Below, one piece after another: positions 1 to 64,000 of a stretch of 64,000 nucleotides of DNA. Position 1 is the stretch's first letter. The number at the start of each line of letters is the position of its first letter. The notes below the pieces were generated by a model. That model searched no databases, was not told where the DNA came from, and saw nothing but the letters and a program-made list of their open reading frames with translations. Source of the DNA: Vulcanimicrobiota bacterium (GTDB taxonomy: Bacteria; Vulcanimicrobiota; Vulcanimicrobiia; Eremiobacterales; Eremiobacteraceae); contig CAWDVP010000001.1 in assembly GCA_963805945.1 (NCBI GenBank), positions 1 to 64,000 of the forward strand. Reading direction: 5' to 3'. A program made the position numbers and the translations under genes.

Positions 1-379
1 TCCAATGCGCTGCCGGCGACCGTCGCCGCGAGCGCGCTTGCGGCGATCGAGGAGCTCGATTCGAATCCGGCATTGCTCGCAACCCTGCGCGAGAACATCG
101 GCATACTTCCGCGCCGGATTGACCCGCCTCGACTACAAGCCGCTCGCAGGCGACAGCGCGATCATCCCGATCATCGTCGGCGAGACCTCGTTCGCCATCC
201 AGATGAGCGACCTGCTGCTCAAGCACGGCGTCTTCGTCACCGGCTTCGGCTTCCCGGTCGTGCCGGAGGGCACCGCACGCATCCGCGTGCAGATGAGCGC
301 AGCGCTGCGGCGCGAGCATCTCGACCGTTCGTTGGTGGCGTTTCAGCAGGTCGGACGCGAACTAGGCATCATCAAGTAG
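1..379 (+). CDS. kbl: Glycine C-acetyltransferase / AONS-family PLP enzyme, C-terminal part (runs off the window start; frameshift near 105)
   Basis: C-terminus DSAIIPIIVGE...GVFVTGFGFPVVPEGTARIRVQMSAA is typical of 2-amino-3-ketobutyrate CoA ligase. Confidence 0.8.
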   Translation, partial: PMRCRRPSPRARLRRSRSSIRIRHCSQPCARTSAYFRAGLTRLDYKPLAGDSAIIPIIVGETSFAIQMSDLLLKHGVFVTGFGFPVVPEGTARIRVQMSAALRREHLDRSLVAFQQVGRELGIIK

Positions 380-386
380 TCCGAGC

Positions 387-1799
387 TCATTCTTGCAGGA
401 GGCTTTCCAGCTCGATGTAGATGTTCTCCGCATTGAGCCAGCTCTGCGGCGGGCCGACGATGACCGGCGTCTAGTCAACCCGAATCCGATCGTCGGCTGC
501 ATCAGCTCCGGTAACAGGTCGGGATTCGAAGCCCGCCGCGCTGCGGAAGATCAGCTCGGCGTAGAGCGCATTGCCCCAGCCGAACTCCGCGCGGGTGAAG
601 CGCGACGGGTCGTTCGGGTCGGAGCTTCTCGTGGATCAGGCCACCGGTCAGGTCGGAATGCGCGATGTCGGCGACGACGACGCGCGCCGTCTCGTATGGC
701 GTCGGCGCGGTGAGGCCGCGCGCGATGAGCCCGAGCGGGCCACACCCAGCCGGTCGGCGTATGCGGGCTGGTGAGGCCCGTCGCGTAGGTGCGGTTGAAG
801 AAGTACGGATTCTTCGGAGGCGAGAGCACGAAGCGGCGCGTGGTTGAGGTACACGACGTCGGCCGGCGTCGCATTAGCCGTAATCGGTTGGCCGGGAGCA
901 GATTCGGCAGGTTCGCGTCGTCCATGAGCAAGGTGCGGCCATAGCCGTCCACCTCATACGCATACATGTCGCCGAGGGCTGGGATCGGTGACGATGCCGT
1001 GGCGCTCGATGCCCGTGTTGATTCATCCGCCATGGTGGTCGCTTCGGCCTCGAGTCTCGCGTCGCGGTAGCCGGCGACGGAGAGCTCCGCCAAATCGCGC
1101 ATCGCGACGACCGTGAACATCTGTTGCGGGATGTTGTAGCAGTAGCGCACCGATCGTCGGAGGGCCGGAACGCGCCCCAAATCATGCCCGTTCGGCGCAG
1201 GCTTCGCCGCGGCCGCCGTTCGGCAAAAACTTGGTGGTGTAGTGCGAACAGGTCGCATGGTGCTGTTCGCAGCGCAACGTCCGCATCGTATGTTCGAGCG
1301 CCCAATGGAGGCGCTGTGTGAACATCCCCCGGTCGCCAGAACGCCGCCAATATGTGTACGCGAGCGAGAATGGATAGTCGAGCGAATCGACCTCCCACTT
1401 CTCCTCCCAGACCTTGTAGCCGGCGGTGAAGGCGTTGGCATAGGGATCGATCAGCACGTTCTTCGCGTTGCGCTCGATGACGGCGCGACCAGCGTCCCTA
1501 TCTTCGGAGAGGACGCGAAGAAACGGACGTATGGCTTGACCTGCGCGGAGGAGTCGCGCAGCCACATCGCCGGGATGTCCCCGATTGCACGTAGATCGTG
1601 CCGTCGTCCTCGCGAAGAAATCGTTTCCCTCCGTGTGGAAGAGCCGCGATGCGGGCATGACGATGGTCTCGGCGTTGATCGAGGATGCGGGGATGATGAC
1701 GCGGCCCACGAGCGGTCCGTTTTCGGCGAGCGATGCCGATGGTGCGAGCAAGGCCAAAATTGCGAAGACCGCGGGGGCTCGCTCGAACCACAACCTCAC
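387..1799 (-). CDS. Glycoside hydrolase family 125 (exo-alpha-1,6-mannosidase-like), secreted; split by several frameshifts
   Basis: GH125 motifs in successive frames: IDPYANAF..VWEEKWEVDSL, MIWGAFRPSDD, YAYEVDGYG..LMDDANLP, SPHTP..WVWP; signal-peptide-like N-terminus. Confidence 0.85.
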
Positions 1800-1865
1800 A
1801 CCGACATCGTTCGAACCCCTGCGCCGCGATTCCGCCGCGAAAAGTGATTCCGCGGCCGCGGGCGA

Positions 1866-3082
1866 ATGCAAGCGCGATGTTCACCCGGTAATGTGCCGAT
1901 TCTCGGCATCACGTTCATCGATATCCTCGGCTTCAGCATCCTGATACCGATCCTGCCGTATTTCGTCAAGCATTTCGGCTCGTCGGACCTGGCCGTCGGG
2001 CTGCTGTTCTCGACCTTCGCCGCCTGCCAGTTCGTGGCCGGCCCGTGTGGGGCAACGTGAGCGACCGCATCGGGCGGAAAAAGGTGCTCATCATCAGCCA
2101 GGTGGGCGCGATCATCGGCTGGACCATGCTCGCTTTTGTCAACACGATCGGCCTCGTCTTCCTGGCGCGCATCGTCGAGGGCGTCTCCGGCGGGAACATC
2201 AGCGTCACGCAGGCATACGTCGCCGATCTCGTCGAGCCGAAGGAACGGCCGCGCGCGTTCGCCTACGTCGGCGCGGCGTTCAGCGCCGGCATCGTGTTCG
2301 GTCCCGCGCTCGGCGGTTTCATGTACGCGCACTACGGGTACTCGGCGCCGTTCTTGGTCGCGGCGGCGCTGCAAGTCGTCACGCTCGCGCTCACGATCTT
2401 CATGCTGCCGGAATCGACGAGCCAGCAGGAGCGCGAGAACGTCGCGACCCTCGCGCATATCTGGTCGTCCTGACCAACCCCAAGGTCGCGCCGCTGCTCC
2501 TGCAGCTCTGGGCCTTCTCGCTCGCGCTGTACGCCTGGTTCGGCGTCTTCACGCTGCTCATCAAAGAAGCGCTCGGGTTCGACGCCTCGCAGACCAGCTA
2601 TCTGTTCGGAGCTTCGGGCTGTTCAGCGTGATGTGCAAGTCGGCGCCGTCGGTAAAATCAATGACGGCCTGGGAGCTCGACGCACGTCGAATATCGGCAT
2701 CGTGCCTTGCTCGCCGGATTCCTCCTCGTGCCTTTATCCACAACCTCGCGACGCTGTGGCCGAGCATGCTGCTGTTCGCGTTCGGCATGGCCGTCGCCCG
2801 GCCGAGCCTGACCTCACTGCTCACCGATCAGACGCCCGAAAACCAACGGGCACGATCCTCGGCGTGAGCTCGGCGCTCGACAACATCTCCGGCGTGCTCA
2901 TGCCGCCGGTCTCCACCGGGATTCTCGGTGCATACGGTCCTGCGTGGGCCGGCAGCGCATCGGCGGTGTGGTCGGCGTTCGCGCTCGTGCTGGGCATCGG
3001 CGCGCAGCGCCGCGAAGGGCCGGAGATCAAGGACGCTAGAGCCCGAAGCCGCGGCCGGAGAATAAGAAAAGGGGCGATCTAA
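1866..3082 (+). CDS. MFS transporter, TetA/TCR-like drug:H+ antiporter family; frameshifted
   Basis: FIDILGFSILIPILP; motif A WGNVSDRIGRKKVL; motif C GIVFGPALGG; pieced from ORFs 1866-2060, 2045-2473 and 2633-3082. Confidence 0.85.
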
Positions 3083-3096
3083 AGATCGGCCCCTAC
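3071..3096 (-). repeat. REP-like palindrome, family A (GTAG + hairpin)
   Basis: ggggcgatctaaagatcggcccctac, near-identical to 54145-54170. Confidence 0.75.
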
Positions 3097-4405
3097 ATTT
3101 GGAGTTGGGCAGCAAGCGGCGCGCGTCGTCCGCGTACACCGGGTGGAACTGCGCGTTGATGTCGAGCGCGCGTTTCAGGCGCGCTGCGGCCTCCGCCGTC
3201 CGGCCGTTGTGCAGGGCGATCACGCCGGCGTGGTATTGCAGACGTGCATCTTCGGTGTCAGCGCGACGGCCTTGTCGGCATGGATCTGCGCCTCGCGCCA
3301 CAGACCCGATTGCGCAAGCGCCCACGCGAGCGTGTCCTCGGCGAACACGTCGTCGCGCGCGGCGACGTCGCGTCGGGCGATCGCAAGCGCGTCCGCGGCG
3401 CGCATGTGATGCTCCGCGTAGTAGATCGCGAGCGCGCGGTCGTTGATCTTGTACGCGTTGCCGATGCGCTCGATCGCCAGGATGGTATCGTCTGTGACCT
3501 GTGCTCCGCGCGTATCGCCGAGCGCGCGCTGCGCATCCGCCTCGTAGCCGAGCGACTCCGGCAGCGGGATGAGATCGGCCGCGTGCGCGGCCGCGTCGCG
3601 CGCTTCGCTCCAGCGCTTCTCACCCCAATACATGCGAGCGAGCCCGTTGTACGCGCGAGCGTACTGCGGGAAGATCGATAGCGCTTCGCGGTAGCGCTGT
3701 TCCGCCGGCGACGCGTCACCTGACGCCCACGCCAGCTCGCCCGCTCTGAAATGGAACCAGGCGCGCGTCTCCGCCGGTGAATCCACCATGGCGTCGGCCG
3801 CGACCATCGAGCGCTCGATGAGTCTGCGGGCCTGCCGAGCTGCCCCGAAACTCGTCGTAGCGCGCCTGCGCGGTGTCGAGAGCGGCGTCATTTCGCGGGC
3901 CAGGGCGCGCCGATCGGAGCAGCTCGTTCGCGGCCTCGTAATGCCCGAGCTCGGTCTGGATGCCGGCTGTCTGTGCGATCGCCGCGTTGCTCCACGGCTC
4001 GATGACGATCGCCTCGCGCGCATACGTGAGCGCAGCGTTGAACTGGTGCAGCGACTGCAGCGCTGAGGCCAGCGCCATATCCGCGCCGATGTTGTTGCGC
4101 GGCTGCACCGCGAGCGACGCGCGCGCCGCATGCTGCGCGCGCAGCAGATCGCCGACGTCGCCCGTCTCGCGGTAGCGCATGAGATACTGCGACGCGAGCA
4201 TGCGGGTGATGATCTGGTCAGGACGGCTGCGCGCGTTGCGCTCGAACACCGCGACGATGGCATCGCGATGCAGGTAGTCGGCGACCACCGGCGCGGGTGA
4301 AGGTCTCGCGGCGAGCGCGGCGTCACGTGACGCCATGAACGCCGGCCATGCCGCGATGGCCAGCAGCGCCACGACCGCAAGGACGACGAAGGTGCGCAGG
4401 TTCAT
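3093..4405 (-). CDS. Tetratricopeptide-repeat protein with N-terminal signal/anchor; frameshifted
   Basis: MNLRTFVVLAVVALLAIAAW start; helical TPR-like segments (AWFHFRAGELAW, EDTLAWAL, LQYHAGVIA); ATGA overlap with the NiCoT gene. Confidence 0.75.
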
Positions 4406-5227
4406 TCCAGGGCCGCGGCCTCGGTCAGCGCACCGTTCGGGTCCTTCGCCGACCAGGTGAACGTCCAGGCGAAGATGAGCAGCAGCGCGCCGACCAGGGC
4501 GCCGCTCACCCACAGATCCGGCACCGGCGAGCGCCAGACCAGCGCTCTGGGCCAGCTCGTACGTCGCGACGACGAGCGCCATCGCGGTGACCGCGACGAT
4601 CCAGACCCGCGTCGCGCGCACCAGTTCGAGCGGGTGGCGCGTCGCAGGCGGTACACAGCAGGCTGTCGAGCGTGTCGGTCACCGCCATGCCCAGCGAGAA
4701 TGAACCCGATGATAAGCCCGAGCACGATGCCGCCGCCGCTCGTCAGCGCGAGCGCGTATGTCGCCACCTGGCTCGAGGTGTCGAAGCCCAGGCCGAAGAG
4801 CAGCCGATCGGTATCGCGGCGAGCGGGCTGGTCGCCGCGCGCAGCGCCTGGGAAGTAGCGCCGTCTTCACACCGGCCATCGCGCCGATCCTGTTGAGCGA
4901 GAGCTGGCGGATGTTGAAGCCGGCGATCGCGAAGAGCGTCACGATGCTCACCCACGTGCCGATCGTCTCGAGCAACGCCCCGTGCGTCGCGAGGCGGCTA
5001 CCCAGCAATCCGGCGAGCGCGGCGATCGAGAGCACCATGATGGAATGGCCACCCGCGAAGAGCGTTCCCACAAAACGGCTGAAACGCGCGCCGGCGGTCA
5101 GCGAGTTGCGCGTGAGGTTGTCGATCGCCGCGAGGTGATCCGGATCCGCGCCGTGACGCAGGCCGAGCACGAACACGGTGAAGGCGATGACGCCGATCGA
5201 GACCGGCGCCCCGCCGTGCTCGATCAT
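4402..5227 (-). CDS. HoxN/HupN/NixA-type (NiCoT) nickel/cobalt permease; frameshifted
   Basis: Signature LGLRHGADPDHLAAIDN, FAGGHS, and GFDTSSQ across a frameshift; multiple TM segments. Confidence 0.85.
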
Positions 5228-6794
5228 GATGGTTCGCTTTCCAGCATCGGCACGTGGCTATGGCCGTGGGCGTGGTCGTGGCCGTGCGCATGCACGTGAC
5301 CGGGTGAGAACGCATAGCCCCCGATCGCGGCGAGCACCAATGCCGTCACAAGCGCCGCATTGGTATGCAGCGTCGAAGCGACGGCGCCTTGGCCGAGCAT
5401 GACCGCGCCGATCAGCGCGATGACGCTGGCGGAGACGAGCGGCCCGTATTGCACGAGCCTGTCGAAACTCGGCCGCTTCGAGAGCCACGACGCGCCGTGC
5501 ACGAGCGCGATGCCGAGACCGGTGAGCACGCCCGCGAGGCCGATGCTGAACGCGACGATGACGAGCAGCCCGTAGCCGAGCTGGTGGAGGGTCAGCGCGG
5601 TGAGCAGACACGACGAGCGCCGCCGGGCACGGCGCGATGTTGCCGCTCATGGCGACGAGCACGACGCTGCCGAACGACAGCGGCGCCGTGCCCGGCGGCA
5701 CGTGCTGGTGGCCGCCGGCGTGGACGTGCGCGGCGCCGCCATGAGATGCTCGTGATCGTGCGCGTGGTCCTCGCCGCGCCGCGTCTTGATGTAGCGCGAT
5801 AGCGCTTGCGCGCCGATCATCGCGACCAAGGCGCCCGAGGCGAGCGTGATCCACGGATAGATGTTCTCGGGGACGATCCATTGCGCGGCGGCGAGCATGA
5901 CGAGCCCGAGCGCGAGGACGCCGGCGGTGTGCGCGAACGTCAGCGCGGCCGCGAGAATGAACGCCTGCTTCGAAGTCGCGCGGGCGCCGACCAGCGACAC
6001 CGCGAGCAACGTCTTGCCGTGTCCTGGTTCGAGGGCGTGCAGCGCGCCGAGGCCGATCGCCATGACGAGGGTGAGCAGCACGAGCCACGGATTCGCCGCG
6101 CCTTTGGCGAGCATGTCGGAGAGCGCGTTGGAACGCACCTGCGAGGGCGCGGCTTGCGCAAGACCCGAGCTTCGCTCGGGCTTACAGAGCACGGTCGGTC
6201 CATGCCTGGTGCGCGAGGACGCGCCCGTCCGGCGCAAGGGTGCGGCGACCACGCTGACGTCGCGCGGGGAACTCAGCTCGCGCTTGGGTACGACCGCAGC
6301 TCGCGCGTGGGCTCGGTGTCGGGCGCGATGACGATGTCTTTCCAGCCGATGCGCCCGGGATAGGTGTCGTCCGCGATCGTAATCGGCGCGGCGCGCGCGA
6401 GCGAGGCAGGTCGGCATGGAATTGCTCGACCCAGTACAGCGTGGGCAAACCGCCGGCGCCGGGCCGGGTGGCGACGCTCGGCGCAGAAGCGCGCAGATCG
6501 AGCGCGCGGCCGTCGACCGCGACGGCGAGTCCCGCCTTGACGATGGCGATCTCGTCGGCCGCCCAGCGCGCCAGCAGCGCATCGCGCTGCGCACCGTCGA
6601 TACCGCGCTCGCGCATGATCTGAAACGTCGGGATCTCGGCGATGTCGAGCACGTAGATCAGATCGAGAGCGCTCGCCGCTTGTGCGCGCCTTGACGAGAT
6701 GGTTGATGGTGAAGTTGCCGAGCGGATGCGCGGCGGCCGGCGAGCCGACGCCCACGGCGAGCACCAGCGCGAGGCACAGGATCGCGTTTCTCAT
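5224..6794 (-). CDS. RcnA-like Ni/Co transporter with an N-terminal extracytoplasmic domain; frameshifted
   Basis: Signal peptide then AHPLGNFTINH; GALHALEPGHGKT, TFAHTAG, PCPAALVV; His-rich loop and His-rich C-tail HVHAHGHDHAHGHSH. Confidence 0.85.
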
Positions 6795-6841
6795 GCTAGG
6801 CTGATAACGGATCGGAGGGCGCGCACCGGATGGCCCGGGGC

Positions 6842-8742
6842 CTACTTGAGCGGGTGGGGCTTGTCGATGTAGTCGCTGTACACCAGGCCCGCGGCGATCT
6901 CCATGGATTCGGTCAAGAGGGATTTCTGAAGCGCCATGTCCTGGCACGTATCTCCGGTCGTATGGACCTGGTCCATGAGCTGGTCGACCGGCTGTTTGGT
7001 CTCGTACGACAGCCACGCCAGGCAGCCGATCTCGCCCGACGGCACGCTCGTGCGCATAGCCGGTCGCGAAGTCCGGCGTCGCGACGCCCGGGAATCGGAA
7101 AGCCAGCGCTCGGCGATATGCTTCATAACGCTCCGGCGACGAGGTGAGATCGAGCAGCGAGATCTGCGGCGGAAAGCCAGCGGCTCTGCGCGGCGTAGAT
7201 GCCGTTGTCGGCTTGCAGCGCGAGCGCCTCCACGCCATCCCAGGCCGTGCGGGCCTTGTCGAGTGCGGCTTGCACCTTCGGCATATCCGCGTTCTTGATG
7301 TCGCCGGACGTGGTGTTGAGGCTGTCGAGCACGACGAAGTAGTCCTTGAGCACGGCCATCGCGTCGGCCGCGGCGGTGATCGCGGCGCGCGAGCGGTCGA
7401 CGCTTCGGACGAGCTCGTCCGAGCCGGTCGAGAGTTGGGAGGCGATGGCCGGATAGTACGGCAGCACCGACTGCGTCGCGGGCGTCGGCGATCCGTCGCG
7501 CAGTTTCTCGCTCATCTCGTGCAGCAGTACTTGGTTGTCGCGCAGCAGGCTGGGCGCGGTGGCCATCACGTCGGAGGTCAGGCCGAGCGTGCCGTTCACG
7601 TCGATGACGAGCCGGTCGAGCCCGGCGATCGCGATCCCGACATTGCTCTGCGGACTCTTCGGTTGGGGCAGGCTCGGCACGCCGCCGGACAGCCCGTTCA
7701 ATTGCGTGAAGAGCGTTTCGGCGTCCTGCCCGCCAGCTTTCGCCTGCGCGTCCGCGATCGTCGCATCGTTGGCGGTGATGCTCGCCGCGGTCTGGACGAG
7801 CGAGGCCATGGCGGCCTTGCCCATCGGGTCATACTCGAAGGTGTTGTCGGTGCGGGTATCCGCCGCGGCGCGCGCGCCGGCGGTCCGCAAAGCGATCTCC
7901 GCTGAGGCGAGCTGCTGCGCGGCGAGCGCGTCGTCCGGGTGCGCCTTGACGACCGGCGTGAGCTCGGCCGCCACGTACGAATATCGCCCTTCGTGCTCGT
8001 CGTGCACGGCTTGCGCGGTGAGCTGATCGACGGTCGGCTTGTCGAGCTGCGGATAGCCGAGCAGATGCGAGATGCGGTCAGCGGGGACCGGGTGATCGAG
8101 CATCGCTTTGTCGACCTTGCTCTCCGGCGCGCTCTCCAGCTTGGCCAAGTAGTCCATGAAGTCGACCATCGCGCGCGGGTTGTAGCCGGCGCGCGACATG
8201 AGCAGCAGGCCGTATTGGTCGGCCTGCAGCTCGTCTTGGCGGGAGAACTTCTCCATCGCCAGCTCGCCGCCGTAGCCGCCGAGCATGTCCGCGATCGGCG
8301 AGAGGATCGAGAGCACGCCGATGAGCACGCCGAGGATATCGCTCTTCTCCTGCAGCGTGACGGCATGGCGCCGCTCGACGTGGCCCATCTCGTGCGCCAT
8401 GACGCCGGCCAGCTCGTCATCGGACGACACCGCGTTGAGCAGGCCCATGTCCACGTGCACGAAACCGCCGGGCAACGCGAACGCGTTGATCTCGTCGGAG
8501 TTGATGATCGAGAACGTGTAGTTGATATCTTCGCGCGCCCGGTACTGGGCGAGATTCGCGCCGACGCCCTTCACCCATGAGTTGAGGAAGGGATCGTCGA
8601 CGAGCAGGCTCTCGCGATCGACCTGCTTGCTGATCTCCGCGCCCAACGAGACCTCTTTGGAGGTGCTCATGGCCGCCGCGGGCAGCGGAGCGATGAGGTT
8701 CAGCGCGAAGACGAGGAACAGGGCGGCGGCGGTGAGGCGCAT
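6842..8742 (-). CDS. M48-family zinc metalloprotease (BepA/YfgC-like) with a long helical C-terminal region; frameshift near 7150
   Basis: Signal peptide, INAFALPGG, HEMGH, FSRQDELQAD, DHP..RI. Confidence 0.88.
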
Positions 8743-8778
8743 GGGCTGGACGGTTTCGACCCGCTTTCCGCGGCGGCC

Positions 8779-9330
8779 CTATGACTTGCTGATGGTCTCG
8801 AGGTTGGTTTTGAGGACCTCGGGCGTCATGAAGCCGCGATACATGACGCGGATGACGCCGGCCTTGTCGATGAAGACGCTTTCCGGCAGCGACTGGATCT
8901 CGTACGCCTCGGTGAGCGGGCCTGGATCCAGCACGACGAGATACGGGATCTTGAAGCGCCCGAGGAAGGGCTTGACGAGCTCAGCATCTTCTTGCGCGTC
9001 GACGCCGATGTAGACGACTTTATCCTTATACTGAGGATAGCTGGCGACGATGCCCGGGAGTTCTTGCTTGCACGGCGGGCACCAGGTCGCGAACGTGTTG
9101 ATGAACACCGGCTTGCCCTTGAACTGCGCGAGCGAGACCGCTTTTCCGTCCACGTCCTTGAGCGTGAACGGCGGCGCAGGTTCGCCCACCTTCGCCTTCG
9201 CCGCGCCGCCGGACCCGTTCGTGCTGGTCGCCTGTTTTCCGGCGCAGCCGCTGAAGACGACTACTGCCATGAGCAGCGCCATGCCGACCATCGTGGGCCG
9301 TATGGGATGTCCGTCTGCGTCGCGTGCCAT
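8779..9330 (-). CDS. TlpA/ResA-family thiol-disulfide oxidoreductase (probable lipoprotein)
   Basis: FATWCPPCKQELP; lipobox-like FSGC. Confidence 0.9.
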   Translation of the reverse strand: MARDADGHPIRPTMVGMALLMAVVVFSGCAGKQATSTNGSGGAAKAKVGEPAPPFTLKDVDGKAVSLAQFKGKPVFINTFATWCPPCKQELPGIVASYPQYKDKVVYIGVDAQEDAELVKPFLGRFKIPYLVVLDPGPLTEAYEIQSLPESVFIDKAGVIRVMYRGFMTPEVLKTNLETISKS

Positions 9331-9402
9331 GGCCGGTCGGGCTTCTGCGGGGTCGACACCGACTCTTGCCCCAGCGCAAGGAGGCACGCGGTCACGCGCG
9401 CT

Positions 9403-11309
9403 CTATGCGCCGGCGGCGGTGAGGATCAGATCCGTTCCAAGGCCTAGCATGAAGCCGAGGAACACGCCCACCGTGGCGAATTCTTTATAGCCGATGCGGC
9501 CTCCGGCCTTGGTCATCTCGCCGATGACGTAGATGATGGCGCCCGCCGCCAGCGTCAAGAACAGCACGGACAGCGTCGGGGAGACGAAATGATAGCCGAC
9601 GAGCGTGCCGAGAAAGGTCGGCGCGCCGCCGATCAGGCCGAGCCGGATGATGTCGCCGATACCGGCTCTCACGTCCGAGCCCGCGAGCGGCGCGGCGATG
9701 CCGAAGCCTTCGGTCATGTTGTGCAGGCCGAAGCCGATGATGAGCAACACGGCGAGCTGGATCGCACCGGTCGCCGCCGACTGGCCGATCGCCAGCCCCT
9801 CGCTGAAATTGTGCAGGCCGATGCCGAGCGCGATGGTCGTCGCGAGCGCCATGGGGCTGAGCATCCCGCCTTCTGCGACGGCGGCGCGCTGCTTGCTCAG
9901 CACGAGTTTCGAGAAGTAGACCAGGCCGACGAGCCCGACGCCCAGACCGACGACGTATACCGCGGTGAGCCATGCGAACGGTCCGACGCCGAAGCCCTGG
10001 CGCATCTTGTCGAGCGCGTCGACGATCGGCTCGCCGGCTTGGCGCAAGATATCGAAGAGCAGGAAGAACAGCACGCCGACCGCGATCGCGTTGAGGAACG
10101 CGAGCCAGTGCCGCGGCACGCGGCGCAACGCCGCGAACGGCAGGCCTAAGAAGATCGTGAAGCCGGCGATCGCGCCGAGGATGAGCGTCTGCATCTGCGA
10201 CATCTTCGGTCCGCTCTCGCCCGACGCGCTCGGCGGCGCCATCGCCATCGCGTCTTGGGACGCCATCAGCGCGAAGCGATCCGGCGCGCCTTCGTACTGC
10301 ACCGCGGAGACGAGCCCGCCCGGGCCGCGATCGCCGTTCATCATGTGATCGGCCACGTGGCAATGGAACATCCACGTGCCGGGTTGCGCGTCGGCGACGA
10401 ATTCGATGTCGCGCGTCTCGCCGGGTCCGAGCGTCACCGTGTCCATCATCTGCCGTGCCGCTGGCGCGACGGGTTGCCCGTCGACCGCGACGACCGCGAA
10501 ATGGTGGCCGTGGAGATGCATCGTGTGGAACTCGGTGCCGCTGATATCGATCTCGCGGACGCGGATGCGCTCGCCCTGCTTGACGACGAACGGCTTGCCG
10601 AGCGGATAGCTCTTGCCGTTGATGCTGAAATAGTTCTCGCTCGTGCTGTAGATCTTCCACGACGAGATGAGCATGAGATAGTCGCGCGCGGGGGCCGGCC
10701 CGGCCGGCGTGCGCGGCTCGACGACGACCGCGCCGTAGAGTCCGCGGTCGAGCTGGTTGAGATCGTCCACGTGCGTGTGGTAGATGTACGTGCCTGGCTG
10801 GCGGACGACGAACTGGTAGACGAAGCTTTGGCCCGGTGGCACCGGTCTGCTGGCTGAAGCCGGGCGTGCCGTCCATATCCGGCGGGCACGTTCATGCCGT
10901 GCCAATGGATGGTCGTCGGAGCCGGCAGATGGTTCGTGAACTCGACGCGCAACGTATCGCCTTGGCGCACGTGGATCGTCGGACCCGGCACCGTGCCGTT
11001 GTAGGTCCATGCGTCGGTGGTTATCCCTGGCGCAGGCGTCCAGCGTTTCACCTCCGCGATGAGGCGGATGGTCTTGACCGGACCCGGCGTGAGCGCCGGC
11101 AGTGACGGCAGCAGATCGTAGTCGCGCTGGGCATCGGCTTCCGCCTGCGTGACGACGTCGCGTGAGACGTCGGCGGCCACAGGACCAGGGGCGGCGGATG
11201 CGAGGTCGGCCGCACACACAGCACCCGTGCTGAGCGCGCCGAAACAGATCGCGGCAGCGGCGGCAAGGGCCGCCGGCAGCATTCGCCGGTCGAGCGAGCG
11301 AGCGGCCAT
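9403..11309 (-). CDS. Two-domain multicopper oxidase fused to a C-terminal ZIP-family metal transporter; frameshift near 10870
   Basis: Signal peptide; Cu motifs TIHWHG, YHTH, HTMHLHGH, WMFHCHVADH; continues in frame through a Met-rich linker into ZIP TMs with GLHNFSEG and GLHNMTEG. Confidence 0.8.
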
Positions 11310-12059
11310 CTATCGTGCTTTCGAAGCGGGCTTGCGCCGGATGCTTGACGAGGATCGCGCCGGCGAGCTGCGCGCTCACCGAGTGGGTCTTACCGTTGAC
11401 GCGCAGCGTCATGAATCCGATGCGCGCGCTCGACGCGCTCGACCGCGATCGTCGTGCCCGGCCGCAAGCCGATCTCCGCGAGATACTTGAGCAGCTCGGG
11501 CATGTCGTGCTTGATCTCGAGCACCTTTGCGCTTGCGCCCGCGGGCAGATCGACCAGCTCGACGGCGTCCTCGTGATTCCAGAGCGCACCGTCCTCGTGC
11601 GGGATGGGATGGCCGTGCGGACAGGTCGTAGGCTCGCCGGTGAAACGCGCGAGATGCCGTTCCACGAGCGGGGAGATGGCGTGCTCCAAGCGGCAGGCCT
11701 CTGCGTTGGCGAATTCCCACGGGATGCCGAGATGATCGACGAGCAGCCGCTCGGCGAGCCGTTGACGGCGCAGGGTGAGCGCGCCGATGCGCGCGCCGGC
11801 GGCCGTCGGGAACACGCCGTGACGTCCCTCGTGCGTGACATAGCCGTCGGCGTCGAGTTTCTTGAGCATGGCCGACGCGGAGGCGGCCGAGACCGCCAAG
11901 CTCCGCCGCGATGGCGGAGGTCGAGACGGGCTCGACCCCGTTGTGCAGCCGCACGATCGTCTTGAGGTACATCTCGACGTTCGGGCTGACCTCGGGTTCT
12001 TCCGAAGGCTCCAAGAGCGGGCTCTTGAGCGCTGAGTTGAGGGCGCGCTGAGTGCTCAT
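11310..12059 (-). CDS. DtxR/IdeR/MntR-family metal-dependent repressor with C-terminal FeoA/SH3-like domain; frameshifted
   Basis: EMYLKTI, VSAASASAMLKKL, RLAERLL..EACRLEHAIS, TCPHGHPIP, LKYLAEIGLRPG. Confidence 0.92.
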
Positions 12060-12073
12060 TTAGGCTCGCCTAA
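12060..12073. promoter_or_regulatory. Putative DtxR/MntR-family operator TTAGGCTCGCCTAA
   Basis: Inverted repeat TTAGG-N4-CCTAA directly abutting the repressor's ATG. Confidence 0.7.
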
Positions 12074-12220
12074 TTCGCTTCCTTAGGAGTGGTTATCCTG
12101 TGACCTCAAGGGCGCCTTATGACTCTCCTCGAGGCGTCCCGCTGCGAAATGGGTATAAGGGTGGTACGCAACGGCACAGGCTGACGGTACGTTACCTTAC
12201 TAAGGAGATTAGAAACACTT

Positions 12221-12694
12221 ATGAATCACACGAGAATCATCGCAGTCGCCATCATCGGAGCCCTGGTTTTGGCGTTCGCGCCGAAGCCCATGGCGCTCGC
12301 GGACGGTGCGGCGAGCACGCGGAACATCATCGGCGGCGCCGCCGCGATCGGAGCCACGCTGCTCATCATCAACCACAACAAGAAAGTGCACGAGAAGTAC
12401 GCGCAGGACGCGCAACAGCAGGCCGCGCTCGCCGAACAGCGCGACAACGCGCAGGCGGCCGCGCAGCAATACAAGATCGCCTACCAGCACGAGGCGATCG
12501 TCGTGTCCAATATGAAGCGCGAAGTCGCGCTGCAGGATCAAGAGATCAATAGTCTCAAGGCGCAGGTGGCCTCGGTCAACCCGGCTGGCTCGAACTTCGT
12601 CGCCGCCCGTCCGGCGGTGGCAGTGGTGCCTGCGACGAACTCGATGGCGCATGCACCGGTCCAAGTCGTATCCTACGGCTGGGGCATGTTTTGA
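12221..12694 (+). CDS. Hypothetical exported protein (signal peptide, Gly/Ala hydrophobic segment, coiled coil)
   Basis: Strong SD taaggag; MNHTRIIAVAIIGALVLAFA; Q/A-rich heptads; C-terminal YGWGMF. Confidence 0.8.
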   Translation: MNHTRIIAVAIIGALVLAFAPKPMALADGAASTRNIIGGAAAIGATLLIINHNKKVHEKYAQDAQQQAALAEQRDNAQAAAQQYKIAYQHEAIVVSNMKREVALQDQEINSLKAQVASVNPAGSNFVAARPAVAVVPATNSMAHAPVQVVSYGWGMF

Positions 12695-13062
12695 ACGTGC
12701 GCGCACGACTGCTGATCGCCTGCCTGCTGACCGCCGGCCTCGTCGCCTGCGGCCAGCATAGCGGGTCGAGCCCGCAAGACGTGGCCACCTCGGTGACGCA
12801 GGCGGTCTACAACAACGATCAGGCCGGTACGACACAGCACTTCGACGACGCGCTGAAGGCACAAGTGACGCGCACACAAGTCGCGATGATCTCGGATAAG
12901 ATGCACGAACTGGGCGATTTCCAGGGCCTTACCGAGACGAAGAGCGATGCAGACACGCGGCAGTATTGGTACGACGCCAAGTTCAGCAAGGGCGACATGG
13001 TCGTCGAGCTGAAGTTGCATGCAGACGGAACGGTGGCCGCGTACCGCGTCATTCCGAAGTAG
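12691..13062 (+). CDS. Small lipoprotein (DUF3887-like)
   Basis: Lipobox LVAC; 4-nt overlap with the upstream gene; followed by a terminator. Confidence 0.7.
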   Translation: MNVRARLLIACLLTAGLVACGQHSGSSPQDVATSVTQAVYNNDQAGTTQHFDDALKAQVTRTQVAMISDKMHELGDFQGLTETKSDADTRQYWYDAKFSKGDMVVELKLHADGTVAAYRVIPK

Positions 13063-13083
13063 CGTCGCGCAGACGCCGACGAG

Positions 13084-13118
13084 GAAGGGACGAGCGACGC
13101 TCGCCCCTTCTTCTTTTT
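13084..13118 (+). terminator. Intrinsic terminator
   Basis: GAAGGGACGAGCG-AC-GCTCGCCCCTTC stem followed by TTCTTTTT. Confidence 0.7.
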
Positions 13119-13153
13119 GCAATGCCGCCCGGCGTGAGGTCTCTCGCTCGGTC

Positions 13154-15148
13154 ATGCGTATCGTTCTCGCGGTTTCAGCCTTGGCGCTCGCGCTGCTCCC
13201 TGTTGCGGTCGCGGCGCGCACCATGCAGGTGAGCGATCTGCGGTGCCATCGTCGAGCGTGTCCGATCCGGATATCTCCCCGGACGGCGCGCAGATCGCGT
13301 TCGTCGTCTCGCGACCCGATTACGCGGCCAACGACACGGCGACCGAACTGGCGGTCGTCGACATCGCGAGCGGCGCGCAGCGCAGCCTCGTGCAAGGCCG
13401 GCGTGATCATCGCGTCGCCGCGCTGGTCGCCTGACGGCAAGAGCATCGCGTTCATCGCGACGGGCCGGCGAGCAGGATCAACTCATGCTGGTCGCCGCCG
13501 GCGGCGGCGCACCACATCCGATGACCGACGCGCGCAACGGCGTGACGCAGTTCGCGTGGTCGCCCGACGGCGCGACGATCGCGTTCGTCACCGCGGACGT
13601 CCCGAAGAACCAGGCGGCGATCGACCAGCACCATGATTCGTTCGAGGTGGGCAACGACAGCTACCTGACGACGGCAGCGCCGACGTCCGCGCACCTGTGG
13701 CTGGTTGCCGCGGCGCGGCGGCCCGGCGCGGCGCCTCACCTCCGGCGACTGGACCGTGACCGGCGGCGACTATGTCGCGCCGCTCTCGTGGTCGCCTGAT
13801 GGGCGCTACATCCTCATCTCCAAGTCGCCGAGCCCGCACCTCGGAGATTACAACGGCACGGTGCAGGCGCTCGTCGACACGCGCGACGGGCATGTGCGCC
13901 AGTTGACGCAGCACAGCGGCTATGAAGGCTATGGCGTCTTCTCGCCGGACGGCACGCAAGGTCGCCTACTGGTACCCCAAGGACGGCGATCCGCTCAACG
14001 GCTCGCAGATCTACGTCGCGCCGACACAAGGCGGCAACGGCAGCTGATGTCACGTCGCCGCTCGATCGCGATATCGCGCGCGCGATATGGATGCCCGACG
14101 GCGCGACGCTGCTCATCGGCGCCACCGATGGCACGCGCGTGTTCCTGTGGCTGCAGCCGCTCGACGGGCCCGCGCGCAAGCTCGACCTCGGCGAGATCAA
14201 CCCGTCGTGGAGCAACTGGGTCGACGTCACCGTCGGCCGCAACGGGTCGATCGCGTTCAGCGGCGCCGAGCCCAAACGGCCGACCGAGCTGTACTACCTG
14301 AGCTCGCCGACCGCCAAGGTGCGCCGCCTCACCGACTTCAATCACGACATCGCGGCGCTCGAGCTCGGGACGACGGAGACGATCTCGTGGCGTACGGCCG
14401 ACGGGATGACGGCAGACGGCGTGCTCACCTATCCGCCGGACTATGTGAAAGGCAAGCGCTATCCGCTGCTGGTGCGGCATCCACGGCGGCCCCAACCTCA
14501 CCTCGACGACCGAGTTCTACGATTTCGCGCAGGTCATGGCGGCGCACGGCTACCTCGTGTTCCGACCCGAATTACCGCGGCAGCGACAACCTCGGCAACG
14601 CCTACGAGCACGCGATCTTCAACGATGCGGGCGAAGGGCCGGCGCAGCGACATCGTGGGCGGCATCCAGGTCGTCCAAGCGATGGGCGTCATCGATGACT
14701 CGAAGATCGCGGTGGGCGGGCTCTCGTACGGCGGCTTCATGACGGCCTGGCTGGTCGGGCATTATTCCATCTTCAAAGCGGACGTCATGGCGGGCGCCGC
14801 AGCTCGACGCGCTGGAGCAATACGATCTCGGCGATTACAATGTGGCGGAGTGGTACTACTTCAAGGGCTCGCCGTGGGTGCGACCGGAGCACATGGACGC
14901 GTATCGCGCGCAGTCGCCGATCACGCTACGCGAGCCAGATCAAGACGCCGACGCTCATCGTCTCGAACGCCGGCGACGAGCGCGTGCCGATCTCCCAATC
15001 ATACGCGATGTTCCATGCGCTGCGCGACAACAGCGTGCCGGTGAAGTTCGTGGTGTTCCCCGGGGAGACGCATGAGATCGAAGGCCCGGTGCACATCGAG
15101 GACTACTTCCAGCTGTGGCTGGACTGGCTGGGCACTTACCTCAAGTAA
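13154..15148 (+). CDS. S9-family (prolyl oligopeptidase/acylaminoacyl peptidase) secreted serine peptidase; many frameshifts
   Basis: Signal peptide; WSPDG propeller repeats; HGGP, NYRGS, GLSYGG nucleophile motif, DERVP, FPGETH. Confidence 0.88.
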
Positions 15149-16138
15149 CCGACGACCTCGTCGAGCCAGCGCCTCTTCTGCTCGTCCGGGGCAAAGGACG
15201 CGACGAAGCCGTTGCGCGCCAGCTGCGCGAGCAGCTCGCGCGAGAAACCGCGCTCGCCGAGCGCCGCGTATTCGTCGAGCAGCGAGACGCCGAAGAAGCC
15301 CGGGTCGTCCGAGCTGAGCGTGACGAGCAGCCCTTCGTTGAGGAAGTCGTTGAGCGGGTGGCGTCTCCGGGCGCCTGACGGCGCCGGTGACAAGATTGCT
15401 CGTCGGGCACGCGTCGATCGCGATGCCGCGCGCGCGCAGCATCTCCATCACCGAGCGCTCCTGCCGCGCGCTGACGCCGTGGCCGATGCGCTCCGCGTCG
15501 AGCAGCTCGACCGCATCGGTGATGCTGCCCGGCCCGGCCGCCTCGCCCGCGTGGACGGTGCGTCGCAAACCCAGCTCGCGCGCCTTGCCGAACGCGCCGC
15601 GGAAATCGCGCGCGGGGAAGTTCCGCTCGTCGCCGCCGAGCCCGACGCCGATGACGTCGTACGCGCGGCAGCGCTGCGCCAGCGCGATATCTTCGTATGC
15701 CTCCGCCTCGCCGAGATTGCGCACCATGTCGAACAGCACGAGCGACGAGATGCCGGATTCCCGCTGCGCGTTCGTGCGCGCGTCGTGGATCGCGCGTACG
15801 GTGGCTTCGAGGTCGAGATCGGGGACGAACTTGCGCTGGGTCGCGGGCGACATGAAGAATTCGACGTGACGGACGCCGTTGCGCGCCGAGGCGCTGAGGT
15901 ACTCGTAGGCCAGCTCCGCGAAATCGGCCGGCTGGCGCAGCGCGCGCACGACCCGCAAGAACGCGCGCAGGAACGAGTCGAAGTCATGGCACGCGAAGAG
16001 CTTGGCGGCGTCGTCGCCGACCTCGATGTTGTTGCGCCGCGCGATGCGCGCGTAGCTCTCGAGCGTGATGGTGCCTTCGAGGTGGACATGGAGCTCGGGC
16101 TTGGGCAGTCCGCGGATCCACTCGCGCGACTCGCTCAC
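15136..16138 (-). CDS. add: Adenosine/adenine deaminase; frameshift near 15370
   Basis: LPKPELHVHLEGT, TVHAGE, AERIGHG, CPTSN, SSDDP. Confidence 0.92.
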
Positions 16139-16964
16139 TTGCTCCTGAACGATCGCAGATAGCCGAGGGTCTGGCGGTCGATGCAGCCGTCGTCGCGCAC
16201 GCGGTTCTCGAGGTTCTCGCGATGCATGAACTCGACCAGCGTCGGAGAGCCGGCCTTCGCTATGAGCGACGCGATCTCGCGGCTGAGCGCGTCGTCAATC
16301 TTTATGAGGTCCTCCGGCGCCGCCTTGAAATTGTACAGCTTGTGGAGCTCGAGCAGGCGCGCGAGCTCCTCGATCGGGTTCGGGATGGTCGTCAACGCGG
16401 AGATCGACGTAGCGGTCGTTGAAGCCGCCATAGCCGCCGTCCGGCTTGGCGATGTAGAGCGCCGCGCTCTGTTTGCCGCGCCGGTCGCCGCCGGCCGCTT
16501 GGCCGGCGCGCAAGCGCTGCGACGAGCCGATCGGCGAGATGTCCGCGCGACGTCGTGAATGTTTCGACCATCGAGTCGACGACTGCGGCAGCGGCGAGGA
16601 TGTTCCCCTGCGCTGCGTAGTTGACGCCGTGTCTGCCGCCTGCCCAGTCCATGCACTTCGATCCGGTGTATGTCGCAGACCGGCCGTGCGCGTCGACGAT
16701 TCCGACCTGGCGTTCGTCGGCGTGCTCGTCGTCGCCGACAAGGTCGCGGATCACTTCCTCGGGCGCTTTGCCGAGCCGCAGCATCTCGAGGCCGCGCGGA
16801 CCGTAGTTCGTGTTCGCCCACGCCTGCGTCGCGATCGCGCCGACACCACCCTCGACCCATGGCACTGCCGAGCCGACGGAAAGGAACTTCGACTGCACCG
16901 CGACGCCGAGTTCGTTCGCGTCGGGATCGCGGCCGACTATGGAAAAAGTCGATGGCACGGGCAT
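16135..16964 (-). CDS. DUF1028 (Ntn-hydrolase-like) protein; frameshifted
   Basis: [53 protein letters not shown]. Confidence 0.9.
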
Positions 16965-17004
16965 GCGGGGCAGGTACGCTTTGCGCACCCGTGGTACCTA
17001 TGCG

Positions 17005-17078
<74 letters not shown>

Positions 17079-17180
17079 TGAACTTCTCGCAACCCTTGCT
17101 CTTTGGCGGCGTACATGGCGCGATACCGAACGCGCTTGGACGCCGTCTCGTTTTTGAAGTCGACCGGGGCCTTCAGGGAT

Positions 17181-17519
17181 CTAATGCTTGACGAAAAGAT
17201 CGAAGAACGGCGGGAAAGTCCCGAGGATGCCGATCAGCAAGAGGGCTAGCGCAACGGGTGCCACGCGCCGGAAATCAGTCTCCTTGTCCTTGAAGATGAA
17301 ATAGAGCACGATCCAAGATACGAACAGGGCGATCACCGCGACACCCGTCACGCCCGTTAGGGTGCCGGCCGGGTTCCACCAGTTGAGAGCGTTTCCTACG
17401 GACGCAACCGATTCGGCAAGGATGGTTATCACGCCGAGCACCGCAGCGCCGATACCACCGGCTAAAAGTGCCGCCGCAACTGGTCCGTTCGGGCGACCTG
17501 CCTGAGTGTTCTGTGTCAT
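17181..17519 (-). CDS. Hypothetical 3-TM membrane protein
   Basis: 112 aa; hydrophobic; NWWNPAGTLTG and GTFPPFF; SD ggggga. Confidence 0.75.
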   Translation of the reverse strand: MTQNTQAGRPNGPVAAALLAGGIGAAVLGVITILAESVASVGNALNWWNPAGTLTGVTGVAVIALFVSWIVLYFIFKDKETDFRRVAPVALALLLIGILGTFPPFFDLFVKH

Positions 17520-17534
17520 GCTGTCCCCCCTGAC

Positions 17535-18068
17535 TCAGCGAATGGGTGCGACTTTGTTCAGCAACGCCCCGAACAAGCCGGCTGAGGCGGCTGCAACGAA
17601 TGAAACGACGAAGAAGACAGTAATCGCCTTGCGTTCTCCTACTCGCTGGGAAAGCGCCGGTCCGTAGTAGCTCACCGCGAACGCCACTACAGTGGCGGCA
17701 ATCGGCGCAAGCCAGCCGACGTGCTCTTTCCACTCCATTCCGAAGCTGTGCCAACCTTGGGTGCTAGAAGCGGACAGTAACAGCGAACGCGGATAGTGCG
17801 TGAGATCAGTCGTGCCCGCGGCAGGCGTAGCCCGGTACCACGGGTAGATGATGTACGTTCCCGTGATCACGGTGCCCCAAGCGATGAGCGCCATCGCCCA
17901 GAGGCCGATGCTCATCTGCAATGTCTCCTTTGCGGCGCCGACGAGCGTGAGCCACTGGACTCGACAATCGTACAACCCCGCGAGACCGGCCGAAAACGCA
18001 AGCAGGTACGCCGCCCCGAAAACCATCCCATGCAGCAACGTCCAGCTCTCATTCGCTGTTAGTGACAT
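17535..18068 (-). CDS. Hypothetical 4-TM membrane protein with His motifs
   Basis: SD GGAGG before ATG 18068; LLHGM, YIIYPWYRA, WHSFGMEWKEH. Confidence 0.78.
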   Translation of the reverse strand: MSLTANESWTLLHGMVFGAAYLLAFSAGLAGLYDCRVQWLTLVGAAKETLQMSIGLWAMALIAWGTVITGTYIIYPWYRATPAAGTTDLTHYPRSLLLSASSTQGWHSFGMEWKEHVGWLAPIAATVVAFAVSYYGPALSQRVGERKAITVFFVVSFVAAASAGLFGALLNKVAPIR

Positions 18069-18257
18069 GCGCAAAAACCTCCGGCTACATGGCGGTGCTG
18101 GGAGAGCAAGAATGTTCATAATCCTGGAAGGCGTACCCTTCCATGCGGCTGGTAGCCCAATCCAGCAGCAGGACATTCCACTGCGTCGCGATCGCCCGAA
18201 CTGCGCGGATCCTAGGGTCGAAGCCGAAGAGCGTCACCGGTCCGGCGCGCTCATGGG

Positions 18258-19661
18258 TTAGTGTTTCTGCGCCGCTTTCGAGAACCTATGGATAAGATGA
18301 GTGATTCCTTCTTGCCCTCGAGTGATGACCTCGTTCACCAATACTCCGGCCAGCGGAATGACGCTGTCAACCCAAACCCCCGCATTGAACGCGACAAGTC
18401 CCAGGGTCAAAGTCGCGATCGAGATGCCCGCGACGACGATGATCAAGGCGTACGCGGGCGCGACGAGCTCGAACACAAGGCTTATTATCAATATCAGCCC
18501 TATTTCAAGCGCATAGTGCGCGGGCACGCTCGGCTCCCTAAGCACATCGCCTTGCTCGAGTGAATTCACCTCATTGATCAAGACCATGGTTCCGGGCATT
18601 TCGCCGATCGGAGTGCGATGCAGGTCTAGCGGGTCCCAGCTCGAGCCGATCACGACGATCCGATCCTGGAGGGCCGAGCCGTCGACTGGGGCGCCTTGGG
18701 TGATCGGCTCGGCGCGCAAGACTGCGCCCAGCGCAGGCCCAGGGCTCGCCTCGCTCTGACCATCCCATGGAATACGATACACAATGCGCCGCTGCAAACC
18801 GCGCTCCGTCAGGAGTATCGAATGCGGCGGATTTCCGATTCCAATCAACTCGTTTTCGAAAGACCGATTCGGTTGCGGCGTTTGACCGCTCTTTCGCCCG
18901 CATGCCGACCGGTGTTGTTGCAGAGCGCCGCGAATATCTGCGAGCGATTTTCGTTGTTCCGCGACCGCGAGCAGCGCGACGGAAGGAGTCAGAACTCCCT
19001 CGCCCTCAGCCGTGCAAGAATTCTCCCACAAGCGCCAACGGCGCGCCACGTGGTCCGGATCGTGATCCGTCGTGACCGCTCCCCATTGAACGTGACCCGC
19101 GATCTTCCACGGCTCTTCGGGCGACGTGCCCAGCGCTTGGTCAAGGAAAGACCGTCGAGCGACGTTGGCGGGCCCCGCCTGCCCGGGATATGCATTTTCA
19201 ACCCCGTCATCGAACGGACGCACGAGCACGATCGGCGGAGCGCAGGCACCCGAACACCGGCTGTATTTTTTCAGAACACGCACGAGCGCGTCGTCAAATC
19301 GGCTCGAAGTCGAAAAATCGACGTCGACGATCACCGCTCGCGGTTCGTGCTGCATGGCGAAATCGAGAAGTACAGCGAGCTTGTCGCGCCGCGTGATGAG
19401 CGGTTCGCCCCAATTCCGGTACGTTTCCGTATCGACGTTGATCCAGGCGATGTCTTGCCCGCCGTCGACGCCTTTGAGTTTATCCATTTGCCAGTTGATG
19501 ACACCATCTTGGAGCGTGGCGACCGTGGCATTCTTCTGTATGACCGGCATGTCAAGAATAAGCGTCAACACGAGACCGATGACCACATTTATCGCGAAAT
19601 GCCGTGGGAACCGCGCCCACCGCGTGCCGGCCGGCGAGGTCAAGGCACTTTTCTCCGGCAT
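18258..19661 (-). CDS. CHASE2-domain membrane protein with no cytoplasmic output domain
   Basis: N-terminal TM; IAWINVD..TYRNWG, RDKLAVLL, PRAVIVDVDF, DPDHVARR, RIVVIGS..DLHRTPIGEMPG; three C-terminal TMs then a ~20-aa tail. Confidence 0.82.
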   Translation of the reverse strand: MPEKSALTSPAGTRWARFPRHFAINVVIGLVLTLILDMPVIQKNATVATLQDGVINWQMDKLKGVDGGQDIAWINVDTETYRNWGEPLITRRDKLAVLLDFAMQHEPRAVIVDVDFSTSSRFDDALVRVLKKYSRCSGACAPPIVLVRPFDDGVENAYPGQAGPANVARRSFLDQALGTSPEEPWKIAGHVQWGAVTTDHDPDHVARRWRLWENSCTAEGEGVLTPSVALLAVAEQRKSLADIRGALQQHRSACGRKSGQTPQPNRSFENELIGIGNPPHSILLTERGLQRRIVYRIPWDGQSEASPGPALGAVLRAEPITQGAPVDGSALQDRIVVIGSSWDPLDLHRTPIGEMPGTMVLINEVNSLEQGDVLREPSVPAHYALEIGLILIISLVFELVAPAYALIIVVAGISIATLTLGLVAFNAGVWVDSVIPLAGVLVNEVITRGQEGITHLIHRFSKAAQKH

Positions 19662-19861
19662 GCGGACGAGAGGGCAAAGCACCGGACCGGAGGAGTCGCC
19701 ATAACAGACACTCCCGAATGGAAGACGCCCGACAACACTCAAGCATTGGCCGACCGCACCAGGTCTCCTCGCCCTGGAATCATTCGACGTAGCCGGCTAG
19801 GGCCTCCACCCTCGGTCGTTCGAGAGGATACCCCGGCAAGCGAGTTCAATATGCGCGCGTC

Positions 19862-20734
19862 ATGCGTTTCAATGCGCGCGTCATTGTCCTTTTCCTCTCC
19901 GCTTTCAGTGTGGTCGCGTCGTCGATGCCCAGCGTCGCGGATGACGCAGCAGGTCCCGCGCCGACTTCGACTCCCGTCGATCAAACATCATTCTACGGGA
20001 TGACCCCACGCTCATACGAACAGATCCCCTTTCCCGACTTCGGTTTTTTCATAGGCTTCGACGGCAAGCGGACGCTCAGCGATTTCCCGCCACCGCCCAC
20101 GTTCATGCCGATGTGTTCGGTCTCTGGGATCAGCGCGCCGGGCAGCCTCCTCAAAGGCGTGACCGACCTCAAGGGAACCGACTTGGAGGTCAGCAGCGAC
20201 GTGCGGATCGCCTATCGTGATCTCGACGATCTGCTCTATCGGCTGCGCGCGTGCGATTATTATTTGTCCATCTACGCATGGAACACGCGGCAAAACGCGC
20301 ATAGCCAGATATTCAACTACTCCTGGCAGACCGGCTGCAATTCATTTGAAAACGAGCGCACGGCCACGAAGCTCTCCAGCGCCGCGCTTCCGCTGCTCAC
20401 GGGCAAGATGAGCAACGAGCAGCGTAAGGAAGCGCTCGCTAAGTTCCTCTTGGATGACTACGACCAGTATGCCGACCTTTTCGAACGCGTCGATTCCTGC
20501 TCCAACATCCTTGCCAATCTGACGTACGGTCCGAACAGGCATCGCTTCTTCTGCAACTACGGCGGCATCATGGGCGCTCTTCTGACCGGAAGCGCAGTCG
20601 CGTTCGGAAAGCACTGGGGCGGCTCGACAAGCTCGACACAAGCCCAGGTGCAGGCCCTTGGCACGGTGGCGCTCGCGTTGCCGGGGTTGTGTCAAAACGG
20701 AACCCCTGGTAGCGCCAAGGGAGGCGGAGGCTAG
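19862..20734 (+). CDS. Hypothetical secreted protein
   Basis: Signal peptide MRFNARVIVLFLSAFSVVASS; 290-aa uninterrupted ORF with several Cys; two hydrophobic C-terminal segments. Confidence 0.72.
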   Translation: MRFNARVIVLFLSAFSVVASSMPSVADDAAGPAPTSTPVDQTSFYGMTPRSYEQIPFPDFGFFIGFDGKRTLSDFPPPPTFMPMCSVSGISAPGSLLKGVTDLKGTDLEVSSDVRIAYRDLDDLLYRLRACDYYLSIYAWNTRQNAHSQIFNYSWQTGCNSFENERTATKLSSAALPLLTGKMSNEQRKEALAKFLLDDYDQYADLFERVDSCSNILANLTYGPNRHRFFCNYGGIMGALLTGSAVAFGKHWGGSTSSTQAQVQALGTVALALPGLCQNGTPGSAKGGGG

Positions 20735-21687
20735 TCCGTCGCTTCGATCAGGAGATATCGCAACGGCTGCACGTTAGGATACGAATCGGGAACCGTCGCG
20801 AGCTGCTGGTATGCCGCAAGATTCCATTCGTGGTGCGGGCCTTTCTTCGCCAGCATTCCCGCTGAGAGCGGAACGCTCAGACTCCCGGGAAGATGCTTGA
20901 GTTGATCGCGTTCGTCTTCTGAGAGTTGGGGTATCGCGCTATCGGAGACGATATCGAAATTTCCCGTCGCCTTTGCGCCCGAACTGTCTTCGACTTCCAC
21001 CTGATATGTGCCGGGCATCAGGCCTGAATCAAAGCGCGCCTCATTGATCGGGATGTTGAGTTTCTCCGCAACGGGCTTGTCCGCTCCGCCGAGGAAGAGC
21101 CGAACGTGAAAGGGAGCGCGTCCGCCCAACCAAGGAATCGTGAGAGCACCGCTCTGCAAGGAAGCGCCCGCGCGCGGAGTCGTATGCAGCAGGGGCATCG
21201 ACGGCGCTGGCGGTGGGCCGCGCGAGGTCATCTGATCGACTTTGCTGCTATAGTAGTCTTCCTGCGCGGCTGCGAAGAGCGGTGCGACCGACGCCAATAT
21301 GTTCTTCAAGACCGTGCTGACCGTGCCCACAGGTCCCGCGCCTTGAACGGGGTGCGACCCGCAGATACCATCGCTTGCCCCGACACAGTACGGGCGATCA
21401 CCGTTAACGGTATGCAGGCTTCCCTCGATGGACAGCATGATCGTCATCTTCGTGCCGACCTTATCCGACGGAACGACAACGCTCACTCGATCGCCCGATT
21501 GAAGCAGTGCGAGCGGCGCTATATTGACGGACTGGCCGGATCGGCTGATGCGATAGGCGGATGCTGGTCCGTTATAGCTGGACACATACGATATGCCCGG
21601 TTGCGCCGTATCTGCTGTCACCGCGAGAGGAACGCTCGCGACGATCGCGATTGGCACAAGCAGGCAAACGAGACTGCGAACAAGCAT
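20731..21687 (-). CDS. Hypothetical secreted protein, DUF928-like C-terminal half
   Basis: SD GGAGG; signal peptide; beta-rich middle (LTIPW..FHVRL..LMPGTYQVEV); helical end AGMLAKKG..WNLAAYQQL. Confidence 0.7.
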   Translation of the reverse strand: MLVRSLVCLLVPIAIVASVPLAVTADTAQPGISYVSSYNGPASAYRISRSGQSVNIAPLALLQSGDRVSVVVPSDKVGTKMTIMLSIEGSLHTVNGDRPYCVGASDGICGSHPVQGAGPVGTVSTVLKNILASVAPLFAAAQEDYYSSKVDQMTSRGPPPAPSMPLLHTTPRAGASLQSGALTIPWLGGRAPFHVRLFLGGADKPVAEKLNIPINEARFDSGLMPGTYQVEVEDSSGAKATGNFDIVSDSAIPQLSEDERDQLKHLPGSLSVPLSAGMLAKKGPHHEWNLAAYQQLATVPDSYPNVQPLRYLLIEATD

Positions 21688-21771
21688 ACCTTGGTCCTCC
21701 GACGTCAGCGGTTCTATGCGTTGATTACGGGAGCCTGTCCTGGGTGCCAAACCTCTCGGGAGGTCTTTGGA

Positions 21772-24700
21772 ATGCTCCGCGGCATCGTCCTTGCATCGAG
21801 CATTGCCCTCTTCGGCGTTTCGTCCATCGCCGACCTCGCGAATCTGCCCCCAGCGATTGAGCGCGTGGCGATCGACGACAGCGCGAGCGCTCTTCCGAAC
21901 GTACCGGGCGCTTACCATCTGCTGCTCTTCGATGCTGATCGAGTGCAGATGGATCCAAGCGCGGAATCGATCCTACGTGAGTACGATGCTCACCTGACGC
22001 AACAGCTCTACACGCTGTTCCCTGGAGCGAGTTTCACTCGGGCCACGCTGACCGACACCAATCCAGCCACCATCGCGCAGGCATGCGCTGATCACCACGC
22101 CGTTGGCGTTGTCTTCACCGCCGAGGACTGGCCTGGCCGGGTGGGCGGACCGGCCGGCATCGATTCGGCAGCCGTTGGGGTCGCCATTTACGATTGCTAC
22201 GGAGAAGACGAGTACAGCTGGAACGAGTCCAGCCAAGCGAAGCCATCAAGCGGGGACCGTAGCCCCAACGGGCAGCAGCTCATCAACACGCTCGATGACC
22301 TCAGCGATCACGTCGTCGCGAAGATCAGCGACCTGGCCGCAACGCCCAGTCCCACGCGACTTGGCAATCTTCTTAGGTACGGCTACTCGATAGGCACTGG
22401 AGAACGTCGCACTTACTTCGGCCTCGGGCCCGACCCCGCGGGGGCGCGGGTCACCTACGCGTTCGCATTCGGAAGCGCCGCGCGCGCAGGCCTCAAACTC
22501 GGAGATCTCGTCATCTCGATCAATGGCCGCGCCACTATGGGACTTTCGCAAGATCAGCTAAATAGCGCGCTGGTGAGCTTGGGCTCACCCCCGAACACAT
22601 ACGCGCTGGAAGTGCGATCGGCAGACGGCTCAAGGACGACCATCCGCTTCGAGGCACACGACCTGCAGTGGTACCTGACCCACGCCGGAGTCGTCGCCGC
22701 GTCAGCCTCTCCCACGCCCTCACTCGGACAGAGCGACCCGACCGCCGACCGACTGGAGGCGCTCATCCTGGCAGGCGACACTGCGGATTCGAAGGGAGAT
22801 CCAAAGAGCGCGCTTTCAAGGTACCAGGAAGCGCTTGTTCTGGCGCGCCAGGTCGGGAGCCGTGGATACGAGGCCCGGGCTCTCGGCGGCATCGGCGGGG
22901 CGGACATCAACATGGGACTGTATCCAGATGCGCTGAGCAACCTCCAGCAAGCGCTGCCGATCGCCCGGCAGCTCGGCATGCGCGACGCTGAAGCTGCGAT
23001 ACTGGCCGACATCGGACTCGTCTTCTTCAGCACCGGGCGCTACGACGATGCACTCGCCAATGCGCAGCAAGCGCTCACGCTCGACAAGCAGCTCAACAGA
23101 TCGGACAATGAGGTGAGGGCTCTGAGCAACGTCGCGGACATCGAAGACCTCATGGGCCGCTTTGACGACTCCTTGGAAGCCTCGAAGGAAGGGTTGGCTA
23201 TCGCGACGCAGCTGCAGGACGTCCATGGGCAGGCTGCCGCACGTGCGGCCATGGGCAACGTCATGGCGGCGTTGAGCCGCTTCCCGGAAGCTCTCACCCT
23301 CTATCGCGCGGCGCTTGACGATTATCGCGCGTTGAAGGACCCCCGGGGACAGGCTAGGATGCTCGGCAACATCGGGGTCCTACAGGCGTTGGTCGGACAG
23401 TACTCGGATGCGCTTGAATCGCAGGAAGAGGCCATCGCGCTCGCCCGGCAGGCGAGCGACCCACAAACCCAAGCCAAAGCGTTGAACGATATCGCGAACG
23501 TGCAGGCTGAGCTCGGACTGCCTTCGGCTGCCTTGCGATCAAATGGCGAAGCGCTTGAGATCCAACGCAAGATCGGGAACCCGCTCCGTATCGCCACCAG
23601 TCTCACGACTCGAGGCTTCATCGAAAAGGATCTCGCCACGTATGGTGACGCGGAGTCGACTTTTCGTGAGGCGCTCGCCATCTCAACGCAACTTGGGGAC
23701 CAGATCGAGGCGGGATACGTCCTCAACGGACTCGGGGCGGTGCAAGCCGCCCGGGGGCAGTACGCGGCGGCCCTGGCATCCTATCAGAGCGCGCTTGCCA
23801 TCGCGGTACAATCCGGCGACCGCGAAGGGGAGGCGACGCTTTCATGGACCTCGGCCGACGTGCAGCAGCGATTGGGCCTTTTTCGCGACGCCCTTGCGAG
23901 CGCACAGCGCTCTATCGCCCTTCATCGCGCGACTGGATCGCCGGCTTGGCATGGCCTGAGCGCAGCGGCGCACGCGCAAGCCTCTCTCGACGATCCTCCG
24001 GGCGCTATCTCGAACTACGGAGCCGCGATCGATGAGATCGAGCGATTGCGCGGCGCGCTGCCGGAGACGGACAGCCGCACGTCATTCTTTGAACAGGCAT
24101 TGTTCGTGTACGATGATTACATCGCATACTTGCTCGACTTGGATCGACGCTTTCCGGGCACAGGCTACGATCGCAAGGCGTTCGAGATCTTCGAGCGTCG
24201 ACAGGCGCGCACGCTGCTCGACGAGATCTCGCAAAGCGCCGTGCACGGCTTCTCGGGTGTCCCTAGTGCGGTCAGCGATAAGGAGAGTACGATCGCCATA
24301 GAGATCGCGCAGCTGGTGACGAGACTCGCGCGCGCGCGCTCAACCAGTCGCACCACCGCGGCGACGATCGCGTCGTTGGAAGCAGAACTGGGCGCCGTTG
24401 AACAGCAGCGCGATGCGCTCGAAGCAGACATACGTTCCCGCTACCCCGCATATTACGCGCTGCGGCATCCGCGCCCGGTCGACGTTCCGACGTTGCAACG
24501 CGTGCTGCGGCCGGGAGAGGCGATGCTCGTCTACGACGTGCTCAGGACCCGCACCGCATTATGGATCATCACGCCCAGCGCGTTCCAGCTCTTCGAATTG
24601 GAGGGAGGCGCTCAAGACGCTCAAAGCAAGGTCACGCACTACTTGAGCGCCACCCGGTCCGTGCAATCGGCTATAGACACCGGCATCAGCGCAGCCGCGG

Positions 24701-25722
24701 TGCGCCGTCTGGCTGCGCAGACGCTACCCTCCTTTGTGGAGTCGAGTTCGGCGCTCTATCAATGGCTGTTCCCCATCGGTGCCCGCTCGATGATCGCAGC
24801 ATCGACCAGCTTGTACGTCGTGCCGACCGCTGCGCTCTATGACAGCCCATTCGAGGCACTCGCGACGACCGCACCTGGGGAAAGCATCCGATATCTTGTC
24901 GAGGACCATTCGGTCTCATACCTGTCGTCCGCGTCGCTGCTCGCTGTGCTTCGCGCCGGCCTTGAAAAGCGGCGCCAAAGCGAACAGCAGCCCCTCGTGG
25001 CGTTTGCAAACCCGAAATTCGACGAAGGGGTCGCTTCAGGGCCAAGCGCTGCGCCGACTCTTGCGGCGCTGCAGACAAGCGCCGTGTCTCGCATCATCTC
25101 GCGCGGGGCTCAAACATCGGTGTTTCCAGCGCTACCCGGGAGCAAGATCGAGGCGCAGAGCGTGGCCGCGACCATTCAAGGCTCGCCGACGGACATCTAT
25201 CTAGGCGATGAGGCTTCGGTCGCGACCGTCCGACGGTTGAACGCAAACGGGAGCCTTGCGAATTTTCGTTACGTGCTGTTCGCCACGCACGCCGCCTTGC
25301 CCGACACGATCAGCGGCATCGCGCAGCCTTCGCTCGTGCTCGCGCACCCGACGGCGGGTGGGCTATTGACGATGGGCGATGTCTTCGGTCTGTCGCTCAA
25401 CGCCCAGCTCGTGATGCTATCAGCGTGCGAGAGCGGTGGCGGGATAACGACCAAGGGCGAGGGAGTGCAGGGACTGACCCAGGCGTTCATGTACGCCGGA
25501 ACGCCGGTCGTCTCGGTGACGCAATGGGAGGTCGTCGACGACGTTGCGGAGCGGTTCACCCCGGACTTCTTCCTCCGCATGCATAGAAATGCGACGCCCG
25601 CACAAGCGTTGCGCGAGGCAAAGCTCACGATGATCCACGGTTCCGATGCCATGCTTCGACATCCGTTCTTTTGGGCGCCCACGGTCCTCTTCGGCGACGG
25701 GGCCTTTGCGTCGAGCCAGTGA
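21772..25722 (+). CDS. Exported PDZ-TPR-CHAT (caspase-like, HetF-type) protease
   Basis: SD GGGAGGT before ATG 21772; hydrophobic N-terminus; PDZ (GSAARAGLKLGDLVISING); ~40-aa TPR array; CHAT motifs LFATHA (His 25288), VMLSACESG (Cys 25426), GLTQAFMYAG, HPFFWAP. Confidence 0.9.
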   Translation: MLRGIVLASSIALFGVSSIADLANLPPAIERVAIDDSASALPNVPGAYHLLLFDADRVQMDPSAESILREYDAHLTQQLYTLFPGASFTRATLTDTNPATIAQACADHHAVGVVFTAEDWPGRVGGPAGIDSAAVGVAIYDCYGEDEYSWNESSQAKPSSGDRSPNGQQLINTLDDLSDHVVAKISDLAATPSPTRLGNLLRYGYSIGTGERRTYFGLGPDPAGARVTYAFAFGSAARAGLKLGDLVISINGRATMGLSQDQLNSALVSLGSPPNTYALEVRSADGSRTTIRFEAHDLQWYLTHAGVVAASASPTPSLGQSDPTADRLEALILAGDTADSKGDPKSALSRYQEALVLARQVGSRGYEARALGGIGGADINMGLYPDALSNLQQALPIARQLGMRDAEAAILADIGLVFFSTGRYDDALANAQQALTLDKQLNRSDNEVRALSNVADIEDLMGRFDDSLEASKEGLAIATQLQDVHGQAAARAAMGNVMAALSRFPEALTLYRAALDDYRALKDPRGQARMLGNIGVLQALVGQYSDALESQEEAIALARQASDPQTQAKALNDIANVQAELGLPSAALRSNGEALEIQRKIGNPLRIATSLTTRGFIEKDLATYGDAESTFREALAISTQLGDQIEAGYVLNGLGAVQAARGQYAAALASYQSALAIAVQSGDREGEATLSWTSADVQQRLGLFRDALASAQRSIALHRATGSPAWHGLSAAAHAQASLDDPPGAISNYGAAIDEIERLRGALPETDSRTSFFEQALFVYDDYIAYLLDLDRRFPGTGYDRKAFEIFERRQARTLLDEISQSAVHGFSGVPSAVSDKESTIAIEIAQLVTRLARARSTSRTTAATIASLEAELGAVEQQRDALEADIRSRYPAYYALRHPRPVDVPTLQRVLRPGEAMLVYDVLRTRTALWIITPSAFQLFELEGGAQDAQSKVTHYLSATRSVQSAIDTGISAAAVRRLAAQTLPSFVESSSALYQWLFPIGARSMIAASTSLYVVPTAALYDSPFEALATTAPGESIRYLVEDHSVSYLSSASLLAVLRAGLEKRRQSEQQPLVAFANPKFDEGVASGPSAAPTLAALQTSAVSRIISRGAQTSVFPALPGSKIEAQSVAATIQGSPTDIYLGDEASVATVRRLNANGSLANFRYVLFATHAALPDTISGIAQPSLVLAHPTAGGLLTMGDVFGLSLNAQLVMLSACESGGGITTKGEGVQGLTQAFMYAGTPVVSVTQWEVVDDVAERFTPDFFLRMHRNATPAQALREAKLTMIHGSDAMLRHPFFWAPTVLFGDGAFASSQ

Positions 25723-25759
25723 GACGTTATCCCCGGAAGTGGTATGAGGAGAACGTTGC

Positions 25760-26584
25760 GTGACTGACCTCAACCCGCAGGCCAAGCAGATGGCCGATGA
25801 ATCGATGGTGCGCAATTTGGACGCGCAGGCCCGAGCGATCTGGCCGCAGGAAGCTCCGCTCTTCGAGCGCTACGCACTGCCAGTCGACGCACGCATCCTC
25901 GATGCCGGCTGCGGCACCGGCGAGATCGCCTCGCGGCTGGTGGAGCTCTTCCCCACTGGGCAGGTGCTCGGCGTCGACATCATCGACCACCATCTGGAAC
26001 TCGCGCGATCGCGCTACGCCGCCTTAGCGCCCTGGCTGACTTTCGAACATCAAAGCATCTTCGAACTCGATGCCGCTGACCACACCTTCGATCTGACCGT
26101 GTGCCGGCACGTGCTGCATTCGATTCCGCACGCGGACCGCGTCGTGGCAGAGCTCGTGCGCGTCACCCGCCCTGGCGGTTATCTGCATCTTATCCCCGAG
26201 GACTACGGGATGCTCCACTTCCAGCGCGGGGAGCTCGATCCGCGGGATTTCTGGCACGTGGTGCCAGCGAACTTCGGCGCCGCGACCGAGACCGATCTGT
26301 TCATCGGGCGAGACATCTACGGCATCCTCGCCGCCCTGAATCTCGAGCAGATCACTGTGGACTATGTCGTCGTCGACACCGTGCGCGTGCCGCGGGAGAC
26401 GTTCGCCGCTATCATCGAAGCATGGCGCGACGGGTACGTCGACCCCGTCGCCGAGTACACGCCGATCTCACGCGAGTCCGCACTTGCGTATTTCAATCAG
26501 ATGATCGCCAACATCAAGGATCCGAAAGGGTACGCCGTGTGGATGGTCCCTGTGGTCAGCGCCCGCGTGCCTCTCGCCCGCTGA
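25760..26584 (+). CDS. Class I SAM-dependent methyltransferase
   Basis: ILDAGCGTG, FDLTVCRHVL, RVTRPGG. Confidence 0.88.
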   Translation: MTDLNPQAKQMADESMVRNLDAQARAIWPQEAPLFERYALPVDARILDAGCGTGEIASRLVELFPTGQVLGVDIIDHHLELARSRYAALAPWLTFEHQSIFELDAADHTFDLTVCRHVLHSIPHADRVVAELVRVTRPGGYLHLIPEDYGMLHFQRGELDPRDFWHVVPANFGAATETDLFIGRDIYGILAALNLEQITVDYVVVDTVRVPRETFAAIIEAWRDGYVDPVAEYTPISRESALAYFNQMIANIKDPKGYAVWMVPVVSARVPLAR

Positions 26585-26588
26585 ACTC

Positions 26589-27359
26589 TTACGCCCCGAT
26601 GATCCCGAACGCCGCGCCCTTGGGATCCTTCAAGATGGCGAAATGCCCCATGTCGCCGATCGCGATGGGTCCCATGACCACGCGCCCGCCGAGCCGCTTC
26701 GCTTTCGCAACCGTCTTCGCGCAATCCGCGACCTTGAAGTGCGTGATCCAACTCGGCGGCAGCTTCTTGGTCGAGGTGGGCCACATGCCGCATACGCCCT
26801 CGCCACCGAGCGTGAACGGGTAGTATTTGTTGCCGTCGAAATCTTGCGTCTCCATCTTCCATCCGAAGACCGATGTGTAGAACTTGCCTGCGACGGCGGG
26901 CTTCGGTGTGTTGAGATCGTGCCACGTAACCGTGCCCGGCACGCCGTCCAATGCGGCGCCCCGATGCGTGCCCGCCTGCCAGATCGCGACGCCCGCGCCG
27001 CTCGGATCCTGGAGCAGCGCCATACGGCCCTTGTCCATGACGTCCATCGGCCCCATCACGACCTTGCCGCGAGCGGCCTTCGCCTTCTTGACGGTCGCGT
27101 TGGCGCTCTTCACCCATACGTACGGGAGCCAGAACGGCGGCGCTTTCATCTTTCGTTGCGCGTCTTGCATGGGATAGATGGCCGCCACGTCCTTGCCTTT
27201 AAGGCGCATCAGCGAGTAATTCTCGCCGTTCCCCATCGGGATATCCTTCGCCGTCCAACCGAAGATGCCGCGATAGAACTTCTTCGCGCCCGCCACGTCC
27301 TTGGTGCCGAGATCGCACCAGCAGAACTCGCCGGGATTGTATTTCCTGATCACAGCCAT
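26589..27359 (-). CDS. VOC/glyoxalase family protein (duplicated domain)
   Basis: PGEFCWCDL..FYRGIFGW and a second TWHDL..FYTSVFGW; two DPxGA motifs. Confidence 0.9.
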   Translation of the reverse strand: MAVIRKYNPGEFCWCDLGTKDVAGAKKFYRGIFGWTAKDIPMGNGENYSLMRLKGKDVAAIYPMQDAQRKMKAPPFWLPYVWVKSANATVKKAKAARGKVVMGPMDVMDKGRMALLQDPSGAGVAIWQAGTHRGAALDGVPGTVTWHDLNTPKPAVAGKFYTSVFGWKMETQDFDGNKYYPFTLGGEGVCGMWPTSTKKLPPSWITHFKVADCAKTVAKAKRLGGRVVMGPIAIGDMGHFAILKDPKGAAFGIIGA

Positions 27360-27360
27360 G

Positions 27361-27834
27361 TCAGGCGCTCCTTTCCTGCAACGCTGTCGCTAGGCGCTCG
27401 AGGCTTTGGCTCCAACCCTCTTCCATCCCCTGCAAATAGAAGTCGGCGTCGGCGGTCGTCGAAAGCACGTGCGAGTGAACGACGACCTCTGTCTGATCGC
27501 CATGTTCGATGAACGTCACGGTCTGCAAGACCTCAAAGATGGCTTGACCTTTGTCATCTAAGGCGCTGCTGGTGAAAACCAAGCGCTCGGGCTCGACGAT
27601 CTCGCGATAGACGCCCGTCATCGGATAGACCGTGCCGTCGGGACCGCGCATGTGGATGCGGATGGCGCCGCCTGCGCGCACGTCGAGTTCGCAGACCGGA
27701 TTGGTGAAGCCATGCGGTCCCCACCACAACGTCACGAGTTTCGGATCCGTCCACGCTTTGAACACGACATCGCGTCGTGCGTCGCACGTGTGCTTCACCA
27801 TGACTTCCCGTACGGGCTCAGTGCTTTTTGCCAT
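27361..27834 (-). CDS. SRPBCC/AHSA1-domain protein
   Basis: VFKAWTDP..WWGP, DVRAGG, GMEEGWSQSLERL. Confidence 0.9.
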   Translation of the reverse strand: MAKSTEPVREVMVKHTCDARRDVVFKAWTDPKLVTLWWGPHGFTNPVCELDVRAGGAIRIHMRGPDGTVYPMTGVYREIVEPERLVFTSSALDDKGQAIFEVLQTVTFIEHGDQTEVVVHSHVLSTTADADFYLQGMEEGWSQSLERLATALQERSA

Positions 27835-28171
27835 GTCTTCTTCTCTCTTTCTGTTCGATATCGCGCAACACGACATCGAGGCGTTGGAAGCTCTCTTCCC
27901 AGAACCGTCGGTAGACGTCCGCCCACTCGGCGACCTTCTTGATCGCGCTCGGTCGCAGGGCGCAGTACTGTTCTCTACCCCTGCGTTGTTTCTCGATGAG
28001 CTGCGCCCGCTGCAAGTAGGCCACATGCTTTGAGATCGCTTGCTGGGAGATCGCAAACGGCTTGGCGAGCTCGTTCACCGTCGCCGGCCCTCGGGCAAGA
28101 CGACCCAAGATCGTTCGGCGCGTCGGATCCGATAGGGCGGCGAATGCATCGCTGAGACTATCCACAACCAT
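27818..28171 (-). CDS. ArsR/SmtB-family transcriptional regulator
   Basis: FAALSDPTRRTIL..ATVNELAKPF.ISQQAISKHV. Confidence 0.92.
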   Translation of the reverse strand: MVVDSLSDAFAALSDPTRRTILGRLARGPATVNELAKPFAISQQAISKHVAYLQRAQLIEKQRRGREQYCALRPSAIKKVAEWADVYRRFWEESFQRLDVVLRDIEQKERRRHGKKH

Positions 28172-28180
28172 ATAGTTGTG
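28163..28180. promoter_or_regulatory. Putative ArsR autoregulatory operator CACAAC-N6-GTTGTG
   Basis: Perfect 6-bp inverted repeat overlapping the regulator's start codon. Confidence 0.6.
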
Positions 28181-28340
28181 CATTGTTGATCGAGCTCCTC
28201 CCCGATCCATCACAGATGAGGTCTGTCCCGCAGGTCAGTAGATCCCGCTCATGCTCACGAGTTTTTCATTCTGCTGCGGGTCCTTTTCCAAGGTAACGCG
28301 GTTACTATGGTGCCGAGGCCATGAGGCATAGGCTTGGAGG

Positions 28341-28901
28341 ATGCGGATGATACGATACGTTGCGTTCGGGGCGATCGGGGTGGTGATAGCAGGGCTGATC
28401 GCGGTCTATCTCGCGGTGAGCTTCGGCCTGATCCCCGCCAACGCCGACGCCAAACCGAGCGCCCTCGAGCGTTGGGCGGCCCGCCGCTCGCTGCATGCGA
28501 CCGTAGCGCGCGAGGCGCCGAAGGAGCCTGATCCGGTCCCGGCCGACGACACGAATCTCACCACCGCCGTGAAGCTGTACGCCGACAACTGCATGGTCTG
28601 CCATGGCGCCTCGGACGGCCTCGCCTCGAACGTAGCCGTAGGGCTCTACCAGCATGCGCCGCAACTCGGCAGACACGGCGTCGAGGACGATCCCGAGGGA
28701 GAGACTTACTGGAAGATCGAGCACGGCATCCGGCTCACCGGCATGCCCGCATTCGGAAAGTCGCTCACCGAGACCCAGCTATGGCAGCTTGCGACCCTCC
28801 TCAAGCACATGGACTCGCTCCCGCCCAAAGCCCAAGCCGCTTGGAACAAACTCCCGAGTCAGGCCAGTGCGTCGCGGCCGCCCGCGGGAGCTCATGCGTG
28901 A
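28341..28901 (+). CDS. Membrane-anchored monoheme cytochrome c
   Basis: N-terminal TM, CMVCHG, GIRLTGMP. Confidence 0.9.
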   Translation: MRMIRYVAFGAIGVVIAGLIAVYLAVSFGLIPANADAKPSALERWAARRSLHATVAREAPKEPDPVPADDTNLTTAVKLYADNCMVCHGASDGLASNVAVGLYQHAPQLGRHGVEDDPEGETYWKIEHGIRLTGMPAFGKSLTETQLWQLATLLKHMDSLPPKAQAAWNKLPSQASASRPPAGAHA

Positions 28902-28913
28902 GCGAAGCCCGCT

Positions 28914-29591
28914 CTACCATATAAAGGGGACGAGGCGGCAGCGCACTCTATTGCGATATTCCGTATAGCCCCGCAGGTTCTGTTCCAAGAACCGCTCTTC
29001 ATCGACCAGTCTCCACACGATCACCAGCGCGATCGGAATGACGGTGAGCAAGCCCCACCACGAGCCGAGGGCGAGCGGCACCCCCACGAGCATGACCAGG
29101 GCGCCGGCGTACATCGGATGACGGACGACCGAATACGGCCCTGTCGATACGACTCTCTGCTCCGCCTCGACGCCGATCATCGCCGCGGTGAACGTGTTCT
29201 CCTTGAAGACGAAGAACACGATGAGAAGTCCGAGAGCGACCAACACATCGCCCACCGCGACCACAACAAGCGGCAGCACGGACCATCCCAAACGATGGTC
29301 GAGTGCGGGCACGATGAACATCGCGATGAACGAGACCGAAGCGAGGACTTGGATGACCTTCTGGCTCGTGCGCGTCTCCGCGGCCGGGCCTGCGTTCATG
29401 CGCCGCTCCAAGAGCTTGGAATCGTTCTTCATCACAAATAAAGTGATCGCCAGCACCGCTGTCGAGAACACGGCGAGAAACACCCAGGCCTGCCAGTAAT
29501 GCAGGGTCCACGCCGGAATGAACAACGCTGCCGACACGATGACGATGAGATTCAGCAGGCCGACGAACGCCTTCCGATTCAGGTCCTTCAC
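28914..29591 (-). CDS. Isoprenylcysteine carboxyl methyltransferase (ICMT/PEMT) family membrane protein
   Basis: ENTF, VVSTGPYSVVRHPMYAG, EERFL..GYTEY..V..RLVPFIW. Confidence 0.9.
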   Translation of the reverse strand: MKDLNRKAFVGLLNLIVIVSAALFIPAWTLHYWQAWVFLAVFSTAVLAITLFVMKNDSKLLERRMNAGPAAETRTSQKVIQVLASVSFIAMFIVPALDHRLGWSVLPLVVVAVGDVLVALGLLIVFFVFKENTFTAAMIGVEAEQRVVSTGPYSVVRHPMYAGALVMLVGVPLALGSWWGLLTVIPIALVIVWRLVDEERFLEQNLRGYTEYRNRVRCRLVPFIW

Positions 29592-29616
29592 TGAAAGATC
29601 GTTCTGACGTCCGCAG

Positions 29617-30564
29617 CTATCTCGGGCGCAGGGCCTGCAATAGTTCGCCCACCACGCCACGCCGGAACACGCTCACCACGATGATGAAGATGACACCGAG
29701 GACGAGGCCAGGCGAGGTCGTCAGCGTCGAGAGCTTGTCGTTTATGATGAGATAGAACGCTGCGCCGAAAAGCGGGCCGAAGATGGTGCCGATGCCGCCG
29801 AGCACCGTCATGATGACCACCTCGCCCGAGGTGTGCCAGTCGAGCGTGTTGAGCGACGTGAAGCGATGGGAGATGACGAACAAGCTTCCCGCCAGCCCCG
29901 AGAGCGCCGCGGAGATCACAAAGGCCACGAACTTGTAGACGTGCGATCCGTAGCCCAAGCTGATCGCGCGCGGTTCGTTCTCCCGGATCGCCTTGAGCAC
30001 TTGCCCGAACGGCGAGGTGACGACCCGCAGCATGAACGCGATCGACAGCGCGGCGATCGCCAGCGTTATGTAGTAGAGCAAACGGTCGTCGTCGAGCACG
30101 AAGTGGCCGAAAAGCGCGGGTCGTGGCACGCCTTGCAAGCCGTCCTCGCCGCCCGTCCAGCTGCCGAACTGATTGGCGAGGAAATAGACCATCTGCCCGA
30201 ACGCCAACGTGATCATCGCGAAGTAGATGCCCTGCCGGCGGATCGAGACGGCGCCGATGATGGCCGCCATGCACGCGGCGGCGACCATCCCGGCGAGCAC
30301 GGCGGGGACGAAGGACCAGTGCCCGCGCAGGATCAGCAGACCGGTGACGTACGACGCGCCGCCCCAGAACATCGCGTGGCCGAACGACAGCAGGCCCGCA
30401 TAGCCGAGCAGAACGTCGAATGCGGCCGCGAATAGCGCCCAGATGACGATGTCGGTGGCCAAACCGACGTAGAGCACGTGCGGCAAGACCAGGCCCGCCG
30501 CAAGCGCGACGAGGCCGAGCAACAGCGCGGTCCGCTGATCCCCGCCCACAAGGCGAGCGATCAA
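29617..30564 (-). CDS. livM: Branched-chain amino acid-type ABC transporter permease (LivM-like)
   Basis: LLGYAGLLSFGHA, GIYFAMITLAF, TGGEDG, AIRENEPRA, VLGGIGT. Confidence 0.88.
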   Translation of the reverse strand: MIARLVGGDQRTALLLGLVALAAGLVLPHVLYVGLATDIVIWALFAAAFDVLLGYAGLLSFGHAMFWGGASYVTGLLILRGHWSFVPAVLAGMVAAACMAAIIGAVSIRRQGIYFAMITLAFGQMVYFLANQFGSWTGGEDGLQGVPRPALFGHFVLDDDRLLYYITLAIAALSIAFMLRVVTSPFGQVLKAIRENEPRAISLGYGSHVYKFVAFVISAALSGLAGSLFVISHRFTSLNTLDWHTSGEVVIMTVLGGIGTIFGPLFGAAFYLIINDKLSTLTTSPGLVLGVIFIIVVSVFRRGVVGELLQALRPR

Positions 30565-31448
30565 CGCGCGACCTGCTCCGGGGAACCGAAAAGACCGGAG
30601 GGCCGGACGAGCAAGACCGCCGCCATGATCAAGAAGATCAGCGTGTTGGCGATCGGCGGGTATACCACCGCGCCGAGCGCGGCGATGACGCCGACCAGGT
30701 AGCCGGTGATGATCGAGCCTTTGATCGATCCCATGCCGCCGATAACCACGACCGCGAACGTGGTGATGATGATATCCGAACCCATGACCGGCGTGACGTT
30801 GGTGGTCGGCGCGGCGAGCACGCCGGCGAGCGCCGCGAGCGCGACGCCGAAGCCGAACACGAGCGTCGTGAGCATGGAGACGTCGATGCCGAACGCCTGC
30901 GTCAGCGTCGGGTTCTCCGTCGCCGCCCGGACCCGTGCGCCGAGCGACGTCTTCTCGATCGCGAACCACACGCCGGCGCAGATCGCGCTCGCCAGCACGA
31001 TCACCAGCAGCCGATAGACGGGATAGAAGGTGATCCCGAGATTCGACCGCGCCCGACAGGCTTGCGGGGATCGCGTACGGCGTGCCCTGCGTGCCGAAGA
31101 ACAGCTTCATGAAGTCCTCGATCACGAGTGCGAGGCCGAACGTGAGCAGCAGGTTGTAGAGCGGGTCGAGCGGCATCAAGCGCCGGATGCAGCGTCCGCT
31201 CGCATCAGCATGCCGAAGAGCGCCGACGATGAGCGGCACGAGCAGCAGGGCCCACCAAGAACGGCAATGCCCAGCCACTTGGCCGCGAGATACGCGCCGA
31301 ACGCGCCGAGCATGTACATCGCGCCGTGCGCGAAGTTCACGATGCGCATCATGCCGAAGATGATCGCCAGGCCCAGGCTCAGCAGCGCGTAGAACGCGCC
31401 GCTGACCAGGCCGTTGAAGAGCTGCAGCCCGAGGTAGCTAAGCCCCAC
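30561..31448 (-). CDS. livH: ABC transporter permease (LivH-like); frameshifted
   Basis: GLAIIFGMMRIVNFAHGA, LGARVRAATEN, FAVVVIGGMGS. Confidence 0.88.
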
Positions 31449-31451
31449 GGC

Positions 31452-32669
31452 TTACAGGTGGCAGGTGACCTGCGAGAGCGGCCGATATGACTGATCGCCG
31501 GGCACCGTCTTGATGATCTGCAGGAAGTCGTACGGCTCCTTCACCTCGGATGCAGACTTGATCTTCGAGACGTACATGTCGTGGATGAGCAGATGGTCCT
31601 GCGTCCGGATGTAGGCGTGCCGGGCGAAGACGTCTTCGAACTTGTAGCCCTCGAGCTGCTTCACGACCGCGTCCGCGTTGTCGGTCTTGGCGCGCGCGAT
31701 CGCGTTGAGGTATTGCGTGACCGCGGAGTAGTTGCCCATCATGACCCACGTCGGACGCTTGCCCGTACGTTTCTTGTAGCGGTCGGCCCACTCGCGCGTC
31801 TTGTCGTCGAGATTCCAATACGAGCCCGTCGTGATGGTGCTGCCCGCCCAGTAATCCGGGCCGAGCGCGGCGATGTCGCTCTCGAAGAGCAGGCCGATGC
31901 CGACCTGCATCCGCTTCTTCAGCCCGAATTCGTTGATCTGCTTCATCGCGTTGACGGTGTCGTCGCCGGCGTTCATGAGGCCGATGACCTGCGGGTTGTA
32001 TCCGTACGCCGAGAGCAGGTACGAGGAGAAGTCGGTGTTGGGGAACGGCACGAAATCGTTGTGCACGACCTCGCCGCCCGCCGCTTTAACGGCGGCGGCG
32101 AAATTCGTAAGCATGGATTGCCCGAACGCGTAGTTCGCGGTGATCATGAACCAGCGTTTTCCGCCCTGTTCGGTGATCAGCTTGCCCGTGTTCTGCGCGA
32201 GCGAATAGGTGTCGTAGCCGTAATGGAAGGTGTACTTGTTGCAGGAGCCCATGTTGAGCGCGTCCGTACCGCCCGTCGTCACGAAGAGGATCTTGTGGTC
32301 TTGCGCGGCGACGCCGGCGACCGCGAGGGCGACGGACGAGGTCGGAACGTCGAAGATCGCATCGACGTGATCCTGCTCGTACAGCTCATGCGCCTTGGTC
32401 GAGCCGAGCGCCGGTTGATTCTGGTGGTCGACCGAGATCACTTTGATCGCGCGACCGAGCACGGCGCCGCCGTAATCCTCGACGGCCATGCGCACCGCGG
32501 AGACCGTGCCTTGCCCCGAAAGATCCATATACACGCCCGACTGGTCGTTCATCACCGCGATGATGATCGTGTCGTCGGCGTTGGCGGGCGTCGGCGCGCT
32601 CGATGCGGCCACCATCGCCAGCGCGAGCGTGGCGGCCGTGATGAGACCGGCCCGTTTGAACTGTGTCAT
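31452..32669 (-). CDS. ABC transporter substrate-binding protein (LivJ/K-like)
   Basis: Signal peptide, NDQSGVY, DHQNQP, SSVALAV, ANYAFGQS, DFSSYL. Confidence 0.9.
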   Translation of the reverse strand: MTQFKRAGLITAATLALAMVAASSAPTPANADDTIIIAVMNDQSGVYMDLSGQGTVSAVRMAVEDYGGAVLGRAIKVISVDHQNQPALGSTKAHELYEQDHVDAIFDVPTSSVALAVAGVAAQDHKILFVTTGGTDALNMGSCNKYTFHYGYDTYSLAQNTGKLITEQGGKRWFMITANYAFGQSMLTNFAAAVKAAGGEVVHNDFVPFPNTDFSSYLLSAYGYNPQVIGLMNAGDDTVNAMKQINEFGLKKRMQVGIGLLFESDIAALGPDYWAGSTITTGSYWNLDDKTREWADRYKKRTGKRPTWVMMGNYSAVTQYLNAIARAKTDNADAVVKQLEGYKFEDVFARHAYIRTQDHLLIHDMYVSKIKSASEVKEPYDFLQIIKTVPGDQSYRPLSQVTCHL

Positions 32670-32691
32670 CGATGCATATCCCCTTTTTCGT

Positions 32692-33385
32692 CTAGACGCC
32701 CAGGTATTCCAAAAGCTCAGCTTCGCGATCGATGACCGCCTGGTTGTCAAGCGATTCCACGATCGAGCCGTTCACCATCAGGAAATGGCGATCCGAGACC
32801 TTGGTTGCGAACCTCACGTTCTGTGAGACCAAGAGCACGGTGATGCCGTCGCGTTTGATTTCGAGCAATAGGTCACGGATGGCCTTTACGATGGCCGGGG
32901 CCAAGCCTTCGGTCGGTTCATCCAGCAGCAGCAGACCCGCCCCGGTCCGCAGGGCGCGGGCAATCGCGAGCATCTGCTGCTCGCCGCCGGAGAGGGTCGT
33001 CCCCCCAGAGCGGCGCGCGCTCTGCAAGCCGTGGGAACAGCGCGAAGATCCGCTCGAAGGTCCATGTCGACGGCGCCACGACGCGCGGCAGCTGGAGGTT
33101 CTCCATGACCGAGAGGCTGGCGTAGATGCCGCGCTCTTCGGGCACGAAGGCCACGCCGAGCCGCGCGATCTCGTGCGACTGCGTCTTCTCTATCGATTGG
33201 CCGCGCAGGACGATCGTGCCGGTCTTCTTGCGTATGACGCCGGCGATGGATTTCAGCGTCGTCGTCTTGCCCGCGCCGTTGCGGCCGACGAGCGTGACGA
33301 TCTCGCCCTGGCGCACGTCGAGATTCACGCCGTGGAGCACATGGCTCTCATCGTACCAGGCGTTGAGGTCGCGGACGTCAAGCAT
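32692..33385 (-). CDS. livF: ABC ATP-binding protein (LivF-like); frameshift near 33010
   Basis: GRNGAGKTT, LSGGEQQMLAIARAL, LLLDEPTEGLAP. Confidence 0.9.
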
Positions 33386-34139
33386 CGATGCCGCCCAGAT
33401 ACGCGTCGACGACCCGGCTGTCGGCATGCACCGTCTCGTAGGAACCGCTGCAGATGATCTTGCCGTACTGCAGCACGACGACGTGCGACGCAAGCCGCTC
33501 GACGACGTTCATATTGTGCTCGACGAGGATCACGGTCCGGCCTCGCGAGGCGACGCGGACCAGGTCTATGATCGGCTCGACGTCTTCCGTTCCAAGGCCG
33601 CTCGTCGGCTCATCGAGCAGCAGCAGCGCCGGATCCAACGCGAGCGTGATCGCGAGCTCGAGCGCCCGCTTCTTCCCGTACGGCAGCACGGCCGCGAGCT
33701 GTCCGGCGCGGTCACCGAGGCGCAACCGATCGAGCAGCGCACGGGCCGGCTCATCGAGCGCGTCGGTCACCGACCCGGGGGCCCAGAAGCTCCGCGCGAC
33801 TGATGTCTTCGCGAGCAGGGCCACCTTGAGGTTGTCGAGCACGCTGAGATGGCTGAACACGCTGCTGATCTGAAAGCTGCGGACGATGCCGAGGCGCGCG
33901 ACGGTCGCGGCGTCCAACGCTTCGATCTTGTCCCCGCGGAACGTGATGCTGCCTGCGCTTGGCTTGAGGAAACCCGACAGCAAGTTGAACAGCGTCGTCT
34001 TCCCGGCGCCGTTGGGACCGATGATGGCGAGGGTCTGCCCCTCGGGCACCGTCAGATCCACGCCGTCGACCGCACGGAAACCGGCGAACTCTTTGACGAG
34101 CCCGCTGGTGGTGAGGATCGGCGCCGTGCTGGCCACCAT
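33378..34139 (-). CDS. livG: ABC ATP-binding protein (LivG-like)
   Basis: IIGPNGAGKTTLFN, LPYGKKRALE, LLLDEPTSG, VEHNM, AYLG. Confidence 0.92.
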   Translation of the reverse strand: MVASTAPILTTSGLVKEFAGFRAVDGVDLTVPEGQTLAIIGPNGAGKTTLFNLLSGFLKPSAGSITFRGDKIEALDAATVARLGIVRSFQISSVFSHLSVLDNLKVALLAKTSVARSFWAPGSVTDALDEPARALLDRLRLGDRAGQLAAVLPYGKKRALELAITLALDPALLLLDEPTSGLGTEDVEPIIDLVRVASRGRTVILVEHNMNVVERLASHVVVLQYGKIICSGSYETVHADSRVVDAYLGGIDA

Positions 34140-34186
34140 GGCGTGATATACGCGGCGCTCAACGGCGTCGCCTGTAGATGTAGCCT

Positions 34187-35166
<980 letters not shown>

Positions 35167-35170
<4 letters not shown>

Positions 35171-35463
35171 CGATCTTCCACTCCGGTAGGGTCTTTCGCG
35201 GGGAGCGACGCTCTGCCTCGCGCGGTGAGGACGACCACCGCGTCCTCAATCGACTTCCCGCGCTCGATGGCGAGGAGTCCGTCGGCGAACGCATCTTCCC
35301 AGACGGAATGACGCGGACACATGCTCCGCCAGGCCTCCATCGACTCCTTATACGAGCGATGTCCGCTTGCGACCCAGGCGAGGAGTTCGAGGGTCAGCGG
35401 TTCGATGGCTTCGGGCCGCACGGGTGTCCATTGTGCACGTCGCTCTTCTTGTTCGAACTCCAT
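35167..35463 (-). CDS. Small hypothetical protein
   Basis: [31 protein letters not shown] overlap with the AKR gene. Confidence 0.65.
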
Positions 35464-35550
35464 CGGCAGCACCTGCGCGTCTCTAGATTCGCTTGGGACG
35501 GTCGATTATCGGCAGGCTAAACGCGTGAAAATCGCTCACTCGGAACATTC

Positions 35551-36205
35551 ATGGCAGTTCACACGCGCCGCTCTGAATCGCGCATATTCCCCGTGCTCGT
35601 CGTCGTCGCACTCGTCACGCTCATCGCGGTTCTGCCGGACCGCTATACGGCGCTGCCCTACTGGTCGTCATTCGTCTTCGGCGGGGCCTTGATCGCGGCT
35701 ATGCTGCTCGCGGGAGCGGCCGGACTAGGATCGCCGTGGACGAAGGTCGAGCGCTACACGACCTATGTCCTCGTGGCGATCGTCTTGCTGCAAGAGCTCA
35801 TCATCCTCAAGCGCTTACGAGCGACATCGTCTTCCATCAGATGCAGCTCGGAGCCATCACGCTGCTGGCGACGGCGATCGGGGTCTGGACCAGCAATGTG
35901 GTCGTGTTCGCCTTCATCTTCTGGCAGCTCGATCGCGGCGGGCCTGAGCGGCAGAGCAAGCGGTTGGCGTGGCTGGGCGGACTTCTCGTTCGCCCGCGGC
36001 GATGAATCGGACGGGATGCCCGTGGACTGGCAGCCGACGTTCGTCGACTATCTGTTCCTCGCGTTCACCACCTCGACTGCGTTCAGCCCGACCGATACGC
36101 TGCCGCTCACCGGGCGCGCGAAGATGCTGATGCTGCTCGGGGCACTTGATCGCCCTCGTCACGCTCTTGATCGTCGCGGCGCGCGCGATCAATACGTTGG
36201 CGTAG
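35551..36205 (+). CDS. DUF1345-family membrane protein; two frameshifts
   Basis: FWQLDRGGP, WQPTFVDYLFLAFTTSTAFSPTDTLPL; ends ARAINTLA* at 36205. Confidence 0.82.
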
Positions 36206-36219
36206 TCGGAGCGGCATCG

Positions 36220-37173
36220 ATGCAGGCTATGAAGGCACTTCCCTCCCCAGAGGACGCACGGCAGGCGCGCGACCGCATCGCCGGCTTCGTGCGCCGGACG
36301 CCCTCCATCGAGAGCGGCGGCACCGTCTACAAGCTCGAGTTCCTGCAGGTCACCGGCTCCTTCAAACCGCGCGGCGCGTTCAATTTGGCCCTGCAGCTCG
36401 ACGCGGCCACGCTCGCGCGAGGGCTCGTCGCCGTCAGCGGCGGTAATCACGGGCTTGCCGTCGCGCACGTCGGCGCGCGCCTCAAAGCGCCCACGACCGT
36501 CATCATGCCGCGCACGACGCCCGCGTGGGTCGTCGATCGCGCGCAGGCGGACGGCGCAGAGGTGATCCTCACCCCGAACATAGCCGAGGCATTCGACGAA
36601 GCGCAGCAGCGCGCCGCGGCCGGACAGACGCTTATCCACCCGTTCGACGACGAACGTATCATGGCGGGGCAGGGGACGCTCGGGCTCGAGCTGCTCGAAG
36701 ACATACCGCAGCTCGCGACGCTGGTGATGTCGATCGGCGGCGGCGGGATGGTCGCCGGCGTCGCGTCCGTGATCAAGGCGCTGAAGCCCGATGTGAAGAT
36801 CTACGGCGTCGAGACGCGCGGCGCCGATGCGATGCGCCAGGCGCTCGATGCCGGACATATAGTGACGCTGCCGGCCATCACCTCGATCGCGCGCACGCTC
36901 GGCGCGCCGTACGTCAGCGACGCCACGCTGCACGCGGCGCAGACCTTGCTCGAAGACGTCGTCGTGGTGAGCGACGCCGATGCGGTGCGGTCGATCGTCG
37001 AACTGCAGCAGGAGCTGCACGTCACGGTCGAACCGGCGTCGGCGTGCTGTCACGCGGCCTTGCGCGCGGGTCTCGTGCCGCGCGCGAGCGGCGGTGCGAC
37101 GGCCGTCGTGCTGTGCGGCGGCAACGTCACGCTCGACGAGATCGCCGCGTGGCGCCACGATCTCTTGGGCTAG
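36220..37173 (+). CDS. PLP-dependent threonine/serine dehydratase
   Basis: KLEFLQVTGSFKPRGA, SGGNHG, HPFDD..AGQGT, IGGGG, LCGGN. Confidence 0.93.
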   Translation: MQAMKALPSPEDARQARDRIAGFVRRTPSIESGGTVYKLEFLQVTGSFKPRGAFNLALQLDAATLARGLVAVSGGNHGLAVAHVGARLKAPTTVIMPRTTPAWVVDRAQADGAEVILTPNIAEAFDEAQQRAAAGQTLIHPFDDERIMAGQGTLGLELLEDIPQLATLVMSIGGGGMVAGVASVIKALKPDVKIYGVETRGADAMRQALDAGHIVTLPAITSIARTLGAPYVSDATLHAAQTLLEDVVVVSDADAVRSIVELQQELHVTVEPASACCHAALRAGLVPRASGGATAVVLCGGNVTLDEIAAWRHDLLG

Positions 37174-37219
37174 GACGACGAAGAGTTTCCCATGCGACTG
37201 TCCAAGACATGCAGTCGCG

Positions 37220-38031
37220 ATGACCGACGTATCCCGAGCCGCATCCCTCGTGCTGGCCGCGTCGAGCGCGCTGGTGCTGTGCGCCTGCATCGCGCCGCCT
37301 GCGGGCGAGCCGCAGGCGGTCGGTGACGCGCCGCCGATCGCGGGCACGCTGTACGTGGAGCATACATCCGCCGACCCTGCCGCGCCCGAGGTCGAGGTCC
37401 GGCGCGGCGACAGCGCCTCCGCAGACCATCCACACGACGATTCCGCTGCTGGCGCGAGACAAGCCATCCGTCCGCCTTTCCGATGGTCTACTGTTCGGCG
37501 GCACGTGCGCGCCGCTCGCCATCTCGCCAGACGGCCATTACGGTGCCTGTCTGCGCTCCGACGGCTACGGCAGCTGTGATGATCTTCCGTGTGGATCATC
37601 CGAAGGCGTCGCCGCTCAAGACGCAGTGGCACATCGCGGTCGTCTCCGGACACATGGCGGGATTCTTGGCGGACGACACGCTGGCGGTCGCGGCGGATGA
37701 CCAGAGCTGTCCGCAATACGTGCGCTACGACGGCCATTACTCGTCCGAGCCGCGCGCGCGGCTCTATGTCATCACCGTGGCCGGCAAACAGGTCAAGGCC
37801 GGCCCCTGCATCCACGGCCTCGTGGTGGGCGACCGCAAGGTCGCGTTCATCGGGCACGACGGCAGAGAGCATGCCGCATATTCCTTCGACGGCTCCTCGT
37901 GGCAGCCGGGTCTCGCCGCGGCCTTCGACGGGGGCGATCATCTGCTCGTCATCAATCAGCGCGATCAGCTCGTCGACGACCAGAACCGGCTCGTCGCCGC
38001 CGACGTGGTCGACGCCGCGTGGACGCGGTGA
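37220..38031 (+). CDS. Hypothetical lipoprotein; frameshifted
   Basis: Lipobox-like LVLCAC; continues in ORFs 37323-37700 and 37483-38031. Confidence 0.55.
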
Positions 38032-38036
38032 ACGCG

Positions 38037-40004
38037 ATGCCGGCGCGCCGCATCACCGCATCCGACCTCATGCGCCTGCCGGTCATCAGCGGCGCGGCGC
38101 TCGATCCTTCGCGGCGGCGGATCGCCTTCGTCCGGACGCTCGCCGACGAGGCGGCGAACGGCTATCGCGGCTCCATCCGTGTGTGCGAGCTCGACACCGG
38201 CTCGATCACGGTCATGACCCACGGCGTCGCGCGCGACGGCGCGCCCGCGTGGTCGCCCGACGGCGCACGACTCTTCTTCTTGAGCGACCGCAGCGGCGCG
38301 ATGCAGCTGTGGTGCATCGATTGCGCGGGCGGCGAGGCGTACGCGGCGCCGGCCGTCGATGGGGCCGTGTCGGAGTTCGCCGTGTCGCCGGATGGGCGCT
38401 TCATCGCCGCCGTGGCGACCTCGTCGCAGGGCGGCCGCGACGTCGAGGCACGCGGCTGGCGGCGCGTCACGCGCCAGCGCTACCGCGCCGATGGGATCGG
38501 GTACCACGATGAGCGGCCGCGCATATGGCTCGTCGATCTCGATCACGGCTCCGCCGCGGCGATCACCGACGGTAGTGGATTCGTCGCAGGCCCGGCATGG
38601 TCGCCGGACGGATCGCGGTTCGCGTTCGTCGCCGAGCACGACGAGCGCGCCGACGGCATCGCGATGCGGGAGCTCATGCTCGCTCAAGTGGGCGCAGCGC
38701 AGCCGCAGCGGCTGATCTCGCTTGCGGCGGCGGTCCAAGGCCCGACGTGGTCACCAGATGGCGCCCGTATCGTCTTCATCGGCAGCGACGACCCCAAAGG
38801 CCGTTACGGCCAGACGAACCTGCGCCTGTTCAGCGTCGCGGCCGCCGGCGGCAAGCCGCAGTGTTTGACGCCGGACGCGCAGTGGACGTGCGGCGACTTC
38901 ACCATCACCGACGTCGGCGGCGCAGGGCCTACGACCGCACCGCGCTTTCTGCCCGACGGCGCCATCGCGGTGCTGGGGACGCAAGCCGGCATGACGCACA
39001 TCTTCATCGTCGATCGGATGCTGCGCATGCGCCGCGTCGACACCGCGCCCTCACTTTCGGTTTCGCAGTTCTCCGTCGTGGACAGCCGATACGTTCGCAT
39101 GCTGTGCCACGGATTCGTCGACGCCGCCTGAGCTGTACCTGCTCAAGAGCGGCGCTGCGCGACGGCTCACCACGGAGACAAGGCATGGTGCGAAAACGCC
39201 GGCGTGCGCGCGGCGGAGCACAAGACAGTGAACGGACCCGCGGGAACGATCGACGCGTGGCACCTCAAGGGCGATTCGAAGGCGCCGCGACCTTGCATCC
39301 TGCAGATCCACGGCGGCCCGCACTTCGCCTACGGCGACGCCTTCTTCTTCGAATTCCAGTTGTTGGCGGCGGCCGGCTACGACGTGGTGTATTGCAACCC
39401 GCGCGGCAGCAGCGGCTATGGCGAAGATTTCCTCACGGCGATCATCGGCGATTGGGGCGATTTGGCGCTCGCCGACTGTCTCGCGGCGCTCGACGCCTTC
39501 GTCGGCGAGGGTGGCATCGACGAGCGGCGGCTCGGCGTCGCAGGCGGCAGCTATGGCGGTTACATGACGGCGTGGACGGTAGGGCATAGCACGCGTTTCG
39601 CGGCGGCGGTCGCGATGCGCGCGGCGATCAACCTCGAGAGCCTGTGGGGGACGTCGGAGGTCGGGCGGATGCTCGACGGGGAGCTCGGCGGCACGCCGGC
39701 GCAGATCCCGGAGGTCTATCGCCGCTGTTCGCCGTTGACCTACGCCGACGCGGTCACTACGCCCGTGCTGCTCATCCATTCCGAGCGCGACTATCGCTGT
39801 CCGATCGAGCAGTCAGAGCAGTTCTTCACCGCGCTGCTCCAGCGCGGCCGCGAGGTCGAGTTCTTGCGCTTCACGACGACCGATCACGGTCTCTCGCGCG
39901 GCGGGCCGCCGCGTCAGCGCGTCACGCGGCTCGAAGCGATCATGGATTGGTTCGACCGTCACCTCGACGTCAGTCGAATAAATTCGACCGCTCCAAAGTC
40001 GTAA
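38037..40004 (+). CDS. S9-family peptidase (cytoplasmic); frameshifts near 39100-39180
   Basis: WSPDG repeats, IHGGPH, NPRGSSGYG, GGSYGGYM, DYRCP, HGLSR. Confidence 0.92.
39973..39995 (-). repeat. REP-like palindrome, family B
   Basis: gtcgaataaattcgaccgctcca; also at 59626, 62114 and 62789. Confidence 0.75.
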
Positions 40005-40014
40005 GCGCGAGGTA

Positions 40015-40930
40015 CTAGAGGGCGCGGGCGGCGGCGACGTCGCGGTGCATCTGCTCGACGAGCGCCTGTGCGTTCTCGAAACGCTGCTGCTCCCGCACGA
40101 ACGACCAGCTGTGGATGGCTAGCTGCTCGCCGTAGATGCTCCGGTCGAAGTCGAGGATGTACGCCTCGACCGCCGTCGGGCCGCCTCCGCCGAACGTCGG
40201 CTTGTCGCCGATGCTGACAACAGCGCGGTATTCTTGTCCGTCATGGCGCACGGTCGAGCCATAGACGCCGGCATGCGGCACGAGCTTCTCCTCGGCGACA
40301 TGGAGATTCGCGGTCGGAAAGCCGAGCAGATGGCCGCGCCCCTCGCCCCCGGCCACCGTGCCGCGCACGGTGAAGGGCGTGCCGAGCAGGGCGTCTGCTT
40401 CTGCGAAACGTCGCGACTCGATGAGCTCGCGGATGCGAGAGCTGGAGACGCGCGCGCCGTCCTGCATCAAGAGCTGCTCGACCTCGAGCGTACAGCCGCG
40501 TTCGCCCAGCACGCGGCGCGCCAGATCGACGTCGCCGGTGCGGTCTTTGCCGAAACGCCAGTTGCCGCCGACGGCGAGCAGCCGGGTGCGCAGGCTGTCG
40601 ACGAGGATGCGCGACAGGAACGCATCGGCGCCGATCTGCTGGATGTGCGCGTCGAACGGGATCAGGAAGAGGACGTCGAGGCCGCACTCGTCGAGCAGAT
40701 TGATCTTCTCGCCCATGGTGGTGAGACACTTCGGGCTGTGGCCCGGGGTTGAGGAACGCTTGCGGATGATGCTCGAACGTCATCGCGCCGGCGAGCAAGC
40801 CGGGCGCGCGTTTGGCGCGCAGGCGTTCCAGCACCGCGCGGTGGCCCACATGGACGCCGTCGAAAACGCCGATCGTCAAGAGAAGATCGGCATCGGCGTG
40901 ATACGCGTCGAGATCCCGGACGATCTGCAT
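40015..40930 (-). CDS. ribF: Bifunctional riboflavin kinase/FAD synthetase; frameshift near 40740
   Basis: TIGVFDGVHVGH, VSSSRIR, GFPTAN, PTF, EAYILDF. Confidence 0.95.
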
Positions 40931-40936
40931 GTGCGG

Positions 40937-41920
40937 TTACGGCTTCGCTTCTGCGACTCCCCCGCCTGCGCCGTTGCCGGCGGCCGACGCGACGAGCACG
41001 CGCGTCGGCGCTATGCTCGCGCTGCCGTGGCGCTCTTCGTAATCGCCGACGCCGATGCAGCGGCCCGCGCGCACGACCAAGACCTCGCGTCCTGATTCCC
41101 GGCGCCTGAGACGTTCGAGCTGATCCGGGCGGAACAACGCCGAGGCGTCGGCGACATCGTTGCCGCGGGTGAAGCGCTCGGCGGCAGCTTCGTCGAGCTC
41201 GACTTGCGGCTGCGTGAGGACGCACAGCGGATCGATGAGCGATCCGCCGGGGTCCGCGGCGATCTCCTGCGGCAATCGCGACGCGCCGATGCCGAACGGG
41301 CCTGCTGCGACCCGCACGAGCGCGCCCATATGCGCGGGGGCGCCAATCGCCTGCCCAGCTCTTCGCACAGCGTCCGGACGTAGAGGCCCGCTTCGCAGAC
41401 GACGTGCATCCGCGCCGACCGATCGTCGAGGCCGACGACGCGCAGCGCGAGGACGCGCGTGGCGCGCGCGACGCGCGCGACCGCGATGCCGCGACGCGCG
41501 CTCATGTAGAGCGGGCGGCCTGCGATCTTCACCGCGGAGAACATCGGGGGCACTTGCTCGAGCGGCCCGACAAGGCCGGCGGCGACATCTGCGCGATGAC
41601 GCTCGCGCCAGTCGCTCGGCACGTCGCCCTGCTCGATGATCCGGCCGGTGGCGTCGCCGGTGTCGGTGGCGCTGCCGAGGCGCAGCTCGAATGCGTACTG
41701 CTTATCGGACGGTGTGATGAGCGGGAGCAAGCGCGTCGCTTTGCCGATCGCGAGCACGAGCACGCCGCAGGCCGCAGGATCGAGCGTGCCCCAATGGCCG
41801 ACCGCGGCGCCGTCAAAACGCCTGGCGCACCCATCCGCCGAATCCGGTGGAGGTCACGCCGGGCGGTTTGAACGCGTTGAGGAAACCGAATGGCTCGGAC
41901 GTGGCGGTGTTCCTTGCTGC
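40937..41920 (-). CDS. truB: tRNA pseudouridine(55) synthase; frameshifted, start approximate
   Basis: FKPPGVTS, GHWGTLDP, ATDTGDATG, QVPPMFSAVK, GLYVRTLC. Confidence 0.92.
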
Positions 41921-41921
41921 T

Positions 41922-42944
41922 TTAGACCGGCGCGACTCGTGCCGGCGATCTCGGCGCGGACAGCTTCGAGCACGACGCGCGAGCGCCGCGGCTTCCGGCC
42001 CCGCGACGGGCGCGCCCGCGCGCGCGGAAATGCCCGCCGCCGCCGAGCGTCTTGGCGATCGCCATGACGTTGACGCGGCCGCGCGAGCGCAGGCTCAGTC
42101 GAAAACTGCCGTCGGGCTGCTCTTTGAGCAGCGCCGCGACCTGACAGCGGTCGACCGCGCGCAGCGCGCCGACCACTTCTTCCAGGTCTTCGCTGTCCGC
42201 GCCGATGTCGCGCAGCATGGCCTGCGTGACGACGGAGTAGCAGATGCCGTCGTCGGTGAGCACTGCGGTGTCGAGCGTGCGGCCGAGGATCTTCTGCGCA
42301 GCGAACGTGCGCGCCTGATAGAGCTGCTCGGTGATGCGGTCCTTGTCGGCGCCCGCTTCGATGAGCGATGCGGCGACGCGCAACGTCTCCGGCGTGGCGT
42401 TCGAGTACATGAAGCAGCCGGTATCCGAGAGGATCGCCGCGAGCAGGCACTCGGCCATCGCGCGTGTGACCGCGACGCCCAGACCGATGATGAGATGCAG
42501 CACGAGCACGCCTGTCGCGGCTTCGCGTTCGTCGACGTAGTTCCAGCGCCCGAAGCGCAGATTGGAGAGGTGGTGGTCGACGTTGATGATGCGCTCCGCC
42601 GGCACCCACGCGAGCGCCTTGCCCGCGCGCGCCTGATCGCTCATGTCGAAGAAGATGAAGATCGCGTCGTCGCCGATGCCGTCGAAGGTGCGTTTCGTGA
42701 GGCCCGATTCGGCCAGGAACGTGAGATTGCGCGGCACCTCGTCGTCGAGGAAGTACGTGACCTCTTTGCCGAGGCTCTTGAGCGCGAGACCGAGCGCGAA
42801 ACCGCTGGCGAGCACGTCGCAATCGGGATTCTCGTGAGCGCACATGACGAAGCGGCGATGCTCGCGCAGCGCGTCGAGCACGCCGGTGACCGACGCCGGA
42901 TTCACCGGGCGTCCGTTACTTGTCGTCGTGGGTTCGAGCTTCAT
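41922..42944 (-). CDS. nrnA: DHH-family oligoribonuclease/pAp phosphatase; 3' end frameshifted
   Basis: HENPDCD, INVDHH, SDTGCF, SLRS, GGGGH. Confidence 0.9.
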   Translation of the reverse strand: MKLEPTTTSNGRPVNPASVTGVLDALREHRRFVMCAHENPDCDVLASGFALGLALKSLGKEVTYFLDDEVPRNLTFLAESGLTKRTFDGIGDDAIFIFFDMSDQARAGKALAWVPAERIINVDHHLSNLRFGRWNYVDEREAATGVLVLHLIIGLGVAVTRAMAECLLAAILSDTGCFMYSNATPETLRVAASLIEAGADKDRITEQLYQARTFAAQKILGRTLDTAVLTDDGICYSVVTQAMLRDIGADSEDLEEVVGALRAVDRCQVAALLKEQPDGSFRLSLRSRGRVNVMAIAKTLGGGGHFRARGRARRGAGSRGARASCSKLSAPRSPARVAPV

Positions 42945-43305
42945 CGCGCCGTTGCACCTCATCGATGATGGTGGACATCTTCACGCCGCGCTCGATCGAC
43001 TCGTCGCGGACGAAGGTCAAGGTAGGCGTGCGGCGCATGCGCATCCGCTTCCCGAGCTCGACGCTCAGGAAACCGGCCGCGGATGCGAGCCCACGCATCG
43101 ACTCGCCGACCGCCCGGCCGTCGCCCATCGGGCTTGCGAAGACGCGCGCGCTGCGCAAGTCTGGGCTCACCTTGCAGCCGGTGATCGTGACGAAGCCGAC
43201 TCGAGGGTCTTTCAACTCCTCATGCAGCAGCTCGCTGAGCTCGCGCACGATCTCGCGCTCGACTCGCTCAAGCCGCTGGCTTCTGCCCTCAGAGCTACCC
43301 GTCAA
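42916..43305 (-). CDS. rbfA: Ribosome-binding factor A
   Basis: RLERVE..LKDPRVGFVTIT..SPDLRSARVF..RRTPTLTFVRDESIERG. Confidence 0.95.
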   Translation of the reverse strand: MTGSSEGRSQRLERVEREIVRELSELLHEELKDPRVGFVTITGCKVSPDLRSARVFASPMGDGRAVGESMRGLASAAGFLSVELGKRMRMRRTPTLTFVRDESIERGVKMSTIIDEVQRRDEARTHDDK

Positions 43306-43336
43306 AGTTCTTTATCCCACACAGGTGTTCGGGCGT

Positions 43337-43885
43337 CTAGTTGTCGCTGGCGGTGCGCTCGTCGTCGCCGGCTTCTTCTTCATCGTCTTCTAGCCACGCG
43401 CGCGCTTTCTCGTCCTGCGCCGTCGCGAGCGCCCACGCGCGTACGGCCTCGGCGCGTTCCTGGTCGCCGCATTCCACCAGCGTATCGATCAGCTGCGAAC
43501 ACGCCGCAGCCCACTGCTCGTCCGGTTCGTCGACTGCGAGCACGACCGCGGCCGCGAGGTGCGCGACCGCCGACGGCCAGCGCTCGAGATTCGCCAGCGC
43601 GGCGCCGAGATCGCCGTGCAATCCCGCGGCGCTCGGATGCCGATCGAGGCCCTGGCGCAGCAGATGCTCCTCGCGCTCGTCGTTGCCGAGCTCGAGGCAC
43701 AGCGACGCCATGAGCTGCACGCCGTCCGGCCCGAGGTCGCCCGATTCCTCAAGCGGCTCGAGCAGCTGCAGTGCGCGGCGCAGTTCGGAACGCTGTTCCG
43801 GGGTCCACGGATCGTCGGCGTCGCCGTGCGCGACGATGACGTTGAAATAGATCTCGTGGGCTTGTTCGACGACGTCGTTGTCCAT
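43337..43885 (-). CDS. Acidic helical/TPR-like hypothetical protein
   Basis: ATG overlaps the infB stop (TAATG); 182 aa; LHGDLGAALANLERW TPR-like segment. Confidence 0.7.
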   Translation of the reverse strand: MDNDVVEQAHEIYFNVIVAHGDADDPWTPEQRSELRRALQLLEPLEESGDLGPDGVQLMASLCLELGNDEREEHLLRQGLDRHPSAAGLHGDLGAALANLERWPSAVAHLAAAVVLAVDEPDEQWAAACSQLIDTLVECGDQERAEAVRAWALATAQDEKARAWLEDDEEEAGDDERTASDN

Positions 43886-46398
43886 TACGCCGGCGTCGCT
43901 GCGACCTCTTCGGTCGTGAACGCCTCGATGACGTCGCCCACCTTGATGTCGTTGAAGTTCTCGATCGACAAGCCGCAGTCGAAGCCCTCGAGCACTTCGC
44001 GCGCATCGTCCTTGAAGCGCTTGAGCGACGCGAGCTTGCCCTCGTACACGAGCACGCTGTCGCGCAGCACGCGGATCATCGAGTCGCGCGTGATGCGGCC
44101 CGAGCGGACGTGGCAGCCCGCGATGGTGCCGATCTTGCTCACCTTGAAGAGCTGGCGCACTTCGACCTCGCCGATGGCGACCTCGCGCGTCTGCGGCTTG
44201 AGCATGCCGGCGATCGCCGCCTTGACGTCGTCGATGACGTTGTAGATGACGTCGTAGAGCCGGATGTCGACGCCTTCGGTCTCGGCCTTGCGCGAGATCG
44301 TCGCATCCGGCCTGATGTTGAAGCCGATGATGATGGCGCTCGAGGCCGCGGCGAGCATGACGTCGGATTCGTTGATGCCGCCCACGCCGGTGTGGAGGAC
44401 GCGCGTGCGCACCTCCTCGTTGGCGATGCCTTCGAGCTGCGCGCGCAACGCCTCGACCGACCCCTGCGCGTCGGCCTTGACGATGAGGTTGAGGTCCTTG
44501 AGGCCGCCCTCCTTGGCCTGTTCCAAGAAGCCGTCGAGCGTGATCGCACGCTTGGCCGTGGCCATGCGCTTGTCGCGGGCGCGCTGTGAACGCTTCGCCG
44601 CCAGCTCGCGCGCGTCGCGCTCGTCGGACACCACTTCCATGATGTCGCCGGCGGCAGGCACGTCGGAAAGACCCATGATCTCGGCGGGGATCGCTGGACC
44701 GGCGCGTTTGATCGGCGCAAGTTTGTCGTCGAACAGCGCGCGCACGCGGCCCCATGTCGAACCGACGACGACGATGTCGCCGGCGCGCAGCGTGCCGTTC
44801 TTGACGAGCACGGTCGCGACCGGGCCGCGGGACTTGTCGAGGCGCGCCTCGATGATGACGCCTTGCGCGCGGCGGCTCTTGTTCGCCTTGAGGTCGAGCA
44901 GGTCGGCGTTGAGCAGCACCATCTCGAGCAATTCGTCGATGCCGGTCTTCGCCTTGGCGGAGACCGGGATGAACTGCGTCTGGCCGCCGTACTCTTCCGG
45001 CGCGAGACCCAGCTCCGAGAGCTGCTGCTTTACGCGATCCGGATTAGCGTCGGGCCTATCCATCTTATTGATGGCGACGACGATCGGCACGCCCGCCGCT
45101 TTCGCGTGATTCATCGCTTCGATCGTCTGCGGCATGACGCCGTCATCCGCCGCGACCACGAGGATCGCGACGTCGGTGACCTTGGCGCCGCGCGCGCGCA
45201 TCTCGGTGAACGCTTCGTGGCCGGGCGTGTCGATGAAGGTGACCTTGCGATCGCCGGTCTCGACGGTGTACGCGCCGATGCGCTGGGTGATACCGCCCGC
45301 TTCGCCGGCCGCGACCTTGGTCGAGCGTATGGCATCGAGCAGCGACGTCTTGCCATGGTCGACGTGGCCGAGCACGGTGACGACCGGCGGACGCGTGGTG
45401 AGCGAACCCGGCGGGTCCGCCTCGACGACGATCTCCGGAGCGGCTTCTTCGCCGACTTCCTTGACGATGGTGTTGAAGCCGAAGCGGCGCGCCACCTGAC
45501 TGGCCACGTCGGATGCGATGTGCTGATTGACCGTCGCCATCGTGCCCATGCGGATGAGCTGTGCGATGACCTGACCGGCTGGGGTCTCCATCGCTGCGGC
45601 GAGCTGCTGCACGGTGAGCAGGTCGGGGATGAACAGGTCCTTGAGGACCTCCGGCTCGACGACGGCCGTGCCGACTTGCGCGGCTTTCGAACGCGGCTGG
45701 CTCTTCTTGAGCAGCGACTCGCGTTCGCGCTCCTTCCGGTCGCGCTCGAGCTCTTCGCGCGATTTCTTGCGTCCGCCGGACGGCGGCGCGCTCGGCGTGG
45801 ATGACGGCGCCACCGCACCTCGGCCCGGGCCGGCTTGTCCACCCGGTCGAGCTTGACCGGGGCGAGCAAAACCTTGCCGCGCACCCGGCGCCATCGGGCG
45901 CATGGGCACCGGCCGTTGCACGGTGGGATACGTCCTCGGCGCACCAGGCTGCACTTGCGCGGAGGGGATCGGAGCGCTTGGATCCGCTGATGCGGCGGGG
46001 ACGACTTTGGGCTGCGCGGCTGGGCGCACGGGGCGCGGCGCTTTTTGCGCCGGCGGCACGACACGCAACCGCGGCATGGGGGCTTCGGCGACTGGCGCTG
46101 CTGCGGCCGGTTTCGCGACCTCGGGAGCAGCAGGCGGCGGCACGGCCGCAGCCGGCGTGGGCGCGGCTGCGACGGCGGCGCCGTTGCCGGCGACGGGTTT
46201 TTTCGGCGCGACTTTGACGCGCTTCGCCTCTTCAGCGAGATTGCCGGTGAGCACGCCCTTGACGATGCGCGCGCGATGCTCGTCGACGACGCTCATGTGC
46301 GTCGACGCGCGAATACCGACCTTGCTCAGAAGCGCGATCGTCTCCTGATTTGAGAGGTTGAGCTCTTTTGCGAGCTCGTGAACTCGAACTCCAGCCAT
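43885..46398 (-). CDS. infB: Translation initiation factor IF-2
   Basis: [43 protein letters not shown]. Confidence 0.98.
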
Positions 46399-46420
46399 GC
46401 TTTCGGCCGCCGCTGCGGCG

Positions 46421-46723
46421 CTATGTTATCCTTTCATCTCGCGTGGGCCATCCGGTCGCGGTTTCCGCCGCCGCCGCAAGCCCTTTGTACTTCTTGTTCT
46501 TCTTCACTCGCTCGACGCACTGCGGCGAGCACAGATACGCTCCCCTGCCGTCCCGTCGCGCCGCCGCGTCGGCCAGCCAGCCGCCGCCGTCGTCGCGCAC
46601 GAATCGCAGCAGCCCGCGCTTCGGCCCGCGGTTGCGGCATCCCACACATTGCCTGGTGGGCTCGTGGCCGGCGAGCGCTGCGTCACTCGTTGGCGCCTGC
46701 CTTTTCGCCGACGTCGACCCCAT
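46421..46723 (-). CDS. ylxR: YlxR/DUF448 (RnpM) RNA-binding protein; start uncertain
   Basis: PTRQCVGCR..LLRFV..GRGAYLC..C; lies between nusA and infB. Confidence 0.88.
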   Translation of the reverse strand: MGSTSAKRQAPTSDAALAGHEPTRQCVGCRNRGPKRGLLRFVRDDGGGWLADAAARRDGRGAYLCSPQCVERVKKNKKYKGLAAAAETATGWPTRDERIT

Positions 46724-48044
46724 CCTCCGTCACGGTTTCCGCGCTGCCCGCCGCATCGGCCGGCTCCGCGTCCTCGCTGTCGTCGCGCTGCAGTTCTTGC
46801 AGGCGACGGATGAGATCTTCATCCGCAGCGAGCAGCTCGGGCGTCAACTCGACGCCGGATTCCTGCGCTGCCGCCTCCGCCATCGCGGCGACCTCTTCGG
46901 ATTCTTCTTCCTCGTCGACGCGCTGCGAGAGCACCTTCGCCCACTGCTCCTCGTTGTGGATGTCGATGCGCCAGCCGGTGAGCCGCGCGGCGAGCCGCAC
47001 GTTCTGGCCTTCCTTGCCGATCGCCAGCGACAGCTGATGGTCGGGGACGACGACCTCGGCGAGATGCTGGCGCTCGTTCAGGTGCACTTGGATGACCTTG
47101 GCGGGCTGCAGCGCGTTGGCGACGTAGGTCGCGATGTCGGACGACCACTGGATCACGTCGAGCTTTTCGCCGTGCAGCTCATCGCTGATGTTGTTGATGC
47201 GCGAGCTGCGCGGCCCGAGGCAGGCGCCGACCGCATCGATATCTTCTTCGTCGGTCCACACCGACAGTTTCGAACGCGAGCCGGGCTCGCGCGCGATGTC
47301 CTTGACCTCGACCAGTCCCTGCGCGACTTCCGGGATCTCGGTCTCGAACAGCCGGCGCACGACGTTGGGATGGGTGCGCGACACGACGATCTGCGGACCC
47401 TTGTTCGTCTTGCGCGCTTCGACGACATAGACGCGCACGCGCGAACCGATGCGGAACGACTCGTGCGGCACCTGTTCGGAGAGCGGCAGGATCGCCTCGG
47501 CCTTGCCGAGATCGATGAACATGTTGCGCTGCTCGTAGCGGATGACCGTGCCGCTGCTCATGTGGTCGATCTTGTCGTTGTATTCGTCGAAGACGAGATC
47601 GCGCTCGGCCTCGCGGATGCGCTGCACGATGACCTGCTTGGCGGTCTGCGCGGCGATGCGCCCGAATTCTTTGGGTGTCACTTCGATGTCGAAGTTGTCG
47701 CCGATCGCGTACTTCTCGCCGGCTTCTGCGGCGCTGATCTCGATGAGCGGATCGGTGACCTCTTCGACCACGGCGCGGCGCGCGAACACGCGATACGAGC
47801 CGTCTTCGCGATCGACGATGACGACCGGATTGCCGTTCGCCTCGGCCTCACGCGCGAAGTTGCGCTTGTAGGCGGAGACGAGCGCTGCTTCGAGCGCGTC
47901 GATGAGCACGGCAAAGGACAAGCCGCGATCCTTCTCGAGCTCGCGCAATGCGGCGATCAGCTCGGGATTCGGCTGGGCGGGTGCGGCGACCGCCGAGCCG
48001 TTGCCCGACGCGGCCGCCTTTTTTGCGGTCTTTCGTGGTGTCAT
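46683..48044 (-). CDS. nusA: Transcription termination factor NusA
   Basis: [53 protein letters not shown]. Confidence 0.98.
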
Positions 48045-48065
48045 AGCGTTGTGGGAACCCTTAGG

Positions 48066-48096
48066 AGAAACGAAAGGAGTGGGCTGTCCCACTCCT
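48066..48096 (-). terminator. Leader hairpin/weak terminator upstream of nusA (rimP-leader-like attenuator)
   Basis: AGGAGTGGG-acag-CCCACTCCT followed by TTCGTTTCT on the minus strand. Confidence 0.65.
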
Positions 48097-48114
48097 CACG
48101 GAGAATACGTTGGT

Positions 48115-48143
48115 ATAGTACCATACGGGCCGTCCCGGCGCAA
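48115..48143 (-). promoter_or_regulatory. Sigma70-type promoter for nusA
   Basis: TTGCGC-17 nt-TACTAT with an extended TGn. Confidence 0.65.
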
Positions 48144-48168
48144 GGCCCTGCGCTCGCATGTGACCCCT

Positions 48169-48636
48169 TCAGAGCCAGCGGCGAACCCGCCGCGCGTACT
48201 CCCGATAGGTGTCGCCGAAGGTGCGCTCGAGATAGCGTTCTTCCCGCCCGATGACTCCGAACCGGACGATCGCGATCAAAGGAACGAAAAGCACGAGGGC
48301 CCACAACGAGTTCCCGATGACGGCGCATCCGAGATAGAACAGCGCCAGCCCGAGATACACGGGGTTGCGCGTCCATCTATAGATGCCGGTCGTGATGAGC
48401 GCCGTGACCGGCTGTGACGGGTTGAGCGGCGTCTTCGCCTTGGCGAACAGCGGAATCGCGGCGGCCCACACCGCGACCCACAGGACGAGCAGCGCCGCGC
48501 CGAGCGCCCACGCCGCGCTCTGCGGCATGATATGCAGCGGCCAGCGCCAGCTCAGGGCGTAGCCGACGGCCAAACCCGCGACGTAGATGAGCGGCGGCGG
48601 GAAGCGGACGCCGGCGTTGTCACGCACCTCATTCAT
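48169..48636 (-). CDS. ICMT/PEMT-family methyltransferase membrane protein
   Basis: FPPPLIY, LITTGIYRWTRNPVYLG, EERYLERTFG..YREY..RVRRWL. Confidence 0.9.
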   Translation of the reverse strand: MNEVRDNAGVRFPPPLIYVAGLAVGYALSWRWPLHIMPQSAAWALGAALLVLWVAVWAAAIPLFAKAKTPLNPSQPVTALITTGIYRWTRNPVYLGLALFYLGCAVIGNSLWALVLFVPLIAIVRFGVIGREERYLERTFGDTYREYARRVRRWL

Positions 48637-49111
48637 GGTGTCTTCTTCTTCAGGTCCTCTTTGGGTTCGTAGACGAGGTTGGCGCGTTTGATCGCGGCGT
48701 ATGGGATCTCGACGGTGCCGGCGTAGCGATCCGCGATCGCCACCTTCTCGTCGTCCGCGGTACCGATGGGCCCCAGAATTCCACGCGATTCGCGATGCGC
48801 AGCGTGGTGATGATGCGCGCGACGCGCCCCGCAAAGCGCCGGAAATGTTCGGGCGCGAGCAGCGGGCGATCGAGTCCGGCGGACGCGACCTCGATCGTGT
48901 AAGGGCCGATAGGCGGCGAGAGCGCATCGGTACGATGCGCGATGAAGCGCGTGATCTGCTCGCACAGCCGTGTGTCGACGCCGCCCTCGCGATCGACGCT
49001 CACCGCCATCACGTACGCGCCGCGCTCGCGGCGCACGCTGGCCTTGAGCACCTCGATCGAACGGAACTCGACGCCGATGCTCTTGAGGATCTCGTCGAGG
49101 CGGTCCGTCAT
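48633..49111 (-). CDS. rimP: Ribosome maturation factor RimP; frameshift near 48775
   Basis: VDREGGVD..C, YTIEVASAGLDRPL..HFRRFAG, IPYAAIKRANL. Confidence 0.92.
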
Positions 49112-49827
49112 AACGGTGCGATCGTGAAGCCCGCCGCGTCGAGCGCCGCGCGGACCTCGAGCGCCATCGCCGCGGCCCCGGGCGTATCGCCGTGGATGCA
49201 CAGAGTCTGCACCCTGCCATCGTTCGCCAGCGCGACCGCCTGCGCCGCCGCCGCGCGCGGATCCGAATACACCGCGCCGCGCTTGTCGCGCGCACGCAGC
49301 GAACCGTCCGGCTCGTATGCGCGGTCGCAGAAGCCTTCGGCAGCCGTCCGCAGCCCCGCCGCCGTTCCGGCGGCGAGCAGCGCGGAGCCAGGCAGACCGA
49401 CCAGAACGAGGTTCTTGTCAAAGCGCGCAGTCCCACGCGCGATAGCTTCGGCCAACGCGCCGTTGCGAACCGCATCGTTGTAGAGCGCGCCGTGCGGCTT
49501 CACGTGCGAGAGCGTGGAGCCGCTCGAGCGCACGAACCCCGCGAGCGCACCGATCTGGTAGAGCACCGCCGCTTCCACGTCGGCCGGCGCAAGATCCATG
49601 CTGCGTCGCCCGAAGCCGGCCAGGTCCGGATACGAAGGATGCGCGCCGATCGCGATGCCGCGGTCCGCCGCGTAGCGCACCGTCGCGTCGATCGTCGTCG
49701 GGTCGCCCGCATGGAAGCCGCACGCGACGTTCGCGGAGGTGACGAGATCGAGCAGCGCCCGGTCGGCGCCCATGCGCCAGGCGCCGTACGATTCGCCGAT
49801 GTCGCAATTCAGATCGATACGCTTCAT
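49108..49827 (-). CDS. pxpA: 5-oxoprolinase subunit A (LamB/YcsF)
   Basis: IDLNCDIGES, SANVACGFHAGD, GAHPSYPD, HVKPHGALYN, CIHGDTP. Confidence 0.95.
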   Translation of the reverse strand: MKRIDLNCDIGESYGAWRMGADRALLDLVTSANVACGFHAGDPTTIDATVRYAADRGIAIGAHPSYPDLAGFGRRSMDLAPADVEAAVLYQIGALAGFVRSSGSTLSHVKPHGALYNDAVRNGALAEAIARGTARFDKNLVLVGLPGSALLAAGTAAGLRTAAEGFCDRAYEPDGSLRARDKRGAVYSDPRAAAAQAVALANDGRVQTLCIHGDTPGAAAMALEVRAALDAAGFTIAPL

Positions 49828-50792
49828 CCCATACCCGCGTTTCGGGCGCGAGGCACTGTGTCCAACTTCCGCAACGCCTCCTCGCGCGCCCGCGCTGCGA
49901 CCACTTGCGACACGAGCTCAAAGCGCAGCCGATCGCCGGGCTGCAGCTGCGCCGCTCGCGGCAGATCGGCGCCGATCACGCATGCGACGGTCGCATACCC
50001 GGCGGTCGTCTGATGCTCCGACAACAGCAACACCGGCACGCCGGCGCTGGTGATTTGCACGCATCCTGCGCATGCACCCGCCGAGGTGACTCCTGTCCCC
50101 GTGCCGCCCGGCAACGGTGCGCCATCGAGCTGCAATCCCTGGCGCGTCGAGCGGCTCGAGACCGTATATTCGGTTTCGTGGAGCGCCGCGCGCGCGGCGG
50201 ATGACAGCGCGCCCGCATGGGGACCCGGCAGGACGCGTAAGGCGGTCCGCGCCGGCCATGCTGGGATGCTCTCTTCATCATATGCATGCAACGCAGAGTC
50301 GCCGTGCGTCAGTCCAAGCCGCAACTCGTCACCGGCTCGCAGCGCCCGGCCCTGGAGGCCGCCGAATCCACCGCCCACATCGGTCGCCGCGCTGCCGAGG
50401 ACGAGCGGCACTTCGACGCCGCCCGCGAAGGCGATATAGGATCGGAATCCCCGCTGCGCCGCGCCGATCTCGATGCGCGAGCCTGCGGGGACGTGCTGGG
50501 AGCTCCACCGTCGCGACGGATGTGCCGCGATGGACAGCACACCGTCCGCGCCGGTCACGGCGACGATCGTGTCGGCGAGCGTGACGAAGACCGCGTCGGT
50601 CATCGTCAGCTCGACGAGCGCCGCGCAGTCGTCGTTGCTGGCGAGCCGGTTCGCCGCTCTCGCGCTGTACCAGTCGGCAGCGCCTGACGGCGACACGCCG
50701 AATCGAGCGACATCCGCGCGCCCGCAGTCCTGGACGCTCGAGAGGATGCCCGGTTTGACGACCCGCACGAGACGCGCACCACCGAGGCTCAT
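49824..50792 (-). CDS. pxpC: 5-oxoprolinase subunit C (carboxyltransferase)
   Basis: SSVQDCGR..GVSPSGAAD, RSYIAFAGG, VLGSAATD, QTTAGY. Confidence 0.88.
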   Translation of the reverse strand: MSLGGARLVRVVKPGILSSVQDCGRADVARFGVSPSGAADWYSARAANRLASNDDCAALVELTMTDAVFVTLADTIVAVTGADGVLSIAAHPSRRWSSQHVPAGSRIEIGAAQRGFRSYIAFAGGVEVPLVLGSAATDVGGGFGGLQGRALRAGDELRLGLTHGDSALHAYDEESIPAWPARTALRVLPGPHAGALSSAARAALHETEYTVSSRSTRQGLQLDGAPLPGGTGTGVTSAGACAGCVQITSAGVPVLLLSEHQTTAGYATVACVIGADLPRAAQLQPGDRLRFELVSQVVAARAREEALRKLDTVPRARNAGMG

Positions 50793-51514
50793 CGCGCCGA
50801 CACCTCGGCGAGCGCGTCCTCGAGGCGCTGCACGTGCTCGAAGCGGACGACATCGCCTGGTGCGAAGAGCGCCGCCGGTTCGCGCGACGGATCAAATATC
50901 GCCGCCGCCGTCCGTCCGAGCAATCGCCAGCCACCGGGTGAGGAGCGCGGGTAGATGCCGCACTGACCGTCGGCGATCGCGACGCTGCCAGACGGCACGC
51001 GATCGCGCGGCGCGGCCAAGCGCGGCGCTCGCAGCTCCTGCGGCAGACCGAAGAGATACGGAAAGCCGGCGAGGAAGCCGAGAAACGCGACGCGATATTC
51101 CGCGGCGCACAACGTGCGCACGTATGCGTCTGGCGCAAGGCCGCACGCGCGCGCCGTCGCCTCGAGATCGACGCCGTCCTCATCGCCGAAACAGACGCCC
51201 ACGCGGATGCGGCGCGGCTCCTCGGCGTCTTCGTCGTGCCCGAGCGCAGCTCGGGTTTCTTCTGCCGCGCCGCGTAGAACCGCCATGACGTTCGCCGGAC
51301 CGACGCGCTCGGGATCGAAGCGCACGAGGACGGACGCATAGGCAGGCACGATATCGAGCACCCGGTCGCCGAACCGCGCGCGCGCCAGCGCCGCCAGCGC
51401 CCACACCCGGCGCAGCGTGGCCGTGTCGATGCGGTCGCCGAACAGCGCGATCACGGCTGCATCGCCGACGGGCACGATCTGGAATTCGCTCACGTCAAGT
51501 AAACCGGCGGGCAT
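50789..51514 (-). CDS. pxpB: 5-oxoprolinase subunit B
   Basis: GDAAV, DIVPAYASV, GFLAGFPYL, GSVAIA..QCGIYP..SPGGWRLLGRT. Confidence 0.9.
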   Translation of the reverse strand: MPAGLLDVSEFQIVPVGDAAVIALFGDRIDTATLRRVWALAALARARFGDRVLDIVPAYASVLVRFDPERVGPANVMAVLRGAAEETRAALGHDEDAEEPRRIRVGVCFGDEDGVDLEATARACGLAPDAYVRTLCAAEYRVAFLGFLAGFPYLFGLPQELRAPRLAAPRDRVPSGSVAIADGQCGIYPRSSPGGWRLLGRTAAAIFDPSREPAALFAPGDVVRFEHVQRLEDALAEVSAR

Positions 51515-51534
51515 GCGTCGAAGCGCGCCTGCCT

Positions 51535-53313
51535 ATGCCGGCCTCGCTGCATTTCTCGCCACGCCCCAACCGCGCATCGGAGATCCGCTGGCAGGCGTGG
51601 GGTCCCGACGCCTTCGAACGCGCCGAGCGCGAGCACAAGCCGGTGCTGCTCGCGATCTCGGCGGTGTGGTGCCATTGGTGCCACGTCATGGACGAGACCT
51701 CATATTCGGACCCGGGCGTTATCGGCTTGATCAATGAAGCGTTCGTCCCGATCCGTGTGGACAACGATCAGCGCCCCGACATCAACGCGCGCTACAACAT
51801 GGGCGGCTGGCCGACGACGGTGCTGCTGACGCCGGACGGCGAGATCCTGCGTGGTGGAACCTATTTGCCGCCGGAGTCCATGCGCCCGTTCCTCCAGCAG
51901 GTCTCCGATCTCTACCGCGAGCCGGCCAATCGGCTGGAGTTCGCGACGCGGATCGCAGAGATCAAGTCGAAACGCGCCGGTCGCAAGCCCCAGCCGCCCG
52001 GCTCGCTCGACCCGGACAACCCGCGCGCCACAGCCGAGGCGATCTCCGAGGCGTTCGATGACGAGTACGGAGGTTTCGGGACAGAACCGAAGTTCCCGCA
52101 GACCGACGCGCTTCACTTCCTCTTAGACGCGTGGACGCGCAGGCCAGACGGGCGCGCCCAGACCATCGTCCAGATGACGCTGCGCGCGATGGCCGGCGGC
52201 GGCATGTACGACCACGTGGAGGGCGGCTTCTTCCGCTATTCGACGACCCGGGATTTCAGCGTACCGCACTACGAGAAGATGCTCGAAGATCTTGCGGGCC
52301 TGTTGCTCGCGTGCGCTCGAGCAAGCGCGCTCTTCGGCGACGAGGGTCTCGGCCGCGTCGCCGTCGACGTGCGGCGTTACCTCGACGCGACGCTGTGGAA
52401 CGCGCAGCGCCGCGGCTATGGCGGCAGTCAAGACGCAGACGAGGAGTATTACCTGCTCAACGCCGCCGGCCGTGAGCCGCTGGCGGCGCCCTACGTCGAT
52501 GCGACGATCTACACCGCGTGGAACGCCCAGACCGCACATGCGCTTATCGTCGCCGGGCCGATGCTCGCTGTCGACGGCGTCGACGCAGCGAGCTGGATCG
52601 CGCGTGGCGTCGAGATCCTCGAAATGCTCTGGTCGACGCTGCTCGTCGACGGCCTGATGGCCCGCTACCACGACGGAACGGCGCACGTGCGCGGGCTGCT
52701 CGCCGACCAGGCCTGGTGTGCGTGGGCCGCGCTCGCCGCATTTTCGGCCACCGGCGACGCCACATGGCTCACGCGCGCCGCGGCCCTGCTGGAAAAGGCT
52801 GAAGCGTTGTACGACGAGAGCGCCGGTGCGTACCTCGACCGGCTGCGCGACCCCAGCGACGCGGGCCGCTTGAGCGAACCGACGTGGCCCCTGCAGGAGA
52901 ATGCGCTCATCGCGCGCGCGTTGCTGCGGTGCGGCACGTTTACGGGCGCCGCTAGTCCCGCGCACAGGGCTCGACAGGTGCTCGAACGCTTCGCCGCCGG
53001 GTATCAGTCGATGGGGATCTTCGCAGCCGGTTACTCGTCGGCGGTGCTCGACGCTCTCGAGCCTCCGTGGGACGTGCGGATCGTCGGGCAAGCGAGCGAC
53101 CCGGCCACGCGCGCGCTGCGCGAGCCGATGTTGCGGTGCGCGACGCCCGCGCTGTGCGTCAACACGCTCGAGCCCGAAGACCGCGAACGTCTCGCGGCGC
53201 TGGACATCGCGCCCGCGCCCGCGCCGACGGCGTCCGTCTGTCGCGAGAACGTCTGCGTCGTCCGCACCGACCGCCCCGACGAACTGCTGCGTTCCGTTTC
53301 AGCGCTCCGCTAA
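51535..53313 (+). CDS. DUF255/YyaL thioredoxin-domain protein
   Basis: WCHWCHVMDETSY, RPDIN, GGWPTT, GGMYDHVEGGFFRYS, PHYEKML. Confidence 0.92.
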   Translation: MPASLHFSPRPNRASEIRWQAWGPDAFERAEREHKPVLLAISAVWCHWCHVMDETSYSDPGVIGLINEAFVPIRVDNDQRPDINARYNMGGWPTTVLLTPDGEILRGGTYLPPESMRPFLQQVSDLYREPANRLEFATRIAEIKSKRAGRKPQPPGSLDPDNPRATAEAISEAFDDEYGGFGTEPKFPQTDALHFLLDAWTRRPDGRAQTIVQMTLRAMAGGGMYDHVEGGFFRYSTTRDFSVPHYEKMLEDLAGLLLACARASALFGDEGLGRVAVDVRRYLDATLWNAQRRGYGGSQDADEEYYLLNAAGREPLAAPYVDATIYTAWNAQTAHALIVAGPMLAVDGVDAASWIARGVEILEMLWSTLLVDGLMARYHDGTAHVRGLLADQAWCAWAALAAFSATGDATWLTRAAALLEKAEALYDESAGAYLDRLRDPSDAGRLSEPTWPLQENALIARALLRCGTFTGAASPAHRARQVLERFAAGYQSMGIFAAGYSSAVLDALEPPWDVRIVGQASDPATRALREPMLRCATPALCVNTLEPEDRERLAALDIAPAPAPTASVCRENVCVVRTDRPDELLRSVSALR

Positions 53314-53483
53314 AAAATATTTTGCGAGACGTTTCGAGGAGACGAGGAGAACCGCAAGCGCGTGGCCGAACCTCGGCCCTTCGGCTTTCGCACGACCGTA
53401 ATTTCGATACGCGTGGTTGTGTTGCCCGTTCGGCGCGCTGCCGATAAGCACTATAACCGCTCTTCACGATTCTGGAGGCAACC

Positions 53484-54101
53484 TTGGTGTTGCAAGAGTT
53501 GCGAGTCGACGTCGACGTCACTGATATCCGATCCGCGATCCGCGAGCGATTGCGCGAATACGATGACGGCGGACGCGAAGCACAAGCGAATCCGGAGCGC
53601 GCCGACAACGCGTGGCGCGTCGTGCAGAACCTGCTGGCCGAAGAGCTCGCCGAGCTCAACGCCGGGCTGGCGGCGGACGCAAAAATCACCGAAAAGGACA
53701 GGCTGGCGCTGCCCGACGGCAGCCAGGCCATCGACATCCTGTACCGGGACCACAAGTTCTCGATCGTCCGGCCCAAGGACAAGCGCCATCTGTCCCTGGT
53801 GGACCCCTCCGCAGGCAGCCTGCCCATCGAGAACCTCGGCAGCAAGCTGTTTGTGGCAGGCGAGCCGATCGCAGCCGGGCTGCTGCGGGCCATCAACCGG
53901 CTGGTCGAGCGGGCGACGGCCGGCGTCAACAGCAATCCGAAGAACGATCAGAAGTACATGGCGATGGAGCTGCCCGCGACAAGCGCGGCGAAGATCGAAG
54001 CGGCGCTCAATCTTGCGCGCGACAACGGCTATCGTTTCGTGGAATCGTATCGCGGGCAGAGCAAGACGCGTCGCGTCTTCTTATTCGAACGGATGGTGTG
54101 A
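53484..54101 (+). CDS. Hypothetical protein
   Basis: SD GGAGG; ~204-aa ORF with host-like codon usage; no recognised motif. Confidence 0.75.
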   Translation: MVLQELRVDVDVTDIRSAIRERLREYDDGGREAQANPERADNAWRVVQNLLAEELAELNAGLAADAKITEKDRLALPDGSQAIDILYRDHKFSIVRPKDKRHLSLVDPSAGSLPIENLGSKLFVAGEPIAAGLLRAINRLVERATAGVNSNPKNDQKYMAMELPATSAAKIEAALNLARDNGYRFVESYRGQSKTRRVFLFERMV

Positions 54102-54174
54102 TGTAGGGTTCGATCTTCAGATCGAACCTGCGAGACGACACAAAGGGCCGATCTAAAGATCGGCCCCTACATTT
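54101..54174. repeat. Inverted pair of family A REP-like elements (REPIN/BIME-like)
   Basis: GTAG-GGTTCGATCT-TC-AGATCGAACC ... GGGCCGATCT-AA-AGATCGGCCC-CTAC between convergent genes. Confidence 0.78.
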
Positions 54175-54180
54175 ATGTCG

Positions 54181-54510
54181 CTAGCGCGGGGTGACGTTCT
54201 TGAGGTCGGAGGGCTTGGCGGCGGCGGGATCCGCGCCGACCACGCCGCGATGCTCGTTGACGATGGCCGCCGGGCTGAACCGCACGAAGAGGTTGACCAG
54301 CAGTATTAGCAGCGCCAGATCGTCGATCGGGCCGAGCAGCGGGAGATCGCCGAGCAGGTCGGCCGGCGAGATGACGACGACTGCCGCCGCGATCGTGGCT
54401 ACCTTGAGCAGTGACGGGACACGCTCATCCATGAACAACCGGGCGGCCAGCATGGCCGTCTTGGGGAATTGGACGACATAGCGCGCCGCCGAGACCAGTG
54501 ATAGAGCCAT
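54181..54510 (-). CDS. YkvA/DUF1232 family membrane protein
   Basis: DERVP..K, ISPADLLGDLPLLGPIDDL. Confidence 0.85.
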   Translation of the reverse strand: MALSLVSAARYVVQFPKTAMLAARLFMDERVPSLLKVATIAAAVVVISPADLLGDLPLLGPIDDLALLILLVNLFVRFSPAAIVNEHRGVVGADPAAAKPSDLKNVTPR

Positions 54511-54696
54511 CGAGAAGGTACCCTCCAAACCGAGCTATAGCCATTTCTTATACTCGCCGCACGCAGCCTTTGTTTCCCGCGGGACGCGCCCCCGAGTTGC
54601 GCTCGGGCATTACAGAGCGGTTTTGGTCGCAGGCCGGTACAGGTGGCGCAGGCTGCTGCTCCAATATCCACGCCTTGACGTCCTGACGGGGTGTGG

Positions 54697-56277
54697 ATGA
54701 AGAAGTACGACGCGATCATCATCGGCGGCGGGCACAACGGCCTGGTGACCGCCGGCTATCTGGCGCGCGCGGGCCGCAAAGTGCTCGTGCTCGAGCGCCG
54801 CTACATCGTCGGCGGCGCCTGCGTCACCGAACAGCCGTTTCCGGGCTTCAAAGTTTCTACCGCGGCATACGTCAATAGCCTCTTCCGCCCCGAGATCATC
54901 CGTGACTTGCGGCTGCGAGATTACGGATTCGATCTCATCGAGCGCAACCCGGCGTCGTTCTCCCCGACACTGGACGGACGTTACCTCATGCTCGGCTCGG
55001 GCGTCGATTCGGACGTGCGCGAGATCGCGAAGTTCAGCGAAAAAGACGCGCGCGCGTACCCGCTCTACGAGCAGATGCTCGAACGCGTCGCCTCAGTGGT
55101 CGAGCCGACGCTCGTGCAGTCACCGCCGAACGTCGCCAAACCAGGCCTGGGTGACCTGTTCAAAATGGCGCCGCTCGGACGCAGCTTGGGCAAGCTCGGA
55201 TCAGCCATGGGCGAGGCGATCGAGGTGCTCACCGGACCGGCCACGCCGATCCTCGACCGCTGGTTCGAGTCCGAACAGTTGAAAGGCACGCTGGCGACCG
55301 ACGCGATCATCGGCGCGTTCGCGTCGCCGTCTATGCCCGGCACCGCGTACGTGCTTTTCCATCACGTCATGGGCGAGACGAACGGCAAACGCGGCGTTTG
55401 GGCGTACGTGCGAGGCGGCATGGGCGGGCTCACCCAAGCGCTCGCGCGGGCGGCGGCCGACCTCGGCGCGGAGATCCGCACCGAAGCGGAGGTGTCGAAG
55501 ATCCTCGTGCGTGACGGCGCGGTCGAGGGCGTCGTCTTGCGCAACGGCGACGAGTTCCGAGCACGCCATGTCGCGAGCAATGCGGATTGCAACGTCACGT
55601 TCTTGCAGCTGCTCGACACGAAGCTGCTGCCCGACGATTTCGTCGCAGCGGTCAAGCGCATCGACTACGGCAGCGCGTCGCTGAAGATCAACGCGGCGGT
55701 ATCGTCGTTGCCGAACTTCACCGCATGTCCAGGAACCCAGGCCGGGCCGCAGCATCACGGCACGGTGCACCTGGTGCCAAGCCAGGAGTTCATCGAACGC
55801 GCCTTCGACGATGCGAAGTACGGCTATCCTTCGAAGGAGCCGGTGGTCGAGTGCCAGTTCCCATCGTCATTGGATCCCAGCCTGGCGCCGGCCGGCAAGC
55901 ACGTCATGTCGATGTTCGTGCAGTACGCGCCGTATCACCTCAAGGGAGGCACGTGGGACGACGCCACTAAGAACGCGTTTGCGGACCGCTGCTTCGACAT
56001 CGTCGAGCGCTATGCGCCCGGCTTCAAGAGCTCAGTGATCGCGCGCCAGGTGCTCAGCCCGGTCGATCTCGAGCGCACGTTCAATCTGACCGGCGGCAAC
56101 ATATTCCAAGGATCGATGTCGTTGCACCAGCTGTTCATGTTCCGCCCCGTGCCGGGATTTGCAAGCTATCGCACGCCGATCCGAGGTTTGTATTTGTGCG
56201 GCGCGGCTGCGCATCCCGGAGGCGGGGTCATGGGTGCCGCTGGTTGGAACGCCGCGCGCGAAATGCTGCGGGCGTAA
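54697..56277 (+). CDS. Phytoene desaturase-family FAD oxidoreductase (PYROXD2-like)
   Basis: YDAIIIGGGHNGL, VRGGMGGL, LTGGNIFQG, YRTPIRGLYLCGAAAHPGGGV. Confidence 0.92.
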   Translation: MKKYDAIIIGGGHNGLVTAGYLARAGRKVLVLERRYIVGGACVTEQPFPGFKVSTAAYVNSLFRPEIIRDLRLRDYGFDLIERNPASFSPTLDGRYLMLGSGVDSDVREIAKFSEKDARAYPLYEQMLERVASVVEPTLVQSPPNVAKPGLGDLFKMAPLGRSLGKLGSAMGEAIEVLTGPATPILDRWFESEQLKGTLATDAIIGAFASPSMPGTAYVLFHHVMGETNGKRGVWAYVRGGMGGLTQALARAAADLGAEIRTEAEVSKILVRDGAVEGVVLRNGDEFRARHVASNADCNVTFLQLLDTKLLPDDFVAAVKRIDYGSASLKINAAVSSLPNFTACPGTQAGPQHHGTVHLVPSQEFIERAFDDAKYGYPSKEPVVECQFPSSLDPSLAPAGKHVMSMFVQYAPYHLKGGTWDDATKNAFADRCFDIVERYAPGFKSSVIARQVLSPVDLERTFNLTGGNIFQGSMSLHQLFMFRPVPGFASYRTPIRGLYLCGAAAHPGGGVMGAAGWNAAREMLRA

Positions 56278-56281
56278 TTTT

Positions 56282-56386
56282 TCGCGATACTCGGAGACCG
56301 TCCAACCGGGCCACGCTTGCTAGCTCACCGCCGGCCCGGCCGACGGCCTCGTGCCGCTCGAGCACGAGGACCGCGTCGTATCGCAT
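56282..56386 (-). pseudogene. Possible eroded 5' remnant of a second desaturase-family gene
   Basis: Minus strand reads MRYDAV-LVLERHEAVG...GLRVSR, like the neighbour's N-terminus with the GxGxxG segment deleted. Confidence 0.35.
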
Positions 56387-56462
56387 GCTCTGAGCCTTCT
56401 TCTCACAAAACTCTCATGCCCGCCTCAAGTGCTCTTCATCGAGCGGGTCGTATACTGTCCCC

Positions 56463-57986
56463 ATGAGTACCAGTGTTGATCAACTCACCGGCACCGGTGC
56501 AGAATTTCGCCCTGCAGGCACGCTGCTCGATCCCAACGTGGCCCTCGCGCCTTACAAAGGCCAGTGGAGCCCACGGCTCGCCGCGCATCTGCTGCGGCGT
56601 GCGGGCTTCGGGGGCTCGCCGCAAGAGATCGCCACGCTGTCGTCCGCCGGCATGCACGGCGCCGTCGACGCCTTGCTCCATTTCAGCCAAGACTCGCTGC
56701 CCACACAGCCCGACGGCGACATCAGCTACGAATTCGGACCCAACGCGGATAAGACGCAGCTGCGCCGCGCCTACTTGGCGACGACGCTCTGGTACGTCAA
56801 CCGCCTGCTGCTCACGCCGAACCCGCTGCGCGAGCGCATGGTGTATTTCTGGAGCAACCACTTCACCAGCGGCATCGTGCAGGATGGCATCACGCCGCAG
56901 ATGACTGTCGATCAGTACAACCTCTTCGGACGTTTCGCGCTCGGCAACTACGCGCAGCTGACGCACGAGATCTCTAAGAACGCCGCCATGTTGCTGTACC
57001 TGAACAACGCGCAGAACCGGGTGCAGCATCCCAACGAGAATTACGCGCGCGAGCTGATGGAGCTCTTCACCTTGGGCATCGGCAACTACACCGAGCAGGA
57101 CGTCCGCGAGAGCGCGCGTGCGTTCACCGGCTGGACGGTGAACCGGCGTGCCGGCGACACGGTGGTGTTCATGCCGCGCTTCCACGACGACGGCTCGAAG
57201 ACGTTCCTCGGCCACAGCGGCAATTTCATGGGCGACGACATCGTCGACATCATCATGGGCCAAAGCGCGACGTCGCGCTACATGGCGCACAAATTCGCGC
57301 GCAACTTCATCTATGACAATCCCGAGCCTGAGCTCATCGATGCGCTTGCCGCGCGTTTCCGCGCGAGCGGCTACGACGTCGCCGAACTCATGAGCGTGAT
57401 CCTGCGCTCCGACATCTTCTACTCGGACCGCGCCTACCGCTCGCTCGTCAAGAGCCCGCTGGAACTGGTCATCGGCGCGCACAAGATGCTCGGCGCCACC
57501 CGGGTGGAGCCCGCCGCGCTCGGCGCGCTCGATCGCATGGGCCAGACGCCGATGCGCCCGCCCAACGTCGCGGGCTGGCCGGGCGGCGCGCTGTGGCTCA
57601 ACACCGGCACGCTGCTGTCGCGCATCAACTACCTCAATCAGCTGGCGCTGTCGAAGGCGGCGGCACCGGCGGCTCCGGGCGGCGACATGAACATGAATAC
57701 GATGATGGACAACCCCGCCGCCGCGCAGCGCATGCCCGCCAACGTCGCCGATCCGACGCAATGGATCGCCGGCGTGGCGCCGACCGACCCCGTCGCGGTG
57801 ACCAATCGCGTGCTGTTCATGACGGTGCAGGGTGACGCGACGCCACAGCAGGCGCAGACCATCCTCAACTACCTCTCCACCGATGCGAGCGGCGTCAAGG
57901 CGCCGCTGTCGATGGAGAATCTCGACGAGAAGGTGCGCGGAGCGATGAGCCTTGCGCTCGCGCTGCCGAGCTACCAACTGGCCTAG
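56463..57986 (+). CDS. DUF1800 family protein
   Basis: AAHLLRRAGFG, LRERMVYFWSNHF, MLLYLNN, PNENYARELMELFTLG, PPNVAGW. Confidence 0.95.
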   Translation: MSTSVDQLTGTGAEFRPAGTLLDPNVALAPYKGQWSPRLAAHLLRRAGFGGSPQEIATLSSAGMHGAVDALLHFSQDSLPTQPDGDISYEFGPNADKTQLRRAYLATTLWYVNRLLLTPNPLRERMVYFWSNHFTSGIVQDGITPQMTVDQYNLFGRFALGNYAQLTHEISKNAAMLLYLNNAQNRVQHPNENYARELMELFTLGIGNYTEQDVRESARAFTGWTVNRRAGDTVVFMPRFHDDGSKTFLGHSGNFMGDDIVDIIMGQSATSRYMAHKFARNFIYDNPEPELIDALAARFRASGYDVAELMSVILRSDIFYSDRAYRSLVKSPLELVIGAHKMLGATRVEPAALGALDRMGQTPMRPPNVAGWPGGALWLNTGTLLSRINYLNQLALSKAAAPAAPGGDMNMNTMMDNPAAAQRMPANVADPTQWIAGVAPTDPVAVTNRVLFMTVQGDATPQQAQTILNYLSTDASGVKAPLSMENLDEKVRGAMSLALALPSYQLA

Positions 57987-57999
57987 GAGCACGATCGCG

Positions 58000-59223
58000 A
58001 TGTCGAACAGACGGCAATTCTTGATCCAAAGCGTCGGCGGTTTCGCCGGCTTCCTGTCGATCGATTCGATCTTCGCGCGCGCCGCGCGGGCGGCGACGCA
58101 GGCGCCTGCCGCCGCGAACTCCGGACGCACGCTGGTCGTCGTCAATTTCCAAGGCGGCAACGACGGCCTCAACACGGTCGTGCCGTACGGCGATCCGACC
58201 TACTATCGCGTCCGCCCGACGATCAACATCCCGCAGGACCAGGTGGTGAAGCTCGACAGCATGCTGGGCCTGAACCCGCAGCTCGCCGCGCTCAAGCCGC
58301 TGTTCGACCAGCAGCGTCTCGCCGTGCTTCAAGGCGTGCACTATCCGAATCCGAATCTCTCGCACTTCCGCTCGACCGAGATCTGGCAGACCGCCGCACC
58401 GGAGAAATACCTGGACACCGGTTGGGCCGGGCGCTACCTCGACGTCGAGGGCAAGGGCGCGGCGCCAAATCTGTTCGCCGGCGTCGCGGTCGGGCCGGTG
58501 CTGCCGAAGATGATGGTCGCCGAGCGCACCGACGTCCCCACCATCAGCGACCTGCGCGGCTTCAAGTTCAACGGCGCGCGCGACGAGCAAGCGCAAGCCG
58601 ATCGGATCCTCGGCGGCGACGGCGTCAAGTATCCTTTCCAGAGCCCGTATCTGCAGCTCGTGCAGGACGTCGAGACGCACGCGCACGCTGCGTCCAACCA
58701 GCTGCCGCACCTCGTCGACGGCTACAAGGCGGCGGCCGAGTATCCGAAGACCCCGTTCGCGCAAGGCCTCAATCTGATCGCCGGCGTCGTCAACGCCAAC
58801 GTCGGGACCAAGGTCTTCTACATCAGCCTCGGCTCGTTCGACACGCACGTCGGGCAGCGCGCGCAGCAAGACCGCCTGCTCGAGCAGTTCGCCTCCGGCA
58901 TGGCCGCCTTCTATCAGGACCTCGCCGCGCACGGCAATGACGGCAAGGTGCTCGCCATGACGTTCTCCGAGTTCGGGCGCCGCGTCGGCGAGAACGCCAA
59001 CCGCGGCACCGACCACGGCACAGCCGCGCCGATGTTCCTCATCGGCGGCAACGCCAAGGGCGGCATCTACGGCGACCATCCGAGCCTCACCGATCTCGAC
59101 TACGGCAACCTCAAGTGGCACACCGACTTCCGTTCGGTGTACGCGACGGTGCTCGAGCGCTGGCTGGGCATCGGCTCCGCCCCGATCCTCGGCTCGCAGT
59201 TCGACACGCTTACGGTGGTGTAG
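58000..59223 (+). CDS. DUF1501 family protein with Tat signal
   Basis: SNRRQFL, GGNDGLNTVVP, SHFRS, GSFDTH, FSEFGRR, GTDHG. Confidence 0.95.
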   Translation: MSNRRQFLIQSVGGFAGFLSIDSIFARAARAATQAPAAANSGRTLVVVNFQGGNDGLNTVVPYGDPTYYRVRPTINIPQDQVVKLDSMLGLNPQLAALKPLFDQQRLAVLQGVHYPNPNLSHFRSTEIWQTAAPEKYLDTGWAGRYLDVEGKGAAPNLFAGVAVGPVLPKMMVAERTDVPTISDLRGFKFNGARDEQAQADRILGGDGVKYPFQSPYLQLVQDVETHAHAASNQLPHLVDGYKAAAEYPKTPFAQGLNLIAGVVNANVGTKVFYISLGSFDTHVGQRAQQDRLLEQFASGMAAFYQDLAAHGNDGKVLAMTFSEFGRRVGENANRGTDHGTAAPMFLIGGNAKGGIYGDHPSLTDLDYGNLKWHTDFRSVYATVLERWLGIGSAPILGSQFDTLTVV

Positions 59224-59245
59224 GGGTCGACCTTTAGGTCGACCC
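59220..59245 (+). repeat. REP-like palindrome, family A variant
   Basis: GTAG-GGGTCGACCT-TT-AGGTCGACCC; the GTAG contains the DUF1501 stop codon. Confidence 0.7.
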
Positions 59246-59260
59246 ACAAGGAGACCAAAC

Positions 59261-59623
59261 ATGGAGCGCAAGCGATTCTTAGCGGCAGCCGCGATGGCGA
59301 GCGCCGCGTTTGCAGCGGTGGGCGTCGCAGCGAACGGCGACAGCGCCAGCACAGGTAATTCCGGCAGCAGCGCGTGCCAACCGGGCGCATCGTTGCCGCG
59401 TCCGTCGGGCAGTCCGCATCCGCACACGGCGCGCACTCCGGTGTCGGAAGTGGAGTCAGCGGAACGGCACGTCGAGCGGGTCGTCCAGATGTTGCAGCGC
59501 GACCCGAACGACTACGGCGGCCACAAGGCGCCCGCCATCGCGGCTCTGCTCCAGGCAAGCGGCGAGCTCCAGCAAGCGGTCGCGTACAACACCGAGCATC
59601 CGACCGCGGCGGCCACGCCGTAG
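59261..59623 (+). CDS. Small exported protein with a DYGGH helical-hairpin motif
   Basis: SD AAGGAG; MERKRFLAAAA (Tat-like); RDPNDYGGHK. Confidence 0.75.
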   Translation: MERKRFLAAAAMASAAFAAVGVAANGDSASTGNSGSSACQPGASLPRPSGSPHPHTARTPVSEVESAERHVERVVQMLQRDPNDYGGHKAPAIAALLQASGELQQAVAYNTEHPTAAATP

Positions 59624-59625
59624 AT

Positions 59626-59649
59626 GGTCGAATAAATTCGACCGCTCCA
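59626..59649 (-). repeat. REP-like palindrome, family B
   Basis: ggtcgaataaattcgaccgctcca between convergent stop codons. Confidence 0.75.
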
Positions 59650-59652
59650 TAA

Positions 59653-60861
59653 CTAAGGGCTGTAGGTCACCCGGTACACATAACCGTTCAGGTCGTCGCT
59701 GATGTAGAGCGAGCCGTCTGCCGCGACAGCCAGTCCCACCGGCCGACCGCTGACGTTGGAGTTCGCCAACCAGCCGGTGATGAAATCTGCATAGCTCACC
59801 GGCTGCCCGTTTTGGAAGGTCACGAAGACCACTTTGTAGCCCGTCTTCACGTCGCGATCCCACGAGCCGTGGAACGCGACGAACGCTCCACCGCGGTATG
59901 GCAACGGGAACATAGTCGCGTCGTAGAACGTGATGCCGAGCGGCGCCGAGTGCGCTTGGAGCGGCAACGTGGTCTTGACCTGGCCCGCACAGTTCGGGTT
60001 CGGCACCGGTGAGTCGGGGCTGGGCTGACGAGCGCCTGTGAGATCGGGATAGCATGACGGCCAGCCATAATCGCCATTGGCGACCACCATGTCGAACTCG
60101 TCCGGCGGCAGATCCTGATGGTTCGGCGTCAAGTTGTCGCGCTGGTTCACGACCATCCACAACTGGCCGGAATGGTCGAACGCGAGGCCGCTGCCGTTAC
60201 GCACCCCGGACGCATAGATCTGCGGCTTGGTGCCATCGACGTTCACGTGCATGATGGTCGCCAATTTGGGGTCCGATTCGGCGCAGAGGTTGCAGTCCGA
60301 ACCCGACGATTCGAAGACGGTGCTATCCGGCGCGATCGCGAGCGAGCGGTTGTTGTGAACCCCGTTGCGCGTGAGGTCGGTGTACAGCGGCTGCACGGTG
60401 GTCCCCGTTGGATAATTGCGGATGACGGAGAACCCGGTCCAGGTCGCGATGTAGAGGTCACTGCCCTTGAACGCCAAGCCGTGCGGTCGCTCGAGATTGG
60501 ATGCGACTACGTGCGGCGCCGCGGATACGGACTGGCCCGGCGCGATCGCAACGACCTGGCCGTTGTTCGTCTCGGACACCAGCAAGTCGCCATTGGGCGC
60601 GACGGCCATGAAGCGAGCGCCAGAGACGTTCGTCGAGACCATGCTGACGCGGAAGCCCGTCGGAACGGTGAGCGCCATCGGCGGGGTGGGTCCCGGCGTG
60701 GGGGTCGCGCCGAACGGCGTCGGCGTCGCCCCCATCCCCGTCGGGGCCAAGGACGAGGACGCGCACGCAGCCAGCGCCGCGGCGAAGACCGCCGCCGCCG
60801 CGGCGATCGTCATCGCGACCGTTTTCTGGGCCACCGCGCGGGGTCTCGAACTTCTCATCAT
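59653..60861 (-). CDS. PQQ-dependent sugar/sorbosone dehydrogenase family lipoprotein
   Basis: LAAC lipobox, SSGSDCNLC.E, YASGVRN, DYGWP, QAHSAPLG, AFHGSWDR, GRPVG..DGSLYISDD. Confidence 0.9.
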   Translation of the reverse strand: MMRSSRPRAVAQKTVAMTIAAAAAVFAAALAACASSSLAPTGMGATPTPFGATPTPGPTPPMALTVPTGFRVSMVSTNVSGARFMAVAPNGDLLVSETNNGQVVAIAPGQSVSAAPHVVASNLERPHGLAFKGSDLYIATWTGFSVIRNYPTGTTVQPLYTDLTRNGVHNNRSLAIAPDSTVFESSGSDCNLCAESDPKLATIMHVNVDGTKPQIYASGVRNGSGLAFDHSGQLWMVVNQRDNLTPNHQDLPPDEFDMVVANGDYGWPSCYPDLTGARQPSPDSPVPNPNCAGQVKTTLPLQAHSAPLGITFYDATMFPLPYRGGAFVAFHGSWDRDVKTGYKVVFVTFQNGQPVSYADFITGWLANSNVSGRPVGLAVAADGSLYISDDLNGYVYRVTYSP

Positions 60862-60996
60862 CGATTCACGGACGATTCATAAGCGTCTTAGCGCCGGCTC
60901 ATGTTCGGGGGAACCATGTCCGCTATGCTCATTGCAGTCGGATCTTCCTCCGAGCGTTCCGTCGCTCGACTTCACCAAGAAAGGGTTCTTCATATC

Positions 60997-62100
60997 ATGC
61001 GTACGCGCACTCTCTCCATCTTCGCAGTGATCGCCGCCATCACCCTCGCCGGGTGCGCAGGCGGCGGCAGCGCGAGTCCGTTCAACAATCCGTCTGCACC
61101 GGGTTCCGGCTCGCAGATGACGGCGCAGGAAGCCGCTCAGACCGGCGCCAGCACGGCGCTGTCCGAGATCGAGAACCATAACCTCGACAGCTCGCTCTTC
61201 TCAGGTTCGGTCGGCACGGTGCTCTCGAGCTCGCGATTGCCGATGTCGGTCGGATCGAAGACGACCGGGACGTGCAACAACGGCGTCATCAAGACGGTGA
61301 CCGTCGTGAGCCCGACCGAGACGATCTACGACGTCCAGAGTTTCTACGACCTCGGCTGCACGCAGATCCGCCGCGACTCGTCCTCTGACGTGCAACAGCC
61401 CAACGCCTCGACTGAGAACATCGTCCGCACGATCAAGAACTACAATGCGGCCGGCCTGCTCATGTCGACGCGCACCACCAACTACTCGGTCACCGGCGCG
61501 CCTGGGAACTTCTCGGCCGTCGTGACCAGCGCGCTGCTCATCGGCACGTCTCCGACTCCCGAAGAGCAGGGCGGCCACCAGCTCACCGTCGCGCCACAGA
61601 ACGCCAACGTCTGGACGATCGCCGGCAACGGCGCCCGCATCGAAAACGTCGCCGTGCCTAGCATCAACGAGTCCTTCGGCAGCGATTCCGTGCTCCAGAA
61701 CGTCACCGCGACGACCGACGTCTCCGGCGACGTGACCTTCGCAGGCACGCGCAACCGGACGTACTTCAAAGGTGCGCTCGGCAGCCTGAGCATCCCGGCG
61801 AGCCCGCCGTTCTCGGTCTCGGGCGGCACGAACCTCGGCACGGGTTCGCTCACCGGCTCGGTGCAGTTCGACTCGAACGATCAGCTGCTCAGCGTCGCGC
61901 TCAACGGCACGTTCGCGAACGGCAACACCGTCGTCGTGACGAGCTCCGGCACAGGACCCTCGATCTCGATCAACGGTGTCATCTCCAACCCGTCGGGCAC
62001 GCAGCTGGCGACCTTCTCGGTCGACCGCTTCGGCAACGGCTTGATCACCTACGCGAACGGCGCGCAGGCGGTCATCCTCGACTGGCACGTGGTCAAGTAA
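60997..62100 (+). CDS. Hypothetical beta-rich (Thr/Ser/Gly/Asn) lipoprotein
   Basis: Lipobox LAGC; uninterrupted 367-aa ORF. Confidence 0.82.
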   Translation: MRTRTLSIFAVIAAITLAGCAGGGSASPFNNPSAPGSGSQMTAQEAAQTGASTALSEIENHNLDSSLFSGSVGTVLSSSRLPMSVGSKTTGTCNNGVIKTVTVVSPTETIYDVQSFYDLGCTQIRRDSSSDVQQPNASTENIVRTIKNYNAAGLLMSTRTTNYSVTGAPGNFSAVVTSALLIGTSPTPEEQGGHQLTVAPQNANVWTIAGNGARIENVAVPSINESFGSDSVLQNVTATTDVSGDVTFAGTRNRTYFKGALGSLSIPASPPFSVSGGTNLGTGSLTGSVQFDSNDQLLSVALNGTFANGNTVVVTSSGTGPSISINGVISNPSGTQLATFSVDRFGNGLITYANGAQAVILDWHVVK

Positions 62101-62113
62101 GACACCATACACA

Positions 62114-62140
62114 AGCGGTGGAATGAATTCGACCGCTCCA
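62114..62140 (-). repeat. REP-like palindrome, family B (diverged)
   Basis: agcggtggaatgaattcgaccgctcca. Confidence 0.65.
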
Positions 62141-62153
62141 TACCGGGAAAAGC

Positions 62154-62185
62154 GAAAGGGACGGGCTTGAGGGCCCGTCCCTTTC
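62154..62185. terminator. Bidirectional intrinsic terminator
   Basis: 13-bp perfect stem GAAAGGGACGGGC/GCCCGTCCCTTTC between convergent genes. Confidence 0.75.
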
Positions 62186-62202
62186 TTCTCGCGGGGGATC
62201 TT

Positions 62203-62550
62203 CTATTCGGCTTCGGTGCGCCGTTCGGGCTCCGCGGTCGCGCGCATCGGGTTGTTCGAGCAGCGCCGGCACGCATAGGTCGCGATGGTGCGGAAGGCAG
62301 CCTTGTTCACTTCACGCCGCGCGGTGAGCCGGAAGCGCGTATACGCCTCATCGAAGGCGCTCTCCGCGCCGTTCCCGGCGAACAGGTCCATGGTGAAGTG
62401 CTCGCAGCAGGCCGCGCACATCGAATCGGTCTTGAACAGCGGGCAGCGCATGCATCCTTCACCGTGATCACCGAAATGATTCCACGCCTCGGGGCTCGGG
62501 GGAATAGGCCCTTCCAGCAGGCCTGTAAGCAGCTCGTTGACGTTCGTCAT
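62203..62550 (-). CDS. Small Cys-rich hypothetical protein
   Basis: CMRC, CAACCEH and CRRC motifs in 115 aa. Confidence 0.65.
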   Translation of the reverse strand: MTNVNELLTGLLEGPIPPSPEAWNHFGDHGEGCMRCPLFKTDSMCAACCEHFTMDLFAGNGAESAFDEAYTRFRLTARREVNKAAFRTIATYACRRCSNNPMRATAEPERRTEAE

Positions 62551-62605
62551 GATGCCCGTATGACTAGCCCAACGGTAAATTTGTGTCGGCCTCGAAGCCG
62601 TTCTC

Positions 62606-62755
62606 ATGGACGAACAGGTGTTCACCGTGGGCCAGCTCGCCGGGCCGGGGACCTACCGCTGCGAGGCGTGCGGCCGCGAGACGGCCGAGTACGCCCTCTC
62701 CTTCGAGATCGAGCCGTGCCCGTGCGGCGGGACCCTTTTCCGCCGGGTTGATTGA
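62606..62755 (+). CDS. 49-aa zinc-ribbon protein (not in the ORF track)
   Basis: MDEQVFTVGQLAGPGTYRCEACGRETAEYALSFEIEPCPCGGTLFRRVD; GC3-rich codons; GPGTYxCxxCG...PCPxG..F pattern. Confidence 0.75.
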   Translation: MDEQVFTVGQLAGPGTYRCEACGRETAEYALSFEIEPCPCGGTLFRRVD

Positions 62756-62788
62756 TAGACCAAGCACCCCGGTCTGAAACGCCGAACT

Positions 62789-62813
62789 CGGTCGAATAAA
62801 TTCGACCGCTGCA
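62789..62813 (-). repeat. REP-like palindrome, family B
   Basis: cggtcgaataaattcgaccgctgca between convergent stop codons. Confidence 0.72.
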
Positions 62814-62815
62814 GG

Positions 62816-63322
62816 CTACCTGCGCTTGCCGTCCTTGAAGAGCCATGGCATGTCGGCTTCGCACGAATAGCCGCGCCAGCCGGCGAGCTTCACGCCGCCG
62901 AACTTGCCGAGGATGCGCACGCCGGCCGTCGCTTTGGCTTTGCCAAAACCGGGCAGGGCGAGCAAACGTTCGTAGACTTCGTCCGCGCGTCGCGCGCCTT
63001 GCCAAAGCCTGGCGCCCTTGCCGCCGTAGTCTTCGACGATCGCTGCGCAGACCGCCCGCACCCGCTTGGCCATCATGCCCGGATACCGATGCAGCGCGGG
63101 CTTCTCGCGGAAGATCTTGTCCAGTTTCCCCGGCGAGAGGGCCGCGATCTTGGCCGCGTCGAGCGTGCCGAGTCGGCGGCGCAACTCGTACGGCCCGATC
63201 ATCGCCTTCTCCGTGCGCACCTGCTGCTCGAGACATAGCCCGATGAGCAGCGCCGTGCCGTCGCGCGCGAGCAGGGCGTTGGCCGCGGCGTTCGGCGTGA
63301 AAGGGTACGAGGATTTCGCCAT
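62816..63322 (-). CDS. HhH-GPD-type base-excision repair protein
   Basis: ANALLARD..ALLIGLCLEQQV..EKA..GP, PALHRYPGMMAKRV, LALPGFGKAKA. Confidence 0.88.
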   Translation of the reverse strand: MAKSSYPFTPNAAANALLARDGTALLIGLCLEQQVRTEKAMIGPYELRRRLGTLDAAKIAALSPGKLDKIFREKPALHRYPGMMAKRVRAVCAAIVEDYGGKGARLWQGARRADEVYERLLALPGFGKAKATAGVRILGKFGGVKLAGWRGYSCEADMPWLFKDGKRR

Positions 63323-63344
63323 ACGGCGGCGCACTTTGTCCGCC

Positions 63345-64000
63345 ATGAGGAGTTCTCCCGCACGCGTTTTCGCGCGCGCGCTGGCATGCTTGCTGGCGGC
63401 GCTCTGCATCAGCGTACTCGTTTCGCCGGCGCGAGCCGCTTCGGGCAGCGCCTCTTTCGCCCAACTCGTCGCGCAATATCTCAGCGAGTCCGAAGCGCGC
63501 GATCCTCTGTTCGCGGGGAGCATCGGCGTCCACACGTATGACGACAAACTGCCTGATCTGTCGCCGTCTGGCGTTGAGGACTCGTACCGCTGGGAGCGCG
63601 GGTGGCGCGCACGCTTCGCCGTGCTGAGCCCCGAAGTCCTGAGTCCGGGCGAGCGCGCCGACCGCCAGGCGCTGCTCGACAGCATGGATGCGGACCTGCT
63701 CGAGTCGACGACCGTGCGCCCCTACAACACCGATCCCGGGATCTACACCGGCGCGATCGGGGACGCGGTGTTTCAGCTCACCGGCCGTGATTTTGCACCG
63801 CTTGATCAGCGCTTGGGCTATGTCGTCAAGCGCCTGCCCGGGATCCCCGATCTCGTCCGCGCGGCTGAGGCCGCGTTGACCCATCCGACGCCTGCCGCCG
63901 CCGCGCTTGCGATTCAGCAGAATCAGGGCAACATCGATCTGTACGAGCACGACCTCGTCGAGCTAGCCAAGAGCGCCTCGCCGAAGACCCGCGCCGCGAT
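63345..64000 (+). CDS. DUF885 family secreted protein, N-terminal part (runs off the window end)
   Basis: Signal peptide; DPLFAGSIGVHTYDDKLPDLS; RDFAPLDQRL..RL..IP. Confidence 0.8.
   Translation, partial: MRSSPARVFARALACLLAALCISVLVSPARAASGSASFAQLVAQYLSESEARDPLFAGSIGVHTYDDKLPDLSPSGVEDSYRWERGWRARFAVLSPEVLSPGERADRQALLDSMDADLLESTTVRPYNTDPGIYTGAIGDAVFQLTGRDFAPLDQRLGYVVKRLPGIPDLVRAAEAALTHPTPAAAALAIQQNQGNIDLYEHDLVELAKSASPKTRAA

What the first reader, a model, noticed from the sequence alone, without database searches (positions are those of the whole stretch)
9403..11309. Multicopper oxidase fused to a ZIP metal transporter: a candidate single-polypeptide oxidase-permease
Seen: an exported two-domain MCO. 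HWHG and YHTH lie in domain 1; HTMHLHGH and HCHVADH lie in domain 2, so the type-1 Cys is only in domain 2, as in type-B small laccases. The ORF runs without a stop through a Met-rich linker (LMASQDAMAMAPP..KMSQM) into a full ZIP domain. The ZIP metal-site motifs are HNFSEG and HNMTEG, lacking the usual Pro of HNxPEG. Known: oxidase-permease iron uptake pairs an MCO or cupredoxin with an Ftr1-type permease (fungal Fet3/Ftr1, bacterial FtrABCD), whereas ZIPs carry divalent ions. I do not know of a characterised MCO-ZIP fusion. Inference: the extracytoplasmic MCO is tethered to the outward-facing ZIP N-terminus and may set the redox state of Fe, Mn or Cu at the pore, or oxidise Cu(I) via the Met-rich linker. 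The likely axial type-1 position is Leu (GPGGL) rather than Met, which could raise the potential.
Basis: partly seen in the sequence, partly recalled or inferred. Interest (0 to 1): 0.85.

Follow-up and report, generated by a model that had tools for sequence, protein, structure and literature searches.

The report
Copper oxidase fused to ZIP transporter
A group of uncultured soil bacteria makes one protein that joins a secreted copper-dependent oxidase to a ZIP metal-import channel and puts it under an iron-type metal sensor, so it looks like an unstudied way of coupling metal oxidation to metal uptake.

Summary
The fusion is real. In this window, however, 9403-11309 is not one ORF. Two single-base insertions (about 10877 and 10846) split the oxidase over three frames. 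These are almost certainly assembly errors, because 6 of 8 neighbouring genes are split the same way.

More than 100 intact relatives of 566-643 aa carry the same MCO-then-ZIP order. They occur in three families of the window's class of Eremiobacterota/Vulcanimicrobiota. A second family has the reverse order, ZIP then MCO (24 sequences). Its ZIP domains have a separate origin (AU test p 0.0085).

The gene follows a DtxR-family repressor that has the iron-type Met/Cys ligands. A TTAGG-N4-CCTAA operator precedes the operon, or the fusion gene itself, in 26 of 28 loci. The same genomes keep a separate Asp/Glu MntR-type paralog beside Nramp.

Best reading, at moderate confidence: iron-starvation-induced, oxidase-coupled metal uptake that uses a ZIP in place of Ftr1. 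The rivals are Cu(I)-to-Cu(II) uptake, supported by the conserved Met-rich linker, and a redox gatekeeper role.

This scan had already noted the same fusion on other DNA. My searches found no paper describing it.

The parts
12060..12073 (.). Palindromic operator TTAGGCTCGCCTAA (TTAGG-N4-CCTAA), directly upstream of the regulator's start codon.
   Evidence: It is the only perfect-arm site in the 2.3-Mb genome. The same motif is the only match in 26 of 28 related loci, always just upstream of the operon or of the fusion gene.
12081..12098 (.). Second, weaker operator-like element containing CCTAA (minus-strand GGATAACCACTCCTAAGG).
   Evidence: Seen by eye in the upstream regions of 7 f1 loci printed. 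Not scored statistically.
11310..12059 (-). DtxR-family regulator gene (winged-helix, dimerisation/metal and FeoA/SH3-like domains). Split over three frames in the window.
   Evidence: Pfam. tblastn pieces at 12059-11895, 11869-11423 and 11421-11338 in three frames. Met10/Cys102/Glu105/His106 equivalents in VEMYL and EACRLEH.
11211..11309 (-). Signal-peptide-like N-terminus MAARSLDRRML...GAVCA.
   Evidence: The model of relative P0005 has an N-terminal helix at residues 2-22. A twin-Arg occurs in 3 of 11 relatives read, so it is not a conserved Tat signal.
10878..11210 (-). N-terminal extension and first part of MCO domain 1, including HWHG (10896-10907).
   Evidence: (Cu-oxidase_3, 4.6e-17).
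10846..10877 (-). Frameshift zone. Extra bases at about 10877 and about 10846 put MDGTPGFSQQ in a frame of its own.
   Evidence: (relative lacks one base at 10879).
10288..10845 (-). Rest of MCO domain 1 (YHTH, 10771-10782) and domain 2 (HTMHLHGH, 10504-10527; HCHVADH, 10345-10365; PGGL, 10312-10323).
10189..10287 (-).
   Evidence: pLDDT is below 50 at residues 348-361 of the model. Met makes up 9.0% of the linker against 2.7% of the rest. 81 of 86 sequences have 2 or more Met, and 64 of 86 have MxM or MxxM.
9403..10188 (-). ZIP domain with 8 predicted TM helices. Metal-site motifs HNFSEG (9796-9813, TM4) and HNMTEG (9706-9723, TM5). Stop codon at 9403-9405.
   Evidence: (BbZIP structures, E 1e-10).

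Best explanation
The gene encodes one membrane protein. A cleavable signal peptide sends a two-domain multicopper oxidase to the outside of the cytoplasmic membrane. All four copper-site motifs are intact. The type-1 copper lies in domain 2, and the canonical axial position holds no Met. About 30 flexible, Met-rich residues tether the oxidase to the outward-facing N-terminus of an 8-helix GufA/ZupT-like ZIP permease whose metal-site residues are intact.

The gene is the second gene of a two-gene operon behind a DtxR-family repressor. That repressor's primary metal site has the Met/Cys ligands typical of Fe(II) sensors such as IdeR and DtxR. A TTAGG-N4-CCTAA palindrome marks the promoter.

The inferred mechanism is as follows. 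When the sensed metal, most likely Fe(II), runs low, the repressor leaves the operator and the fusion protein is made. The oxidase then acts on the metal at the mouth of the permease, and the ZIP domain carries metal into the cell. This is the logic of an oxidase-permease such as yeast Fet3/Ftr1, but with a ZIP in place of Ftr1 and with both parts on one chain.

Shown here: the fusion, its conservation, the motifs, the fold, the operon, the operator and the ligand pattern. Inferred: the metal, the direction of coupling, and trimer formation by the oxidase.

The window's own copy is broken only by two single-base insertions, which are most likely assembly errors.
For: Fusion is real and old:
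- 125 MCO-then-ZIP proteins among the 404 fetched.
- Matches in 276 of 401 genomes of the phylum at E <= 1e-20: family f1 28/29, f2 229/297, f3 5/5. By my hand count about 208 have best E <= 1e-100. All but 6 of the roughly 150 printed rows span both halves in one open frame.

Recurrent coupling:
- 24 sequences have the reverse order, ZIP then MCO.
- A tree that holds all fusion ZIP domains together is rejected (p-AU 0.0085).
- An unfused MCO-ZIP pair lies beside a DtxR-family gene in a Gaiellaceae genome.
- MCO1+ZIP adjacency in ammonia-oxidising archaea is on record (PMC7785015 passages; PMC5817080 table note).

Intact catalytic and transport residues (invariant in 86 sequences):
- H130, H132, H174, H256, H259, H261, H310, C311, H312, H316
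- H494, N495, E498, H524, N525, E528

Fold:
- AF2 mean pLDDT 84.4, with 8 TM helices.
- Foldseek matches to the two-domain MCOs 2zwn, 3g5w and 3gdc at target TM-score 0.78-0.84.
- A ZIP profile matches the BbZIP structures at E 1e-10.

Regulation:
- The regulator lies directly upstream on the same strand in 4 of 4 f1 loci plus the window, with a gap of -4 to +80 bases.
- The operator is the only motif match in 17 of 18 f1 loci and 9 of 10 f2 loci.
- The regulator's best solved relative is IdeR (1fx7, 4.7e-27), with Met10, Cys102, Glu105 and His106 conserved.
- The IdeR review states that Met10 and Cys102 raise Fe(II) selectivity, that MntR has Asp/Asn and Glu at those positions, and that IdeR subunits read CCTAA repeats (PMC10317159 passages).
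- Each of the 5 genomes looked at also has a paralog next to an Nramp gene. In the 4 f1 genomes whose N-terminal motif was covered by the match, that paralog has Asp/Glu ligands.

Genome context: Ftr1 was found in 0 of 5 genomes. The fusion is the only ZIP match in the window's genome.
Against: - ZIP transporters are known to carry divalent ions (established knowledge). Oxidising Fe(II) would remove the usual substrate. Nothing here shows that this ZIP takes Fe(III).
- The conserved Met-rich linker, and Met317/Met318 next to the type-1 His, are hallmarks of Cu(I) handling (recalled from CueO, PcoA and Ctr1). They are not typical of ferroxidases.
- No ferroxidase-type acidic substrate site was demonstrated.
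- The regulator lacks the ancillary-site His79 and His98 (Gln; Asn/Ser/Tyr/Gly). It also fails both NCBIfam equivalog cut-offs (MntR 116 of 350, DtxR 96 of 290).
- In 4 of 5 f2 genomes the best unlinked homolog has Glu at position 10 together with Cys102.
- Stand-alone ZIPs of this subfamily in other phyla sit beside regulators that lack the Met/Cys pair; most have MntR-like Glu/Asp ligands (20 of 77 loci). The Gaiellaceae MCO-ZIP pair has an Asp/Glu regulator. Manganese control is therefore the rule outside this clade.
- Each genome also has a Fur-family gene that could be the iron sensor.
- No expression data exist.
Confidence: 0.4

Rival explanations
1. Copper route. The Met-rich tether collects Cu(I). 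The oxidase converts it to Cu(II), as CueO does. The ZIP imports Cu(II). This is the model proposed, but never tested, for the MCO1 + ZIP gene pair of ammonia-oxidising archaea.
For: - The linker is Met-enriched in all 86 sequences (9.0% against 2.7%) and 64 of 86 have MxM or MxxM.
- Met318 beside the type-1 His316 is conserved in at least 90% of sequences.
- Some reverse-order fusions also have Met-rich linkers (P0125, P0293).
- The archaeal hypothesis is stated in PMC7785015 (passages).
- The best NCBIfam matches of the oxidase are the copper-resistance MCO and CueO, both far below cut-off.
Against: - No DtxR-family regulator is known to sense copper (established knowledge). The IdeR review says Cu(II) does not activate IdeR.
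- Control by a Fe/Mn-type repressor does not fit a copper importer.
- The Met-rich stretch could simply help load copper into a Sec-exported oxidase.
- No copper chaperone, CopC/D or P-type ATPase was seen beside the gene in 14 loci.
Confidence: 0.2
2. Redox gatekeeper. The ZIP imports its ordinary divalent substrate (Mn, Fe, Zn). The tethered oxidase removes a competing or toxic reduced ion (Fe(II) or Cu(I)) at the pore mouth, which sharpens selectivity or protects the cell.
For: - This ZIP subfamily is a stand-alone importer in many phyla. It is often next to MntR-like regulators (20 of 77 loci).
- The Gaiellaceae MCO-ZIP pair has a Mn-type regulator.
- Under this reading ZIP chemistry stays conventional.
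Against: - In the window's family the linked regulator has the Fe-type Met/Cys site, while manganese has its own MntR-Nramp pair.
- 3-4 Nramp genes per genome already provide Mn/Fe import.
- A gatekeeper would not need covalent fusion in both orders.
Confidence: 0.15
3. Laccase-type action on organic matter. The oxidase attacks phenolic or hydroquinone ligands of soil metals. This releases bound metal, or generates semiquinones that reduce Fe(III) to Fe(II), next to a conventional divalent ZIP.
For: - No axial Met at the canonical position, as in high-potential laccases (recalled).
- The closest solved structures are annotated as two-domain laccases.
- The known habitats are organic soils (record titles; names).
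- This reading reconciles an oxidase with a divalent-ion importer.
Against: Entirely inferential. No substrate pocket was analysed. It explains neither the Met-rich linker nor the tight metal-type regulation any better than the other models do.
Confidence: 0.08
4. Artefact or decay. Either the fusion is two genes merged by an indel at the CTGATG junction, or the window's copy is a genuine pseudogene.
For: - The assembly is indel-prone.
- The gene carries two frameshifts.
- CTGATG is present at 10264-10269.
Against: - The junction is in frame in 125 independent relatives from many assemblies and sources.
- The linker varies in sequence but never in frame.
- The frameshifts are single inserted bases of the kind that split 6 of 8 neighbouring genes.
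- One of them is absent from a close relative's contig.
- Apart from the two shifts the protein is 86-87% identical to intact relatives over its full length.
Confidence: 0.05

Closest known systems
MCO1 + adjacent ZIP permease of ammonia-oxidising archaea (Kerou 2016 as cited; PMC7785015 passages read; PMC5817080 table note read)
   Same: A two-domain multicopper oxidase without axial Met (Leu reported for MCO1) is genetically coupled to a ZIP-family permease. The function is unproven, and an oxidase-then-import model has been proposed.
   Different: In the archaea there are two separate genes; here there is one polypeptide, and in two different orders. The proposed archaeal metal is copper, whereas here the control elements are Fe/Mn-type. 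I could not test sequence homology to the archaeal pair. None of the named hits among the 120 closest stand-alone oxidases is an ammonia-oxidising archaeon; most of the 120 carry no name.
Fet3p/Ftr1p of yeast and the bacterial EfeUOB / FtrABCD systems (ferroxidase-permease iron uptake)
   Same: An extracytoplasmic copper oxidase or cupredoxin is paired with a membrane permease and switched on by iron shortage. Fet3p also lacks an axial Met (recalled).
   Different: The permease here is a ZIP, not Ftr1 (FTR1 found in 0 of 5 genomes). The oxidase has two domains, not three. The two parts are fused. Ferroxidase activity and Fe(III) hand-over are not shown.
Two-domain multicopper oxidases mgLAC (2zwn), Nitrosomonas blue copper oxidase (3g5w), 3gdc and SLAC-type small laccases
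   Same: The fold matches (target TM-score 0.78-0.84, 27-36% identity) and all four copper motifs are present. The type-1 site is in domain 2, as in type-B (SLAC-like) enzymes.
   Different: The closest solved relatives carry the type-1 Cys in domain 1. None of the top solved two-domain matches (288-348 aa chains) includes a membrane domain. The loop after the type-1 His is longer (HxMNxxxxPGGL).
ZupT / GufA-subfamily ZIP transporters and BbZIP
   Same: Eight TM helices, with TM4 and TM5 H-N-x-x-E-G metal-site motifs. A profile matches the BbZIP structures at E 1e-10.
   Different: Ser/Ala and Thr replace the usual Pro. It is not a ZupT ortholog (46 bits against a cut-off of 252). It is fused to an oxidase. 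Stand-alone members of this subfamily occur in Chloroflexota, Actinomycetota, Dormibacterota and others.
IdeR / DtxR iron-dependent repressors
   Same: The three-domain architecture, the primary-site ligands Met10, Cys102, Glu105 and His106, and an operator built from inverted CCTAA repeats.
   Different: The ancillary-site His79 and His98 are replaced. The operator has two CCTAA repeats in a 14-bp palindrome, not four in 19 bp. It scores below the NCBIfam DtxR and MntR cut-offs.

Membership tests
Multicopper oxidase, two-domain type | Four copper-binding motifs (HxH, HxH, HxxHxH, HCHxxxH). | tested here: met
   HWH, HTH, HTMHLH and HCHVADH are in the window. All the His and Cys residues are invariant or at least 90% conserved in 86 relatives.
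Multicopper oxidase, two-domain type | Two cupredoxin domains with the fold of solved two-domain MCOs. | tested here: met
   AF2 model of the 87%-identical relative P0005 (pLDDT 84.4). Foldseek matches 2zwn, 3g5w and 3gdc at E 1e-24 to 1e-26 and target TM-score 0.78-0.84.
Multicopper oxidase, two-domain type | Homotrimer with the trinuclear copper cluster between subunits. | not tested
   Inferred only from the solved relatives.
Type-B two-domain MCO (type-1 copper in domain 2 only) | Cys of HCH in domain 2 and none in domain 1. | tested here: met
   Alignment to 2zwn and 3g5w. Their domain-1 HCH aligns to our HTH, and their domain-2 HDH aligns to our HCH.
ZIP (Pfam PF02535) | Score above the Pfam gathering cut-off (35.1 bits). 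| tested here: inconclusive
   Window protein 24.3 bits and P0124 33.3 bits (below cut-off). P0125 38.0, P0293 41.0 and P0275 39.7 bits (above cut-off).
ZIP (Pfam PF02535) | Eight TM helices, and TM4/TM5 metal-site residues matching a solved ZIP. | tested here: met
   Eight helices at residues 366-628. A profile of stand-alone relatives matches BbZIP (5tsa, 8ght, 7z6m) at E 1e-10. In that alignment LHNfsEG aligns to LHNlpEG, and HNatEG aligns to QDvpEG.
ZupT (NCBIfam NF003243 equivalog) | Score above the curated cut-off (252 bits). | tested here: not met
   45.8 bits. It is a distant subfamily, not a ZupT ortholog.
Ferroxidase-permease iron uptake (Fet3/Ftr1, EfeUOB, FtrABCD) | Ftr1-type permease. 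| tested here: not met
   The permease is a ZIP. PF03239 was found in 0 of 5 genomes, 84-98% complete. The protein may work like this system but is not a member of it.
Ferroxidase-permease iron uptake (Fet3/Ftr1, EfeUOB, FtrABCD) | Iron-responsive expression. | tested here: inconclusive
   A regulator with Met/Cys ligands and an operator of CCTAA repeats. There are no expression or binding data.
Ferroxidase-permease iron uptake (Fet3/Ftr1, EfeUOB, FtrABCD) | Fe(II) oxidase activity of the copper protein. | not testable with these tools
   Needs an enzyme assay.
Archaeal MCO1 + ZIP unit | Sequence homology of both halves to the archaeal genes. | not tested
None of the named hits among the 120 listed is an ammonia-oxidising archaeon; most carry no name.
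IdeR/DtxR iron sensors | Primary-site ligands Met10, Cys102, Glu105 and His106. | tested here: met
   VEMYL and EACRLEH are present in all regulators linked to the fusion in family f1.
IdeR/DtxR iron sensors | Ancillary-site His79 and His98, and the NCBIfam DtxR cut-off. | tested here: not met
   Gln79, and Asn/Ser/Tyr/Gly at position 98. 96 bits against a cut-off of 290.

The most novel reading that the evidence does not exclude
ZIP permeases have been recruited at least twice, in opposite orders, as the fixed partner of a two-domain copper oxidase. This creates an Ftr1-independent oxidase-permease in which the metal can enter the ZIP pore only after a redox step at the tethered enzyme. The oxidase must trimerise to form its copper cluster. 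The working unit would therefore be a three-oxidase cap over three ZIP pores, an arrangement not known for any ZIP.
Probability: 0.3. Interest if true: 0.8.

Novelty: new variant of a known kind. Interest (0 to 1): 0.65.

Why it matters
Oxidase-permease metal uptake is known only with Ftr1-type permeases. The MCO-plus-ZIP gene pair of ammonia-oxidising archaea has stayed an untested guess.

A covalent fusion that is conserved across a class of uncultured soil bacteria and has arisen in both orders is strong genetic evidence that a copper oxidase and a ZIP work together. It also offers a single gene that can be expressed and assayed.

The answer would show whether ZIPs can be redox-gated, and which metal is involved. 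It would also tell how abundant soil bacteria that lack Ftr1 (0 of 5 genomes; the FeoB search was inconclusive) acquire iron.

Tried and rejected
- **Reads.** The one search for public runs found a single soil metagenome run holding 6% of the sampled words, and no RNA holder was listed. Laid on the window, it gave only contigs of a relative, not of the source sample. The two frameshifts therefore could not be checked at read level, and the second (about 10846) lies at a contig end.
- **Docking of the oxidase domain on the ZIP domain** (complex prediction): no verdict (score 0.00, mark 0.32).
- **Regulon in the window's genome.** Only the operon's own operator has perfect arms. The 3 one-mismatch sites are at the level of shuffles (3.4 expected).
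- **Other operator sites in five f2 genomes**. They lie before an Nramp gene, before an unknown 371-373 aa protein and near a FAD monooxygenase. They are too few to name the metal.
- **Taxon of the reverse-order fusions.** Cluster look-up gave no organism names. They were not found in 5 genomes of other classes of the phylum, where only the oxidase part matched. They were also not found in the 151 genomes sampled from the phylum of G401.
- **FeoB**. The matches (best E 5e-13) look like other GTPases rather than FeoB, and the family also rings in all 14 control genomes. Result: inconclusive.
- **Conserved neighbours in family f2.** None across 9 loci.
- **Tat export.** A twin-Arg is in the window's signal peptide but in only 3 of 11 relatives read, so it is not a conserved feature.
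- **Stand-alone ZIP loci.** No oxidase within 6 kb in 0 of 77.
- **Literature.** Four searches found no paper describing the fusion. Subscription journals and the supplements of the archaeal papers were not seen.
Full report
**What is in the window**

The gene lies on the minus strand from 11309 to 9403.
- HWHG, 10896-10907
- YHTH, 10771-10782
- HTMHLHGH, 10504-10527
- HCHVADH, 10345-10365
- GPGGL, 10312-10326
- a Met-rich linker, 10189-10287, containing CTGATG at 10264-10269
- HNFSEG, 9796-9813
- HNMTEG, 9706-9723

The stretch is nevertheless not one ORF. The N-terminal frame makes sense only up to HWHGMNVPAG. A second frame carries MDGTPGFSQQ. A third runs from PVPPGQSF through the rest of the oxidase, the linker and the whole ZIP domain to the stop (P0001, 483 aa). 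Intact relatives read HWHGMxVPADMDGTPGFSQAPVPPGQSF. The window therefore differs by one extra base near 10877 and one near 10846.

**Artefact or pseudogene**

I compared ten predicted proteins of the same-genus locus L016 with the first 24 kb of the window. Eight found a counterpart, and six of those are spread over two to four frames, always shifting in the same direction. The neighbouring regulator gene is split in the same way.

The assembly has only 8 contigs but is 82% complete. This pattern fits an uncorrected long-read assembly.

The one public run that shares sequence with this stretch holds contigs of a 90-95% identical relative. Those contigs lack one base at 10879, 11335, 11423 and 11898. 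Source-sample reads could not be found, so this remains a strong inference rather than proof.

**The fusion is real**

A search with the junction-spanning 483-aa piece returned 120 listed relatives. Of these, 112 are 562 aa or longer and cover 99-100% of the query at 53-87% identity. Where a source names them, they are Candidatus Eremiobacteraeota, Eremiobacteraceae or Vulcanimicrobiaceae.

In 401 genomes of the phylum, 276 have a match at E <= 1e-20 (f1 28/29, f2 229/297, f3 5/5). By my hand count about 208 have a best E <= 1e-100. All but 6 of the roughly 150 printed rows span both halves in one open frame without stops. These tallies include 9 genomes flagged as unpublished.

Five genomes of other classes of the phylum hold only stand-alone oxidases.

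**Anatomy**

An AF2 model of the 87%-identical relative P0005, built on 86 sequences, has mean pLDDT 84.4. It shows:
- an N-terminal helix (2-22)
- a beta-rich oxidase (about 35-335)
- a low-confidence linker (348-361 below 50)
- eight long helices (366-628)

Foldseek places the oxidase with the two-domain MCOs 2zwn, 3g5w, 3gdc and 7rab (target TM-score 0.78-0.84). In the sequence alignment to 2zwn and 3g5w, their domain-1 HCH aligns to our HTH, and their domain-2 HDH aligns to our HCH.

All copper ligands are invariant or nearly so in 86 sequences. The canonical axial position (His+5) holds N, P, K, D, S or G, so there is no axial Met. Leu327 is invariant and Met318 nearly so. I could not read model coordinates, so I cannot say which of them packs against the copper.

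The ZIP half scores below the Pfam cut-off in the window's protein (24.3 against 35.1). However, a profile of stand-alone relatives matches the BbZIP structures at E 1e-10 with the TM4 and TM5 metal-site motifs aligned. The H, N and E of both motifs are invariant. It is not a ZupT ortholog.

The linker varies in sequence but is always Met-rich: 9.0% Met against 2.7% elsewhere, 81 of 86 sequences with two or more Met, and 64 of 86 with MxM or MxxM.

**Evidence that the two halves work together**

Among all 404 proteins fetched, 125 have the order MCO then ZIP and 24 have the order ZIP then MCO (Pfam for P0125, P0129, P0293, P0275 and P0287). In the sequences I read (P0125, P0129, P0293) there is no extra membrane helix between the two parts. 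Both orders thus place the oxidase at an outward-facing end of the ZIP, given the N-out/C-out ZIP topology (established knowledge).

In a tree of ZIP domains, the two kinds of fusion form separate clades with stand-alone ZIPs between them. A tree holding all fusion ZIP domains together is rejected (p-AU 0.0085). The caveat is that I named the group after seeing the tree.

In the quick oxidase tree the main reverse-order clade is also separate, while P0125 groups with the forward clade. Deep branches there are weak.

A Gaiellaceae genome carries an unfused pair. A Tat-type two-domain MCO with its type-1 site in domain 1 is followed by a ZIP with an N-terminal extension, and the pair is divergent from a DtxR-family gene.

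The adjacency of MCO1 and a ZIP permease in ammonia-oxidising archaea is on record, with an untested copper-uptake hypothesis (PMC7785015, passages; PMC5817080, table note).

**Regulation**

In the window and in 4 of 4 loci of its family, a DtxR-family gene lies directly upstream on the same strand, with a gap of -4 to +80 bases. It has winged-helix, metal/dimerisation and FeoA-like domains.

A palindrome, TTAGG-N4-CCTAA, lies just before that gene. At one mismatch or fewer, its only matches in about 285 kb of related loci fall in two places:
- upstream of the regulator in 17 of 18 family-f1 loci. Three genomes are represented twice, and the one miss lacks the upstream DNA.
- 26-73 bases upstream of the fusion gene itself in 9 of 10 family-f2 loci, where no regulator is adjacent.

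In the window the site is 12060-12073, and it is the only perfect-arm site in the genome.

The regulator's best solved relative is IdeR (E 4.7e-27), with Met10, Cys102, Glu105 and His106 conserved. According to the IdeR review (PMC10317159, passages):
- the two sulfur ligands raise Fe(II) selectivity
- MntR proteins have Asp/Asn and Glu at those positions
- each IdeR subunit reads one CCTAA repeat

Each of the five genomes examined also has a second paralog beside an Nramp gene. Where the N-terminal motif was covered, that paralog has Asp and Glu at these positions. Manganese therefore appears to have its own sensor-importer pair, and the Met/Cys paralog is the one tied to the fusion.

Several points argue against a firm iron call:
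- His79 and His98 are replaced.
- Both NCBIfam cut-offs are missed.
- Four of five f2 genomes have Glu10 with Cys102 in their best homolog.
- Stand-alone ZIPs of this subfamily in other phyla sit next to regulators without the Met/Cys pair, most of them MntR-like (20 of 77 loci).
- A Fur-family gene is present.

Ftr1 was found in 0 of 5 genomes. The FeoB search was inconclusive. Nramp is present in 3-4 copies. The fusion is the only ZIP match in the window's genome.

**How it most likely works**

Shown:
- an exported, apparently competent copper oxidase tethered to the outer end of an apparently competent ZIP
- expression from a promoter that carries the operator of a DtxR-family repressor

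Inferred:
- The repressor senses Fe(II).
- The protein is made under iron shortage.
- The oxidase changes the redox state of the metal at the pore mouth.
- The oxidase is a trimer, so that three ZIP domains are held together.

I put about 0.4 on oxidase-coupled iron uptake. That reading uses the Fet3/Ftr1 logic with a ZIP as the permease. The rivals, with my odds:
- Cu(I)-to-Cu(II) uptake, about 0.2. The Met-rich linker and the Met beside the type-1 His are its best evidence.
- A gatekeeper that removes a competing reduced ion, about 0.15.
- A laccase acting on organic ligands, about 0.08.

**Comparison and novelty**

It may work like a ferroxidase-permease but is not a member of that family, because the permease is a ZIP. 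It is the fused counterpart of the archaeal MCO1+ZIP idea, although homology to the archaeal genes was not tested. I found no paper describing the fusion (subscription journals and supplements were not seen).

This scan had noted the same fusion twice before on other genomes, and an unfused manganese-type pair once. I reached the operator, the regulator ligands and the class-wide spread from my own calls, and they agree with those notes.

I rate it a new variant of a known kind, with interest 0.65.

Noticed in passing
window 5300-17000: The assembly carries roughly one single-base insertion per kb. Six of eight genes compared with a same-genus locus are split over 2-4 frames. Any ORF-based reading of this window needs frameshift-tolerant searches.
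   Followed up: yes
window 12221-12694 (+) and 12691-13062 (+): Two small conserved genes without Pfam families, one secreted-looking and one lipoprotein-like. They are divergent from the regulator-fusion operon and share the operator-bearing intergenic region in 4 of 4 family loci. They may be co-regulated.
   Followed up: partly
L114:361-1476 (-) and L116:365-1486 (-): An unknown 371-373 aa protein without any Pfam family has the same TTAGG-N4-CCTAA operator 15-25 bases upstream of its start in two f2 genomes.
   Followed up: partly
L113:1501-2830: A one-mismatch operator site lies about 40 bases upstream of an Nramp gene in genome G145.
   Followed up: no
G071:C2:131823-134194; G134:C1:2215813-2217541; G041:C18:163350-165028; G306:C1:66728-68424 and 436092-437825; G097:C1:1311159-1312980: Every genome examined has a DtxR-family paralog directly beside an Nramp gene, which reads as an MntR-MntH pair. 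Asp/Glu ligands were seen where the N-terminal motif was covered. In G071 a Fur-family gene lies next to it.
   Followed up: partly
L145:3674-7626: A Gaiellaceae locus holds a Mn-type DtxR gene divergent from a Tat-signal two-domain MCO (type-1 site in domain 1), followed by a ZIP with an N-terminal extension. The ZIP is itself frameshifted in that assembly. A cation-diffusion-facilitator-like gene lies beside them.
   Followed up: partly
proteins P0187, P0260, P0192, P0255, P0146, P0236: Other fusions of related oxidases to membrane or envelope modules occur among database representatives: DUF4396+MCO, DUF2269+MCO, outer-membrane-efflux-protein+MCO and SLH+MCO.
   Followed up: no
window 8779-9387 (-) and 7123-8742 (-): A TlpA/redoxin-like gene and an M48 peptidase follow the fusion gene on the same strand. 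The redoxin is kept nearby in 2 of 4 family loci and the peptidase in 4 of 4, but other genes intervene in relatives.
   Followed up: partly
protein P0126: A 304-aa stand-alone ZIP with its own signal-peptide-like N-terminus nests inside the fused clade in the ZIP tree. Either the oxidase was lost secondarily or the gene is split.
   Followed up: no

Follow-up and report, generated by a model that had tools for sequence, protein, structure and literature searches.

The window analyzed here, i.e. the whole stretch of 64,000 nucleotides at the start of contig CAWDVP010000001.1 from a Vulcanimicrobiota bacterium (GenBank assembly GCA_963805945.1), contains a block of four genes, A to D, of which the inner two, B and C, converge with a 4-bp overlap (Table 1). 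The original prediction of four intact genes in two divergent pairs is thereby borne out, with the order A(-) B(+) C(-) D(+), and so is the claim that each product carries a signal peptide or a transmembrane anchor, as an N-terminal hydrophobic segment is found in all four proteins. All signal-peptide and topology assignments are based on hydropathy. Homologues exist for each gene, and together with the dN/dS ratios relative to the orthologues in an Eremiobacterota MAG (locus L001; A 0.225, B 0.154, C 0.222, D 0.224) this argues for real genes rather than chance reading frames of a genome with 65% G+C. As judged from these ratios, purifying selection acts on each of the four genes, and they have diverged to a like extent (70-76% amino acid identity between window and L001). 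A sigma-70 consensus scan of the A/B spacer detected no site, and this consensus may not suit the phylum.

Table 1. Genes, intergenic regions and domains of the four-gene block; positions refer to the window.
Feature	Position	Strand	Description
Gene A	18258-19661	-	467-aa stand-alone CHASE2 membrane protein
A/B divergent spacer, 200 bp	19662-19861	.	from gene coordinates; promoters presumed for both genes
Gene B	19862-20734	+	290-aa secreted (predicted) Cys-rich orphan
Gene C	20731-21687	-	318-aa secreted (predicted) protein, unnamed family
C/D divergent spacer, 84 bp	21688-21771	.	from gene coordinates
Gene D	21772-25722	+	1316-aa exported (predicted) PDZ-TPR-CHAT protein, predicted cysteine protease
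PDZ of D	22378-22590	+	about residues 203-273; Pfam PDZ_6/PDZ at 232-272
TPR array of D	22741-24111	+	about residues 324-780
CHAT of D	24739-25698	+	residues 990-1309

The four genes had been regarded as one unit, and the co-occurrence analysis agrees with this view. In L001, the same four genes are found in the same arrangement, and the nucleotide similarity to the window extends only over positions 18292-25722, with unrelated flanks on both sides (5'-3' exonuclease and amine oxidase genes in L001, methyltransferase and membrane protein genes in the window). On plasmid pAB510a of Azospirillum sp. B510 (L005), three of the genes have co-directional neighbouring counterparts, in the order CHAT protein (Pfam 1.2e-60), output-less CHASE2 protein (Pfam 8.1e-11) and C-family protein (hhalign probability 99%, E 5e-18; local hmmsearch 4.8e-20), and the N-terminal signal of the CHAT protein is of the lipoprotein type, with the lipobox LTAC. 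Moreover, in a 790-aa protein, P0108, a CHASE2 protein of the same subfamily is joined to a complete C-family protein with its signal-peptide-like segment, although P0108 could also stem from reading through one gene into the next instead of being a genuine fusion. An output-less CHASE2 gene is thus adjacent or fused to a C-family gene in all four visible contexts (window, L001, L005, P0108), and a CHAT gene is adjacent in all three contexts with visible flanks. These four contexts form the basis of the co-occurrence analysis, and the genome scan gave one locus. As an indirect indication, 5 of the 12 non-self close homologues of C share their “longest contig” value with a homologue of B (2404, 3752, 6688, 1921045, 191011). 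A plasmid tblastn search with three other C-family members found nothing. Most of the inspected CHAT loci lack CHASE2: among nine plasmid loci found with the CHAT query (L002-L004, L006-L011), one has a CHASE2 gene by annotation, namely L006 (L009 and L010 are unannotated), and the HMM of the window CHASE2 subfamily matched none of the nine. The core trio of CHAT protein, output-less CHASE2 protein and C-family protein travels together in two phyla. The four genes do not form a single operon, given the two divergent pairs and the convergent overlap, and it could be argued that they are unrelated neighbours without a joint function. This is already disfavoured and very improbable, as the block is conserved amid different flanks, the trio occurs again in Azospirillum, and CHASE2 is joined to a C-family protein in P0108.

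Gene A encodes a CHASE2 receptor with the topology that is normal for such proteins, and it lacks a cytoplasmic output domain. The CHASE2 assignment made from the sequence was confirmed by the Pfam profile PF05226 (E 1.3e-20, 74.5 bits at a cut-off of 26.3, profile positions 19-254 of 257), and no further Pfam or NCBIfam family matched that could indicate a second domain. Translation most likely starts at the ATG at 19661 (MPEKS...) rather than at 19742, where the 494-aa open reading frame begins. The hydrophobic segments at residues 19-43 and 379-432 suggest that the extracytoplasmic domain is preceded by one transmembrane segment and followed by several; this domain is predicted to be periplasmic and encoded at about nt 18483-19520, and the C-terminal block of roughly 54 residues has room for about three helices. 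The chain ends about 20 residues beyond this block, and the cytoplasmic output domain that is usual in CHASE2 receptors is likewise absent from the proteins of L001 (72% identity), Azospirillum and P0108 (32% identity to its CHASE2 part). In agreement with the original prediction, a search of A and of 17 flanking open reading frames (9.4-35.2 kb) revealed no kinase, cyclase or transcription-factor domain.

Is it nevertheless possible that A signals inward? Its transmembrane helices might address an unlinked kinase or cyclase, in which case D would only mature or degrade a ligand-presenting C. In most of the systems described, CHASE2 provides the input for a cyclase, kinase or caspase-type domain located on the same chain (PMC3501461, PMC5192318, PMC4439547), and the CHASE2 protein of L006, a locus on plasmid NZ_CP063789.1 of Tolypothrix sp. 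PCC 7712, has a CHAT-like domain in the same chain that precedes the first hydrophobic segment and is thus probably on the cytoplasmic side. However, the output-less CHASE2 has been kept in all four contexts, and no signalling gene is conserved beside the block, so that we regard this possibility as quite improbable.

Gene D encodes a PDZ-TPR-CHAT protein that is exported, as predicted from its signal-peptide-like residues 1-23 (the same is seen in L001), and that is a predicted protease with an intact His1173/Cys1219 dyad. The CHAT assignment holds clearly above the cut-off of 24 (PF12770, E 6.5e-57, 193.6 bits, profile positions 2-289 of 289), and the codon at 25426, which had been named as that of the catalytic cysteine, is indeed Cys1219 (25426-25428) within the motif SACESG, while His1173 is encoded at 25288-25290. 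Both residues of the dyad are kept in 6/6 aligned CHAT domains (window, L001, L005, L006). The TPR array is N-terminal to CHAT in one chain, as in TPR-CHAT proteases of the separase, Craspase or DdvA type; it matched TPR_12 in four stretches (Pfam, E 7.1e-42) and TPR_MalT at residues 324-476, with NCBIfam TPR matches extending to residue 780, and the TPR of LGN/Pins in the PDB with E values down to 6e-28. DdvA was not found among the PDB sequence matches of D. In case of the PDZ domain, the PDZ_6 match of D (E 1.9e-5, 24.8 bits) is under the cut-off of 27 and that of the L001 orthologue over it (29.2 bits); about 100 weak PDZ matches were obtained in the PDB at E<=1, including DegP and scribble PDZ domains with E values of 7e-4 to 3e-3.

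Such a combination of PDZ, TPR and protease domains within one protein predicted to be exported would also suit a protease of periplasmic proteostasis or cell-wall remodelling, which degrades particular envelope proteins and for which A and C serve as membrane tether and adaptor. In the Prc-NlpI pair, a PDZ protease is guided by a TPR adaptor, and D would join both in one chain. The closest PDZ matches are to domains of periplasmic proteases (DegP, CtpA/Prc-like), along with eukaryotic ones, and the plain purifying selection on all four genes, none of them fast-evolving, as well as the lack of defence genes nearby agree with a housekeeping task of this kind. On the other hand, the CHASE2 sensor and the patchy, island-like distribution, with differing flanks in L001 and a plasmid location in Azospirillum, fit a regulated accessory module better, and none of the four genes codes for a member of a known substrate class, e.g. 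a peptidoglycan hydrolase. We therefore consider this explanation worth keeping in mind but unlikely.

Gene C belongs to a large family of predicted secreted proteins that has no Pfam name. A profile search yielded 1006 representatives at E<=1e-3, a figure that includes Ig-repeat giants, and among the 102 members with a length of 250-351 aa, 90 carry a hydrophobic segment at the N-terminus. C itself matched no family in Pfam at E<=10 or in NCBIfam at E<=0.1. The label “DUF928-like” that had been given to 20731-21687 cannot be upheld, and DUF928 (PF06051) is rejected as the family of C: this profile did not match C at E<=10, it matched none of the 112 short members (of 114 listed) at E<=0.01 or at E<=0.1, and for 48 family members at E<=10 it is missing among the 25 listed of 39 families. 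FecR (PF04773) and LysM did not match C either, and FecR also did not match the listed family members.

The AF2 model of C (pLDDT 74.7, pTM 0.72) comprises, after the signal peptide, an N-terminal beta domain, a long helix, an Ig-like beta-sandwich and a C-terminal four-helix domain. With this model, Foldseek matched Ig/FN3 domains and also the C-terminal domain of MtxA (4z29_B, E 1.3e-3, probability 0.99), the latter being a modest fold match (TM 0.35 by target length, rmsd 6.6 over 140 columns). An Atlas search with C gave a cluster bearing the MtxA Pfam families as lead at rank 20 (score 0.83). MtxA (MGR_0208) of Magnetospirillum gryphiswaldense is described as having a signal peptide and Ig-like and TPR-like domains, and in magnetotactic bacteria mtxA is followed by a gene for a CHASE2 adenylate cyclase (PMC4439547; PDB 4Z29). 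C and MtxA are similar in size (318 versus about 313 aa), and the modeled order of domains in C, with a beta region after the signal peptide, then an Ig-like domain and a helical domain at the C-terminus (TPR-like in MtxA), agrees with the layout described for MtxA; both genes adjoin a CHASE2 gene. C thus resembles MtxA in the modeled layout, in a weak fold match and in gene context, but no sequence homology was detected: the A3 profile of the C family did not match 4z29 in the PDB at E<=10, and MtxA_IG-like (PF22433), MtxA_C (PF22121) and DUF7354 (PF24045) matched neither C nor the 112 short members. Further differences are that the CHASE2 partner of C has no cyclase and that a CHAT protease belongs to the set. 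As the mtxA deletion is reported in the cited account to have no phenotype in standard conditions (PMC4439547), MtxA offers no function that could be transferred to C.

A comparable constellation is described in the cited part of a study on Burkholderiales, where secreted LysM-FecR proteins are encoded beside CHASE2 histidine kinases (PMC5192318). As with A and C, a secreted beta-rich protein is paired with a CHASE2 receptor, the sensory parts being periplasmic, but those operons have the FecR/LysM domains, the kinase and the response regulator that are lacking here. In cyanobacteria, metacaspase-CHASE2 fusions are known, e.g. from Trichodesmium (PMC3501461, PMC2853523), which likewise link a caspase-fold protease to a CHASE2 sensor. 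These proteases, however, are C14 metacaspases that belong to the cytoplasmic part of the CHASE2 chain itself, whereas D is a separate CHAT protein that is predicted to reside on the outer side, where the sensor domain is.

The association of CHAT, CHASE2 and DUF928 genes in cyanobacteria, to which the original prediction referred, is supported by one example, Tolypothrix L006, with a sub-threshold DUF928 match. This locus encodes a CHAT-CHASE2 fusion, three TPR-CHAT proteins and a secreted protein of 240 aa, the latter matching DUF928 with E 0.0011 and 19.2 bits, under the cut-off of 26. CHASE2 and DUF928 neighbours are also mentioned for Nostoc punctiforme in the cited part of PMC5587647. 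In L006, as in the window, the gene for a CHASE2 membrane protein thus has neighbours that encode TPR-CHAT proteins, whose N-termini resemble signal peptides, and a small secreted protein. Unlike A, its CHASE2 protein bears the N-terminal CHAT-like domain and is not matched by the HMM of the window subfamily, and its small protein appears unrelated to C (hhalign probability 0.6% against the C family, a weak test, as the Tolypothrix protein itself is sub-threshold for DUF928).

In case of D, the closest functional parallel may be DdvA, which is described in the cited part of PMC11506125 as a periplasmic TPR-CHAT anti-sigma factor with a resting dyad that regulates a defence island. The proposal made there is that an unknown periplasmic signal activates DdvA, which then cuts a nearby envelope target. 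DdvA and D share the extracytoplasmic TPR-CHAT arrangement (predicted in case of D) and the His/Cys dyad. DdvA is, according to the same account, anchored in the membrane and connected with an ECF sigma factor via a cytoplasmic zinc domain, whereas D is a predicted soluble exported protein that bears a PDZ domain and has no sigma or anti-sigma partner nearby. The extracytoplasmic placement that had been predicted for the whole module agrees with the signal-peptide-like N-termini, the lipobox in Azospirillum and the invariant cysteine residues in each of A, B and C.

How could these components work together? We tentatively propose, with a confidence that comes near to an even chance without reaching it, that the CHASE2 protein and its MtxA-like partner form a sensor pair that controls the exported PDZ-TPR-CHAT protease, the whole being an envelope sensor-protease module with a three-gene core and one lineage-specific accessory. 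C would dock on the periplasmic CHASE2 domain of A, by analogy to the MtxA-type and FecR-type proteins that are encoded beside CHASE2 cyclases and kinases. As A would be unable to signal inward, the output is to be sought on the same side of the membrane, and the A-C pair may recruit D or gate it allosterically via the TPR array and/or the PDZ domain. In Craspase, separase, DdvA and similar TPR-CHAT proteases, the dyad is brought into alignment by a partner or signal, and the enzyme is inactive before. Once activated, D would cleave an envelope protein that is its dedicated target. The best candidate for this target or effector in Eremiobacterota may be B, a Cys-rich helical protein that is predicted to be secreted and to end in a hydrophobic hairpin; alternatively, A or C themselves might be cut.

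B has a signal-peptide-like N-terminus, a variable Pro/Ala linker and a helical core, followed by two Gly-rich hydrophobic helices and a Gly-rich tail at the C-terminus. Its 13 homologues besides itself share six invariant cysteines (C85, C131, C159, C213, C231, C277). The AF2 model is all-helical with a mean pLDDT of 56 and had no Foldseek match in the PDB at E<=0.001; nothing matched B in Pfam, NCBIfam, PADLOC or the Atlas. As B was sought in the Azospirillum operon and is absent there, it is outside the conserved core and a lineage-specific accessory, and cleavage of B as the substrate cannot be the general mechanism.

A further possibility, which the original prediction had also considered, is an anti-phage or inter-bacterial conflict system in which envelope sensing would activate CHAT and thereby free a membrane-damaging fragment of B or of another effector, in analogy to CHAT-activated gasdermins and to Craspase-Csx30. 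The hydrophobic Gly-rich C-terminal helices of B would be suitable for such a role, several defence systems use CHAT proteases as effectors or activators, and the flanks of the block are unrelated in the two relatives. The G+C content of the block is below that of its surroundings in the window (61.6% versus 66.2%, among the five lowest of 114 segments of 7.5 kb) as well as in Azospirillum (61.2% versus 67.9%), and the periplasmic TPR-CHAT protein DdvA is described as regulating a defence island (PMC11506125). Several observations argue against this: the G+C content of the L001 block is not below that of its flanks, the Azospirillum version has no B, the dN/dS ratios of 0.15-0.23 give no sign of an arms race, and the PADLOC-DB 2.0 models matched generic TPR parts of D only and nothing in A, B or C. 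In addition, the flanks examined in the window and in L001 revealed neither defence genes nor mobile elements or integrases, and no direct repeats flank the block. A conflict system is therefore improbable.

CHASE2 is a common bacterial sensor domain for which, to our knowledge, no ligand has been reported since it was first described, and most CHAT proteases have been described in cytoplasmic systems. We found no publication that describes the four-gene module. It is conceivable, though we regard it as rather doubtful, that output-less CHASE2 proteins, MtxA-like secreted partners and exported TPR-CHAT proteins represent a widespread and so far undescribed type of signalling that takes place wholly outside the cytoplasm, in which CHASE2 would sense a partner protein instead of a small molecule and a caspase-like cut in the envelope would release or activate an effector, such as B in Eremiobacterota. 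If true, this would provide the first testable partner and output for CHASE2. With CHASE2 and CHAT both predicted to be outside the cytoplasm, a secreted protein dedicated to them and an output domain lacking on the cytoplasmic side, the set is small enough for binding and cleavage tests, and tying the C family to MtxA and CHASE2 would annotate many hypothetical proteins. Azospirillum sp. B510 is a culturable carrier of the core trio, in which genetics is feasible.

In the region 18258-25722, four long ORFs follow one another as A(-), B(+), C(-) and D(+); they encode a CHASE2 protein (A), a Cys-rich orphan protein (B), a protein with a family of its own (C) and a PDZ-TPR-CHAT protein (D). A and B are separated by 200 bp and C and D by 84 bp, and the convergent genes B and C overlap by 4 bp, so that order and strands confirm the two divergent pairs of the original prediction. 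The G+C content of the window is 65.6%, at which long chance ORFs are common. That all four ORFs are real genes is indicated by the existence of homologues for each of them and by dN/dS ratios of 0.225 (A), 0.154 (B), 0.222 (C) and 0.224 (D) relative to their orthologues on a Candidatus Eremiobacteraeota MAG contig (L001), with which they share 70-76% amino acid identity. A scan for promoters and terminators gave nothing beyond shuffled expectation.

Features of the four-gene block, of its flanks and of the Azospirillum locus
Feature	Location	Position	Strand	Size and remarks
A, CHASE2 protein	window	start most likely ATG 19661	-	467 aa
B, Cys-rich orphan	window	19862-20734	+	290 aa
C, C-family protein	window	20731-21687	-	318 aa
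D, PDZ-TPR-CHAT protein	window	ATG 21772 to 25722	+	1316 aa
tRNA-Met	window	17005-17078	+	1.2 kb from end of A
Small membrane-protein ORF	window	17181-17519		no Pfam match
Small membrane-protein ORF	window	17535-18176		no Pfam match
DUF1028 gene	window	16135-16988	-	apparently frameshift-split
Multicopper-oxidase ORF	window	9403-11841	-	812 aa
Co-directional gene 1	L005	4932-6332		466-aa secreted protein, ends YRF, no Pfam match
Co-directional gene 2	L005			787-aa CHAT protein, lipoprotein-type signal (LTAC)
Co-directional gene 3	L005			CHASE2 protein without output domain
Co-directional gene 4	L005			306-aa C-family member (hhalign probability 99%, E 5e-18)
Gene with MCP signalling domain	L005	11313-13172	opposite to operon	follows the operon

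The genes do co-occur elsewhere. All four genes recur on L001 in identical arrangement, and the nucleotide similarity of this contig to the window is confined to 18292-25722; the flanking genes differ, and a translated comparison of the flanks gave noise only. This was the one locus that resulted from the 56 pattern matches of a genome scan with alignment A1. As indirect evidence, five of the 12 non-self homologues of C come from a contig that equals that of a B homologue in length. When A was used as plasmid tblastn query, a single record was found, plasmid pAB510a of Azospirillum sp. B510 (L005), where a CHAT protein, a CHASE2 protein and a C-family member are encoded in one operon, in which no B homologue was found. 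The first protein of this operon, which ends with YRF, may be an outer-membrane barrel. A further link is provided by P0108 (790 aa), in which a CHASE2 protein with 32% identity to A is joined to a complete C-family protein that keeps its own signal-peptide-like segment. P0108 is either a fused protein or the outcome of read-through from one gene into its neighbour, and the join is topologically possible, as the internal signal-like segment could serve as fifth membrane pass and leave the C part outside. An output-less CHASE2 protein, a member of the C family and an exported CHAT protein form a conserved unit of three. It is very likely that the four genes of the window also form one functional unit, and it would be most surprising if they were unrelated neighbours. 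Plasmid tblastn searches with P0108 and two further C-family search proteins (P0001, P0069) gave no match, and the Azospirillum C-family and CHASE2 proteins as queries found only themselves. Eight of the nine plasmid loci retrieved with the CHAT query (L002-L004, L007-L011; the ninth is the Tolypothrix locus L006) are devoid of C, B or A-subfamily genes, which argues against generality.

C has 12 close homologues, and a profile made from these recovers 1006 representative clusters at E≤1e-3. Among the best 150 of these 1006 clusters, 114 are not longer than 351 aa and 102 have 250-351 aa, 90 of the latter with a hydrophobic N-terminal segment. The 36 longer matches include P0108 as well as giants, of which the three that were scanned (P0043, P0051, P0059) are Ig/PKD/SprB repeat proteins, and a hunt for more fusions among longer proteins gave six matches, all of this repeat type. 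Pfam, searched up to E 10, has no match for C, and neither has NCBIfam or PADLOC. The original label of C as DUF928-like has to be abandoned, as neither C nor any of 112 short relatives matches the DUF928 model. FecR and MtxA models likewise matched 0 of the 112, and a sequence-level homology to MtxA, a secreted protein of Magnetospirillum gryphiswaldense, was not detected; all three assignments were also absent among the 25 listed of 39 families found with 48 C-family members at E≤10.

In the AF2 model of C (pLDDT 74.7, pTM 0.72), the signal peptide is followed by four parts, namely a beta domain at the N-terminus, a long helix, an Ig-like sandwich and, at the C-terminus, a domain of four helices. 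Foldseek retrieves Ig/FN3 domains, with the C-terminal domain of MtxA (4z29_B) at rank 14 (E 1.3e-3, TM 0.35 by target length), and in the Atlas a cluster with MtxA Pfam families appears at rank 20 with a score of 0.83, which serves as a lead only. According to PMC4439547, MtxA is a protein of about 313 aa in which a signal peptide, a beta region and an Ig-like domain precede a TPR-like helical end; the gene next after mtxA is a conserved one for a CHASE2 adenylate cyclase, and deletion of mtxA had no phenotype under standard conditions. C resembles MtxA in layout and gene context and weakly in fold, without detected sequence homology. As FecR-type proteins are similarly encoded beside CHASE2 kinases (PMC5192318), this recurrent neighbourhood of MtxA- and FecR-type genes with CHASE2 cyclases or kinases (also PMC4439547) suggests that the CHASE2 domain of A may have C as its protein partner.

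In case of A, CHASE2 is the sole Pfam/NCBIfam match (E 1.3e-20), in agreement with its predicted assignment, and hydropathy indicates one N-terminal hydrophobic segment and a C-terminal hydrophobic block of 54 residues that is followed by only about 20 residues. A is therefore regarded as a CHASE2 receptor without output domain. The 17 flanking ORFs examined code for common enzymes and for transporters, and none of them for a kinase, a cyclase or a regulator, in keeping with the original observation that no such output is attached. That A signals inward via a partner encoded elsewhere appears quite improbable to us. That CHASE2 might itself be a distant, inactive relative of the CHAT/caspase fold was rejected (hhalign probability 0.2%, both alignments shallow).

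The predicted TPR-CHAT make-up of D is also recovered, with clear Pfam matches to CHAT (E 6.5e-57) and TPR_12 (7.1e-42). Its putative PDZ part gives a weak Pfam match, whereas that of its L001 counterpart exceeds the cut-off; in the PDB, DegP is among the proteins whose PDZ domains are weakly matched. His1173 and Cys1219, the latter being the Cys originally named at nt 25426, are kept in six of six aligned CHAT domains. D is a predicted protease with an intact dyad. Like the other signal peptides, which were called from hydropathy alone, that of D is a signal-peptide-like segment, and it is kept in L001. All parts of the module would meet outside the cytoplasm. There, the A-C pair might gate D via its TPR and/or PDZ parts, and activated D would cut an envelope target. 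As a whole, this mechanism is put forward tentatively, as the likeliest of the readings considered. The closest studied protease is the periplasmic TPR-CHAT part of the anti-sigma factor DdvA. According to PMC11506125, its dyad is at rest and probably requires an unknown signal, and a nearby linker is the proposed target of its cut. It is less likely that D acts in proteostasis or on the cell wall in the manner of Prc-NlpI, a reading by analogy.

In Eremiobacterota, the best candidate for a target or effector in such a gated proteolysis is B. Thirteen homologues of B were found, one with a name that assigns it to a Vulcanimicrobiaceae bacterium. B contains six invariant Cys residues, a signal peptide (by hydropathy) followed by a variable Pro/Ala linker, and two hydrophobic Gly-rich helices close to the C-terminus. 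There was no match in Pfam (E up to 10), NCBIfam or PADLOC; the AF2 model is helical and poor (pLDDT 56), without Foldseek match at E≤0.001 or Atlas hit. As Azospirillum lacks B, B cannot be the general target or effector.

CHASE2 and CHAT are also associated in another, cyanobacterial form, on a Tolypothrix sp. PCC 7712 plasmid (L006, NZ_CP063789.1, 996-16420). This cluster encodes a 466-aa hypothetical protein, DUF1822, an 814-aa CHAT-CHASE2 fusion, three TPR-CHAT proteins, a secreted protein that is DUF928-like, and DUF6932; at least one of the TPR-CHAT proteins begins like a signal peptide. With CHASE2 and DUF928 genes being neighbours in Nostoc punctiforme as well (PMC5587647), the originally stated link of CHAT, CHASE2 and DUF928 in cyanobacteria has some substance. 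The DUF928 match of the secreted 240-aa Tolypothrix protein is sub-threshold. By hhalign, this protein is unrelated to C. A literature search, with most subscription journals outside its coverage, found no paper describing the gene set of the window. Each component is of a known kind, and what is new is the combination and the absence of a cytoplasmic output.

Could the block be a conflict system? Its G+C content is below that of the surroundings in the window (61.6% versus 66.2%), as is that of 4932-11265 in the Azospirillum locus (61.2% versus 67.9%), and the differing flanks of the block in the window and in L001 point in the same direction. However, the L001 block is not lower in G+C than its surroundings (62.0% versus 60.6%), the dN/dS ratios of 0.154-0.225 indicate no fast evolution, PADLOC gave no match specific to the module, and mobile genes were not found, which altogether makes a conflict system improbable. 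In the window, the low-G+C stretch extends to about 30 kb; no direct repeats flank the block, and no integrase was present in the scanned ORFs. The two small membrane-protein ORFs that separate tRNA-Met and A are not conserved beside the block in L001. The nearby DUF1028 gene is represented by an ORF (16392-16988) that covers DUF1028 profile positions 1-148 of 193 (E 2.9e-57), and PG_binding_2, with which such a protein would be expected to end, is encoded at 16135-16500 in a different frame. The 812-aa ORF at 9403-11841 contains three multicopper-oxidase domains and a C-terminal weak match to ZIP zinc transporters (27.1 bits, cut-off 35.1).
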